Shown in pieces: positions 1 to 43,165 of a DNA stretch of 43,165 bases (its first letter is position 1; every line of letters begins with the position of its first letter). Position numbers and translations under genes: made by a program. Source of the stretch: a bacterium (GTDB lineage: Bacteria > Arandabacterota > Arandabacteria > Arandabacterales > JALGWA01). Under the pieces are notes generated by a model. The model was not told where the DNA came from. It saw nothing but the letters and a program-made list of their open reading frames with translations, and ran no database searches. The DNA is taken from NCBI GenBank assembly GCA_050125095.1, contig JASFEA010000009.1, positions 1-43,165 on the forward strand, in the 5' to 3' direction.

Positions 1-2
1 AA

Positions 3-488
3 GAGGGGCGATTTTCGTTTCCCCTGCCCCGGAGCTGGAGTGCTAAGTTCTTCGTAAACAAAGCGGGCTGTTACTTCATACCGGATATGCGGTGGTGCAA
101 GGGAGATCGGGACTATGAGGACCAGGACTTCGTGGCGCACTGCGGAGGCGGAGCCGCAATCAGCGGTTATGTTTGCGACATATTCGGACGCCCGGCGCCC
201 CACGTGCGCTTGGACGTTAAAGGGGAAGGCTATTATCCGCCGCCCTTCGACCGTACCGATTCCACCGGGTACTATGAGTTTACGAACCTGCCCAACGGGC
301 TTGAGCTGACGGTCAGACCTGAGGTTGATTACTCCATTCCCTACGAGGGATGCATACTCTGCCCGTCCGAGAGGGTGTATTACGATGTTGTCAAGGACCT
401 CACGAATCAGAACTTCACGATTTCCTGCCCCTCTCTCCCGGGCGGAGAGCCGGCCCCACTGTGCAATATCAGACCTGACCCCAATTAG
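3..488 (+). CDS. 5'-truncated protein with tandem carboxypeptidase-regulatory-like (prealbumin-like) beta domains
   Basis: Frame is open from position 3 (EGRFSFPLPRSW...) to TAG 486-488. Motifs ISGYVCD...RTDSTGYYEFTNLP...NQNF, with a similar preceding unit ending EDQDF. The last codons come from the repeat at 460-482. Confidence 0.6.
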   Translation, partial: EGRFSFPLPRSWSAKFFVNKAGCYFIPDMRWCKGDRDYEDQDFVAHCGGGAAISGYVCDIFGRPAPHVRLDVKGEGYYPPPFDRTDSTGYYEFTNLPNGLELTVRPEVDYSIPYEGCILCPSERVYYDVVKDLTNQNFTISCPSLPGGEPAPLCNIRPDPN

Positions 489-523
489 GTGTGCATTTCA
501 AGACCTGACCCCAACCTGACCCC
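460..523 (-). repeat. REP-like tandem doublet plus partial third copy (minus strand reads GGGGTCAGGTCTTGAAATGCACA)
   Basis: tgtgcaatatcagacctgacccc 460-482, 7-nt spacer, tgtgcatttcaagacctgacccc 490-512, acctgacccc 514-523. Period is 30 bp. 490-512 is the exact reverse complement of 20120-20142. Confidence 0.9.
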
Positions 524-524
524 A

Positions 525-2087
525 TCAGGCTATCTGGCGGACGCAGTCGATCACGGTGCCGTCCACCCACTTGATGGCGGCGACGACTTTGTCTTCGAAC
601 CCGGGACGGGCCGGCGGTCCGCCCACAATCTTCTCAACGTCGGCCTTGATGTCATGTATCGACCTTATGGGAAGGTCGGAGCCCTTGACGGCGTCTATCA
701 GGTCCCGGCGCGCGGGGTTGATGGCTATGCCCCGCTCGGTTATGACGACGTCGATGAGCTCACCGGGGCCCACGAGCGTCGTGACCTCGTCTACCAACAC
801 GGGGATCCTGTCCCTGAAAGATGGAATGGGGAGGATGGTGCACTTGGAGAAGAGGCAGTTCTGCCACCCGCCGATGCCGTGCAAGAGCAGGCCGTCCGAG
901 TGGGTGACCACATTGGCGTTGAAGTTGACGTCGACTTCGGTGGCTCCCAGCACAACGGCGTCCACCATGGTTCCGAAGAAACCCTTGCCGTTGTAATTGT
1001 AGCTCGTAAACGGGCTCGTCCAGACATGGCCGGGATTCTCCCGCATGGACCTAACGCCCTCGAGGTCGAAAGTCTGGCCGTCTAAGATGTAGTCGGTGAG
1101 GCCCTCTTCCAGCATCTCGACCAGGTACTGGGTGCTGCCGCCGCGCACGAAGCGCGCCTTGACGCCCGCCTCTTTCATCATCTCCTTAAGGTAGATTGCG
1201 AAAGCGAGCGCGGTGCCGCCGGCTCCCGCTTGGAAGGAGAAGCCCTCTTTCATGATGCCGGCGTCGCGCACGAAGCGCGCCGTGAGCTCGGCGATGAGCT
1301 GCCTGTCGGGGCTGCGGGTTATCTGCGTGGTGCCCGACACTATCTTCTCGGGATCGCCTATCCGGTCGACCTGGACCACGTAGTCGACGTAATTGCCCTG
1401 GATCTGCCAGGGAATGCACGGGAATGGAATGAGGTTGTCGGTTACCACGATGACCTTGTCGGCGTATTGCGAGTCGGCGAGCGCGAAGCCCAGCAGCCCG
1501 CACGCCGACGGGCCCGTGAGGGCGTTGGCGTTCCCGAAGGGGTCGGCCGTAGGCGCTGCGATTACGGCGATGTCTATGTGCACCTCGCCGTCCTGCACGG
1601 CCTGGTAGCGCCCGCCATGCGACCTCAAGACGCCCATGCCGCGCATCTTGCCCTCGGAGCAGTACCTTCCCAGAGGCCCGTTCATGCTGCCCTCTATGTG
1701 GTGGATCACGCCGTTGTCCATATGCTCTATGTTCCCGGCCTGGCACGGGAAGGACGCGCTCGGAAACCACATGAGGTCCTTAATGCCCATCTCGGCCGCG
1801 ACATCGAATGTCATGTTGGCGACGAAGTCGCCGTTCCGTAAGTGATGATGCGTGGATATGGTCATGCCGTCCTTGAGGCCGGCTGCCTCGAGCGCGGTGC
1901 GCAGGTCCTTTACCACCTTATTGCCGCTGGCCGGGTAGTCGGCCGCCGAGGCTATCGGGGGAGCCGCCTTGCGGCCGCCGGGCCTGTGCTTGCCGACGCC
2001 CTTGTAAGGCACCTGCTCTTTGCCGTTCACCACCGCGGGGACCTGCCTGCCGGCTGCGTTCTCAACGAGTTCGTATTCGCGTTTCAT
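525..2087 (-). CDS. citF: Citrate lyase alpha subunit-like CoA/ACP transferase
   Basis: 520 aa. Motifs GLKDGMTISTHHHLRNGD, RSHGGRYQAV, SFQAGAGG, LGATEVDVNFNANVVT, GIGGWQN, DVVITERGIAINPAR, WVDGTVID. ATGA overlap with the upstream gene. Confidence 0.92.
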   Translation of the reverse strand: MKREYELVENAAGRQVPAVVNGKEQVPYKGVGKHRPGGRKAAPPIASAADYPASGNKVVKDLRTALEAAGLKDGMTISTHHHLRNGDFVANMTFDVAAEMGIKDLMWFPSASFPCQAGNIEHMDNGVIHHIEGSMNGPLGRYCSEGKMRGMGVLRSHGGRYQAVQDGEVHIDIAVIAAPTADPFGNANALTGPSACGLLGFALADSQYADKVIVVTDNLIPFPCIPWQIQGNYVDYVVQVDRIGDPEKIVSGTTQITRSPDRQLIAELTARFVRDAGIMKEGFSFQAGAGGTALAFAIYLKEMMKEAGVKARFVRGGSTQYLVEMLEEGLTDYILDGQTFDLEGVRSMRENPGHVWTSPFTSYNYNGKGFFGTMVDAVVLGATEVDVNFNANVVTHSDGLLLHGIGGWQNCLFSKCTILPIPSFRDRIPVLVDEVTTLVGPGELIDVVITERGIAINPARRDLIDAVKGSDLPIRSIHDIKADVEKIVGGPPARPGFEDKVVAAIKWVDGTVIDCVRQIA

Positions 2088-3295
2088 TCCGAGTCCCTCC
2101 AGTCGGCATTGAGAACCCCCGTGGCGATGGCCATGTCAACCGTGTGGAGCGCGCGCTTCACGACGGGCGGGTCGATCATCTTGCTTCCGAGGGATACCAC
2201 CCCGAGGCCCTTCTTCTCGGCCTCTTCGAAAGCCAGCACTATCTTTTTCGCCCTCTCGACCTCGGCCTCCTCCGGGGCGAAGGCCTCGTGAATCACGCGG
2301 ATCTGGCGCGGGTGTATGCATCCCTTGCCGTCGAAGCCCAGCGACTTGGCTTCGATGACGCTCTTCCTGAGTCCCGCCATGTCGCTGACGTCGCTGAATA
2401 CCGTATCTATGGGCTGGAGCCCCGCCGCGCGGGCGGCGTTTACCACGGCGCTGCGTGCCCAGAAGCTCTCGCGCCCCTCGGGCGTGCGCCGGGTTCCTAT
2501 GTCGGCGGTGTAGTCCTCGAGCCCTATGGTGAGAGCCACGTTATTGGGAGAGGCGGAGGCGATTTCGTAGGCGTTTATGGCGCCCAGGCCCGACTCGATG
2601 ATGGGCATGAGATAGACCTCGTTAGCTACGCCGCGTTCTTTCCTTACGGTCTGAACCTTCTCGTCGATGGCCTTGACCTCGTCTCCTGTCTCGCACTTGG
2701 GAATGAGTATGATATGCACATTATGCGGCACGACGCTCTCGAGGTCCTCCAGCGCGAGCTCCCCCTGGTTGATGCGCACCATGCGCTCCGAGCCGAAGAA
2801 GTCGATCTGCCTCAGGGCGTTTCGCACGAGTATCCGGGCAGCGTCCTTCTCGGAAGGGTGGACGCTGTCCTCGAGATCGAGGATGACGCCATCGGGCTTG
2901 TGAAGCCCGGCATTGACCATGAAACGGGTCTCATTCCCGGGAAGGTAGAGCCGCGAGCGGCGCATGCGGTGGCGGTCGGTGCCATAGGTGCACCCGGACT
3001 GCATCTCCGGCAGAAACTCGCGCGTCTCGGACGGGTTCGCGCGCTTTACGGCTATCTCCAGCCTCGCCATTACCGTAAAGGGAAGCGCTCCCTGGTCCTC
3101 GACCTCGACGGCGGCATGCTCGATGCCGTAGAACCTGAGGCCGTCCTTGACGATATCGATGATGGACTGGCCGTACATGGACTCGACCTTGGACTTCATG
3201 GCTATTTCCACGCCACCCGAGTCCCTCGTCTCGATGCCGATGTAGCAGTCGGACCTTACGCCCTCACCGCGTCTCCCGCCTCTGCCCTCAGGCAT
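2084..3295 (-). CDS. citE: CitD (acyl-carrier gamma subunit)-CitE (citryl-CoA lyase beta subunit) fusion
   Basis: N-terminal ~90 aa resemble CitD (RSDCYI...SKVESMYG...VEDQGALPFTVMARLEIAVKRA). C-terminal CitE motifs RRSRLYLPG, LDLEDSV, RIN, IES, GLEDYTADIG, GKGCIHPRQI, MIDPPV. Confidence 0.9.
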   Translation of the reverse strand: MPEGRGGRRGEGVRSDCYIGIETRDSGGVEIAMKSKVESMYGQSIIDIVKDGLRFYGIEHAAVEVEDQGALPFTVMARLEIAVKRANPSETREFLPEMQSGCTYGTDRHRMRRSRLYLPGNETRFMVNAGLHKPDGVILDLEDSVHPSEKDAARILVRNALRQIDFFGSERMVRINQGELALEDLESVVPHNVHIILIPKCETGDEVKAIDEKVQTVRKERGVANEVYLMPIIESGLGAINAYEIASASPNNVALTIGLEDYTADIGTRRTPEGRESFWARSAVVNAARAAGLQPIDTVFSDVSDMAGLRKSVIEAKSLGFDGKGCIHPRQIRVIHEAFAPEEAEVERAKKIVLAFEEAEKKGLGVVSLGSKMIDPPVVKRALHTVDMAIATGVLNADWRDSE

Positions 3296-3785
3296 CGCCC
3301 ACCGTCCTTTCTTTGAGCTCTTTCCTGACGTAATTCAGAAGGCCGCCGGCGTCCCGGATCGCGAGTATCTCCGCTGGGAGCCCGGGGAAGGTGAACTCCT
3401 TGCCACCCACCTTCACCGTGCCCGCCTCGGGATCGACGTCGACTTCGTCGCCCTCCTTATAGGCGTCCACTGCGTCCGGGCACTCGATCAGGATCAGCCC
3501 CTGGTTGATGGCCGAGCGGTAGAATATGCGCGCGAAGCTCCGCGCTATCACGGCCTTGATGCCGAGCGCCTTGAGGCCCACGGTGGGCTGCTCCCTGGAG
3601 CTGCCGCAACCGAAATTGTCCCCCGCCAGAATGACGTCACCTTCGCCGGCCCTGCCGGCGAAGTCGGGGTCGAGGTCCTCGAAGAGATGGGGGATGATCT
3701 CCTCGGGCGTGCTCGCCGTATATGTGTACTTGCCCGGAAACAGCATGTCGGTGTTGATGCTGTCGCCGTATTTCCAAACGTTCAT
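3288..3785 (-). CDS. LeuD/HacB-type aconitase-family small (swivel) subunit
   Basis: VWKYGDSINTDMLFPGKY, NFGCGSSREQ, ARSFARIFYRSAINQG, GGLLNY. Confidence 0.9.
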   Translation of the reverse strand: MNVWKYGDSINTDMLFPGKYTYTASTPEEIIPHLFEDLDPDFAGRAGEGDVILAGDNFGCGSSREQPTVGLKALGIKAVIARSFARIFYRSAINQGLILIECPDAVDAYKEGDEVDVDPEAGTVKVGGKEFTFPGLPAEILAIRDAGGLLNYVRKELKERTVGDA

Positions 3786-3827
3786 TTCACACCGCCTTGT
3801 ATTGAATTGAGTGCATTATATACCCGA

Positions 3828-5087
3828 TCACGCGAATTCCGTCGGGTCTACGATTTTCCCTTCAAGCGCGCTGGCCGCGACGGTCGCGGGGCTCGCCAGA
3901 TATATCTCTGCGTCCTTGCAGCCCATGCGCCCCTTGAAGTTCCTGTTGGCCGTGCTCAGGCAAGTCTCACCCGGCGCCAGCACGCCCTGATGCGCGCCCA
4001 GGCAGGGTCCGCAGCCGGGCGGGAGAATGGTGGCGCCGGAGTCTATGAGCATGGGTATGGTGCCGTCGTTGACCGCTGCCAGAAGAATGTCCCTGCTGGC
4101 CGGCAGTACGAGAAGCCTCGAGCCCGGGCTCACATGCTTGCCGCGGAGCACCCGGGCCGCGACCTGGAGGTCGCCGAGCCGCCCGTTGGTGCACGTCCCG
4201 ATGAGAAACTGGTCTATCTGTACGTCGCCGAGCTCGGCGGCCGGGGCGACGTTGTCCACCTTATGAGGCTTTGCGACGACCGGGACTATCTCGGAGAGGT
4301 CATAGGTAAGCGTCTCGACGTACTCGGCGTCGTCGTCGGCCCAAACGGCCTCCCATTTGCCCACGGCGCCGATGCTCTCAAGGTATTTTTCGGTAACGCC
4401 GTCAACCGGGAACACCGCGTTCTTGGCGCCCATCTCGACTCCCATATTGGCGATCGTCATGCGGCTCTCGAAATCCAGAGCGGCCACGTTGCCGTGAAAC
4501 TCGACGGACATGTAGTTCGCGCCGCTCGAGCTCATGTCGCCTATTATGGTGAGCACCAGGTCCTTGGCCGAGACCGGGGGCCTGAGCTCGCCTTCGAGCA
4601 CTATCTTCATCGACAGCGGTACCTTAAACCAGCTCTTGCCGGTAAGCATTATTGCGGCCGCCTCCGTCCTGTCTATCCCGGTCGCGAAGGCGCCCACGGC
4701 CCCGTATGTACAAGTATGCGAGTCGCTTCCCACGATGAGGTCTCCCGGGAGGGCGTGCCCTTTAGCTATGAGCACCTCGTGGCAGATGCCCTCGCCGACG
4801 TCGTAGAAGTTCTTTATGCCGAACTTCTTCACGAACTCCCTTATTTTCTTGTGATTGGTCGCCGTCTTCTCGCTCGCCGCCGGGACCACGTGGTCTATTA
4901 CTATGACGGGAACGTCGGCGCTGGCCACGCCATAGGCGTCGAGATCGTCTCCGATCTTACCTATTATGGCCGCGGTGTTGTCATGCGTGAGAAGATGGTC
5001 GGGGCGCACCGTGACTATCTGGGTGGCCTCTACGCTGTCACGCCCGCTCTTTATGGCGAGCACTTTCTCTGCGAATGTCTTTCCCAT
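3828..5087 (-). CDS. LeuC/HacA-type aconitase-family large subunit (4Fe-4S)
   Basis: MGKTFAEKVL, THDNT, IDHVVP, GICHEV, GSDSHTCTYG, IGTCTNGR, PGCGPCLG, STANRNFKGRMG, YLASP. All canonical motifs are present. Confidence 0.92.
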   Translation of the reverse strand: MGKTFAEKVLAIKSGRDSVEATQIVTVRPDHLLTHDNTAAIIGKIGDDLDAYGVASADVPVIVIDHVVPAASEKTATNHKKIREFVKKFGIKNFYDVGEGICHEVLIAKGHALPGDLIVGSDSHTCTYGAVGAFATGIDRTEAAAIMLTGKSWFKVPLSMKIVLEGELRPPVSAKDLVLTIIGDMSSSGANYMSVEFHGNVAALDFESRMTIANMGVEMGAKNAVFPVDGVTEKYLESIGAVGKWEAVWADDDAEYVETLTYDLSEIVPVVAKPHKVDNVAPAAELGDVQIDQFLIGTCTNGRLGDLQVAARVLRGKHVSPGSRLLVLPASRDILLAAVNDGTIPMLIDSGATILPPGCGPCLGAHQGVLAPGETCLSTANRNFKGRMGCKDAEIYLASPATVAASALEGKIVDPTEFA

Positions 5088-5098
5088 GGTTATGCCCT

Positions 5099-6940
5099 CT
5101 ACTTGTTAAGAAGACCGCCGCGCCGGTAGATGTCCAGCTGGACCCGGGAGAAGGGCCTGACCTCGGCCTTCGCGCCGGTGGCCTCTTTGGTGACTTCTCC
5201 CTTCACGAAGTCCACGCTTATTATGTCGCCGTCCTTTAGATCGAGCGCGGACAGGCCTCCCACGACGATGGGCAGCGCGGCGTTGATGGCGTTCCTCTCG
5301 TAGATCGCGCCGAATGATTTGGCGATAACCGCGCTGACGCCCAGGCTCTTGAAGCAGTCCACTGCGTGCTGTCTCGACGAGCCGGCGCCGAAGTTCTCGC
5401 CGGTTACGACTATGTCGCCCGCCTGCACCTTCTTGGGGAAGTCCTCCCAGCCGGAGAGATTGCCGAAGCAGTGCTGCCCCATCTCGTCGATATCGGTTAC
5501 GGCGAGATGCCTGTTGTGATAGATCATGTCGGTGTCTATGTTGTCTTCGCCGACCATCCACACGCGGCCCTTGACCGTGGTGGGAGGGCCGGCCTTGGGC
5601 GGATAGGCCTTTGCTTTCTGCGCCGCGGCTTTCCGGGCGCCGCCTCCCGCCGCGGGCGCCTTCTCCGCGCCCGCCTCGGTCCGCGGCTCGATGCCCGCGT
5701 CCATTCTATCGGGCGCGACGATCATACCAGCAACTGCCGAGGCGGCGACCACGGCCGGCGAAGCGAGATATACATGTCCCTGCCCCTGCTTGCCGGGGAA
5801 GTTGCGGTTACCCGTGCTGACGGTCACTTCGCCCGGGCCGTTCTGCCCCACCTGGCCGGCCGCGCATCCCGCGCATCCCGCGTTGCCCAGCAGGGCGCCG
5901 GCCTTCTTGAAGGTCTCCACGATACCCTCCTCGAGACAGCGCTTCCAGATGCTGTCGGTCGCGGGGACTATCTTGAGTACGACGCCCGGAGCGACCGTGC
6001 GGCCGCTTAAGATCTCCGCGGCCATCTTCATGTCCTCATAGCGGCCGTCGGTGCATGAGCCGATAAAGGCCGAGTCGATCCTCGTACCCTCGACCTCGCT
6101 TACCGGCACCGCTTTCTCGGGGTTGCCGGGCAGGGATACCAGAGGCTTAACGCGGCTGATGTCGATGTTTATGTCCTTCTCGTACCGGGCGTCCGGGTCG
6201 GCCTTTACCATCTCATAAGTCTTGCCCGTGATCTCCTTAAGCTCGTCGATGACGGCCCGGTTGGGGGGGAAGAGGATGATGATGCCGCCCATCTCGGTCG
6301 CCATGGAAGCCACCGTGACGCGGTCTGAAACGTTCATCTCCTCCACGGCGTCGCCGTACATCTCGGCCGAATACCCGAGGAGACCTCTTGCGCCCAGGTT
6401 CCTTAAGAGCTCGAGCGTGATGTCCTTCGCCGTCACGCCCTTGGGGGCCTTGCCGCCCAGGAAGATGCGGACGGACGGGGGCACGCGGAACCATACTTTA
6501 CCCGCCGCGAAGGCGTACGCAATGTCCTGGTCGCCCATGCCCTGGCCGAAGGCGCCGATGGAGCCCAGGATATTGGCGTGCGAGTCGGTCGATACGAGGG
6601 TGCCGCCGCATCCTACAAGGCCCTCGTCTATGGCTATGTGCGTTCCTATTCCCGCGTCGATGTCGTATACCTTGATGCCGCTGGCGCGCGCGAACTGCCT
6701 TATGCGCTGCTGGTTCGCGGCGTATCTCTGGTCTGAGCCGGTGGGATTGCAGTCCAGGGTAAAGAAGGTGCGGCTCGCGTCGTCTATTCCCAGGCCGTTT
6801 TCCTCGATGTTTTTGACCACGTTGGCGCCTCCGAAATCGCGCGCCAGCCTGGCGTCGATCCTCATGTCCACTATGTCGCCCGGTTTGCAACTGGAATCCG
6901 TATGCGCCGATATTATCTTCTCGATCAGGGTAAGCCCCAT
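5099..6940 (-). CDS. Fused large+small subunit aconitase-family hydro-lyase with divergent active site
   Basis: LeuC-like part (TDSHAN, IGSCTDGR, AGCAGCAAG, STGNRNFPGKQG), an Ala/Lys/Pro linker, then a LeuD-like part (DNIDTDMIY, NFGAGSSRQHA, AKSFGAIYERNAIN). Confidence 0.88.
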   Translation of the reverse strand: MGLTLIEKIISAHTDSSCKPGDIVDMRIDARLARDFGGANVVKNIEENGLGIDDASRTFFTLDCNPTGSDQRYAANQQRIRQFARASGIKVYDIDAGIGTHIAIDEGLVGCGGTLVSTDSHANILGSIGAFGQGMGDQDIAYAFAAGKVWFRVPPSVRIFLGGKAPKGVTAKDITLELLRNLGARGLLGYSAEMYGDAVEEMNVSDRVTVASMATEMGGIIILFPPNRAVIDELKEITGKTYEMVKADPDARYEKDINIDISRVKPLVSLPGNPEKAVPVSEVEGTRIDSAFIGSCTDGRYEDMKMAAEILSGRTVAPGVVLKIVPATDSIWKRCLEEGIVETFKKAGALLGNAGCAGCAAGQVGQNGPGEVTVSTGNRNFPGKQGQGHVYLASPAVVAASAVAGMIVAPDRMDAGIEPRTEAGAEKAPAAGGGARKAAAQKAKAYPPKAGPPTTVKGRVWMVGEDNIDTDMIYHNRHLAVTDIDEMGQHCFGNLSGWEDFPKKVQAGDIVVTGENFGAGSSRQHAVDCFKSLGVSAVIAKSFGAIYERNAINAALPIVVGGLSALDLKDGDIISVDFVKGEVTKEATGAKAEVRPFSRVQLDIYRRGGLLNK

Positions 6941-7015
6941 CTCAACCTCCCGCGGAACCGGCTCTGCGCCGGCTCCCGTGCTCTTTAACCACTCATGTCC
7001 CTCCGGCCAGCCGGC

Positions 7016-8203
7016 TCACTTAAGATTGGCGATAACTGCGTCGGTGACCTGCGTCGTGGTCGCCGCGCCCTTCTTGATGACGTCGGGGCCGCCGGGGAGC
7101 TTCATCATGTCGTATGTTCTGACCTCGCCCTGCTCGATCACCGCGGCGATGGCGCCGCGAATCCTGTTTGCCCTGTCCGCCTCTCCTATATGGTCGAGCA
7201 TCAGGCAGGCGCTCAAAATCATGGCCATGGGGTTTACAATAGGCGGGTCGAGGGCCTCGTACTTGGGAGCCGAACCGTGCGTGGGCTCGAATATGGCGCA
7301 TGTCTCGCCGATATTTGCGCTGCACGCGAAGCCGAGCCCGCCAACGAGGCCGGCGAAGCCGTCGGATACGATGTCGCCGAACATATTGCCGCTCACGATG
7401 GCCCCGTAGTCCTCCGGGTTCTTGGTAAGCCACATCATCTGGGCGTCTATGTTGGTGTTCCAGAGCTCTATTTCGGGGTAGTCCTTCTGTATGGTTCTGC
7501 CCGTCTCGAGCATCATGCCGGAAGTCTCGCGTATGACGTTGGGCTTCTCGCATACGGTCACCGACTTGTAGCCCTTCTTTCTGGCGTATTCGAAAGCCGC
7601 GGTGACGATTCTGCGGCAGGCTTTGCGCGTGAATATGCGCGTCGATACAGCAAGGTCCTCGCCCGGCGTGTCCTTGAAGGCCGCCATCTTGGGATGCGTC
7701 TCGAGAGCTTTCCTCACCTCCGGCGGCGGGTTGGTCCACTCGACGCCGGCGTAGAGGCCTTCCGTGTTCTGGCGGAATATGGCCACGTCGACCATGGGCT
7801 CTTCTATGCCGCCGTCGGCGCCTCTTCTTATGAAGTTCAAGGGATTGCCCTTGAACGCCCGGCACGGCCTCAGGCAAATGTCGAGGTTGAAGTGCTGCCT
7901 CAGGCCCACGATGGGGCTGTAATAAACGTAGCCCTTGTCCTTAAGTCCGGGTGCCAGCTCCTTGGCCGCCTCCGTCTTGGGCTTGGATGTGATGGCCCCG
8001 AAGAGCCCCAGGCGGTGCTCGGCCAGCACGTCCAGCGTTCTCTGGGGCAGGGGATTGCCCTCTTTTACCCAGAACTCCCAGCCGATGTCGGCATGGATGT
8101 ACTCGGCTTCGAATCCAACGGCATCGAGAACTCTTATCGCCTCGGGGAGAACCACCTTGCCGATGCCGTCACCTGGCATGGACACTACCTTACGACCGGG
8201 CAT
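7016..8203 (-). CDS. Isocitrate/isopropylmalate/homoisocitrate dehydrogenase family enzyme
   Basis: PGDGIG, GLFGAITSKP, YSPIVGLRQ...LRP, RQNTEGLY, KPNVI, NIDA, NMFGDIVSD, FEPTHGSAPKY, NPMAMILS. SD GGAGG upstream. Confidence 0.92.
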   Translation of the reverse strand: MPGRKVVSMPGDGIGKVVLPEAIRVLDAVGFEAEYIHADIGWEFWVKEGNPLPQRTLDVLAEHRLGLFGAITSKPKTEAAKELAPGLKDKGYVYYSPIVGLRQHFNLDICLRPCRAFKGNPLNFIRRGADGGIEEPMVDVAIFRQNTEGLYAGVEWTNPPPEVRKALETHPKMAAFKDTPGEDLAVSTRIFTRKACRRIVTAAFEYARKKGYKSVTVCEKPNVIRETSGMMLETGRTIQKDYPEIELWNTNIDAQMMWLTKNPEDYGAIVSGNMFGDIVSDGFAGLVGGLGFACSANIGETCAIFEPTHGSAPKYEALDPPIVNPMAMILSACLMLDHIGEADRANRIRGAIAAVIEQGEVRTYDMMKLPGGPDVIKKGAATTTQVTDAVIANLK

Positions 8204-8313
8204 AGCACTACCTCCGAATGAAAGGGCTTAGTTGAGACCCAGGTTGAAATCCCACGCCGCATGAGGGTGGGTCCGACCCCCAACGCCGGGGCCGGCTAAC
8301 CTTGAACCACTCT

Positions 8314-8341
8314 ATTCTATAGTAGTATTATTTGGTGTCAA
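8314..8341 (-). promoter_or_regulatory. Sigma70-type promoter for the dehydrogenase/aconitase/lyase operon
   Basis: Minus strand TTGACA (8341-8336), 16 nt, TAGAAT (8319-8314), in an AT-rich patch about 110 nt upstream of the start at 8203. Confidence 0.6.
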
Positions 8342-8382
8342 GCCATCTCGGCCCGATTTCTTCCATATGGAGGAGGATTCTC

Positions 8383-9198
8383 TTGATAGAGACAGTCGAG
8401 GGCGATGAAGCCCTTCGCATATTCGCCGGCCATTATGCCATAGCGCCCCGGCCCGCGGATACGCAGCCTTCGCGCGGCCTCCTCGAGGCCGTGGTCAGGG
8501 ACTTCTCCAGGCTGCCGTATGAGAACATAAGCAAGATAATAAAGAGCGCCGGCCACGGGGATCCGGCGGAGTCATTCCGGCTTCCCGTGGAGGTCGTCAC
8601 CGATCACGTGGAAAGGGGCTTCGGCGGGACGTGTTTTTCCCTGACCTTTCTTCTGGAGCGCATGCTGCGGGCCCTTGGTTTCGACTGCCACAAGGTGATG
8701 GCGCATATGCATATGGGTGAGAACGTGCACTGCCTCGTGGTCGTAGACCACGGCGGCCGTCGCTTCATGATAGACCCGGGGTACGCCCTGTACGCGGTGA
8801 TCGAACTTATCGGTCGCGGGCGGACCGCCGCGCGCTGCCCGCATGCCCTTGTGGAGGTCGCGCGGGATCATGGCGGCTGCTATAATCTCTACACCGTCGA
8901 TGCCGCGGGCAGGAAGTGGAGATACCGCTTCGCAGACGTCCCGGCCGCGGACGATGAATTCGAGCGGCACTGGATCAGGTCCTTCGACATGCCGACCTTG
9001 AGGAACGTCTGTCTCGGGAGGATAACCGAGAAAGGGCATCTCTATTTGAGAAAGGACTACTTCAAGTTCGCATCTCTCGAGAATATCAGCAAGCGCAGTT
9101 TCAAGACGGGCATTGAGAGGGTCATCGAGGAGGAATTCGGTATCGACAGCAAGTGGGTTGATATGGCCCGGGACGTACTCAAGACGCGGCGGAGGTAG
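8383..9198 (+). CDS. Arylamine N-acetyltransferase family protein
   Basis: PYENI, GGTCF (catalytic Cys), HCLVVV...IDPGY (His, Asp). Start moved to TTG 8383, which follows SD GGAGGAGG at 8369-8376. Confidence 0.8.
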   Translation: MIETVEGDEALRIFAGHYAIAPRPADTQPSRGLLEAVVRDFSRLPYENISKIIKSAGHGDPAESFRLPVEVVTDHVERGFGGTCFSLTFLLERMLRALGFDCHKVMAHMHMGENVHCLVVVDHGGRRFMIDPGYALYAVIELIGRGRTAARCPHALVEVARDHGGCYNLYTVDAAGRKWRYRFADVPAADDEFERHWIRSFDMPTLRNVCLGRITEKGHLYLRKDYFKFASLENISKRSFKTGIERVIEEEFGIDSKWVDMARDVLKTRRR

Positions 9199-9359
9199 GG
9201 GAGAGACGGGGCGGCAGCGGGGAACAAGTAAGGCGGATGCAGGGAAGGAGCATGGATGAGGTAAGCAAGAGGCAGGCACAAGTTGGGCAAGGAGTAAGCG
9301 CGAGGCCGGCAAAAGGTGGACACGAGCCAAGCAAGGGGTAAGGAGAGAGCAAGGACAAG
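9195..9359 (+). repeat. Degenerate 11-bp tandem repeat, 15 units, purine-rich
   Basis: Gap-free 11-nt register: gtaggggagag acggggcggca gcggggaacaa gtaaggcggat gcagggaagga gcatggatgag gtaagcaagag gcaggcacaag ttgggcaagga gtaagcgcgag gccggcaaaag gtggacacgag ccaagcaaggg gtaaggagaga gcaaggacaag. Confidence 0.75.
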
Positions 9360-9361
9360 AT

Positions 9362-9940
9362 ATGGGATTTCTCGGCAGGCCACAGCCCGTGCAGCTTGTG
9401 ATGGGCGTCATATACGGGGATGAGGGCTTCCTGGAGGAGGCCGCCACCGGGCTTGCAGGCGAGCTGGGCGAGATCGATTTGAGGTCGGAGGCTTTCGAAT
9501 TCGACGTCACCGACTACTATCAGGATGAAATGGGCCCCGGTCTCAAGCGCGTTTTCTTAAGCTTCAAAAATCTCATAGACCCCGGCGATATAGTCGATAT
9601 CAAGCTTATGGCCGCCGGGCTCGAGCAGGAGATGAGCCGGGAGGGGAAACGTACGGTCAATCTCGACCCGGGCTACATGGATTTCAACAAGCTCGTTCTG
9701 GTCTCGGCCAAATTCCTCGCGCAGAAGATATATCTGGCGAAAGGTGTTTATGCCGACCCCACAATCTATTACGATAAGGGCTGGAGGGACTACGAGTGGG
9801 CGTTTCCCGACTTCAGGAACGGGAGGTACGGCGGCTTTTTCAGTGAAGTAAGGAACCTGTACAAGGCAAAGATGAGGAATATGGAAAACCCGGCGCCGGG
9901 CGGTAGTGACCGGGAGCCGGCATCAGGAGAAGAGGATTGA
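9362..9940 (+). CDS. DUF4416 family protein
   Basis: TDYYQDEMG.GLKRVF, RTVNLDPGY, KIYLAKGVYAD, EWAFPDFR are typical of this family. Confidence 0.8.
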   Translation: MGFLGRPQPVQLVMGVIYGDEGFLEEAATGLAGELGEIDLRSEAFEFDVTDYYQDEMGPGLKRVFLSFKNLIDPGDIVDIKLMAAGLEQEMSREGKRTVNLDPGYMDFNKLVLVSAKFLAQKIYLAKGVYADPTIYYDKGWRDYEWAFPDFRNGRYGGFFSEVRNLYKAKMRNMENPAPGGSDREPASGEED

Positions 9941-11607
9941 CCGAGAAGACGAATACAGAAGTGATGATAGAGGTCGAGGGCTCGGGTAAGATATCGGTGG
10001 CGCCGGAGACAAAGCCCATCGACATAATAGACCGGCTCTCCTACAAGAGCGAACATGCCATAGTCGCGGCTCGCTTCAATAACAAGGTAGTGCGGCTTTC
10101 ATACCCCCTCACAACTGACGGCAAGCTCAGCTTCGTAACCCTGGACACTTCCGACGGGATGAGCGTCTACAGACGTAGCCTGGCGTTCGTTATGATACGC
10201 GCCGCGCGGGAGCTCTTCCCGGGACAGCGCGTCTATATCAGGCATTCGCTCAGCAAGGGGTATTACTGCGAGATCGGCATGGATCCCACCCTGAGCATGG
10301 CGGACCTTGAGAAGCTCGAGGCCAGAATGAGGGAGATCATCGCGGCCGACGAGCCCTTCGTGCGGCTCGAAGTGCCGGTCGAGGAGGCGCTCAGGACATT
10401 CGAGGAAGACGGCCAGGTAGACAAGGTCGGCATTTTGAGGTACCGGAAGGAACCCATGGTCGCCATCTACAAGCTCGGCGAGTTCACCGACTACTTCTAC
10501 GGTTGTCTAGCTCCGAGCACCGGCTATGCCGACAAGTTCGAGATCAGGGACTACCCTCCGGGTTTCATTCTGAGGTTTCCGCTCTATCAGGATCCCACTA
10601 CCATACCAGAATTCCACGAGCAGAAGAAGATGGCGGAGGTCTTCAGAGAATACGTGAGATGGGGCCAGATCCTGGGCGTGGACAAGGTGGGCGACATAAA
10701 CGAGATAGTGGAACGCGGCGAGACGGCCGAGATGATAAGGGTGGCGGAGGCGCTGCATGAGAAGAAAATGGCCCATTTCGCCGACGACATCGCTTCCAAG
10801 CTCACGCGCCCCAGGCTGATCCTCATTTCGGGGCCGTCGGGCTCGGGCAAGACCACTTTCTCGAAGCGGCTGGCCATACAGATGAGAGTGAACGGGCTCA
10901 AGAACATAACCGTTTCTCTGGACAACTACTTCCTCGACCGGGAGGAGACGCCCCGGGACGAGACGGGTGAATACGATTTCGAGGCGCCGGAGGCCATTGA
11001 TATCAATCTCCTCAACTCGCAGCTCCTCGATCTCTTCGCGGGCAAGGAAGTGGACGTGCCCAGGTTCAGCTTCCGCTACGGCAAGCGCGTGGGTTACCGC
11101 AAGATGAAGCTGGAGCCCGGCCAGATTCTCATACTGGAAGGCATACATGCCATCAATCCCGCGCTCACGCCGTCGATTCCGGCCATAATGAAGTTCAAGG
11201 TTTACGTCAGCGCGCTGTCCCAGCTCAACATCGACTACCATAACAGGGTTCCCACCACGGATTCGCGGAAGCTGCGCCGGATAGTGCGCGACAATCTCTT
11301 CCGGGGCTATAACGCTATCGACACTCTTTCCAGGTGGGCATCGGTAAGGAGGGGAGAGGACCAGTACATCTTCCCTTATCAGGAAGGTGCCGACGCCATG
11401 TTCAACTCGTCGCTTCCCTATGAGCTCTGCGTGATTAAAGAACGCGCGGAGGAACTGCTGTCCAAGGTCACCAATGAACATGAGGAATACGCGGAGGCGC
11501 GCCGCCTTCTACGCTTCCTCTCTTATTTCCTGCCCATTCCCCCGCGGGAGGTGCCCCGAAATTCCATCTTGAGGGAATTTATCGGTGGTAGTATCTTCAA
11601 GTATTGA
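9937..11607 (+). CDS. Nucleoside (uridine) kinase family protein with N-terminal TGS/ThrRS-like domains
   Basis: N-terminus resembles ThrRS (YRRSLAFVM, SLSKGYYCE, LEARMREII, DYFYG). P-loop GPSGSGKTT, SLDNYF, EGIHAIN, RRIVRD. TTGA overlap with the upstream gene. Confidence 0.88.
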   Translation: MTEKTNTEVMIEVEGSGKISVAPETKPIDIIDRLSYKSEHAIVAARFNNKVVRLSYPLTTDGKLSFVTLDTSDGMSVYRRSLAFVMIRAARELFPGQRVYIRHSLSKGYYCEIGMDPTLSMADLEKLEARMREIIAADEPFVRLEVPVEEALRTFEEDGQVDKVGILRYRKEPMVAIYKLGEFTDYFYGCLAPSTGYADKFEIRDYPPGFILRFPLYQDPTTIPEFHEQKKMAEVFREYVRWGQILGVDKVGDINEIVERGETAEMIRVAEALHEKKMAHFADDIASKLTRPRLILISGPSGSGKTTFSKRLAIQMRVNGLKNITVSLDNYFLDREETPRDETGEYDFEAPEAIDINLLNSQLLDLFAGKEVDVPRFSFRYGKRVGYRKMKLEPGQILILEGIHAINPALTPSIPAIMKFKVYVSALSQLNIDYHNRVPTTDSRKLRRIVRDNLFRGYNAIDTLSRWASVRRGEDQYIFPYQEGADAMFNSSLPYELCVIKERAEELLSKVTNEHEEYAEARRLLRFLSYFLPIPPREVPRNSILREFIGGSIFKY

Positions 11608-11628
11608 CCACAATAAGCGGGAACGAGC

Positions 11629-12894
11629 ATGGACGATAAGCGAAAAGACCTCATCACAGCCGGGCTGTACCTCGGCGACGTGACGCTCGTCCTGGCTGCG
11701 TTCGCCAGGGAGCTTCCTTCATATGTGGAGGGCTTCGAACTCGAGAGGGTCATCCCCGATGCCGGTGAACTCGAGCCAGCAAGGCGCGAAGTCGAGACGG
11801 TGGTTCCCGGGCGCGATGAGCTCACCGCCGTTCCCCCTGAGCTCCTCAGGAAGGTTCTCGATACGGCGATAGAGAAGGGCAGGTTCCATTCGGCGTCCCG
11901 ATGCCTCTCGCTTCTCGGGGAACGCGACGCTTACGTGGATCGATTCATAAAAAGCGCCGGTGAGAAACTCAAGGCCGGAGACACAGTCGGCGCCGCGCAC
12001 GATATCTCCGTTGCTTCCAATCTCGAGTCGGACACCGGCTTCCCGCTCTTCCAGTACTCCGGGCCCGAGCTGCATTTCGGCTGCACGACTGCGCCGGAGG
12101 GTTGCCTGACGAGGGCTCCGGCGGAGGAAGCCATAGCGAGAGCGCTCAATTACCTCCTCGAAGGCGAGAAGGTGCTGGCCTTCGCAGACAACCTCGGACC
12201 CGATGAGAAGAAGAGCCTGCTCCCGCATGTCGCCATGGAGAGGGATCCGGGCTTAAGGGAATTCTACGCGGCCCTGTCCAATACCAACAAGGTTCTGGGC
12301 GAGATCGAGACCGGTGATATCGAGAGCCTGAGGGCGGACATCAGGCGCGCGGCCGATGTAATGGCGGCCCTGGCTGATTTCCTGAGGAACGCCTCGCCGG
12401 CCGACGAAGCCTCGGGCGCCGCGCTCGACCGGGCGAGGAGAATGGCGGACGGCTTCGGCAAGGACTTCGGGGGCATAGACTCGCTCATAAGCGACTTCCA
12501 GCTGAGGCGCATTAAGCGGCGCATAGGCAACGTCCTGGATTCCGAGGACGATCTCAGGGCCGCGGCCGAAGCCGTAAAGCGCGGCGGCAGCGAAGATGCC
12601 CTGGCTTCCGCGACCGCGCTTGTGGAGGAGTTCCGCGCCAGGGGCATACCGGATAAGATCGACGATATAGAGGCCAGGCTTGTGGGGATCCAGGTGGCTC
12701 TGCTGGGCCGGTCGGTTCACTCGCAGGAGCACTGGCAATATCTCAGGGAGCTCGCATTCAAGTACCCCGCGAGCCCCGTCATGTGCTGCATAAGGAAGCT
12801 GAACGACCGCTACATGGTTGTCCCGAGGTGGGACGGCGAGATAACTCGGGTATTCAGGGACTTCTTCGAAAGGGCCTCCGCGGACCCCGCCTGA
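11629..12894 (+). CDS. Hypothetical helical/coiled-coil protein
   Basis: 421-aa ORF 21 nt after the kinase, with genome-typical codon use. Motifs HFGC...GC and HSQEHWQYLRELAFKYP..PVMCC. Family not recognised. Confidence 0.75.
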   Translation: MDDKRKDLITAGLYLGDVTLVLAAFARELPSYVEGFELERVIPDAGELEPARREVETVVPGRDELTAVPPELLRKVLDTAIEKGRFHSASRCLSLLGERDAYVDRFIKSAGEKLKAGDTVGAAHDISVASNLESDTGFPLFQYSGPELHFGCTTAPEGCLTRAPAEEAIARALNYLLEGEKVLAFADNLGPDEKKSLLPHVAMERDPGLREFYAALSNTNKVLGEIETGDIESLRADIRRAADVMAALADFLRNASPADEASGAALDRARRMADGFGKDFGGIDSLISDFQLRRIKRRIGNVLDSEDDLRAAAEAVKRGGSEDALASATALVEEFRARGIPDKIDDIEARLVGIQVALLGRSVHSQEHWQYLRELAFKYPASPVMCCIRKLNDRYMVVPRWDGEITRVFRDFFERASADPA

Positions 12895-12904
12895 GCCTGC
12901 GTGC

Positions 12905-15256
12905 CTACATGCCCGACGCCAGGTCCGCCAGCTTCTCTATGACGGCCGCTTTCTTCTCAACGCCCGTGTTGACGAGATAGCAGGGCACGAGCTTCAGCAG
13001 ATACTCGAAGTACCGCCGGTGAAGGTCCAGCCGGTCGCGCGTCGGCACAAGGATATAGGGATTGTAGTAGGGTTGGCTGTCTATGGCCGCCAGCGCCGAG
13101 CCCGACCTGGCGTACCTGCCTTCCTCCAGATAGTGAATGGCGTCCTCCGCGCCCAGTCTCTCCACGGTGCGGGAAGTCCGGTCGCTCCGCAGGACGGCGA
13201 TTGCGCCCAGCGTGGTGCGCTTGACGTACTTGTCGACGCCGCCGAGCCAGTAGGGGTCCAGGAGCGCCCGCGAGTACTTGCTCGCCCAGTAGCAGCGCGG
13301 CTCGCCCCTGTCGAGATCGCAGGAATCGATATCCGGGCATGACGTGTTCAGACAATCCTCTTTGCGCGTAACCACGTTCTCGAGCTTGCTCTTGTCGAAG
13401 AGAACGCCGAGATCACCGTATGTCCGGGCCACCCTGGTTCTCACGTAGAACTTTCGCTCGGAGACGTCGGCCACCGCCTGGCTGGCCGAGTAACGCACCA
13501 CGAAAAAGTCATTGGAGTGCATCTTCGCGCCGGGATAACGCAGGAGCCCGTAGGCGATTGTGCCCCGGCCCAGGCCCGGGGGCGCTATGACGGCCAGGCC
13601 CTTGCCGTCGAAGTCCAGGCAAGCGCCGTGTATGGTATGTGTCTCGGATACATGCTCCACGATGTCGGTCACGAGCGCGAGCGCCCACTTGCGGACCTGG
13701 TCGTATGAGTCGCAGTTTATGATGACGCCCGTCTTGGAGTCGAAGCTGTAAAAGGCGCGCGGCTCACGGCCCGGGACGCCGTCGACGGCGTAGACGATGG
13801 CATGCGGCTCGACGTCGCCCTCGAGCTCGCTGGGATACCAGTTCTCGGTCCAGAACTCGTAGACGTTGCGCATGTTGGTGCGCAGCTGCACTATCACGCC
13901 CGATATGTTGGCGTTCCATTCGAAGTAGTTGTCATGTCTCAGCACGGACTCTATCTCGGAGACAAGCGCGTTCCTCATCTTGACCGGGATCTCGTTCTCG
14001 CTCGGCACCGTGCCCTTTACATGCGTCATGACATTGCTCAGGGTTACGCGCTTGATACTCGGCGCCGTTCTGAGCCTGGAGACGGCGTCGGTGATCCGGT
14101 CCATGGCCTTCTCGACATTCTCCATGGAGGTCGCGTATGAGATCCTTATGCAGTCGTTCCGGCCGAAGGCCGCTCCCGGGACGATGGCCACGTTGGCGTA
14201 CTTGAGGAGGAAGTAGGCCAGGCCGTGCGAGTTCCGGATGAGCATGCCCTTGTATTCCTTGTCGAAGTAGGCCGAGAAGTTGGGGAATACGTAGAACGCT
14301 CCCCTTGGCTCGACGCATGAGACATTGGGTATCATGCGGAGCTTCTGCATGACGTAATTCCTGCGCCTCTGGAACTCCGACACCATGCGGGGGATATCCA
14401 TCTGCGGACCTTCATAGGCCTCAATTGCGGCCGCCTGGGACACAGAGCAGGCGTTGGACGTGTTGTGCCCCTGGGCCTTATTCATGGCGGCGATGACGTC
14501 CCTGGGGCCCGCGGCGAAACCGATGCGCCAGCCCGTCATGGAGTAGGCCTTGGAGACGCCGTTTATAATGATGGTCTTCTCCTTTATTGCCTTGCCCAGC
14601 GAGGCGATGCTGGCGAAGCGGAAGCCGTCATAGACGAGCTTCTCGTATATTTCGTCGGCCACTATGTAAAGGCCTTCCTTTGCCGCTATGGTGCAGAGCG
14701 CCTCCAGCTCCTCCCGCGTGTAAGCCGTGCCCGTGGGGTTCGATGGATTGTTTATGATGATGGCCTTGGTGTTGAAGTTTATGGCCTGCTCCAGCGCCTC
14801 GGGCTTGAGCTTGAAGTCGTCCTCCTCGCGCGTCTGGACGATGACGGACCGCCCGCCGGCCAGCGTGACCTGCTGGGGATAGGACACCCAGTAGGGCGCC
14901 GGTATGATGACCTCTTCGCCCGGGCTTATGATGGACATGAAGAGATTGAAGAGCGAGTTCTTGGCGCCGGCCGAGACGATTACCTCGTCGGGCGAGTAGT
15001 CCAGGTTGTTGTCGCGCTTGAGCTTCTCTATTATGGCCCGCCTGAGTTCCGGAAGTCCCGGGTTGGGCGTGTACTTGGTCAGGTTTCTGTCTATCGCCGC
15101 CTTGCCGGCCTCTTTGATGTTCTCGGGCGTGGGGAAGTCCGGCTCGCCGACGCCCATATTGATGACGTCGATCCCCTGGGCCATGAGCTCCTTGGCCTTG
15201 GCCATGATCCTCAAGGTCTCGGAGGCGCCTACCTTGGAGATTCTGTCAGATAACAT
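12905..15256 (-). CDS. Class I/II PLP aminotransferase (AspC-like) fused to a C-terminal PEPCK/HPr-kinase-like P-loop domain
   Basis: First ~400 aa: GEPDF, GAK, NNPSNPTG, DEIY, GVSKAYSMTGWRIG (PLP lysine), RISYA. C-terminal ~380 aa: HGACLDFDGKGLAVIAPPGLGRGT, MHSNDF, ERKFYVRT, KLENV. Confidence 0.88.
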   Translation of the reverse strand: MLSDRISKVGASETLRIMAKAKELMAQGIDVINMGVGEPDFPTPENIKEAGKAAIDRNLTKYTPNPGLPELRRAIIEKLKRDNNLDYSPDEVIVSAGAKNSLFNLFMSIISPGEEVIIPAPYWVSYPQQVTLAGGRSVIVQTREEDDFKLKPEALEQAINFNTKAIIINNPSNPTGTAYTREELEALCTIAAKEGLYIVADEIYEKLVYDGFRFASIASLGKAIKEKTIIINGVSKAYSMTGWRIGFAAGPRDVIAAMNKAQGHNTSNACSVSQAAAIEAYEGPQMDIPRMVSEFQRRRNYVMQKLRMIPNVSCVEPRGAFYVFPNFSAYFDKEYKGMLIRNSHGLAYFLLKYANVAIVPGAAFGRNDCIRISYATSMENVEKAMDRITDAVSRLRTAPSIKRVTLSNVMTHVKGTVPSENEIPVKMRNALVSEIESVLRHDNYFEWNANISGVIVQLRTNMRNVYEFWTENWYPSELEGDVEPHAIVYAVDGVPGREPRAFYSFDSKTGVIINCDSYDQVRKWALALVTDIVEHVSETHTIHGACLDFDGKGLAVIAPPGLGRGTIAYGLLRYPGAKMHSNDFFVVRYSASQAVADVSERKFYVRTRVARTYGDLGVLFDKSKLENVVTRKEDCLNTSCPDIDSCDLDRGEPRCYWASKYSRALLDPYWLGGVDKYVKRTTLGAIAVLRSDRTSRTVERLGAEDAIHYLEEGRYARSGSALAAIDSQPYYNPYILVPTRDRLDLHRRYFEYLLKLVPCYLVNTGVEKKAAVIEKLADLASGM

Positions 15257-15258
15257 GA

Positions 15259-16665
15259 CTATTCCTCACCGGCTTCTCTGCCTTTGCCTCCATCCAGCGC
15301 GTCGGCTTTCTTCCGCATAGCGGAGAGATTGGTGAGCAGCTTCTTGAGGTCCTCGCCGCCTAAAGACTCGACGATGGTGGGCAGCTGTGCGAGAACTCTG
15401 GCGACCTCTCCCGTGACGCGCGACGCCCCCAGCGACCCGTCTCCCGAGCCGCCGACCACCACTATCTTGTCGACCTTTGACAGGGGTTCGGCGACGGCCC
15501 TCGCGAGCTCGGGTAGCGACTCTATGAACATCTGGTAAATGGCCGCCTGGTTGTACTGGCTCCAGGACTCGGCCTTCTTCTTCATGCCTTCGGCTTCGGC
15601 CAGGATCCTGGCCCTCAGTATATCGGCCTCGGCGCTTCCCTCGAGCTTCTTGGCGACGGCGCGGCCCTTGGCCTCTATCTCGGAGCGGTAGGACTCGGCC
15701 TCCGCGGGGCGCTTGACGGTGGCTTCAAGCTCCTTCTCCTTGCGCTTAATCTCCATCTCCTCGAGCTCGACGGCCTTCTTCTTCTCGACTATCCTGACGT
15801 CGGCCTCTTCGGCCTTGATCTGCTTGTTCATCTTGTGGCGCTCGAGCTCGTAGGAGAGGTCGGCCTTGGCGCGCTTCTCATTGACGGCGGCCTGGTACTC
15901 GGCGCGCTTGGATTCGAAGTCCCGCGTTACCTCCGCGACTTCGGTCTCGGCCCTGAGGCGCGCGATGTCGCCTTCCTTGCGCGCTTCGGCTGCCTTGATT
16001 GCGGCGAACTTCTCGGCCTCGGCCTCTGCTATTGCGGCCTCTCCCTTGATCCTGGCGATCTCGGGCCTTCCGAGCGCTTCGAGATAGCCCTGGGTGTCCG
16101 TGATCTCGGTAAGCGAGAAGGAGATTATGGAAAGGCCCATCCAGGCCAGATCCTTGCCGGCCTCCTCCTCGACCATATCGGCGAATTCCTTGCGGTTCCT
16201 GTATATCTCCTCCACCGTCATGGTGCCGATGGTGGAGCGGACGTGGCCCTCTATTATCTGAAGCGACACCTGCCGCATGCCCTCGAGTCCCTCGCCGAGG
16301 AATTGCTCGGCGGCCTGGCGGATGTCGTAGTCGGTGCTCCTGACCCTTACCTGGGCTGTTCCCTTGACGACCACGGGTATGCCCTTCGAAGTCATAATCT
16401 CGGGAGTCTTGACGTCAATCGTGAAGACCTCGAGCGAGAGGACCTCGGCTGTCTCTACGAACGGCAGAACGAAGGTGCCTCCGCCTATATGGGTTCGGTA
16501 GCCTATTTTCTTGGTGGTCCCGTCAGGGTCTGTGATGGTGCGTTTTCTGCCGCCCGAGATGATGAGCACTTCATTGGGGCCGACTTTGCGATACTGCTTC
16601 CAGAGAGCCAGAATGAGGATAGCCACTGCAGCCGCGGCAATGATCACTACATAGTACCAAGGCAT
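15259..16665 (-). CDS. Flotillin/SPFH domain membrane protein
   Basis: N-terminal TM helix, YRKVGPNEVLIISG, AAEQFLG, GYLEALG, Ala/Glu-rich coiled coil, AEPLSKVDKIVVV. SD GGAGG. Confidence 0.92.
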   Translation of the reverse strand: MPWYYVVIIAAAAVAILILALWKQYRKVGPNEVLIISGGRKRTITDPDGTTKKIGYRTHIGGGTFVLPFVETAEVLSLEVFTIDVKTPEIMTSKGIPVVVKGTAQVRVRSTDYDIRQAAEQFLGEGLEGMRQVSLQIIEGHVRSTIGTMTVEEIYRNRKEFADMVEEEAGKDLAWMGLSIISFSLTEITDTQGYLEALGRPEIARIKGEAAIAEAEAEKFAAIKAAEARKEGDIARLRAETEVAEVTRDFESKRAEYQAAVNEKRAKADLSYELERHKMNKQIKAEEADVRIVEKKKAVELEEMEIKRKEKELEATVKRPAEAESYRSEIEAKGRAVAKKLEGSAEADILRARILAEAEGMKKKAESWSQYNQAAIYQMFIESLPELARAVAEPLSKVDKIVVVGGSGDGSLGASRVTGEVARVLAQLPTIVESLGGEDLKKLLTNLSAMRKKADALDGGKGREAGEE

Positions 16666-16710
16666 ACTATTACCCTCCCATGAGTACGTGAATTGTCATC
16701 CAGACGTTGG

Positions 16711-16739
16711 ATTATAGGCAGAATAACAGGCCTTGGCAA
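16711..16739 (-). promoter_or_regulatory. Sigma70-type promoter for flotillin-aminotransferase
   Basis: Minus strand TTGCCA (16739-16734), 17 nt, TATAAT (16716-16711). Confidence 0.75.
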
Positions 16740-16775
16740 CCGAAATAGTCGGTGCTCCGAAATCGAATTCCGGTG

Positions 16776-16804
16776 TTGCCATTCGCGCCTTTTGTTACTA
16801 TAAT
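16776..16804 (+). promoter_or_regulatory. Sigma70-type promoter for pckA
   Basis: TTGCCA (16776-16781), 17 nt, TATAAT (16799-16804). Confidence 0.75.
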
Positions 16805-16846
16805 GGCGGGCTGGAAGCGGGGCGGAACTACAGGCTTGGAGGAGTC

Positions 16847-18727
16847 GTGGGCGACATATACGACGTGGCGGCATACAGGCGCTTTGCGGACAACCTCTTT
16901 CCCCTTCTTAAGGGGAAAAACATCCGCACGACGTCTCTTGAGGACCTCCGCGAGCCCGCCGTCAGGACGGGCACGAGGACCAAGTTCGGCTCGTACGGCT
17001 GGCGGGCTTCGGTCTCAAGCCGGATAGCCCCCAAGACCGTGTACCTGGGGAGTGAGGACGTCAGGCTTCCCAGGCTCACCGACGTTCATAAGAATATAAT
17101 CGCCGACGCCCCCGACGAACTCCACAAGGTTCTCCACCTTGTCCGTACCCTGCCCTTCGTGCATCTCAAGCGGCAGATGGGAAACAACGACACGTATAAC
17201 CCCATATGCAATCTCTACGTGTCCGTTGAGGACCAGAAGAACTACAGGATCGCCTATATGTGGGGCAACACCATGTTCAAGCCGAGCAAGCGCCCGGGCC
17301 CCGAGTTTACAATGATTCATATTCCGGAGGAGCACACCTTGAGGCAGCAGGTTCTCGTGCTTCCCGAACACCATATCAATATCGCGCTCGGCACCGATTA
17401 CATGGGTGAGGACAAGAAGGGTTTTCTGAGGCAGGCCATGTGGTCGGCCGACAAGCTGGGCATGCTCGGGCTCCACTCGGGCTCCAAGACGGTGACCGTG
17501 AAGTCCATGGACGGCAGCCTCAAGACATACGGAGTCCTTATGTTCGGGCTCACGGCGACGGGCAAGTCCACGTGGTCGACGCACTCTCTCGACCTTGACT
17601 ACAAAGCCGGCGAGGGTACATCGGTCAACCAGGACGACATCGTCTTCTTAAGGCGCGACGGCGCGGCCCTCGGCAGCGAGGACGGCTTCTTCGTCAAGAC
17701 CGACGTCGACGCGAAGCTTCAGGAGGCCCTTTACCACGCGCTCACGCACAAGACCGCTCTTTTCGAGAACGTGATGATAGACTCCAAGGGCAACGTTGAT
17801 TTCCTGGACGAGTCGCTATGCGCCAACGGCCGGGCTGTGATGCAGCGGGACGAGCTCAAGATCAAGGTGGGAGGGAGGCTGAGGAGGATAAGCTCCAGCA
17901 GCGTCAACCTGCCTTCGCTCGAGGAGCTCGACGGCATCATCTTCGCCTTCATCACGCGCCGGAACACCATCATGCCCTTCGCCCAGGAACTTACCCCCGA
18001 GCAGGGCGTGCTTGCCTACCTGTGGGGGGAGTCGACGCATTCATACGCATCCCAGCCCCTCAAGGCCGGGGAGTCGGTTCGCATGGTGGGGACCGACCCC
18101 TTCATCGTGGGATCCAAGGGCGCCAAGGTCAACAAGTTCTACGACATAGTCATGGACCTCGTTGACAAATACCCCGACAAGGTCAAGTTCATGCAGTACA
18201 ACACCGGCGGTATCGGCGAGATTATAAAGACACATGAAGAAGACGGCGTGAAGAAGAAAGAACAGGTCCGAAAGGTCAAGCGGGTGCCGCTGGATGTGAT
18301 GGTCTCGATCCAGAGGGGAGACCTCAAGAACACCAACACATATGAAGAGGGCATCTTTGGGACGCGCGGTATAGTGGCCGCCGAAGGCCAGAGCCTCGAC
18401 AGATTCGATCCGCGCAATTACTACTCTGAGGAGGAGATCGACAGGTATCTCACCGGCATAGTGGAAGGGCGTGAGAAGTACACGGCCGAGATCGCCGAAG
18501 AGGGCCTCCGGGAAGAAGTGCTCCGCGCCGCCGAGAAGTCGTTTGAAATAGCCCCCAGGCGCAAAGGCATGGTCTCGGTGCCCGCGACGGCCCCCGTCCC
18601 CGACAAGGGCGGGGTTGATAAGGAAAAAGCCAGGAAAGCCGCCAAGGAAGAGGAGCCGTCCCCCGTCGAGCGCTTCTGGCAGCCCCTCGGCCGCATACCC
18701 AACCCCCCGCGCCACCGCAAACTCTAG
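16847..18727 (+). CDS. pckA: Phosphoenolpyruvate carboxykinase (ATP), divergent type
   Basis: GTDYMGEDKKG, LHSGSK, FGLTATGKST (kinase-1a), QDD (kinase-2), EDGFFVKT, FENV, NGRA, YNTG. Start set at GTG 16847 after GGAGG, because the promoter lies inside the longer ORF call. Confidence 0.85.
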   Translation: MGDIYDVAAYRRFADNLFPLLKGKNIRTTSLEDLREPAVRTGTRTKFGSYGWRASVSSRIAPKTVYLGSEDVRLPRLTDVHKNIIADAPDELHKVLHLVRTLPFVHLKRQMGNNDTYNPICNLYVSVEDQKNYRIAYMWGNTMFKPSKRPGPEFTMIHIPEEHTLRQQVLVLPEHHINIALGTDYMGEDKKGFLRQAMWSADKLGMLGLHSGSKTVTVKSMDGSLKTYGVLMFGLTATGKSTWSTHSLDLDYKAGEGTSVNQDDIVFLRRDGAALGSEDGFFVKTDVDAKLQEALYHALTHKTALFENVMIDSKGNVDFLDESLCANGRAVMQRDELKIKVGGRLRRISSSSVNLPSLEELDGIIFAFITRRNTIMPFAQELTPEQGVLAYLWGESTHSYASQPLKAGESVRMVGTDPFIVGSKGAKVNKFYDIVMDLVDKYPDKVKFMQYNTGGIGEIIKTHEEDGVKKKEQVRKVKRVPLDVMVSIQRGDLKNTNTYEEGIFGTRGIVAAEGQSLDRFDPRNYYSEEEIDRYLTGIVEGREKYTAEIAEEGLREEVLRAAEKSFEIAPRRKGMVSVPATAPVPDKGGVDKEKARKAAKEEEPSPVERFWQPLGRIPNPPRHRKL

Positions 18728-18779
18728 GGGTCAGGTCTCAAAATGCACAACCTCCAGGGGTCAGGTCTTAGGATGCACA
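18727..18779 (+). repeat. REP-like tandem doublet
   Basis: ggggtcaggtctcaaaatgcaca-acctcca-ggggtcaggtcttaggatgcaca. It begins on the last base of the pckA stop codon. Confidence 0.9.
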
Positions 18780-18834
18780 TCTGATTAGTCCGTTACCTTC
18801 GTATCGCTCACTGAATTTCACTTCCTTAACCTCA

Positions 18835-18863
18835 TTGAATCCGGGCGCATTCTGTGGTATCAT
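18835..18863 (+). promoter_or_regulatory. Sigma70-type promoter with extended -10
   Basis: TTGAAT, 17 nt, TATCAT with a TG extension (TGTGG). SD AGGAGG at 18885-18890. Confidence 0.65.
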
Positions 18864-18899
18864 AATACCCGGGAGTGAGTAAATAGGAGGTGCGAGAGC

Positions 18900-20078
18900 A
18901 TGGGACGCTATGTATCAATCGCAAGTCTGATATTTTCCCTGATCATATCTACCGCTGGCGCCGCAACGTGGTATGTCAGGCCTGACGGCGCCGGCGATGT
19001 TCCCACGATCCAGGCCGCGGTAGACACGCTGGCTCCGGGGGACACCCTCATCCTCGCGAGCGGCGTCTTCACCGGAGACGGCAATATCAATATCGCGGTG
19101 CCAAATCAGAACTTCCTCATCAAATCGGAAACTGAAGACCCTGAGGACTGCGTGATCGACTGTGAGGGCCATCTCGGGCCGGGTAGAATAGGATTCAGCT
19201 TTCCGGCCGGGTCATCGGGCCCTGTAATTCGAGGTGTCACCATTAGGAATGGCTATGGCTGGGGAAGAGGGGGGGCCGCGGACATCGAGGGCTCGCCCAA
19301 GTTCAGGGATTGCAGCTTCGAGTCGAACTACGGGGATTACATGGGAGGGGCCATATCTGTATATGGTGGAACGGGCTTTCCCGATTTCAAGAATTGCTCC
19401 TTTGTGTCGAATGAGGCAGCGGTTGATGGCGGGGCCATCTATATCGACGGCGTGGTGCTTGTGGTTACCGTTGACTCCTGTTACTTCTATGACAACGTGG
19501 GATATAACGGCGGCGCAATCTGCTGCTATATGCACGAAGCTGAGGCACACATCTTGAATTCCGTCTTCGTTGGCAACCTGGCTTATTATAGCGGGGGCGC
19601 CATAGCGGTCGTCGATATGTTTGCGGAGATACACAACTGCACTTTCTTCGAAAACTCCTCGCCCACAGGCAGCGGGATCGCCGACTTCGGGGGACCACTG
19701 GGCTGTGCCTGCAGCGACGTCCGGAGATGCATCATCGCCTATGGAGTGGGAGGCAGCGGGTATTTCCAGTCCACATTCTGCGAGTGGAACGATCCACTCT
19801 ACTGCACCAACCTCTATGGCAACGAGGGAGGTGACTGGACGGACAGCATCGCCGTGAGGCTCGGGGTGGACGGCAACATCTGTGAGGAGCCCGCATTCTG
19901 TGATATTGACTTCGAGCCCTATGACTTGAGTCTGTGTGACTGCTCCCCCTGTCTTCCCGGCAACCATCCAGACGGGTATGATTGCGGCTTGATCGGGGCG
20001 CTCGGTGAGGGCTGCGTATGTGACCCCACGGCGGTCAGGCCCACCACCTGGGGCGGAATCAAGGCGCTCTACAGATAG
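18900..20078 (+). CDS. Secreted right-handed beta-helix (pectin-lyase-like / Pmp-repeat) protein with C-terminal TWGGIKALYR motif
   Basis: Signal peptide, TWYVRPDGAGDVPTIQAAVD, repeated F..N....GGAI, GNICEEPAFC, SPCLPGN, ending PTTWGGIKALYR. Confidence 0.85.
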   Translation: MGRYVSIASLIFSLIISTAGAATWYVRPDGAGDVPTIQAAVDTLAPGDTLILASGVFTGDGNINIAVPNQNFLIKSETEDPEDCVIDCEGHLGPGRIGFSFPAGSSGPVIRGVTIRNGYGWGRGGAADIEGSPKFRDCSFESNYGDYMGGAISVYGGTGFPDFKNCSFVSNEAAVDGGAIYIDGVVLVVTVDSCYFYDNVGYNGGAICCYMHEAEAHILNSVFVGNLAYYSGGAIAVVDMFAEIHNCTFFENSSPTGSGIADFGGPLGCACSDVRRCIIAYGVGGSGYFQSTFCEWNDPLYCTNLYGNEGGDWTDSIAVRLGVDGNICEEPAFCDIDFEPYDLSLCDCSPCLPGNHPDGYDCGLIGALGEGCVCDPTAVRPTTWGGIKALYR

Positions 20079-20089
20079 CCGGGATCCCG

Positions 20090-20142
20090 GGGGTCAGGTC
20101 TCAGAATGCACAACCTCCAGGGGTCAGGTCTTGAAATGCACA
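20090..20142 (+). repeat. REP-like tandem doublet, direct repeat of 18727-18779
   Basis: ggggtcaggtctcagaatgcaca-acctcca-ggggtcaggtcttgaaatgcaca. It is 49/53 identical to 18727-18779, including the spacer, and is preceded by the palindrome ccgggatcccgg (20079-20090). Confidence 0.9.
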
Positions 20143-20261
20143 GCACTTCCTGCGCGGGTGCGAAGGCGTTCCGCCGAGGCTTCGTGTTGTAAAGAAGCCA
20201 CCGGTGGAATGCCGAGCATATCCCACGACGCCGTCCATTGTGCAATTCAAGACCTGACCCC
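20120..20261. mobile_element. REPIN/MITE-like element of 142 bp bounded by inverted REP-like units
   Basis: 20120-20142 and 20239-20261 are 22/23 inverted repeats, with a concentric internal hairpin at 20165-20213. No transposase in the window. Confidence 0.55.
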
Positions 20262-20303
20262 CAAAATGCACAGCCTTTTATCACTGTAACTCCCTATATT
20301 CCA

Positions 20304-20332
20304 TTGACTTTGAGCCGACCCTGTGGTATTAT
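20304..20332 (+). promoter_or_regulatory. Orphan sigma70-type promoter with extended -10
   Basis: TTGACT (20304-20309), 17 nt, TATTAT (20327-20332) with a TG extension. No credible plus-strand CDS follows. Confidence 0.6.
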
Positions 20333-20370
20333 GGTATTTGAAAATTCGAAGACATCGGGGATCGGCTTCG

Positions 20371-20429
20371 ATAAAGCGTCCGGGCAAATCTTGAAATCCA
20401 GCGGAGACTGCCCGGGCGCGTTATTTATA
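20371..20429. terminator. Possible bidirectional intrinsic terminator
   Basis: Stem gcgtccgggca (20376-20386) / tgcccgggcgc (20409-20419), flanked by ataaa and gttatttat, downstream of the convergent stop at 20462. The 22-nt loop is unusually large. Confidence 0.4.
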
Positions 20430-20461
20430 AGGCCTGTAGCCGCTATGAAGGCTGAAATCCC

Positions 20462-21631
20462 TCACTGGCGCGCCGGCGGAGGATTGCCGTAGATCTTCAT
20501 GTAGACATAGGTCTGACTACCCCACTCGCAGTAGTCGTCTCTTAAATGGAAGTACAGCGTAAACTCACCCGACGGAGCGATGAAGAGATCGCCATACCTG
20601 GGATAGTACCAGGCCGCCGAATCGCTGGGGGTCTTCCAGTATATCCCAGGGTAGTCGCTCAGCGAGTAAACCAATCCGGTTAGTCTCGTGGCATACTCGC
20701 CGGCTTCGCCAAAGGACTTGAAGCACAGCGTGTCCCCCTCGAAAACTTGCACGGGAACATCCATATTGCCCGGGTTCGATGTGGAACGTGATGCTATGAA
20801 AGGTCCCAGTTTTCCGAGGCAAGGTCCTTTGAAGCACTGGATGGTGGCCGAAGGCTTGGTGTCGATGTCATCGGCGATCTGTACTTCAAGTATGTTGCGA
20901 TCGTATGAGTATACCTTCTCGCGAGCGCCCGCATTGTCTCTGGCCTGCAAGAAGATAGTCATCGGATTCACGGGGTCGCTGTAGAAATTGGCTAGCAACG
21001 TGTCGGTCGAAGTCGTCCACTCCGACCACTTGCTGGGGTCCCATTCAGGTGGCGGCTCGCCCGGCGGGTATTCCCAGTAGGGCTTCCTCGCCATTCTGTA
21101 CTCGAGCACTTCCCCGTCCTCATCGCTTCCATTCCACGCCAGGCGGAGGCAGTTTGGTTGAGTCGTCTTCCCTGGGGCAGGATAGGTGAACCATGATTGC
21201 GGAAGCACCGTGGACGTCGTGAAGCTCTCATATGGCGGGTTGGTGTCAACGGCTCCGCCGTTATCGACCGCGCGCACGAAGAACGTGTAACTTGTAGAGC
21301 ATGTGCCGGCTTCTGAACAGAGGTCGGCGTTCAGCGTAAATGTAGATTCGTTAACGGTCACTTTTTCCCAGGTGAGCTCGTCCTCGAAGAGCGACGCTCG
21401 CAGCATAACCTGGCCTGTCTGCCAGGCGACTTCGTAATAGGAAACCCGGCCGTCCGGGTCGTTTCCCGTCCATACGATATGAGCCCGGTACTGCTGCTCC
21501 GGGAGAAGCTCCAGGGATTGGATAGTCGTAGTAGGGGGAAGGTTTGGTCCCGCACTCCCGCCGTCGTCGCCGCAGGATACGGCGAGCCCCATCACACCCA
21601 ATAGCGTGAAGACAGCAATCCTTCTTCTCAT
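20462..21631 (-). CDS. Lipoprotein with Fn3/Ig-like beta-sandwich repeats
   Basis: MRRRIAVFTLLGVMGLAVSC lipobox. Repeated WTGNDPDGRVSYY / WNGSDEDGEVLEY and FFVRAVDNGGA / FLQARDNAGA. Confidence 0.85.
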   Translation of the reverse strand: MRRRIAVFTLLGVMGLAVSCGDDGGSAGPNLPPTTTIQSLELLPEQQYRAHIVWTGNDPDGRVSYYEVAWQTGQVMLRASLFEDELTWEKVTVNESTFTLNADLCSEAGTCSTSYTFFVRAVDNGGAVDTNPPYESFTTSTVLPQSWFTYPAPGKTTQPNCLRLAWNGSDEDGEVLEYRMARKPYWEYPPGEPPPEWDPSKWSEWTTSTDTLLANFYSDPVNPMTIFLQARDNAGAREKVYSYDRNILEVQIADDIDTKPSATIQCFKGPCLGKLGPFIASRSTSNPGNMDVPVQVFEGDTLCFKSFGEAGEYATRLTGLVYSLSDYPGIYWKTPSDSAAWYYPRYGDLFIAPSGEFTLYFHLRDDYCEWGSQTYVYMKIYGNPPPARQ

Positions 21632-21634
21632 AGA

Positions 21635-22516
21635 CTACGCTCCGAAGTTGAGGGTGAACTTGAAACTCGCGCCCCCGATGTTGGTCTGGGGCGAATCTGG
21701 TATCTTGACATCGTCCACTTTCCACTGCCCGCGGCTTACCCTGGCCCAGAGATATGACCCGGAGAAGTCCAAAGACATCCAGGGCACCACCCAGGCCCGG
21801 ATCTCGAAATAGGGCTCGAGCGCGAAGAAAGCAGCGCTCAAGATCGATGTGATGTTGAGGTCGTCCGCGGCAACCGAGTCATCCGTGGTTTCCTCAAATG
21901 GCAGCCAGGCGCCGTCCCAGCCGGCCACCGAACTCGAGTTCCGCTTGCGCGTGACCTTTATGCCTCCGCCGCCGATGAGCGCGCCCAGCGTGCCCTCGAC
22001 CCAGTCGGTGCCCTTGTTGAGCCCCACGATGAGGCCGCCGTAGCCGAGTTCGACCTTGACCTCGCGCGAGCAGCAGTCGGGTATGCCGCTGGTCTCCGTC
22101 CAGCCGCCGTAACCCCCGCCTCCTATGATGAAGGAGTGTATGCGCCCGTAGCCGCGGCCGCCTACAAGGAATATGTCCTCCGAGAGCGGCGATATGCCCA
22201 TCTCGCAGACCTTCTCGTTCAGGACATCGAAGTTGGCCCTGAGGTAACCGAAAGTGACGCCGCCGCCACCACCGCCGTCCCGGCGCTTGCGGCTCCTGCA
22301 CCTCCGGCAGTCGTCATCGTCGTCCCAATCGTCCCAGTCCTCATCATCGTCGTCACGCCCCGAATCCAGCGAGAGCCGCGGGGGAGATGCCTCGTCCACT
22401 TCCACCACTCGCGCCAGGCGCGTCTCGAAGTCGGGTCCGTCCTCACCGGCCAGCGCGCCGGCGGGGAGCATGGACGCGATAACGAGGGCACATATGGCTA
22501 TGGTTGTCCTTATCAT
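21635..22516 (-). CDS. Putative outer-membrane beta-barrel protein
   Basis: Signal peptide, Gly/aromatic-rich amphipathic strands, C-terminal FKFTLNFGA. Acidic-basic low-complexity N-terminal segment. SD AGGAGG. Confidence 0.65.
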   Translation of the reverse strand: MIRTTIAICALVIASMLPAGALAGEDGPDFETRLARVVEVDEASPPRLSLDSGRDDDDEDWDDWDDDDDCRRCRSRKRRDGGGGGGVTFGYLRANFDVLNEKVCEMGISPLSEDIFLVGGRGYGRIHSFIIGGGGYGGWTETSGIPDCCSREVKVELGYGGLIVGLNKGTDWVEGTLGALIGGGGIKVTRKRNSSSVAGWDGAWLPFEETTDDSVAADDLNITSILSAAFFALEPYFEIRAWVVPWMSLDFSGSYLWARVSRGQWKVDDVKIPDSPQTNIGGASFKFTLNFGA

Positions 22517-22647
22517 AGTAGTCTCCTCCTTAATTTACTCACTAAAGGGGTAGGTCTCAAGGGCTCAACTGCCATACTAGCGAATATTGTGGGGACAGGT
22601 CAACGGGAATGGGATTCGAAGACCGCGGCCGGAAACAGGCCGCCGCT

Positions 22648-24009
22648 CTAGTGGAAGAGCCCCTTCTTTATGTCCTGGCGCATGTCCTCCATGCTCTCTT
22701 CTCGGGCCTCTATCTCCTGGGCCATCTCCGCCTCCTCGATGACTGTGGGGGAGATGAAGACGAGGAGCTCGGATTTGGTGGTCTGTTCGCGCTTGCTGCG
22801 GAACAGAAATCCCAAGAACGGGATATCGCCCAGCAGGGGCGTCTTGGACATGCTCTGCAGCGTGATGTCCTTGAGGAGACCGCCTATGATCACGGTGCCG
22901 CCGTCCGACACCTTGATGGTGGTCTCAACCGATCTCCGGTCGACAACAGGCGTTCCGTTGAACCACTCGACGACCTCGCTTATCTCCGGGCGTATCTTGA
23001 GATATACAGAGCCGTCGGGGGCGAGCTGGGGCGTCGCCTCCAGCGTTATGCCGACGTCCACGAACTCTATCTCCGTCTTGGAAGTCGTCGAGCCGTACTG
23101 GCTGAGCTCGGTAAGCGTGCTCACATAGGGCACCTTCTCAAGCACCTTGATGACCGCGGGCTCGTTGTTGAGCGTGGCGACCCTGGGCGCCGAGAGGAGG
23201 TCCAGGTTGGTGTCCCGGGCCAGAGCCTGGAGTATGACGTCGACGTCGTTCTTGCTTGCGCGGAACTCGAAACCGCTATAAGCCGGCGTGTCGTTTGTAA
23301 CCGTTCCCGTGAGGTCCACGTTCTCCTCGCCGGCCTCAGGGGCCAGGGTCTGAATCCAGTCCGAGGACAGGCCGTCCACTCCGAAGAGGGATGCGTTGAG
23401 AACGCTCCAGTTGATGCCCATCTCATCATCCGAACCGAGGCTGACTTCCACGATCCTCGCCTCGATCATGACCTGCTTCTGGCGGAGGTCCGAGAGGTTT
23501 AGGAAGGCCTCTATCCTGTCGAGATTGGCGGCCCGGTCGATCACCATGACGCTTGCCGCGGCCGGGTCTACTAACAGCTGGCCGTCCTCCGAGAGCAGGG
23601 CCTGCAATTTATCCTGGAGGTCATCGTTGACCTTGTAGCCCAGGTGGAAGACACGCTTCACCGGCCTCTCCTGGGATACCATGATTATGTCGCCCCTCAT
23701 CTCCCAGCCGCAGCCCACCATGGTTAGCACGGCCTCGAGGGCCTGGCCGACGGTGATGTTCTCGAAATTGGCCGTCACCGTACCCTGTATGTTGGCTTCC
23801 ATTACGACGCTTATGCCATAGTCCCTGGAGAAGGCCTTGAGCACGTCGTTTATGTCCGCACCGGCGAAACTCATTGAGACGGTGGCCTGAAGCGCCTCAT
23901 TGTCTTCGAATGGGTTTCCCAGAAGCGGCGCGGCAGCAAGGGTGAGCGCCAGCGCGAGAGACGCCGACAGCAGAGCGGTCTTCATAGTCATAGGTTCATC
24001 CCCATTCAC
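22648..24009 (-). CDS. Secretin (GspD/PilQ family), short form
   Basis: Signal peptide, STN-like SMSFAGADINDVL, N-domain, QVMIEARIVEV, LSAPRVATLNN, VGITLEATPQ, IIGGLL, PLLGDIPFLGFLFR, ELLVFISPTVI. Confidence 0.92.
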   Translation of the reverse strand: MNGDEPMTMKTALLSASLALALTLAAAPLLGNPFEDNEALQATVSMSFAGADINDVLKAFSRDYGISVVMEANIQGTVTANFENITVGQALEAVLTMVGCGWEMRGDIIMVSQERPVKRVFHLGYKVNDDLQDKLQALLSEDGQLLVDPAAASVMVIDRAANLDRIEAFLNLSDLRQKQVMIEARIVEVSLGSDDEMGINWSVLNASLFGVDGLSSDWIQTLAPEAGEENVDLTGTVTNDTPAYSGFEFRASKNDVDVILQALARDTNLDLLSAPRVATLNNEPAVIKVLEKVPYVSTLTELSQYGSTTSKTEIEFVDVGITLEATPQLAPDGSVYLKIRPEISEVVEWFNGTPVVDRRSVETTIKVSDGGTVIIGGLLKDITLQSMSKTPLLGDIPFLGFLFRSKREQTTKSELLVFISPTVIEEAEMAQEIEAREESMEDMRQDIKKGLFH

Positions 24010-24488
24010 TCGATATATATGGTCTTCGTCCCTGTATCATATTCGACAATAACGCTGTTTCTGTTTATGGTTATTATCCGGCCAGCGCCCAGCCTGTCGC
24101 CCTCTTTGAGGAGAACGTCGCCGGCGAGCACGTATCTTTCCTCTCCCGAGATGATTACGCCCGTTATGGCTGTGCTGGTGTATGCGCTCCTGGGCTTGGG
24201 TGCGGCCGTAACCTGCGAGGTCGAGGGCCCGGCGGACGCGGCAACCCTGGTTATGGCGGCACCTGTGAACGGGTTCCGGCCCCAGGACTCGGCAGGCTTG
24301 TACCCGCCCGTAGCCCAGTTGGGGTCATCCGCCTGGACGAGGTCCGCCCCGGCTCCGATCTCTTCGTACACGAAGCTCCGCTTGCGTGGTTTCTTGCCCG
24401 CGTAGTGGAATATATTGTAGGCGATGACTATGGCAAGCGTGCATAACACGGCTATCTGCAATTTGCGGTTCTCCAGTCTCGACGCCAT
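24006..24488 (-). CDS. PilP/GspC-like periplasmic assembly protein
   Basis: N-terminal TM, WGRNPF, ITGVIISG, LKEGDRLG..RIITINRNSVIV. Lies directly upstream of the secretin. Confidence 0.65.
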   Translation of the reverse strand: MASRLENRKLQIAVLCTLAIVIAYNIFHYAGKKPRKRSFVYEEIGAGADLVQADDPNWATGGYKPAESWGRNPFTGAAITRVAASAGPSTSQVTAAPKPRSAYTSTAITGVIISGEERYVLAGDVLLKEGDRLGAGRIITINRNSVIVEYDTGTKTIYIE

Positions 24489-24491
24489 CTT

Positions 24492-25040
24492 CTACCTCGG
24501 TATTCCGTGAAGCCTTACAGCCATAGACACATCGAGCCAGTCCCGGTCAGGAGACTTGCTCACAATCCTCAGGTAATCCAGCATCTCGTCGGGACCTTCC
24601 GCCTGGATCCGGGCAAGAAAGCCGGCGGCCTCCAGCAGGCTCGCCGATAGGCTCACGTCGAGCCTCGAGACGACATATTCCTGGAACTCCTCGACCTCAC
24701 CGCCCATGAGCGTAATTTCCTGCTTCTCGGTATGGACCGCGTCGAATGCCATTTCCTCGACGCCCGTTTTCTCCTGGGCTCTCTTGAGCGACGCTATGAA
24801 CGCGGCGATCTCGGGGAGCTCGGGGATCTCGGCGGGCCGGTCCCGCTCGGTCCCGTCGGTCTGGAGCCTGACTTCCAGGAGAGATCTCTGAATCTCGGCC
24901 TCAATGCGCTTGAGCTCTTCCCGCTTCTGTCTCATCTTCGCAAGGGCCGGGAGCAGGTCCACAGCTACGAGTATGGCGCTCAACAGCACTACAAGCGCCA
25001 GTATGCCGAGGAGTATTTTCAGCCTGCGCGTCACCTTCAT
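24492..25040 (-). CDS. PilO/GspM-like inner-membrane protein
   Basis: TM helix, coiled coil and ferredoxin-like periplasmic pattern. Gene order is PilM/N-O-P-Q. Confidence 0.6.
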   Translation of the reverse strand: MKVTRRLKILLGILALVVLLSAILVAVDLLPALAKMRQKREELKRIEAEIQRSLLEVRLQTDGTERDRPAEIPELPEIAAFIASLKRAQEKTGVEEMAFDAVHTEKQEITLMGGEVEEFQEYVVSRLDVSLSASLLEAAGFLARIQAEGPDEMLDYLRIVSKSPDRDWLDVSMAVRLHGIPR

Positions 25041-26677
25041 TCCAGCCTTGCCCCCAGTTCGAAGCGGATGGCTCCCGTGAGCCTGTCCCCTTTGTATGTG
25101 AAGGCCGTTGAGCCCTGCGGCAGCACTTCAACGTCGCGGAAGAGCCCGGATGCCTCCAGTGCGTCCTCGATCTGCCTGAGCAGCAACACGGTGTTGTCGG
25201 TATCGACCACCACGCCGCTCGCGGCAAAGGTCCACTCGGAGCGCTCGCCGGGCGACAGAGCCGTCCTGTTGAATGACATCTGGGTGAGCACAATGCCTTC
25301 CGGTACCACCGAGCTTATTTCCCGGAGCACGTCCTCCCAAACCGGGGAGGCTTCGTTTAGAAGTGTGTAGGCATAAGCGCGCGTCTGCGAACCCGGCTCC
25401 GCCTCACCGGCGCTCTCGGCCAGCGAGCCGGCCAGGGATTCCAGGACGAGGCTTTCGGTCTCGGCGGCGTTGGCATAGCGCGCTGCGCTGGAGCTCAGCA
25501 CGCGGCCCGTTATGAATACCGCAAACAGCGCGATCGAGGCCAGCACAAGCCCCATGACAACGCGCCTTTCAACGCCCGACCTAACCGTCCGCCCGGGCGG
25601 CAGGAAGGCCGGCGAAGATGGCCTCAGCGCCAGCAGCGCAAGGCCGATGGCCACGCAGAAGAGGCTCCCGTTGGCGGCCGAATCGACGTCGTCCCCCTTG
25701 TGCATGTAGTCGAGCGGGTCGAAGACCTCGACTCTTGTGCCCGTGTCTTTGCCGAGCACCATCGCCATTCCGGGCACCAGCGAAGCCCCCCCGCAGAGGA
25801 GGATTATGTCGGGAGAGGGCAGGCCGTGCCGGACAGTAGCAAAGGAGAGAGAACGGTGCACCTCGACCACCAGCTGCTCTATTACTTCGCGGACCGACTC
25901 GGCATAGGTGCGTCCCATGAGGTCGTCCTCATCGGCATCCTGGAAGGTGACGGCGGCGCCCGCTGAGAAAATGAGCTCCTGTGCCTCTTCCACCGGTATG
26001 CCGCAGAGGTCCGCGGTTGTTTCGATGAGATTGGAGAGGCCCATCTTGATGGACCTGGAGAAGACGAGGCGGCCCCTGTCCAGGAGAACCAGTTCGGACC
26101 AAGTGGCTCCCATGTTAAAGACGCATGTGGCGTCGGTCTCGACGTCGGGGTATGCCGCCCTCACGCATTCGGCGAGCGCGGTCACATCGGCGTATGCGGC
26201 ATCCGCGGCGGCGCCGCTATCGGCCATTGCGCTGAAGGCCGACGACAACCTTTCGGGCGATGACGCCACTGCCATGACTTCGACTTCGCCGTCCCGGCTT
26301 GGCGCGGTCTCGAAAGCGATCTCGGGCTCGGCCTTGAGATTCTGAGATATGTTCCGGCGGAGAAGCAGGCCAAGTTCGGCCGCCGGCATTGGCGGAAATT
26401 CGAAAATGAATGTCCTCACATCATGTCCGTTGAGCCCGCACGCCCGGATATCCGCCCGCTCGTTCACAAGAGAGGCCGTACGCCCGGAAGGCGCCCCTTC
26501 CTCGTTGACGAGTCGGTGCACCACAGGGCGGCCCCCATGCGTTCCCACGAGGGCGACCTGCGTGTGTCTGGTCCCCGCGTCTATTCCCGCGGCCACGGTC
26601 CGCTTCTTCAGTATGGAGCGGACGCCGGCCTTGAGACGCGCGTCTATGTCATCAATAAGGGTAGATGTCATCTCCAC
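25037..26677 (-). CDS. PilM-PilN fusion (actin-like cytoplasmic domain, TM helix, PilN domain)
   Basis: GIDAG, FNMGA, FSRSIKMG, EVHRSLSF, LCGGASLVPG, VAIGLAL, then a TM helix and VLREISSVVPEGIVLTQM...SGLFRDVEV. Confidence 0.8.
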   Translation of the reverse strand: MEMTSTLIDDIDARLKAGVRSILKKRTVAAGIDAGTRHTQVALVGTHGGRPVVHRLVNEEGAPSGRTASLVNERADIRACGLNGHDVRTFIFEFPPMPAAELGLLLRRNISQNLKAEPEIAFETAPSRDGEVEVMAVASSPERLSSAFSAMADSGAAADAAYADVTALAECVRAAYPDVETDATCVFNMGATWSELVLLDRGRLVFSRSIKMGLSNLIETTADLCGIPVEEAQELIFSAGAAVTFQDADEDDLMGRTYAESVREVIEQLVVEVHRSLSFATVRHGLPSPDIILLCGGASLVPGMAMVLGKDTGTRVEVFDPLDYMHKGDDVDSAANGSLFCVAIGLALLALRPSSPAFLPPGRTVRSGVERRVVMGLVLASIALFAVFITGRVLSSSAARYANAAETESLVLESLAGSLAESAGEAEPGSQTRAYAYTLLNEASPVWEDVLREISSVVPEGIVLTQMSFNRTALSPGERSEWTFAASGVVVDTDNTVLLLRQIEDALEASGLFRDVEVLPQGSTAFTYKGDRLTGAIRFELGARLE

Positions 26678-27338
26678 CGCCCGGGGCCATGTCCGGCCCG
26701 TAACTTATGAATTGATTGCTTTGCACCTGGTATTCACTGAGCCATTCGTCGCGGCGGTACGATTCGTCAGCGAGGTATCCGCCGCCGAAGAGGTCATCTA
26801 TGGAGCTCGCATAGAAGCCGTTGTTGGCGGCATAAGCCTGAGCCGCCACCTTGATGACTTCGAGCTCATCTCGAATCCTGTCGGCCTTGCGCTTGTAGAC
26901 CGACGTCGCGTCAACGGTCATGGCCATGTCATCCGAGTTGCCCGGGATTCCGTCGGGACCGTTGCTCGTTACGCTGCAGGAGGCCGTGCCCCATGTGTGG
27001 GCATAGACCAGGGCCCTGTTCCAGGCGTCCATCACGAACTCGTTGTCCTCGAAACCCTCGGATATGTACGGGCCGTTCCAGCCGGTCACGCCGGGGTCGG
27101 TCACGAGGTCGGCCAGATCGGATTCGGCATCACCCGTCGCCGTGGGGAATTCGTCGACATCGGCGTAATAGGAGAGAAGAGCTTCTTTGAGCGCTCCCAT
27201 GCGGTCTTCGCTTGCGTCGATCTCGGCATTGAGCACGGACGTCCCTATCACGGTTCCCACTATGCCCGCGAATATGGAGATGATCGCGAGCACCACTATC
27301 ACCTCGAGAAGCGTGAATCCATCTTCCATCACTTTCAC
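26652..27338 (-). CDS. Type IV (pseudo)pilin with two GspG-like head repeats
   Basis: Prepilin motif G/FTLLEVIVVLAII. WNGPYI...DAW...SNGPDGIPGNSDD and a second DEW...SYGPDMAPGGGDDI. Confidence 0.85.
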   Translation of the reverse strand: MKVMEDGFTLLEVIVVLAIISIFAGIVGTVIGTSVLNAEIDASEDRMGALKEALLSYYADVDEFPTATGDAESDLADLVTDPGVTGWNGPYISEGFEDNEFVMDAWNRALVYAHTWGTASCSVTSNGPDGIPGNSDDMAMTVDATSVYKRKADRIRDELEVIKVAAQAYAANNGFYASSIDDLFGGGYLADESYRRDEWLSEYQVQSNQFISYGPDMAPGGGDDIYPY

Positions 27339-28531
27339 CTTCTTATGAGCATCAGCATCCTGTATAGCGGCAGGAAGATGCTCAGTGCCACAACCGCCAC
27401 GGCCACGCCCATGACCACGGTAACCAGCGCCTCGAAAGCCGTCATGATGCGGGCAACCGCCGGCCTGACCTCGCGGTCGTATGCCTGGCTCGCCTTCTCG
27501 AGCATGGTCGCGAGCGCCCCCGTGGTCTCGCCCACCGACACCATGCGCACGAAAAGCGGCGGAAAGAGCCCCGTCCCCTTGAGCGAATATGCCACGGAGT
27601 TTCCGGAGCTCACGCTCTCGGCGACCTGCCTTCCGGCCTGCACGAAATGGAAGTTGCCCGTCGCGAGGCCAGCCAGGTCGATGGCGCTTATTATGTCGAC
27701 GCCGGAGCCCACCGTGGTCGCCAGCGTGTGGGAGAAGCGCGTCAGCGCCAGTTTCCGGAGGAGCTCCCCGACTATGGGCACATTGAGCTTTACCCAGTCA
27801 TACGTCCGGCGGCCGGCATTCGTGGTCCCGAACACCTTCGCGAGCACCGCCAGCGCTACCGCGCCCGCCAGCACGAACGGCCAGTACTCCTTGAGGAACA
27901 ACGCTGTTCCCAGGAGAAGCCTGGTAGGCAGGGGGAGGGGGAAGCCTTTCCTGGCGAAAATCGCCGCGAAGCGCGGGAGGATGAAACCCACGAGAAGCGT
28001 GATAACGACGCTCAGAACGATCCCCACGATTACGGGGTACGCCGCCGCCTGCTTTATCTTCGATGCGACTTCCTCTTCCCATTCAAGGTAGGACACCAGC
28101 CTTTCGAATACGCTCTCGAGGCTGCCCATTTCCTCGCCGGCCCTGACGGTATTGATGTAGAGCGCGCCGAAGTTGGTGGGACTGATTTCCATGGCTCCCG
28201 AGAGGCTCCTGCCCCTCCGGAGCTCATTCGCGATGCTGTCTACGGTTTCCTTGAGAAGCATGTTATCGCTTTCGCTGCTTATGTCCTCAAGGCCCTCGAG
28301 AAGGGGTATACCGCTCCCGGCGATCGACGCGAGCTGCGCCGTGAAAGCTATCAGTTCCTTGCGCGGCAGCCTGTGAGACAGGCGGCGGGGCTTGGCCACC
28401 ATCTTCGACGAAACCAGATAGAGGCCCGAGTCCTTGAGCCCGGTCTCGAGGTCTTCAGGTCCGTCGGCAGTAGCCACACCGCTGACCGCCTTGCCGAGCT
28501 GGTCTCTTGCCTTGTACTTGTAATAGGGCAT
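27335..28531 (-). CDS. GspF/PilC inner-membrane platform protein
   Basis: MPYYKYKARD start (ATG 28531), FTAQLA, SGIPLL, G.SLS.AM, AGEEMGSL, KIKQAAAYP, LPLPTR, VGETTGAL, IFLPLY. Confidence 0.92.
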   Translation of the reverse strand: MPYYKYKARDQLGKAVSGVATADGPEDLETGLKDSGLYLVSSKMVAKPRRLSHRLPRKELIAFTAQLASIAGSGIPLLEGLEDISSESDNMLLKETVDSIANELRRGRSLSGAMEISPTNFGALYINTVRAGEEMGSLESVFERLVSYLEWEEEVASKIKQAAAYPVIVGIVLSVVITLLVGFILPRFAAIFARKGFPLPLPTRLLLGTALFLKEYWPFVLAGAVALAVLAKVFGTTNAGRRTYDWVKLNVPIVGELLRKLALTRFSHTLATTVGSGVDIISAIDLAGLATGNFHFVQAGRQVAESVSSGNSVAYSLKGTGLFPPLFVRMVSVGETTGALATMLEKASQAYDREVRPAVARIMTAFEALVTVVMGVAVAVVALSIFLPLYRMLMLIRR

Positions 28532-28575
28532 TTGAGGCTCACTTTTTAGGCGCCTGTAAACCTGCGGGGCGCCTC

Positions 28576-29118
28576 CTACTTGAGCATGATGGCGATGTCG
28601 TCGCCTTCCGGAGCGGAGTCCCGTTCGTCCGTCTCGATATCGCCGTTGGGACCCGCGCACACTATCCACGCATGCTCGTTGGGATTGGTGAAGCCTCTCA
28701 CCCAGAACCTGTACTCATTGCCCCAGGGGTCGGCCTCGACTCTCTCGAGATAGGGGCCCCGCCATTGGGGGTAGTTCCTGGTGTTCACCGTCAGGTGATT
28801 GTAGAACGTGTCGTACTGCCCGCTGGGCCAGCTGGCGCCGCTGTATCCGGGGTCGGTGGCGTTGCTCGAATCGAGTCTCTCGTAGTACTGGTTCGGCGAG
28901 CCATTCGTATTCGAGAACGGCCACGCGCCCGTATCCCTGTGGAAGAGCAGCACCGAACTCGCGATGTTCTTGACATCCGCCTCGGCCCTCGCGATCTTGG
29001 CCTCTTCGACCCTGTCGAAAATCATTGGGACGAGAACACCGGCCAGGACGCCGATGATTGCGGCAACCACGAGGACCTCAATCAGCGTAAAACCTCTCTG
29101 GTTGAAGAATCTCGTCAT
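28576..29118 (-). CDS. GspG-like major pseudopilin
   Basis: MTRFFNQRG/FTLIEVLVV (ATG 29118 after a purine-rich SD), WRGPYL..VEADPWGNEY, AGPNG, GDDI. Confidence 0.9.
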   Translation of the reverse strand: MTRFFNQRGFTLIEVLVVAAIIGVLAGVLVPMIFDRVEEAKIARAEADVKNIASSVLLFHRDTGAWPFSNTNGSPNQYYERLDSSNATDPGYSGASWPSGQYDTFYNHLTVNTRNYPQWRGPYLERVEADPWGNEYRFWVRGFTNPNEHAWIVCAGPNGDIETDERDSAPEGDDIAIMLK

Positions 29119-29276
29119 GTCCTCTCTCCTCTGCTTGGTCCCTGGACTTCCGGACCACCGTTTGGCACATGCGGACTCATGTCCGCCTCCTGCCTGTCTC
29201 TCACTCTGGGGCTTCCCGCACAAGCGCGGGCATTTCAGGAATCGAGTCACCTCCTCTTCGATCTCCCTTTTGGCTT

Positions 29277-30944
29277 TCAATCATTGCCTCGTTCCTCACT
29301 TCCGGCGGCTTCTTCCGCCGTAGTCACGCGCAGGACTTCCTCCAGCGTCGTCCTGCCCTCGCGGGCTTTCCGGAGCCCGTCCTGCCTGAGGGTCTGCATG
29401 CCCTCGCTTATGGCGATCTGCCTCAGGGTGTCGCTCGGCACCTGGCGCATCACGGCGTCCCTGACGGCAGGGGTTGTCGAAAGCACTTCGAATATCCCCG
29501 ATCTTCCGAGATAGCCCGTGTCATGGCATACTCGGCAGCCCTTGCCCTGGTAGAACTTCCCGGACCCCTTCTGTATGTTGAGGCGCTCGATGAGGTAGTC
29601 GGGCGGGTCGACCGGTCGCTTGCACTTCTCGCAGATGAGCCGCACCAGCCTCTGGGCGACCACGCAGTGGACCGATGAGGCCACGAGGAAAGGCTCGATG
29701 CCCATGTCGATAAGGCGAGCGAACGCCCCCGCCGCGTCATTGGTGTGAAGAGTCGAGAATACGAGATGGCCGGTCAGCGCCGAGCGTATTGCGATCTCGG
29801 CGGTCTCACCGTCCCTGATCTCGCCTACCATCATGACGTCCGGGTCCTGCCTCAAGAGAGCGCGCAGACCGTTGGCGAAAGTATAGCCGGCGACCGGGTT
29901 CACCTGGGTCTGCCTGATGAGGTCGAGCCGGTATTCCACCGGGTCCTCGATGGTCATGATGTTGAGCCGGGTGGAGGATATCTTGCTTAAGGCCGAGTAG
30001 AGCGTCGTCGTCTTGCCCGAGCCCGTGGGGCCGGTCACGAGTATCATGCCGAAGGGCCGTTCGATGGCCTGCTCGAAGACCTTGAGCCGGTCGCGGTCGA
30101 GGCCCAGGTTGGCGGTCCCCATCAATATGCTGTCACGGTCGAGAAGCCGGAGCACGACGTTCTCGCCGACCACCGTGGGCTGAACCGAAACCCTGATGTC
30201 CACCTGCTTGCTCCCGACCTTGAGCTGTATGCGCCCGTCCTGCGGAACCCTCTTCTCGGCGATGTCGAGCCTGGCCAGGATCTTGACGCGCGTTACAAGG
30301 GTGGACTCGAGGCTCTTGGGGAGCGACATGATCTCCTTGAGCACGCCGTCCACGCGCTGCCTGACGCGCACGAAATCCTCCTCGGGCTCGATGTGCACAT
30401 CACTGGCTCCCTCCTTGATGGCCTTGGCGAGCAGGTTGTTCAATATGCTGGCCGCGGAGACCTCATCCTCACGCGACGCGGGCCGGGGCCTGCCGGTCTG
30501 GCTCTTGGTGTCACCGAGGTACTGCTCGATTACCTTCTCGACCTCCGAAGCGGTGGCCAGAACGGGCTCGACCCTGAGCCCCGTATAGGCCTGCACCTCG
30601 TCGATTGCGAATACGTCGAGCGGGTCGGCCATGGCCACGGTGAGCGAGTTCCCGATTTCGAACACTGGAACGAGCTTGTGGCGCCTGGCCATCTCTTCGG
30701 GTACCTTGCGCGCGACCGCCTCTTCGATGATGTACAGGGAGAGGTCGATTGACGGGGTTTTGAGCCTGTCGAGAAGGGCTGAATTTTCTCCGGCCTCAGC
30801 GGCTCCCGCCGCTTCGCCTGCTTGCTCGTCCTCTTCGGGCTCTATCTTAAGAACAGGAGATTCGGGTATTTGCTCGTGGTCTTCGCCGGCCGCGCCCGCG
30901 GAGAGTGCGGTTTTGTCCCCGGTGATCATGCTCCCACCTTCCAT
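29277..30944 (-). CDS. GspE/PilB assembly ATPase
   Basis: ASDVHIEP, RVDGVL, LDIAEKRVPQDG, Walker A GPTGSGKTT, TIEDPVEY, LRQDPDVMMVGEIRD, TGHLVFSTLHTND, CEKC...CRVC zinc motif. Confidence 0.95.
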   Translation of the reverse strand: MEGGSMITGDKTALSAGAAGEDHEQIPESPVLKIEPEEDEQAGEAAGAAEAGENSALLDRLKTPSIDLSLYIIEEAVARKVPEEMARRHKLVPVFEIGNSLTVAMADPLDVFAIDEVQAYTGLRVEPVLATASEVEKVIEQYLGDTKSQTGRPRPASREDEVSAASILNNLLAKAIKEGASDVHIEPEEDFVRVRQRVDGVLKEIMSLPKSLESTLVTRVKILARLDIAEKRVPQDGRIQLKVGSKQVDIRVSVQPTVVGENVVLRLLDRDSILMGTANLGLDRDRLKVFEQAIERPFGMILVTGPTGSGKTTTLYSALSKISSTRLNIMTIEDPVEYRLDLIRQTQVNPVAGYTFANGLRALLRQDPDVMMVGEIRDGETAEIAIRSALTGHLVFSTLHTNDAAGAFARLIDMGIEPFLVASSVHCVVAQRLVRLICEKCKRPVDPPDYLIERLNIQKGSGKFYQGKGCRVCHDTGYLGRSGIFEVLSTTPAVRDAVMRQVPSDTLRQIAISEGMQTLRQDGLRKAREGRTTLEEVLRVTTAEEAAGSEERGND

Positions 30945-30948
30945 CGGG

Positions 30949-31326
30949 CTACTCGGCCGCCGCCTTGGATCCGGTAAGCTGCTTCACGGCCGCTACGACT
31001 TCCTCGGGCTGGAACGGCTTGGTGATATACTGGTCGGCTCCGGTGTGATAACCGGTGTCGCGGTCGGACTGCCGCGCCCTGGAGGTGACCATGACGATAG
31101 ATATGTCCGCGAAGTTCTCGTCGTACTTGAGCATGCGGCAGATCTTGTAACCATCGAGCCCCGGGAGCATGACGTCGAGAATGATGGCGTCGGGGTGAAG
31201 CTCCCGGGCCAGGCGCAGGGCCTCCAGCCCGTTGTTGGCCTCATGGCAATTCATGCCCGCTTCCGTGAAGGCGTCGGTCAAGATTCTTCTCACAAACTTG
31301 TCGTCATCGACTATGAGAATCTCCAT
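30949..31326 (-). CDS. Single-domain response regulator (receiver)
   Basis: ILIVDDD, LDVMLPGLDG (phospho-acceptor Asp), MVTS, GADQYITKPF. Confidence 0.92.
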   Translation of the reverse strand: MEILIVDDDKFVRRILTDAFTEAGMNCHEANNGLEALRLARELHPDAIILDVMLPGLDGYKICRMLKYDENFADISIVMVTSRARQSDRDTGYHTGADQYITKPFQPEEVVAAVKQLTGSKAAAE

Positions 31327-31355
31327 AGGGTATGCCTCTCCTTTGTCAGGTAGAT

Positions 31356-31383
31356 ATATCGGCAGAATGCGGGGAAATGTTAG
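31356..31383 (-). promoter_or_regulatory. Sigma28 (FliA/SigD/WhiG)-like promoter
   Basis: Minus strand CTAAC-N15-GCCGATAT, about 30 nt upstream of the receiver gene start. Confidence 0.55.
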
Positions 31384-31404
31384 TTCTTTAGGTAGGTATT
31401 GTGT

Positions 31405-32736
31405 TTAGAGGATGGGAAGGTATTTCTTTAGCTCGTAATCAGTTACCTCGATCCTGTAGCGGTCCCACTCTATCTTCTTGTTCTCGATGAACTTCTCGAA
31501 AAGGGAGTCCCCGAAGACCTCCTTAACGAGCGCGCTTTCGGACAGCGCGACCGTTGCCGCGTAGAGGCTGTCCGGCATGTACTCGATGCCGTGGTCCCTG
31601 CGCTCGGCCTCGCTCATCAAGAAGACGTCGAGCTCCACGGGGTCGGGGATCTCGTAGCTCTCCTCGATTCCCGTAAGGCCCGCCCCCAGCATCACCGCGA
31701 ATGCGAGGTAGGGATTGCAGGCGGGGTCGGGGCTCCTGTATTCGACGCGCCTCGGGATGTCCTTCTCGGGCTTCTCGATGGGCACCCTCACAAGGGCCGA
31801 CCGGTTCTTTGAGCCCCAGCATATGTAGGCGGGCGCCTCGAAGCCGGGCACGAGCCGCTTGTATGAGTTCACCCACTGGTTGGTCACCGCGGCTATCTCG
31901 CTCGAGTGCTTGAGGAGCCCGGCCGCGAACTGCCTGGCCAGCCTGGACATGCCGTGATCGTCACGGCGGCCGTAGAAGGCGTTCTTGCCGTCCTTGAAGA
32001 GCGACATATGAACGTGCATGCCGCTTCCGTTCTGGCCCTTGAGCGGCTTTGGCATGAACGTGGCATAGACGCCTTCCTGTCTCGCGACTTCCTTGATGAC
32101 GAACTTACTCGTCATGATGGCGTCGGCGATCCTCAGGGCCTCATCGAACTTGAGATCGATTTCATGCTGGCTCGTTGCGACCTCGTGATGGCTGCCCTCT
32201 ACGTCAAGGTCCATGGCCTGAAGCGTGAGCACGGTCTTCTCCCTGAGGTCCGTCCTCACATCCAGGGGCGCGAGATCGAAATAGCCGCCGTGGTCCAGCA
32301 CCTTTGTGGTGTCCGAGTCCGCGAAGTAGAAGAACTCTATCTCGGGCCCCATATAGGCGGTGTACTTCTTCTTGGCGATTCTCGCGAGCACGCGCTTCAG
32401 GATATACCTTGGGTCGCCCTCGAAGGGCTTGTGATAGGGGTCGACGATGTCGCAGATCATCCTTGCGGTGGTAGCTTCGCCCCGCGTCCACGGGAGCACC
32501 TGGAAAGTCGAAGGGTCGGGCAGCGCCGTCATGTCGCTCTCGAAAATCCTGGCGAACCCCTCTACCGAGGACCCGTCGAAGCTCTGCCCCTCTTCGAGCA
32601 CGCCTTCAACCTGGGAGGACGGGAGTGTTATGGCCTTGAGCTGGCCCAGAATGTCCGTGAACCAGAGCTGCACGAACTTGATGTCGTTTTTCTTACACGC
32701 GGCCAGGACTCTCTTGCGGGCCTCGCGGGTGCTCAT
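31405..32736 (-). CDS. glnA: Glutamine synthetase type I (short, GSI-alpha-like)
   Basis: FTDILG, FDGSS, ESDM, GPEIEFF, HHEVA..QHEI, FMPKP..GQNGSGMH, NSYKRLVPGFEAP, NRSALVR, EYRSPDPACNPYL. Confidence 0.93.
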   Translation of the reverse strand: MSTREARKRVLAACKKNDIKFVQLWFTDILGQLKAITLPSSQVEGVLEEGQSFDGSSVEGFARIFESDMTALPDPSTFQVLPWTRGEATTARMICDIVDPYHKPFEGDPRYILKRVLARIAKKKYTAYMGPEIEFFYFADSDTTKVLDHGGYFDLAPLDVRTDLREKTVLTLQAMDLDVEGSHHEVATSQHEIDLKFDEALRIADAIMTSKFVIKEVARQEGVYATFMPKPLKGQNGSGMHVHMSLFKDGKNAFYGRRDDHGMSRLARQFAAGLLKHSSEIAAVTNQWVNSYKRLVPGFEAPAYICWGSKNRSALVRVPIEKPEKDIPRRVEYRSPDPACNPYLAFAVMLGAGLTGIEESYEIPDPVELDVFLMSEAERRDHGIEYMPDSLYAATVALSESALVKEVFGDSLFEKFIENKKIEWDRYRIEVTDYELKKYLPIL

Positions 32737-32884
32737 TATACAGTCCTCCCCTTGATTAGCCGGGCGTTATATCGACAGGATTCACTTGCGAGAATAGTAC
32801 TATGTTTATCCCGCGAGGCAAGCTCGAAAGAAGCCGTCCGGGCACGCGCCCCGCGGCCCTTCTAATAAGCGGGTTTGCCGGCCC

Positions 32885-34321
32885 TTATTTCTCCGGCGGC
32901 TTCGTCCACGTACTCCCGAGCCTGCCGCAGCCGGCAACGTCGAGGCATGGCGAATCCTTCGAGAGGGTGAAGTCCATCTTCCCGACGTCGGTGAACATGG
33001 GGTCCTGGGCTATGTTGTCCCTGAGCCCCATCTCGGCGGTTGCCCGGCCACCGAAGTCCGATGGCTGGTTGTCCCAGAGGTCCACGCAGGCAAAGGTCAC
33101 TCTTGACCCGGTGTCATCGCAGTGTATTCCGCCGCCGCTACCGTGATGCGCGATTATGGACATCTCGATATAGGGGGCGGCCCCGTTGGTCCAGACGGCC
33201 CCGCCCTGTGCGGCTGCGTTTGCGGCGATCGTCGCCCGGACGATCCTGGGGGATGCGCCCATGTTGCATGCTATGCCGCCTCCCATGTCGGCCTCGTTCC
33301 CCACGATGAGAACATTCTCTATGAACGGGGACGAGGCGTTGCAGAAAATGCCGCCGCCGCGCATGGCGTGATTGCCGTGCACAATGAGGTTCCTTAAGAC
33401 GGGGGAGGAGGCGTTGCGTATCGCGATGCCCCCGCCGAAGTGGCCGTGCCCGCCGGTGACGACGAAGCCGTCGAAAACACAGGTCGAGTCCTCCGAGAGC
33501 CCGCCGATGACGGCGGTACCGCCGTCTTCTGCGTCTATTATGCTGGGAAAGGCCGTGAGATCGCGCTCGCTGAAGTCGGGGCTGTAGCTCCCGAGTATGC
33601 TGACGCCGTTCCGCAGGTAAACGCTCTCGTGATACGTTCCCCCCGCTACCGCCACGGTGTCTCCCGGGATCGACCGCCTTACGGCGGCGCCGATTGATGG
33701 CGCGTCCCCGGTCCCGTCGGGCGTGATGCGCCAGGTCCGGTTTCTCATGTAGAGATATTGCGAGATTTCCGTGCCCAGCGCGCCTCCGGCGCCGCCCCTG
33801 CCCGTGAAAATGACCTCGGAGACGCCGGGCATGGCGTGGTTGCAGTCGACGACCGCGACGGCGCCCTCGGCTTCCGAAGGCACCACTTCTATTATCCCGG
33901 GCGATGTCACCGTAACGCTGAGCCATCCCAGCACCAGCGGTTCGCCCCCCTTCATGCATTCTCCGAATAGTACGTTGGTGTGGTCTCCCGGATGATGTAT
34001 CGCGCCCACGCGCATGGTGCCGCAGTCCTGCCATGCGGGATCCGTCCATGTTTCGGGCCAGGTGAGCCCGAAGGCGGCACCTATGACCTCCTCATAGTCA
34101 TAGAGAACCACGAACGCGTTTATCCTACCCACGCCGCCGTATGTGGAGGTGATGTTCTGCCGAGTTATTTCGGGCATATTGCTGTGACAGGATCGCGGGA
34201 TGTGCTTCTCGATATGAACGGCGACCTTGGGCGCCGCCCCCGCGGCGAGCGCCGGCGCGTAAGACATGATAAACAAGCCAACTGCGAGTAGGGGAATAAG
34301 TGCAAAGTCCTTCATCTTCAT
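32885..34321 (-). CDS. Secreted protein: unknown Cys-containing N-terminal domain plus right-handed beta-helix
   Basis: Start ATG 34321 after GGAGG, signal peptide, PDGTGDAPSI, GDTVAVAGGTYHE, repeated N.A..GGGI.C, QDPMF...DSPCLD. Confidence 0.82.
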   Translation of the reverse strand: MKMKDFALIPLLAVGLFIMSYAPALAAGAAPKVAVHIEKHIPRSCHSNMPEITRQNITSTYGGVGRINAFVVLYDYEEVIGAAFGLTWPETWTDPAWQDCGTMRVGAIHHPGDHTNVLFGECMKGGEPLVLGWLSVTVTSPGIIEVVPSEAEGAVAVVDCNHAMPGVSEVIFTGRGGAGGALGTEISQYLYMRNRTWRITPDGTGDAPSIGAAVRRSIPGDTVAVAGGTYHESVYLRNGVSILGSYSPDFSERDLTAFPSIIDAEDGGTAVIGGLSEDSTCVFDGFVVTGGHGHFGGGIAIRNASSPVLRNLIVHGNHAMRGGGIFCNASSPFIENVLIVGNEADMGGGIACNMGASPRIVRATIAANAAAQGGAVWTNGAAPYIEMSIIAHHGSGGGIHCDDTGSRVTFACVDLWDNQPSDFGGRATAEMGLRDNIAQDPMFTDVGKMDFTLSKDSPCLDVAGCGRLGSTWTKPPEK

Positions 34322-34546
34322 GGCCTTCCTCCGGCACTGCGTGCCAAGCATGATCACGATCTTAAGGAACCCATTTGGTGTTAATTCTCGCTGTTGCTTC
34401 AGTCTATCGAAATGTGGAGCGCATAACCACCAAATTGTGGAGCGCGAGAAATCGCTTTAGCTCAGAGTTCCGATTGCTTATCCTAAACCTGGTAGGGCGC
34501 TATATCAGGTATGACAGGCATGTCGGGAAGTATAGGAGGTTAGACT

Positions 34547-35665
34547 ATCAGCGCGCGATTCCCCCGCAGTCTCGCGGTTCTCGCCGCCGCCCTCGCGATG
34601 CTTCTCCCGCTCGCCTGCGCATCCACCCTCGGCACGAAGCGGGACTTCAGCCGTAATCCCATCGACATCATAGATGAATCGCCCAGGGTCTATCACATCA
34701 AGTTCGAGGACTTCGCCGACAGCCTCGAGACAATGCGCATCAGAAACTACATGCAGGGGACCCTGCCCTACGCCCTCTATATGGAGGAGGCGGAGACCGG
34801 GGCGCAATATTCCCGGGCGGACAGCGCCGTCATCGAATACAACAAGGCCGTGAAGAGGTTCGAGGCCGGAGCGGGCCAGGCCGCTCTCAAACACGTCCGG
34901 AGGGCTATTACCCTCAACCCGGCTTTCCTGCCGTCATACGTCGTGCTCGCGCGCATCTTCCTCGCGGACGGCCAGGTCTTAAGGGCCAAGGATCTTCTGG
35001 AGCAGGTGGTTGAACGCAATCCCGATAACTCGGAGGCGCTCATAGAGCTCGCCAGGTGCCACATGTACATGGGCCAGTTCGACGCGGCCGAGAAGGCACT
35101 GGTGGACGCAGTCATCTATGAGCGCACCAATCTCGACGCCTGGGGGGAGCTCAAGCGCCTCGGACACATAAGGGACTTCGAAGTCGCCACGCGCGATGCG
35201 CCCGAGCTCGCCTTCATAGAGAAGAGAAGAGGCAGAAACCTCGACATGGTGGTGGATTCATCGCTCGTCGACTGCCCCCTGGGAGCCTCGGCCTGGATAG
35301 TCTTCGCGTCGCAGAGAGCCGTCTGGCAATATGAAGGCAAGTACAAGCAGCGCTACTCTGCGACGCGCTATGAGAGAACTTATGACGAAGACATCGACTG
35401 CTATATGTCGCTGGCAGTGGCGTATAAGGTGCTCACAGAGCAGGGGGACTCGGTGGGGGTTGCCGATTCGGTCTACTGCCATGACGAGTACCTCGACTTC
35501 CTGGCGGAAGTCTCCGACGGCGGCCACCTCATCTCGCATGTGCTCATGGACTATATCTGCCTCAGGGCGCCGCGAACGGCCAGCCACTTCCCGCAGGATA
35601 TAATCGAGAGACTGCGTGACTACGTCGAGAAGTTCGTGCTCGTCCGCAGAGTTGCAGATTCATAA
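34547..35665 (+). CDS. TPR-containing lipoprotein, probable non-canonical start
   Basis: TPR-like helices (AITLNP, VVERNPDNSEALIELARCH). The complete lipoprotein signal ISARFPRSLAVLAAALAMLLPLAC begins at ATC 34547 after AGGAGGT. The first ATG is at 34598. Confidence 0.75.
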   Translation: MSARFPRSLAVLAAALAMLLPLACASTLGTKRDFSRNPIDIIDESPRVYHIKFEDFADSLETMRIRNYMQGTLPYALYMEEAETGAQYSRADSAVIEYNKAVKRFEAGAGQAALKHVRRAITLNPAFLPSYVVLARIFLADGQVLRAKDLLEQVVERNPDNSEALIELARCHMYMGQFDAAEKALVDAVIYERTNLDAWGELKRLGHIRDFEVATRDAPELAFIEKRRGRNLDMVVDSSLVDCPLGASAWIVFASQRAVWQYEGKYKQRYSATRYERTYDEDIDCYMSLAVAYKVLTEQGDSVGVADSVYCHDEYLDFLAEVSDGGHLISHVLMDYICLRAPRTASHFPQDIIERLRDYVEKFVLVRRVADS

Positions 35666-35700
35666 GAGAAGCGGATTCACGGCAAGACCGTACCGGCGCC

Positions 35701-35755
35701 GCCGGGGTGAAGCCGGGGTGAGGCCCGGGTGAGGCCGAGTTCAGGCCGGAAGGGG
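35701..35755 (+). repeat. 11-bp tandem repeat, about 5 units
   Basis: gccggggtgaa gccggggtgag gcccgggtgag gccgagttcag gccggaagggg, intergenic. Confidence 0.75.
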
Positions 35756-35775
35756 CAGATACAGGACCCGCGCGC

Positions 35776-36276
35776 ATGAGAATCAAGTCCTACCTCGACA
35801 TCGAGACATCGTATTACGGCGAGATAACCGTTGTGGGGATATACCGCCACCCGCATGATCTCGTACAGATAGTGCTTCCCGATATAAACGCAGAAGCGGT
35901 GATGGAGGCCCTCGAAGGCACCGAGGAGCTCCTCATGTTCTGGGGCCACAGGTTCGACCTACCCGTGATAAAGGGAATCCTTGGGATCGACCTCCGTTGC
36001 GAGTTCGACTCCACCGACCTCGCCGACCACTGCCACAGGCACGGGCTCTATGGGGGGCTTAAGGCGGTTGAGAAGGAGCTCGACATAAGCCGCGTCACCG
36101 ACGGGGTCACCGGCGAGGACGCCATGCGGCTCTGGCATGAATGGACTCTGGGGAGCGAGGAGTCATTGAAGAGACTCCTCAAGTACAACGAGGAAGACGT
36201 GGTGAACCTCTACCTCGTGGAGCGCGAGCTGGCGAGGTTGGAGTGCCCCGGTGCACCCGGCCAGGGCATCACCTGA
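35776..36276 (+). CDS. RNase H-like DEDD exonuclease (YprB/RNase_H_2 family)
   Basis: YLDIET, FWGHRFDLP, GGLKAVEKEL, YNEEDV. Confidence 0.85.
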   Translation: MRIKSYLDIETSYYGEITVVGIYRHPHDLVQIVLPDINAEAVMEALEGTEELLMFWGHRFDLPVIKGILGIDLRCEFDSTDLADHCHRHGLYGGLKAVEKELDISRVTDGVTGEDAMRLWHEWTLGSEESLKRLLKYNEEDVVNLYLVERELARLECPGAPGQGIT

Positions 36277-36291
36277 GAAGGGGGGCATGAG

Positions 36292-37434
36292 ATGGCAAGG
36301 CGCCACATAAGGAGTGCGGGGATCCCGGCAAAGGGCCGGTGGATCTCCGCCGCGGTGTTGATGCTGGCGGCGATGTGCGTTACGGAGGTGTTCACTCCGG
36401 CAGTATGTCTCGCCGGGAACGCCCCGACCGGGACCTTTTCCATTGTGGCCTATGATTCGCTTACGGGAGAGCTCGGCGTCGCGGTTCAGTCGAGAGCGTT
36501 TGCGGTCGGGCAGGGTGTCTCCTGGGCCGAGGCGGGTGTCGGCGCCATCGCGACCCAGTCGCAGACCAACCGTTCTTTCGGCCCCAACGGGCTCGACCTC
36601 CTGAGGCAGGGCTACTCGGCTGAAGAGGTAGGCAAAATGCTCCTTGAGGCGGACGAGGGTCGGGAAAACAGGCAGCTCGGCATAGTGGACGCGCGGGGAG
36701 GGACTTTCAACTTCACCGGTACGGGCTGCTCGGCCTGGGCGGGAGCCGCTCAAGGTCGCGGCTACTCCTGCCAGGGCAACATACTGGTGTCCGAGGAGGT
36801 CGTTACCGGGATGGCCCGGGCATACGAGGATACCGAGGGAGACCTTGGGGAGAAGCTCCTGCAGGCGCTCGTCGCGGCCCAGGCGGCAGGCGGAGACAAG
36901 CGCGGCATGCAGTCGGCGGCCATCCTCGTGGTGCGTCCCAGCGATGAATACCCCGAGTATCGCTACAAGTACACCGACCTCAGGGTTGAAGACCACGATG
37001 ACCCCATAAACGAGCTCATAAGAGTGTACCGCATACACGAGATGGGAAGGCTGCTCGAGGCCCATGCCAGGTACATGAGCCATTACGAATCGGTGGGCGA
37101 CGCGCGCATGGCAGACCTCGAGAAAGACCGCATAGGCGCGATGCTGGTAAGAAGCATGGCCGAGGAGGAACCGGATGCGGGCAGCCTGAACAGTCTGGCC
37201 TGGTTCTGCGCAATCAATAACATCTACCTTGAGGAAGCCCTTGCGGCGGCGAAGCAGGCCGTCGAGCTTTCGCCGGACGAGGGCTACATAATCGACACTC
37301 TTGCCGAGGCCTACTTCCGGAACGGCATGGTTGAGGAGGCCATCGCCACCATCAAGCGCGCCATAGAGATTGACCAGGAGGACAACTACTACAGGGAGCA
37401 GCTTGAGCGGTTCGAGAGTGCAGTGGAGAAGTAA
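36292..37434 (+). CDS. Secreted DUF1028 (Ntn-hydrolase-like) protein with C-terminal TPR
   Basis: Signal peptide, TFSIVAYD, GVAVQS, GAIATQ, RQLGIVD, QGNIL, AGGDKRG.QSAA, DLRVEDH..PI.EL, then TPR (LNSLAW, IIDTLAEAYF). Confidence 0.88.
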   Translation: MARRHIRSAGIPAKGRWISAAVLMLAAMCVTEVFTPAVCLAGNAPTGTFSIVAYDSLTGELGVAVQSRAFAVGQGVSWAEAGVGAIATQSQTNRSFGPNGLDLLRQGYSAEEVGKMLLEADEGRENRQLGIVDARGGTFNFTGTGCSAWAGAAQGRGYSCQGNILVSEEVVTGMARAYEDTEGDLGEKLLQALVAAQAAGGDKRGMQSAAILVVRPSDEYPEYRYKYTDLRVEDHDDPINELIRVYRIHEMGRLLEAHARYMSHYESVGDARMADLEKDRIGAMLVRSMAEEEPDAGSLNSLAWFCAINNIYLEEALAAAKQAVELSPDEGYIIDTLAEAYFRNGMVEEAIATIKRAIEIDQEDNYYREQLERFESAVEK

Positions 37435-37492
37435 CAGCGTTTCTCGTAGACTTGCGGGTGAGGAGTACAGGATTCCGGGCGCCACGAACCTT

Positions 37493-37521
37493 TTGACTTC
37501 TAATAACTTATGTGGTAGAAT
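37493..37521 (+). promoter_or_regulatory. Sigma70-type promoter with extended -10, followed by a 5'-leader hairpin
   Basis: TTGACT, 17 nt, TAGAAT with TGTGG. Hairpin ggagcggg-gagt-cccgctcc at 37537-37556. Confidence 0.65.
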
Positions 37522-37612
37522 ATCTTGGAAGTAGTCGGAGCGGGGAGTCCCGCTCCTGCCTGTATTTAGTGTATAATTGCGCCTCTTTGGCGCCAAATAA
37601 GGAGGAATTACA

Positions 37613-40600
37613 TTGAAAAGAGGGCTAGGACTGTCCGGTCTTTTCTTTGCAGCAATCCTCATTATCTCATACTCGGGCGTCGCCGCTTCTGTGATCCAGA
37701 AGACGGTCGACTTCCAGGACCCGGAGATAGGAGTCTCGGGCGCCTTCAGCACGGTGAGCATAAAGGGATGCCTTGAAGTGGGACTTCCCGGCCAGCCGCT
37801 GCTTCCCGCCTACGGCATGAGCATACTGCTGCCGCAGGGCCACGAAGTCGCTGGCGTCCGGGTGGCGACTTCGAATACCACCGAGTTTGCTCTGGAGTAT
37901 CCCCTCGAATGGGCTAAGCAGCAGTATCCGCTCAGCATGGAGGGTCCGTATGAGCAGACGCTCGCCGACGAAGACATTTACGGGGGCGAGGACGCCTTCC
38001 CGGCCGAGCAGGTCGTACATGTCAGCACGGAAGTCTTCAGGGGTTACAGCATAGCTTTTCTTAGGGTTTATCCTGCCGTGTACGCCGCCGCGAACAATGC
38101 TCTTATTTTTTCCTCGCGCATCGATATCACAGTCGATACGCGGCCGAGTGAAGAGGAGCTGATGCGCTCTATCGGGAGCCTGCGCGCTGGCAATCGCAAA
38201 GACGTTCAGCGTCTTGCCGGCATGGTTGAGGACATAGCGGAGGCCCGTTCCTACGAGGCGAGGAGCTTCCCGGCCCCGCTGGCGTCAATAGTCGACGCCT
38301 CGGAGACCTATCCCTACGTCATCATCACCAACTCGACCCTCGAGAGCGCCTTTGAGAATCTCAAGGACCTCAAGGACGAGCAGGGTTACAGAACCAAGAT
38401 AGTGCTCGTCTCCGACATAACCAGCAATTACTCCGGCGATGACACCCAGATGAAGATCAGGAACTTCATCATAGACGCATACCAGAACTGGGAAACGGAG
38501 TTTGTGCTCTTTGGCGGCGATGATGAGATCATACCCCATCGCGGGCTGTACGCTGATGCCGGTGGGACGACCGACAGTGACATCGCGGCCGATCTCTACT
38601 ACATGGGCCTGGACGGCAACTGGAACACTGACGGGGACAGCTTCTGGGGCGAGGTGCCCGAGGCCGACCTCGTACCCGAGATATCATCGGGAAGGGCGGC
38701 GGTAAGCACGCTCACCGAGGCCAATTACTTCGTCGACAAGATGATCAAGTACCAGAGAACCCCGGTCACGGGAGATATCGAAAACGCACTCATGTTGGGA
38801 GAGCTTCTCTGGAGCGATCCCACATGGGGCGGGGACTATAAGGATGAAATAAAGGACGGGGCAAGCACTCACGGCTATACCACAGCGGGCTTCCCCGGCA
38901 ACTTCACGGTGACAACGCTCTATGACCGGGATATCGCTCCGGCTGAATGGGACAAATACGATCTCTTCCCGCTCCTGAACGGCGGCCAGCACATAGTGAA
39001 TCACCTGGGCCACTGCAACACTACTTACGGCCTCCGCATGGTGAACAGCGACATGCCGAGCCTGACAGCAGACGGGGTCAGCAATACCTACAACGTGATT
39101 TATTCGCAGGGTTGCTATGCGGCGTCTTTCGACAACAGGACATCGAGCGGTGGATACACGGACGACTGCATAGGCGAATATCTCACGATGCACCAGTATG
39201 CGGCGGTCGCCTTTGTGGGCAATACCCGCTATGGCTGGGGTGCGCATGAAAGTACACGCGGGGCCAGCCAGTATTATGACAGGCAGTTTTTCGACGCCAT
39301 GTTCGCCGAGGACATCACCATCATAGGCCTTGCGGATGTTGACTCGAGAGTGGACAACATCCCGTTCATAGACGCCACGGGCCCCGGCAGATGGGTATAC
39401 TATGAGCTGGTAGTGTTGGGCGATCCGGCTATGGACATCTGGACGGGTGTACCCGGCACCGTGACCGCACTCCTTCCTGAGACGATCTATGTGGGTGAAA
39501 ACGAAGTCGCCGTAAGGATCACAGGCAGCGGCGGCGTTGAGGGGGCCAGGGTCAGCATATACAGTGACTCCACCTATTCCTGCGAGCTTACCGACGCCGA
39601 CGGCTATGCCTACTTAGACCCGATGGCCCTCGAGACCGGCGAGCTCTATGTCAGCGTGATGGCTCACAACTTCCATACCTACGTCGACACCATTCCGGTC
39701 GCCGAGGCAACCGGCGCTCTGCTCATTCTCACCGATTACCCGGTCGATGACGACGGTTCCGGCGGGAGCTCGGGCAATGCGGACGGACTCGTAGATGATG
39801 GCGAATACATAGAGTCGATAATAACGACCGAGAATATCGGCCAGGGCACGGCAACAGACGCTACGGCAACATTGAGGTCAGGTGACCTCTATGTAAGCGT
39901 TGTGGACTCAACCACGTCCTTCTCATCAATTCCGGCTGGCAGCCTTGGAACCGCCAGCTCGGCGCTGGTGTTTATCGCCGACCCTGATGTGCCGGATGGC
40001 GAGGTCATAGACCTGGAGGTCTATCTGGCTTACTCGGATACTGCAGTAACGCGGCATGTCCAGTTCACCGCACATGCTCCCGTTCTGGCCGTGGAAGGCC
40101 TTCTAATCGATGACTCGGTCGTCGGGAATGTCGACGGCTGCCTCGAGGCCGGCGAAACGGTGGAGCTCACCTTCACCCTGGGCAATGCGGGTTCAGGCGA
40201 CGCGGAAGGCGCGACAGTCTACCTGAGTACCAGCGACCCGTATGCCACGGTGCTCCAAGATGAATCCTACGTAGCCAACATCGCATCGGAAGGTCAGGCG
40301 CAGCTTGTGACGCCATTTGTGGTTCAAGTATCCCCGGGATGTCCGATGTTCCATGAGATAGATCTGGACCTTGACATCCAGCTCGCCAGCGGCCGTCAGG
40401 CATATGATACAGCCAGCATGACGACCGGCGGCCTAATATCGGATGATATGGAGAGCGGCGAGGGGCCGTGGACGCATGAGGTCGTGAATGACGGATACGT
40501 GGACGAGTGGCACATGGAGACCTATCGCAATCACACAGGCGGCGGGACTTATTCATGGAAATGCGGGGGCGCGGGTTCGGCCAATTACTCTGACTACAGC

Positions 40601-41281
40601 AACGGCGCGCTCGTGACGCCGGCGCTCTGTCTGGGTCCCGATGCGACCCTGACTTTCTGGCATTACATGGACGCTGAAACCTACAGCGGCTCCTACACAT
40701 GGGACGGCGGCATAGTTGAGATCTCGACAGACGGTGGATACTCATGGACGCTTATAACCCCGAACGGCGGCTACCCGCATCTCATCTATCCCAATTCGGC
40801 CAGCCCGTTTGACGGCGATACGCCCTGCTGGGGGGAGACGAGCGGATGGGAGCAGGTTACATTCGACCTCTCGGCATATACAGGCAGCGCAATGATCAGG
40901 TTCCAGTTCGGATCGGACGGCTACACCACTGAGGAAGGGTGGTACATCGACGATGTCGAGGTGACCGCCGACCTCGCCTCTGTGAAGATCGATCCCGGGG
41001 ACATGGAGCCGTTGCCGGTAAGGTTTGCCCTCAGGATTGCCGGCCGTAACCCCGTAAGCGGGCAGGCCAGGGTCAGCTTCGATGTGCCGAAGACCGCGGC
41101 CGTGGCCGTCGAGGTGTTCGACGTGCAGGGCAGAGTGGTAAACACGCTGGCCAATTCGGTCTTGGAGCCGGGAAGCTATGAGATGGAATGGGACAGCAGC
41201 AAATCCTCGCCCGGCGTCTATTTCGTGAGGATGAAGACCAACGAGTTCGAGAAGGTTCACAAGATAATATCGGTCCGCTAA
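37613..41281 (+). CDS. Gingipain-family (C25) cysteine peptidase with propeptide, Ig-like repeats, jelly-roll domain and FlgD/T9SS-CTD-like tail
   Basis: Signal peptide, GLPGQPLLP propeptide, YVIIT, IRNFI..AY..W, FVLFGGD, DLYY..LDGNW, NHLGH (His), SQGCY (Cys), LGDP, EGWYIDDV, NP...FDVQGRVV.TL...GVYFVRM. SD AAGGAGG before TTG. Confidence 0.92.
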   Translation: MKRGLGLSGLFFAAILIISYSGVAASVIQKTVDFQDPEIGVSGAFSTVSIKGCLEVGLPGQPLLPAYGMSILLPQGHEVAGVRVATSNTTEFALEYPLEWAKQQYPLSMEGPYEQTLADEDIYGGEDAFPAEQVVHVSTEVFRGYSIAFLRVYPAVYAAANNALIFSSRIDITVDTRPSEEELMRSIGSLRAGNRKDVQRLAGMVEDIAEARSYEARSFPAPLASIVDASETYPYVIITNSTLESAFENLKDLKDEQGYRTKIVLVSDITSNYSGDDTQMKIRNFIIDAYQNWETEFVLFGGDDEIIPHRGLYADAGGTTDSDIAADLYYMGLDGNWNTDGDSFWGEVPEADLVPEISSGRAAVSTLTEANYFVDKMIKYQRTPVTGDIENALMLGELLWSDPTWGGDYKDEIKDGASTHGYTTAGFPGNFTVTTLYDRDIAPAEWDKYDLFPLLNGGQHIVNHLGHCNTTYGLRMVNSDMPSLTADGVSNTYNVIYSQGCYAASFDNRTSSGGYTDDCIGEYLTMHQYAAVAFVGNTRYGWGAHESTRGASQYYDRQFFDAMFAEDITIIGLADVDSRVDNIPFIDATGPGRWVYYELVVLGDPAMDIWTGVPGTVTALLPETIYVGENEVAVRITGSGGVEGARVSIYSDSTYSCELTDADGYAYLDPMALETGELYVSVMAHNFHTYVDTIPVAEATGALLILTDYPVDDDGSGGSSGNADGLVDDGEYIESIITTENIGQGTATDATATLRSGDLYVSVVDSTTSFSSIPAGSLGTASSALVFIADPDVPDGEVIDLEVYLAYSDTAVTRHVQFTAHAPVLAVEGLLIDDSVVGNVDGCLEAGETVELTFTLGNAGSGDAEGATVYLSTSDPYATVLQDESYVANIASEGQAQLVTPFVVQVSPGCPMFHEIDLDLDIQLASGRQAYDTASMTTGGLISDDMESGEGPWTHEVVNDGYVDEWHMETYRNHTGGGTYSWKCGGAGSANYSDYSNGALVTPALCLGPDATLTFWHYMDAETYSGSYTWDGGIVEISTDGGYSWTLITPNGGYPHLIYPNSASPFDGDTPCWGETSGWEQVTFDLSAYTGSAMIRFQFGSDGYTTEEGWYIDDVEVTADLASVKIDPGDMEPLPVRFALRIAGRNPVSGQARVSFDVPKTAAVAVEVFDVQGRVVNTLANSVLEPGSYEMEWDSSKSSPGVYFVRMKTNEFEKVHKIISVR

Positions 41282-41317
41282 CGGTCTGAAGCTGGGTCTT
41301 TAGAAGGACGATAAACA

Positions 41318-41350
41318 AGCGGGGCTCCTCGCGAGCCCCGCTCTCCTTTT
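41318..41350 (+). terminator. Intrinsic terminator after the C25 gene
   Basis: agcggggctc-ctcgc-gagccccgct followed by ctccttttgttt. Confidence 0.7.
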
Positions 41351-41418
41351 GTTTCCCCTCATGTTCCCGGCTGGCATATGCCCAGCCCGGTGATTTACAC
41401 GAAGGTTGGGTACGGAGG

Positions 41419-41448
41419 TTGACATCCGCGGCGCGCTGGCTATATAAG
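41419..41448 (+). promoter_or_regulatory. Sigma70-type promoter very close to the start codon
   Basis: TTGACA 41419-41424 and TATATA/TATAAG at 41441-41448. ATG at 41457. Confidence 0.5.
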
Positions 41449-41456
41449 AGGAAGTA

Positions 41457-42623
41457 ATGAAAGAGCCCACCTACGAGGTCGTCGGGAAGATCGAGCGCTA
41501 CGATGAGCGCGACAATGTCTTCGCGCGGGAAGCCCTCGAGCCCGGCTCGCCGGAGGAGGTCGAGTACCACCGGCGGCATCCCGAGCTCGTGGAAGTCGAC
41601 CGCGAGATCGGCGCGTTTATTCAGGCAAAGCGCGACCGGAGCGAGAGCGGCTTGAAGAAGGCGTACTACCAGGGTGCTTTCACCCCGATAGCCCACCTTG
41701 GACTCCCAGACTGCGTCGATGGCGTTCCCCTGAGCCCGGAGGTGGGGAAGAGCCCCGCGGAGAACTCCAGAATCGTGAAGGCGCTCGCGCTGCACCTCGG
41801 TGCAGACCTTGCCGGCGTGGGGCCGCTCAGAGAGGAGTGGGTTTACTCCCACAGGGGGGTGCTTCCCTACTTCCCGGATCAGCAGCCCAACCCGCCTCTC
41901 TTCGACGGAATGCCGGAGCACTACACTGGCAAGCGCTATGGAGATGAGATAGAAGTCAGCCACGCCAATGCAATCGCCATGGCCTTCGCCCAGGACTTCG
42001 ATACGATGAAGGCGGGGCCCGGTGAGGCCTCGGATCTCGAGGTGGGGAGAGTATATGCAAAGAGCGCCCTCGTCGCCTCACAGCTTGCGCGCTTTATAAG
42101 GACCCTGGGCTACTCTGCGAGGGCGCATCATCTAAGAAACTACGGCGTGCTCGTGGTGCCGGTCGCCGTCGATTGCGGCCTCGGCGAGCTCGCGCGTTGC
42201 GGCTACATGATAAGCAGCAAGTACGGCGCCAACACCAGGCTCTCTTGCGTCACGACTGACATGCCCCTAGCGCACGACGAGCCCGCCGATATCGGCGTTC
42301 AGGACTTCTGCAACAAGTGTCTCAAATGCGCGCGGACCTGCCCGGCTAACGCCATCCCCACGGGCGATAAGATTGAGGTGAACGGCACACTCAGGTATAA
42401 GGCCGACGCCGAGAAGTGCCTGCTCTATTGGGCCAAGGTTGGAGCAGCGTGCATGATCTGCCAGACCGTATGCCCGTGGTCGAAACCGCCCACCGCCTTC
42501 CACCGGGCTGTGGCGTGGACCGCGGCTAACGTCCCGGCCTCAAGGCGGGCGCTCGTCGCCCTCGATGATGTCTTCTATGGCTCCAAGTTCAAGCAGAAGC
42601 CAAAGCCTATCTGGGTACCCTGA
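41457..42623 (+). CDS. Reductive dehalogenase-like (RdhA/QueG superfamily) cobalamin and 2x4Fe-4S protein without Tat signal
   Basis: RYDERDNVFAR, LGADLAGV, LARFIRTLGYSARAH, PVAVDCGLGELARCG, VTTDMPL, FCNKCLKCARTCPANAI, C..YW....ACMICQTVCPW. Confidence 0.85.
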   Translation: MKEPTYEVVGKIERYDERDNVFAREALEPGSPEEVEYHRRHPELVEVDREIGAFIQAKRDRSESGLKKAYYQGAFTPIAHLGLPDCVDGVPLSPEVGKSPAENSRIVKALALHLGADLAGVGPLREEWVYSHRGVLPYFPDQQPNPPLFDGMPEHYTGKRYGDEIEVSHANAIAMAFAQDFDTMKAGPGEASDLEVGRVYAKSALVASQLARFIRTLGYSARAHHLRNYGVLVVPVAVDCGLGELARCGYMISSKYGANTRLSCVTTDMPLAHDEPADIGVQDFCNKCLKCARTCPANAIPTGDKIEVNGTLRYKADAEKCLLYWAKVGAACMICQTVCPWSKPPTAFHRAVAWTAANVPASRRALVALDDVFYGSKFKQKPKPIWVP

Positions 42624-42799
42624 CCCCACAGCCGCCTTCGCGCCGGCCTTCCCGTGCCCGGCAGGGCCAGGATAGTCAAGTGGTTGAGAGTTCTCTCGGA
42701 GACGTCCTACCCCGGAGGGGTATCCGGCCCCGCCTGGGGTAAGCTCGTGGGGGCATTGCAGTTGAGAACCATTTTTGTGAGCAAAGGGGTGAAAAAAGC

Positions 42800-42829
42800 T
42801 TGACAATTCCGGGGAGTTTTGACTATATA
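42800..42829 (+). promoter_or_regulatory. Sigma70-type promoter
   Basis: A-tract, TTGACA 42800-42805, then CTATAT/TATATA at 17-18 nt spacing, in an AT-rich context. Confidence 0.65.
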
Positions 42830-42834
42830 AGTAA

Positions 42835-43066
42835 CATATTACCTATTGTTTGCAAAGATTGGCTTAGGGGACTCGGCAGGTAACTGCCGTAGTAATAGAG
42901 TGCGATAACAGAATAGCGGGGACTAATTCCGGCGACTTAGTGCAGTCCTGGAAGTAGTGTAGTGAATCCTGGGGCGCTTTCTCGGTTCAGGTGGGCGGGG
43001 ACTCTAGCCCCGCCCCTAGCGGAGAGCGGAGTAATGCAAAAGGCGGGGAAAATCCCGCCTTTTTGC
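42835..43066 (+). ncRNA. Candidate structured small RNA or long leader RNA, family not recognised
   Basis: Bounded by a promoter and a terminator, no credible ORF, several hairpins including a GUAA tetraloop. Confidence 0.5.
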
Positions 43067-43070
43067 ATTT
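43033..43070. terminator. Strong bidirectional intrinsic terminator
   Basis: aatgcaaaaggcggg-gaaaat-cccgcctttttgcatt. Confidence 0.85.
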
Positions 43071-43165
43071 GAGGCTCCGGCCCTCCAGGCCCCGTGTCCG
43101 ACCCGGTCCCTGATCACGTTCCCGGTACCATCCCCGCTCACGTCCCCGGCCCTGTCCTGGCCCTG

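What the first reader, a model, noticed from the sequence alone, without database searches (positions are those of the whole stretch)
525..8203. Candidate new pathway: dehydrogenase, twin aconitases and a citrate-lyase-like complex in one operon (possible homocitrate lyase route)
Seen: six co-oriented, tightly packed genes, two junctions overlapping: dehydrogenase, LeuC-LeuD fusion, LeuC-like, LeuD-like, CitD-CitE fusion, CitF. No leuA/homocitrate synthase and no citC/citG/citX are in the window. Known: citrate lyase normally sits with citC/G/X, not with LeuBCD-family genes. Fungal and Thermus homoaconitases perform only the homoaconitate/homoisocitrate half-reaction, so a second aconitase is needed. 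Inference: this is a complete 2-oxoacid chain-shortening or elongation module with a lyase plus CoA-transferase replacing the synthase. It could run 2-oxoadipate + CO2 -> homoisocitrate -> homocitrate -> 2-oxoglutarate + acetate/acetyl-CoA. The C6 version would run 2-oxoglutarate -> isocitrate -> citrate -> oxaloacetate and feed the nearby PckA. Either would suit a peptide-fermenting anaerobe.
Basis: partly seen in the sequence, partly recalled or inferred. Interest (0 to 1): 0.85.

Follow-up and report, generated by a model that had tools for sequence, protein, structure and literature searches.

The report
Conserved tricarboxylate lyase-isomerase-dehydrogenase operon
Six tightly packed genes for a dehydrogenase, two different iron-sulfur dehydratases and a citrate-lyase-like complex recur together across several bacterial phyla and probably form an undescribed route that trims or extends a 2-oxo-dicarboxylic acid by one carbon, most plausibly through homocitrate.

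Summary
In detail: six co-oriented minus-strand genes (525-8203) with the stated domains and two overlapping junctions sit behind one strong promoter-like site. The set is conserved and modular. All 28 other CitDE-carrying genomes tested hold the dehydrogenase. A fused aconitase or a PrpD-like dehydratase is present in 26 of the 28, and only one holds both. In a same-class genome without CitDE/CitF, citryl-CoA synthetase-like genes and a citryl-CoA lyase replace the lyase in the same cluster. CitG and CitX were found in 0 of 21 genomes. The genome has its own citrate synthase, aconitase and an isocitrate-dehydrogenase candidate, so this set is extra. The homocitrate (C7) reading is supported but not proven. 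The Ignavibacteria counterpart hydratase passes the homoaconitase model, the window's LeuD shares its loop, and the dehydrogenase lacks the isocitrate S-x-N motif. A citrate (C6) reading remains open. The CitDE-CitF pair was already described as citrate lyase in Ignavibacterium album (PMC3362086). The scan noted a similar operon before, in a Phycisphaerae genome. Direction and physiological role are inferred.

The parts
8314..8341 (-). Promoter-like site (TTGACA, 16 nt, TAGAAT), about 110 nt upstream of the first start codon
   Evidence: 11 of 12 matches, the best of 5 sites in 1-8600. The shuffles gave a mean of 2.6 sites. This is a consensus match only, not shown to function.
8204..8313 (-). 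5' leader of the operon, with no recognised RNA element
   Evidence: no Rfam family reached its gathering score in the window or in 5 related loci.
7016..8203 (-). Beta-decarboxylating dehydrogenase (Iso_dh family) with a conserved S-P-I-V motif. Proposed homoisocitrate-type dehydrogenase.
   Evidence: PF00180 scores 251 bits. The best NCBIfam hits are AksF homoisocitrate dehydrogenases (263 bits against a cut-off of 500), so no equivalog is reached. The motif YSPIVGLRQ is conserved in all full-length clustered orthologues and replaces the S-x-N of isocitrate dehydrogenases. Orthologues at 57-78% identity occur in 28 of 28 CitDE genomes.
5099..6940 (-). Fused large+small-subunit aconitase-family hydro-lyase ('AcnFus'). 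Proposed dehydratase of the tertiary alcohol (homocitrate-type to cis-alkene).
   Evidence: PF00330 plus PF00694. Only subfamily-level NCBIfam models are passed (PRK00402 405.7 bits, hacA_fam 389.6). The three Cys ligands are conserved (GSCTDG, GCAGC). The small-domain loop H-N-R-H-L-A-V-T differs from both the YLRT and YLVY types. Public names are generic only. It alternates with a PrpD-like protein across genomes.
3828..5087 (-). LeuC/HacA-type large subunit. Proposed cis-homoaconitate/homoisocitrate hydratase, large subunit.
   Evidence: PF00330 scores 320 bits. hacA_fam scores 522 bits, above its subfamily cut-off, and no equivalog is reached. The Cys ligands are conserved (GTCTNG, GCGPC).
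3288..3785 (-). LeuD/HacB-type small subunit with a P-G-K-Y-T-Y loop
   Evidence: TIGR02087 scores 175 bits. The loop NTDMLFPGKYTY is shared with the Ignavibacteria hydratases that pass the homoaconitase model, and with a eukaryotic (aphelid) homologue, P0245.
2084..3295 (-). Fusion of a CitD-like acyl-carrier domain (residues about 1-95) and a CitE-like C-C lyase (about 108-395)
   Evidence: PF06857 scores 61 bits and PF03328 scores 177 bits. citE scores 290 against 443 and citD 60.7 against 63.5, both below cut-off. The carrier motif V-R-S15-D-C17 has Ser in 72 of 73 orthologues and Cys in 72 of 73. In the CitE part, a glutamate, an E-D pair and an I-D-P motif align with identical residues of CLYBL.
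525..2087 (-). CitF-like acyl-carrier:carboxylate transferase (alpha subunit)
   Evidence: PF04223 scores 455 bits. TIGR01584 scores 486.5 against a cut-off of 501.45. It is the only CitF in the genome. It follows CitDE in 74 of 80 loci.

Best explanation
The operon encodes a self-contained five-step pathway for a hydroxy-tricarboxylate that is not citrate, most likely homocitrate. It would connect 2-oxoadipate + CO2 + NAD(P)H with 2-oxoglutarate + acetate.

Proposed steps:
1. The dehydrogenase interconverts 2-oxoadipate + CO2 and homoisocitrate.
2. The LeuC/LeuD pair, with its Lys4-type loop, interconverts homoisocitrate and cis-homoaconitate.
3. The fused aconitase-family protein interconverts cis-homoaconitate and homocitrate. 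Housekeeping aconitase may not serve here, because a citrate-lyase-type (si-face) enzyme should handle the enantiomer opposite to the one made by homocitrate synthase.
4. CitF loads homocitrate onto the acetylated carrier domain and releases acetate.
5. CitE cleaves the bound homocitryl thioester to 2-oxoglutarate and regenerates the acetyl carrier.

What is shown: gene content, conservation, modular replacement of parts, absence of CitG/CitX and of a synthase, and the presence of separate TCA enzymes.

What is inferred: the C7 substrate, the stereochemical reason for the second dehydratase, and the direction. I favour the cleavage direction, as an oxygen-independent way to turn lysine-derived 2-oxoadipate into 2-oxoglutarate in peptide-degrading bacteria. 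My rough estimate from textbook free energies puts the overall reaction near equilibrium.

I put about 0.75 on the general scheme (one pathway for a non-citrate tricarboxylate) and about 0.45 on the C7 substrate. The confidence given is for the C7 version.
For: **One pathway, conserved and modular**
- Of 597 pattern matches, 374 encode CitDE relatives, from Eisenbacteria, KSB1, Ignavibacteria, Calditrichota, Gemmatimonadota, Planctomycetota and other groups.
- In the 80 loci kept, CitF is adjacent in 74, AcnFus is present in 29 and a PrpD-like gene in 27. No locus has both.
- At genome level, the dehydrogenase is in 28 of 28 genomes. Fused AcnFus at 60% identity or more is in 14, a split form at 48-52% in 2, PrpD-like at 76% or more in 10, both in 1 (G012) and neither in 2.
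- In G044, which has no CitDE, the orthologous dehydrogenase and both hydratases carry the same SPIV, GKYTY and HNAHLA signatures. They sit next to succinyl-CoA-ligase-like (citryl-CoA-synthetase-like) genes and a citryl-CoA lyase (270 bits against a cut-off of 245).

**Not the TCA cycle**
- The window's genome has its own citrate synthase and a PRK07229 aconitase at 985 bits. It also has a second Iso_dh protein with the S-A-N motif.
- All 5 Ignavibacteria genomes tested have a separate aconitase of about 760 aa, and 3 of 5 have a further Iso_dh protein.

**C7**
- The Ignavibacteria cluster hydratase scores 884.5 bits on TIGR00139 (homoaconitase, cut-off 529.9). It is 57% identical to an aphelid protein with the same PGKYTY loop. 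The window's LeuD has that loop.
- Both hydratase loops are polar or basic, not the hydrophobic YLVY type of the isopropylmalate/citramalate isomerase.
- The best named relatives of the dehydrogenase are AksF and Thermus homoisocitrate dehydrogenases.
- A kynurenine/2-aminoadipate aminotransferase-family gene lies directly upstream of the dehydrogenase in L009, L015 and L027.
- Homoaconitases catalyse only the homoaconitate/homoisocitrate half, so a second enzyme is needed (PMC3556520, abstract and passages).
- Caldithrix has Hcs plus LysWXZYJ, with the remaining pathway genes 'scattered' (PMC5317091, passages). The Caldithrix MAG searched here (G007) holds LysX and the cluster's orthologues.

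**No synthase**
- HMGL-like proteins were found in only 8 of 20 genomes, and the own genome has none apart from OadA.
Against: - No window protein reaches a function-specific (equivalog) NCBIfam cut-off.
- The residue aligned with Thermus homoisocitrate dehydrogenase Arg85 is Val. Arg85's role in binding the distal carboxylate is recalled from the literature and was not read here.
- The window's LeuC is only about 37% identical to the Lys4-type protein. The loop argument rests on a short motif.
- The aminotransferase adjacency is seen in 3 of 80 loci, and these are close relatives of one another (75-90% identity).
- In KSB1 loci a malic enzyme sits between LeuD and CitDE. That would suit an oxaloacetate-producing (citrate) lyase.
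- CitF scores within 15 bits of the citrate-lyase alpha cut-off.
- No route from lysine to 2-aminoadipate was identified in the own genome. Saccharopine dehydrogenase is below its cut-off there.
- No riboswitch or regulator links the operon to lysine.
- The transporters next to related clusters belong to different families (CstA, EamA, TRAP) and do not name a substrate.
Confidence: 0.45

Rival explanations
1. C6 version. The set is a dedicated reductive branch running 2-oxoglutarate + CO2 to isocitrate, citrate, then oxaloacetate + acetate. It would serve an ATP-free 'unconventional reverse TCA' segment or a route fermenting glutamate to acetate + pyruvate. The two hydratases would each do one half of the aconitase reaction.
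For: - The lyase parts are closest to citrate lyase. CitF scores 486.5 against 501.45, and citE is the best model for the CitE domain.
- The I. album genome paper proposed citrate fermentation or an unconventional reverse TCA cycle for this pair (PMC3362086, passages).
- A malic enzyme, which could decarboxylate oxaloacetate, lies inside the KSB1 loci.
- The variant without CitDE uses citryl-CoA-synthetase-like genes and a citryl-CoA lyase, which are known from reverse TCA cycles.
- The window's genome has a sodium-pumping oxaloacetate decarboxylase alpha subunit.
Against: - Citrate needs only one aconitase, yet two different dehydratases are kept (AcnFus or PrpD-like, plus LeuCD or Lys4-type).
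- The same genomes already carry a standard aconitase and a further Iso_dh protein.
- The dehydrogenase has S-P-I instead of the S-x-N motif. That S-x-N binds the isocitrate gamma-carboxylate is recalled, not read here.
- The Ignavibacteria hydratase passes the homoaconitase model, not an aconitase model.
Confidence: 0.25
2. The pathway is the same but the substrate is another hydroxy-di- or tricarboxylate. Candidates are (S)-citramalate/2-oxobutyrate, longer homologues such as 2-oxopimelate as in the methanogen Aks system, or an imported plant or microbial acid.
For: - The best dehydrogenase hits, AksF enzymes, act on several chain lengths (their names are; their range is recalled).
- CitE-family enzymes include citramalyl-CoA and malyl-CoA lyases.
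- The PrpD-like partner is nearest to cis-aconitate decarboxylases (about 90 bits), so its chemistry is open.
- Transporters of three families adjoin related clusters.
Against: - The loops of both hydratases are polar or basic, unlike the hydrophobic YLVY loop of the isopropylmalate/citramalate isomerase.
- The Lys4-type loop and model score point to C7.
- The tertiary alcohols of the methylcitrate cycle cannot be substrates of an Iso_dh enzyme (inference from chemistry).
Confidence: 0.18
3. There are two unrelated functions that happen to be neighbours: an ordinary citrate lyase for citrate fermentation, and LeuBCD-type enzymes for leucine, isoleucine or lysine biosynthesis.
For: - Each gene alone would be annotated this way.
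- In 9 of 44 loci with at least 8 kb upstream, CitDE-CitF has none of the other genes nearby.
- In two genomes (the Melioribacter and Caldithrix MAGs) LysX and a homocitrate-synthase-like gene exist, so the hydratase and dehydrogenase may also serve lysine synthesis there.
Against: - The own genome has no LeuA/CimA/homocitrate synthase and no LysX above cut-off.
- 12 of 20 carrier genomes have no HMGL-like protein at all.
- The parts co-occur in 26 of 28 genomes even when unlinked.
- Translational coupling links LeuD, CitDE and CitF.
- CitG and CitX, needed by ordinary citrate lyase, are absent in 21 of 21 genomes.
- The lyase module is swapped for CCS/CCL-like genes inside the same cluster in G044.
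Confidence: 0.07

Closest known systems
Citrate lyase CitDEF of Klebsiella, E. coli and lactic acid bacteria (EC 4.1.3.6), with CitC, CitG and CitX
   Same: It has a CitF-type transferase, a CitE-type lyase and a CitD-type carrier with a conserved serine. The expected mechanism is the same: an acetyl-carrier/acyl exchange followed by C-C cleavage.
   Different: - The carrier is fused to the N-terminus of CitE.
- All three parts score below the equivalog cut-offs.
- CitG and CitX are absent from 21 of 21 carrier genomes, and CitC from the own genome. How the carrier gets a thiol is therefore unknown.
- A cysteine two residues after the serine is conserved in 72 of 73 orthologues.
- The genes are linked to Iso_dh and aconitase-family genes, not to citrate carriers.
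Upper alpha-aminoadipate pathway (homocitrate synthase, aconitase, Lys4/HacAB homoaconitase, homoisocitrate dehydrogenase) of fungi, Thermus and archaea
   Same: It uses two separate dehydratases plus a beta-decarboxylating dehydrogenase (PMC3556520). A hydratase with the Lys4-type loop is present. The dehydrogenase's best named relatives are homoisocitrate dehydrogenases.
   Different: - Most carrier genomes have no homocitrate synthase, and LysX is present in only 2 of 29.
- The C-C step is a citrate-lyase-type or citryl-CoA-lyase-type enzyme, which should have the opposite stereochemistry (inference).
- The first dehydratase is a dedicated fused aconitase-family or PrpD-like protein, not the TCA aconitase.
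ATP-independent 'citrate lyase' of Ignavibacterium album (IALB_1146/1147), proposed for citrate fermentation or an unconventional reverse TCA cycle
   Same: The same CitF and CitE-CitD fusion family. The I. album MAG locus L028 is 64% identical in CitDE.
   Different: The passages read discuss the lyase pair alone. A search of the paper's main text for 'aconit' and 'isocitrate dehydrogenase' found 0 occurrences, so it does not discuss the adjacent dehydrogenase, the hydratase passing the homoaconitase model or the PrpD-like gene. The passages read also do not mention the lack of CitG/CitX.
Methylcitrate cycle dehydration pair (PrpD plus aconitase, or AcnD plus PrpF)
   Same: A dedicated dehydratase handles a stereoisomer that aconitase cannot, and an aconitase-family enzyme then rehydrates it. 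The Ignavibacteria form uses a PrpD-family protein in that place.
   Different: The PrpD-like protein scores 88.6 bits against a cut-off of 575 for PrpD. No PrpB, PrpC or PrpF gene lies in the clusters mapped. Methylisocitrate is a tertiary alcohol and cannot be a substrate of the dehydrogenase (chemistry).
Citryl-CoA synthetase plus citryl-CoA lyase of Hydrogenobacter-type reverse TCA cycles
   Same: In G044 these families take the place of CitDE-CitF next to the same dehydrogenase and hydratases.
   Different: The synthetase-like subunits score below succinyl-CoA ligase cut-offs. They are linked to LeuCD/HacAB-type and AksF-like genes, and the genome has separate aconitase and Iso_dh candidates.

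Membership tests
Citrate lyase complex CitDEF (EC 4.1.3.6) | Alpha subunit CitF reaching the curated equivalog score | tested here: inconclusive
   TIGR01584 scores 486.5 bits against a cut-off of 501.45. Pfam CitF scores 454.7 against 27.
Citrate lyase complex CitDEF (EC 4.1.3.6) | Beta subunit CitE reaching the curated equivalog score | tested here: not met
   TIGR01588 scores 290.2 bits against a cut-off of 443.4. The Ignavibacterium orthologue scores 291.4.
Citrate lyase complex CitDEF (EC 4.1.3.6) | Free gamma subunit (acyl carrier) with a prosthetic-group serine | tested here: inconclusive
   The carrier domain is present but fused to CitE. citD scores 60.7 against 63.5. Ser15 is conserved in 72 of 73 orthologues. 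That it corresponds to Ser14 of Klebsiella CitD is my alignment from recall.
Citrate lyase complex CitDEF (EC 4.1.3.6) | Accessory genes CitG and CitX (prosthetic group) and CitC (acetylation) in the genome | tested here: not met
   In the own genome (91% complete), CitG, CitX and CitC each gave 0 matches. In 20 other carrier genomes, including chromosome-level assemblies, CitG was found in 0 of 20 and CitX in 0 of 20.
Citrate lyase complex CitDEF (EC 4.1.3.6) | Cleaves citrate to acetate and oxaloacetate | not testable with these tools
   This needs an enzyme assay.
Homoaconitase (Lys4 / HacAB) | Curated equivalog score | tested here: not met
   The window's LeuC scores 295 on TIGR00139 (cut-off 530) and 438 on HacA_Meth (cut-off 550). 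LeuD scores 143-145 (cut-offs 229-230). The counterpart in Ignavibacteria clusters does pass, at 884.5 against 529.9.
Homoaconitase (Lys4 / HacAB) | Small-domain substrate loop of the Lys4 clade, G-(K/R)-x-T-Y | tested here: met
   The window's LeuD has PGKYTY. The same motif is in 17 of 17 Ignavibacteria-type proteins, in the aphelid protein P0245, and in 9 of 44 long representatives as exact KYTY.
Homoaconitase (Lys4 / HacAB) | Three cysteine ligands of the [4Fe-4S] cluster | tested here: met
   LeuC has GTCTNG and GCGPC. AcnFus has GSCTDG and GCAGC. These are conserved in the orthologues.
Homoisocitrate dehydrogenase | Curated equivalog score, and an Arg at the Thermus Arg85 position | tested here: not met
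   AksF scores 263.5 against 500 and AksF2 257.4 against 540. Val aligns with Arg85 of chain 3asj. The role of Arg85 is recalled.
Isocitrate dehydrogenase | S-x-N motif for the gamma-carboxylate, and a curated equivalog score | tested here: not met
   The motif here is S-P-I, conserved in every full-length orthologue aligned. The best isocitrate-dehydrogenase model scores 235.9 against 510. The genome's other Iso_dh protein (C30) has S-A-N.
Leucine biosynthesis LeuBCD | Equivalog scores, and a LeuA partner in the genome | tested here: not met
   leuB scores 160.7 against 353, LEU2 447.8 against 610.65, and leud 159.8 against 245.85. No LeuA-type protein was found in the genome.

The most novel reading that the evidence does not exclude
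This is a widespread, oxygen-independent and CoA-free '2-oxoacid chain-shortening' pathway. It would convert lysine-derived 2-oxoadipate to 2-oxoglutarate + acetate through the unnatural (S)-enantiomer of homocitrate. The lyase's fused carrier domain would work without the CitG/CitX-made prosthetic group, perhaps through the invariant Cys two residues after the serine or through a different cofactor. The lyase module is interchangeable with an ATP-dependent synthetase/lyase pair that would yield acetyl-CoA.
Probability: 0.3. Interest if true: 0.88.

Novelty: new variant of a known kind. Interest (0 to 1): 0.72.

Why it matters
If the C7 reading is right, it fills a gap: how anaerobic or facultative protein degraders turn 2-oxoadipate into a central metabolite without oxygen-dependent or glutaryl-CoA chemistry. 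These include Ignavibacteria, Calditrichota, KSB1, Eisenbacteria and Gemmatimonadota.

It would also correct a recurrent annotation. 'Citrate lyase' in these genomes is used to argue for an unconventional reverse TCA cycle. It would define functions for an uncharacterised fused aconitase family and a divergent PrpD family.

Whichever substrate is right, a citrate-lyase-type carrier that works without CitG/CitX is an open biochemical question. Three cultivated carriers exist in which to test it.

Tried and rejected
- **Rfam.** A scan of the window and five related loci found nothing, so there is no lysine or other riboswitch.
- **Lysine pathway markers.** These did not discriminate. lysA is over its cut-off in 15 of 21 genomes. 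Saccharopine-dehydrogenase hits (19 of 21 over cut-off) are ambiguous, because at least one sits next to a LysA-like decarboxylase in the manner of polyamine genes.
- **Prosthetic-group enzyme near the HD-domain gene.** The HD gene lies in 23 of 80 clusters. In the own genome (C50) its neighbours are only DUF4438, a subtilase and a PEP-utilising enzyme.
- **Conserved small neighbours.** c11 and c13 have no informative family hits.
- **AADAT-like genes of the own genome.** The neighbourhoods on C33 and C86 gave no lysine-catabolic context.
- **ESM Atlas.** The look-up of the dehydrogenase returned only generic Iso_dh clusters.
- **Homologue search with the Ignavibacteria hydratase.** It listed only Ignavibacteria orthologues in its top 120. 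A eukaryotic relative came from the representative search instead.
- **Literature.** 'homocitrate lyase' gave 0 papers. None of the papers listed combined homoaconitase with citrate lyase and PrpD, described a 2-oxoadipate/homocitrate catabolic route, or combined homoaconit* with these taxa.
- **Not done.**
  - A wide negative-control survey. Within the phylum, only the two CitDE-less genomes were examined for the other parts.
  - A labelled phylogeny with characterised enzymes.
  - Any structure prediction.

Full report
**1. What is in the window.**

Six minus-strand ORFs fill 525-8203. In order of transcription they are:
- an Iso_dh-family dehydrogenase (7016-8203);
- a 613-aa fusion of aconitase large and small domains, here called AcnFus (5099-6940);
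- a LeuC-like large subunit (3828-5087);
- a LeuD-like small subunit (3288-3785);
- a fusion of a CitD-type carrier domain with a CitE-type lyase (2084-3295);
- CitF (525-2087).

The gaps between genes are 75, 11, 42, -8 and -4 nt. A near-consensus promoter-like site lies about 110 nt upstream of the first gene. The flanking genes are divergent upstream and convergent downstream. Both hydratases keep the three cluster-binding cysteines. In the CitE part, a glutamate, an E-D pair and an I-D-P motif align with identical residues of CLYBL. None of the six reaches a function-specific NCBIfam cut-off. CitF comes closest, at 486.5 against 501.45.

**2. Conservation and modularity.**

A scan of one genome per species found 374 relatives of the CitD-CitE fusion. 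The best 80 loci come from MAGs labelled Eisenbacteria, KSB1, Ignavibacteria, Melioribacter, Caldithrix, Gemmatimonadota, Zhuqueibacterota, Planctomycetes and others.

CitF follows CitDE in 74 of the 80 loci. Four of the six exceptions end within 2 kb of a contig end, and L022 and L063 truly lack it nearby. The window's six-gene set recurs in L002, L003, L004 and L007.

Many loci labelled Eisenbacteria carry AcnFus-CitDE-CitF. In L009, L011, L015 and L027 the dehydrogenase lies 6 to 9 kb downstream, and LeuC follows it directly in L009, L011 and L015 (L027 ends inside the dehydrogenase gene). KSB1 loci carry LeuC-LeuD, a malic enzyme, then CitDE-CitF.

Eighteen Ignavibacteria-type loci carry the dehydrogenase, an HD-domain gene in most, a fused hydratase, a PrpD-family gene, CitDE and CitF. 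Some also hold a CstA transporter.

AcnFus is in 29 loci and the PrpD-like gene in 27. No locus has both.

At whole-genome level, 28 other carriers gave these counts:
- the dehydrogenase is present in 28 of 28, at 57-78% identity;
- fused AcnFus at 60% identity or more is in 14;
- a split form at 48-52% is in 2;
- the PrpD-like protein at 76% or more is in 10;
- G012 has both;
- G023 and G024 have neither.

Where CitDE-CitF stands alone in its locus, the other parts are therefore elsewhere in the genome.

Within the window's own small phylum, 16 of 18 genomes have CitDE. The two that lack it (G044 and G045, both 96% complete) still have the dehydrogenase and a split AcnFus next to each other. 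In G044 a LeuCD pair lies in the same cluster. Upstream of it are two succinyl-CoA-ligase-like (citryl-CoA-synthetase-like) genes and a citryl-CoA lyase, which scores 270 bits against a cut-off of 245. These proteins carry the same signature motifs as the window's.

So three positions of the pathway show non-orthologous replacement: AcnFus or PrpD-like, split LeuCD or fused Lys4-type, and CitDE/CitF or CCS/CCL-like. The whole set is nevertheless kept. That is strong evidence for a single pathway.

**3. It is not the ordinary TCA branch, leucine synthesis or standard citrate fermentation.**

The window's genome is 91% complete. It holds a citrate synthase and a PRK07229 aconitase at 985 bits. 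It also holds a second Iso_dh protein with the S-A-N motif typical of isocitrate dehydrogenases.

Five of five Ignavibacteria genomes tested have a separate aconitase of about 760 aa, and three of five have a further Iso_dh protein.

The own genome's only HMGL-like protein is an oxaloacetate decarboxylase alpha subunit. Of the 20 other carriers tested, 12 have no HMGL-like protein at all.

CitG, CitX and CitC are absent from the own genome. CitG and CitX are absent from all 20 other carriers tested, some of them chromosome-level assemblies. Yet the carrier domain keeps a V-R-S-D-C motif, with Ser in 72 of 73 orthologues and Cys in 72 of 73. How the carrier obtains its thiol is unexplained.

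**4. Which substrate.**

Evidence for C7:
- The Ignavibacteria fused hydratase scores 884.5 bits on the homoaconitase equivalog TIGR00139 (cut-off 529.9). PGAP names it homoaconitase.
- Among 50%-identity representatives, a 724-aa protein of the aphelid Amoeboaphelidium is 57% identical to it and has the same N-T-D-G-I-Y-P-G-K-Y-T-Y loop. Other members show G-(K/R)-x-T-Y.
- The window's LeuD has N-T-D-M-L-F-P-G-K-Y-T-Y, although its LeuC is only about 37% identical to the fused form.
- In solved Methanocaldococcus small subunits, the same loop reads YLRT in the homoaconitase and YLVY in the isopropylmalate/citramalate isomerase. That this loop sets specificity is recalled from the literature.
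- Both loops here are polar or basic (KYTYT and NRHLAVT), which argues against alkyl-malates.
- The dehydrogenase's best named relatives are AksF and Thermus homoisocitrate dehydrogenases, and it has S-P-I-V where isocitrate dehydrogenases have S-x-N.
- In three related loci, an aminotransferase sits directly upstream of the dehydrogenase. Its best solved relatives are Pyrococcus PH0207, human kynurenine/2-aminoadipate aminotransferase and Thermus 2-aminoadipate aminotransferase.
- Published work shows that fungal and Thermus homoaconitases catalyse only the homoaconitate/homoisocitrate half, and that an aconitase does the other half (PMC3556520, abstract and passages).
- Caldithrix has an Hcs plus LysWXZYJ locus, with the remaining pathway genes 'scattered' (PMC5317091, passages). 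The Caldithrix MAG searched here (G007) holds LysX and the cluster's orthologues.

Evidence against C7, or for C6:
- Val aligns with Thermus Arg85.
- No equivalog cut-offs are met.
- The aminotransferase link is confined to one lineage.
- A malic enzyme lies in the KSB1 loci.
- The lyase parts resemble citrate lyase most closely.
- CCS/CCL-type enzymes are known from citrate cleavage.

I put C7 at about 0.45, C6 at 0.25, another acid at 0.18 and 'two unrelated functions' at 0.07.

**5. Why two dehydratases (inference).**

Citrate lyase and citryl-CoA lyase remove the pro-S arm of citrate. If a longer arm takes the pro-R position, their substrate would be (S)-homocitrate. Homocitrate synthase makes the (R)-form, which ordinary aconitase dehydrates in the acetate-derived arm. 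A lyase-linked pathway would then need its own dehydratase for the other enantiomer, followed by a standard homoaconitase.

This would explain three things. AcnFus or the PrpD-like gene usually sits directly beside CitDE. Either protein can fill the place. And citrate, which is prochiral, would not need them. None of this was tested.

**6. Direction and role (inference).**

By my rough estimate from textbook free energies, acetate + 2-oxoacid + NAD+ going to the longer 2-oxoacid + CO2 + NADH is close to equilibrium, so either direction is possible.

I favour cleavage, for these reasons:
- The carriers are peptide degraders. [quoted passage not shown]
- LysX is found in only 2 of 29 genomes.
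- Transporters adjoin several clusters.
- An ATP-spending variant that would yield acetyl-CoA exists.

No upstream lysine-to-aminoadipate genes were identified in the own genome.

**7. What is already known.**

The I. album genome paper (2012) described IALB_1146 (CitF) and IALB_1147 (a CitE-CitD fusion) as an ATP-independent citrate lyase. It suggested citrate fermentation or an unconventional reverse TCA cycle.

The library searches gave the following:
- no paper contains 'homocitrate lyase';
- no listed paper links homoaconitase with citrate lyase or PrpD in bacteria;
- no listed paper describes a homocitrate route for 2-oxoadipate catabolism;
- none of the 15 papers listed (of 163 that hold at least 2 of the 6 terms) contains 'homoaconit*'.

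Public names for AcnFus are generic.

I treated it as a lead only.

**8. Verdict.**

The general interpretation, a lyase-driven 2-oxoacid chain-shortening or chain-extension module, is well supported. The homocitrate assignment is the best-supported substrate but is unproven. The link to PckA is not supported.

Noticed in passing
window 466-525: Between the convergent ends of CitF and the upstream ORF, the words 'agacctgacccca' and 'cctgacccca' recur three times within about 60 nt. This looks like a short direct repeat in the terminator region.
   Followed up: no
window 12905-15256 (-): A 783-aa protein. Its first 390 residues or so are an aspartate-aminotransferase-type domain (432 bits, below cut-off). 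The C-terminal half has no Pfam hit.
   Followed up: no
window 16733-18727 (+): An unusually long (664 aa) PEP-carboxykinase-like protein that scores below its family cut-off (298.9 against 369). It is not part of the operon.
   Followed up: partly
L098 (G044:C1:176000-195000), 8195-18541 (-): A variant cluster in a same-class genome. It runs: an unknown 515-aa protein, two succinyl-CoA-ligase-like (citryl-CoA-synthetase-like) genes, a citryl-CoA lyase, LeuC, LeuD, the dehydrogenase, then a split AcnFus. There is no CitDE/CitF in that genome.
   Followed up: partly
L100 (G026:C1), 11835-15737 (+): A TRAP transporter (DctP, DctQ-sized and DctM genes) and an unknown 301-aa protein directly follow the LeuCD, dehydrogenase and split-AcnFus cluster in a MAG labelled Gemmatimonadota.
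   Followed up: no
L028 5409-5942 and 22 other loci; own genome C50:11557-12099: A 177-aa HD-domain protein lies inside 23 of 80 clusters, between the dehydrogenase and the hydratase. The own genome has a 51%-identical copy elsewhere, next to a DUF4438 gene. Its role is unknown.
   Followed up: partly
P0245 (Amoeboaphelidium protococcarum, 724 aa) against L028 6030-8009: The Ignavibacteria hydratase that passes the homoaconitase model is 57% identical to a eukaryotic (aphelid) protein. This suggests close kinship, and possibly gene transfer, between bacterial and opisthokont Lys4-type enzymes.
   Followed up: no
G013:C1:943184-944607 and G012:C9:1625547-1627341: In two MAGs the PrpD-like gene (5 TAA stops) and the AcnFus gene (split in two frames) look broken. 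These may be assembly errors or decaying copies.
   Followed up: no
G005:C137:37260-39242 and G007:C5:13095-15292: Only the Melioribacter and Caldithrix MAGs (2 of 29) have LysX above cut-off, in each case next to a homocitrate-synthase-like gene. These two carry both a synthase route and the lyase cluster.
   Followed up: partly
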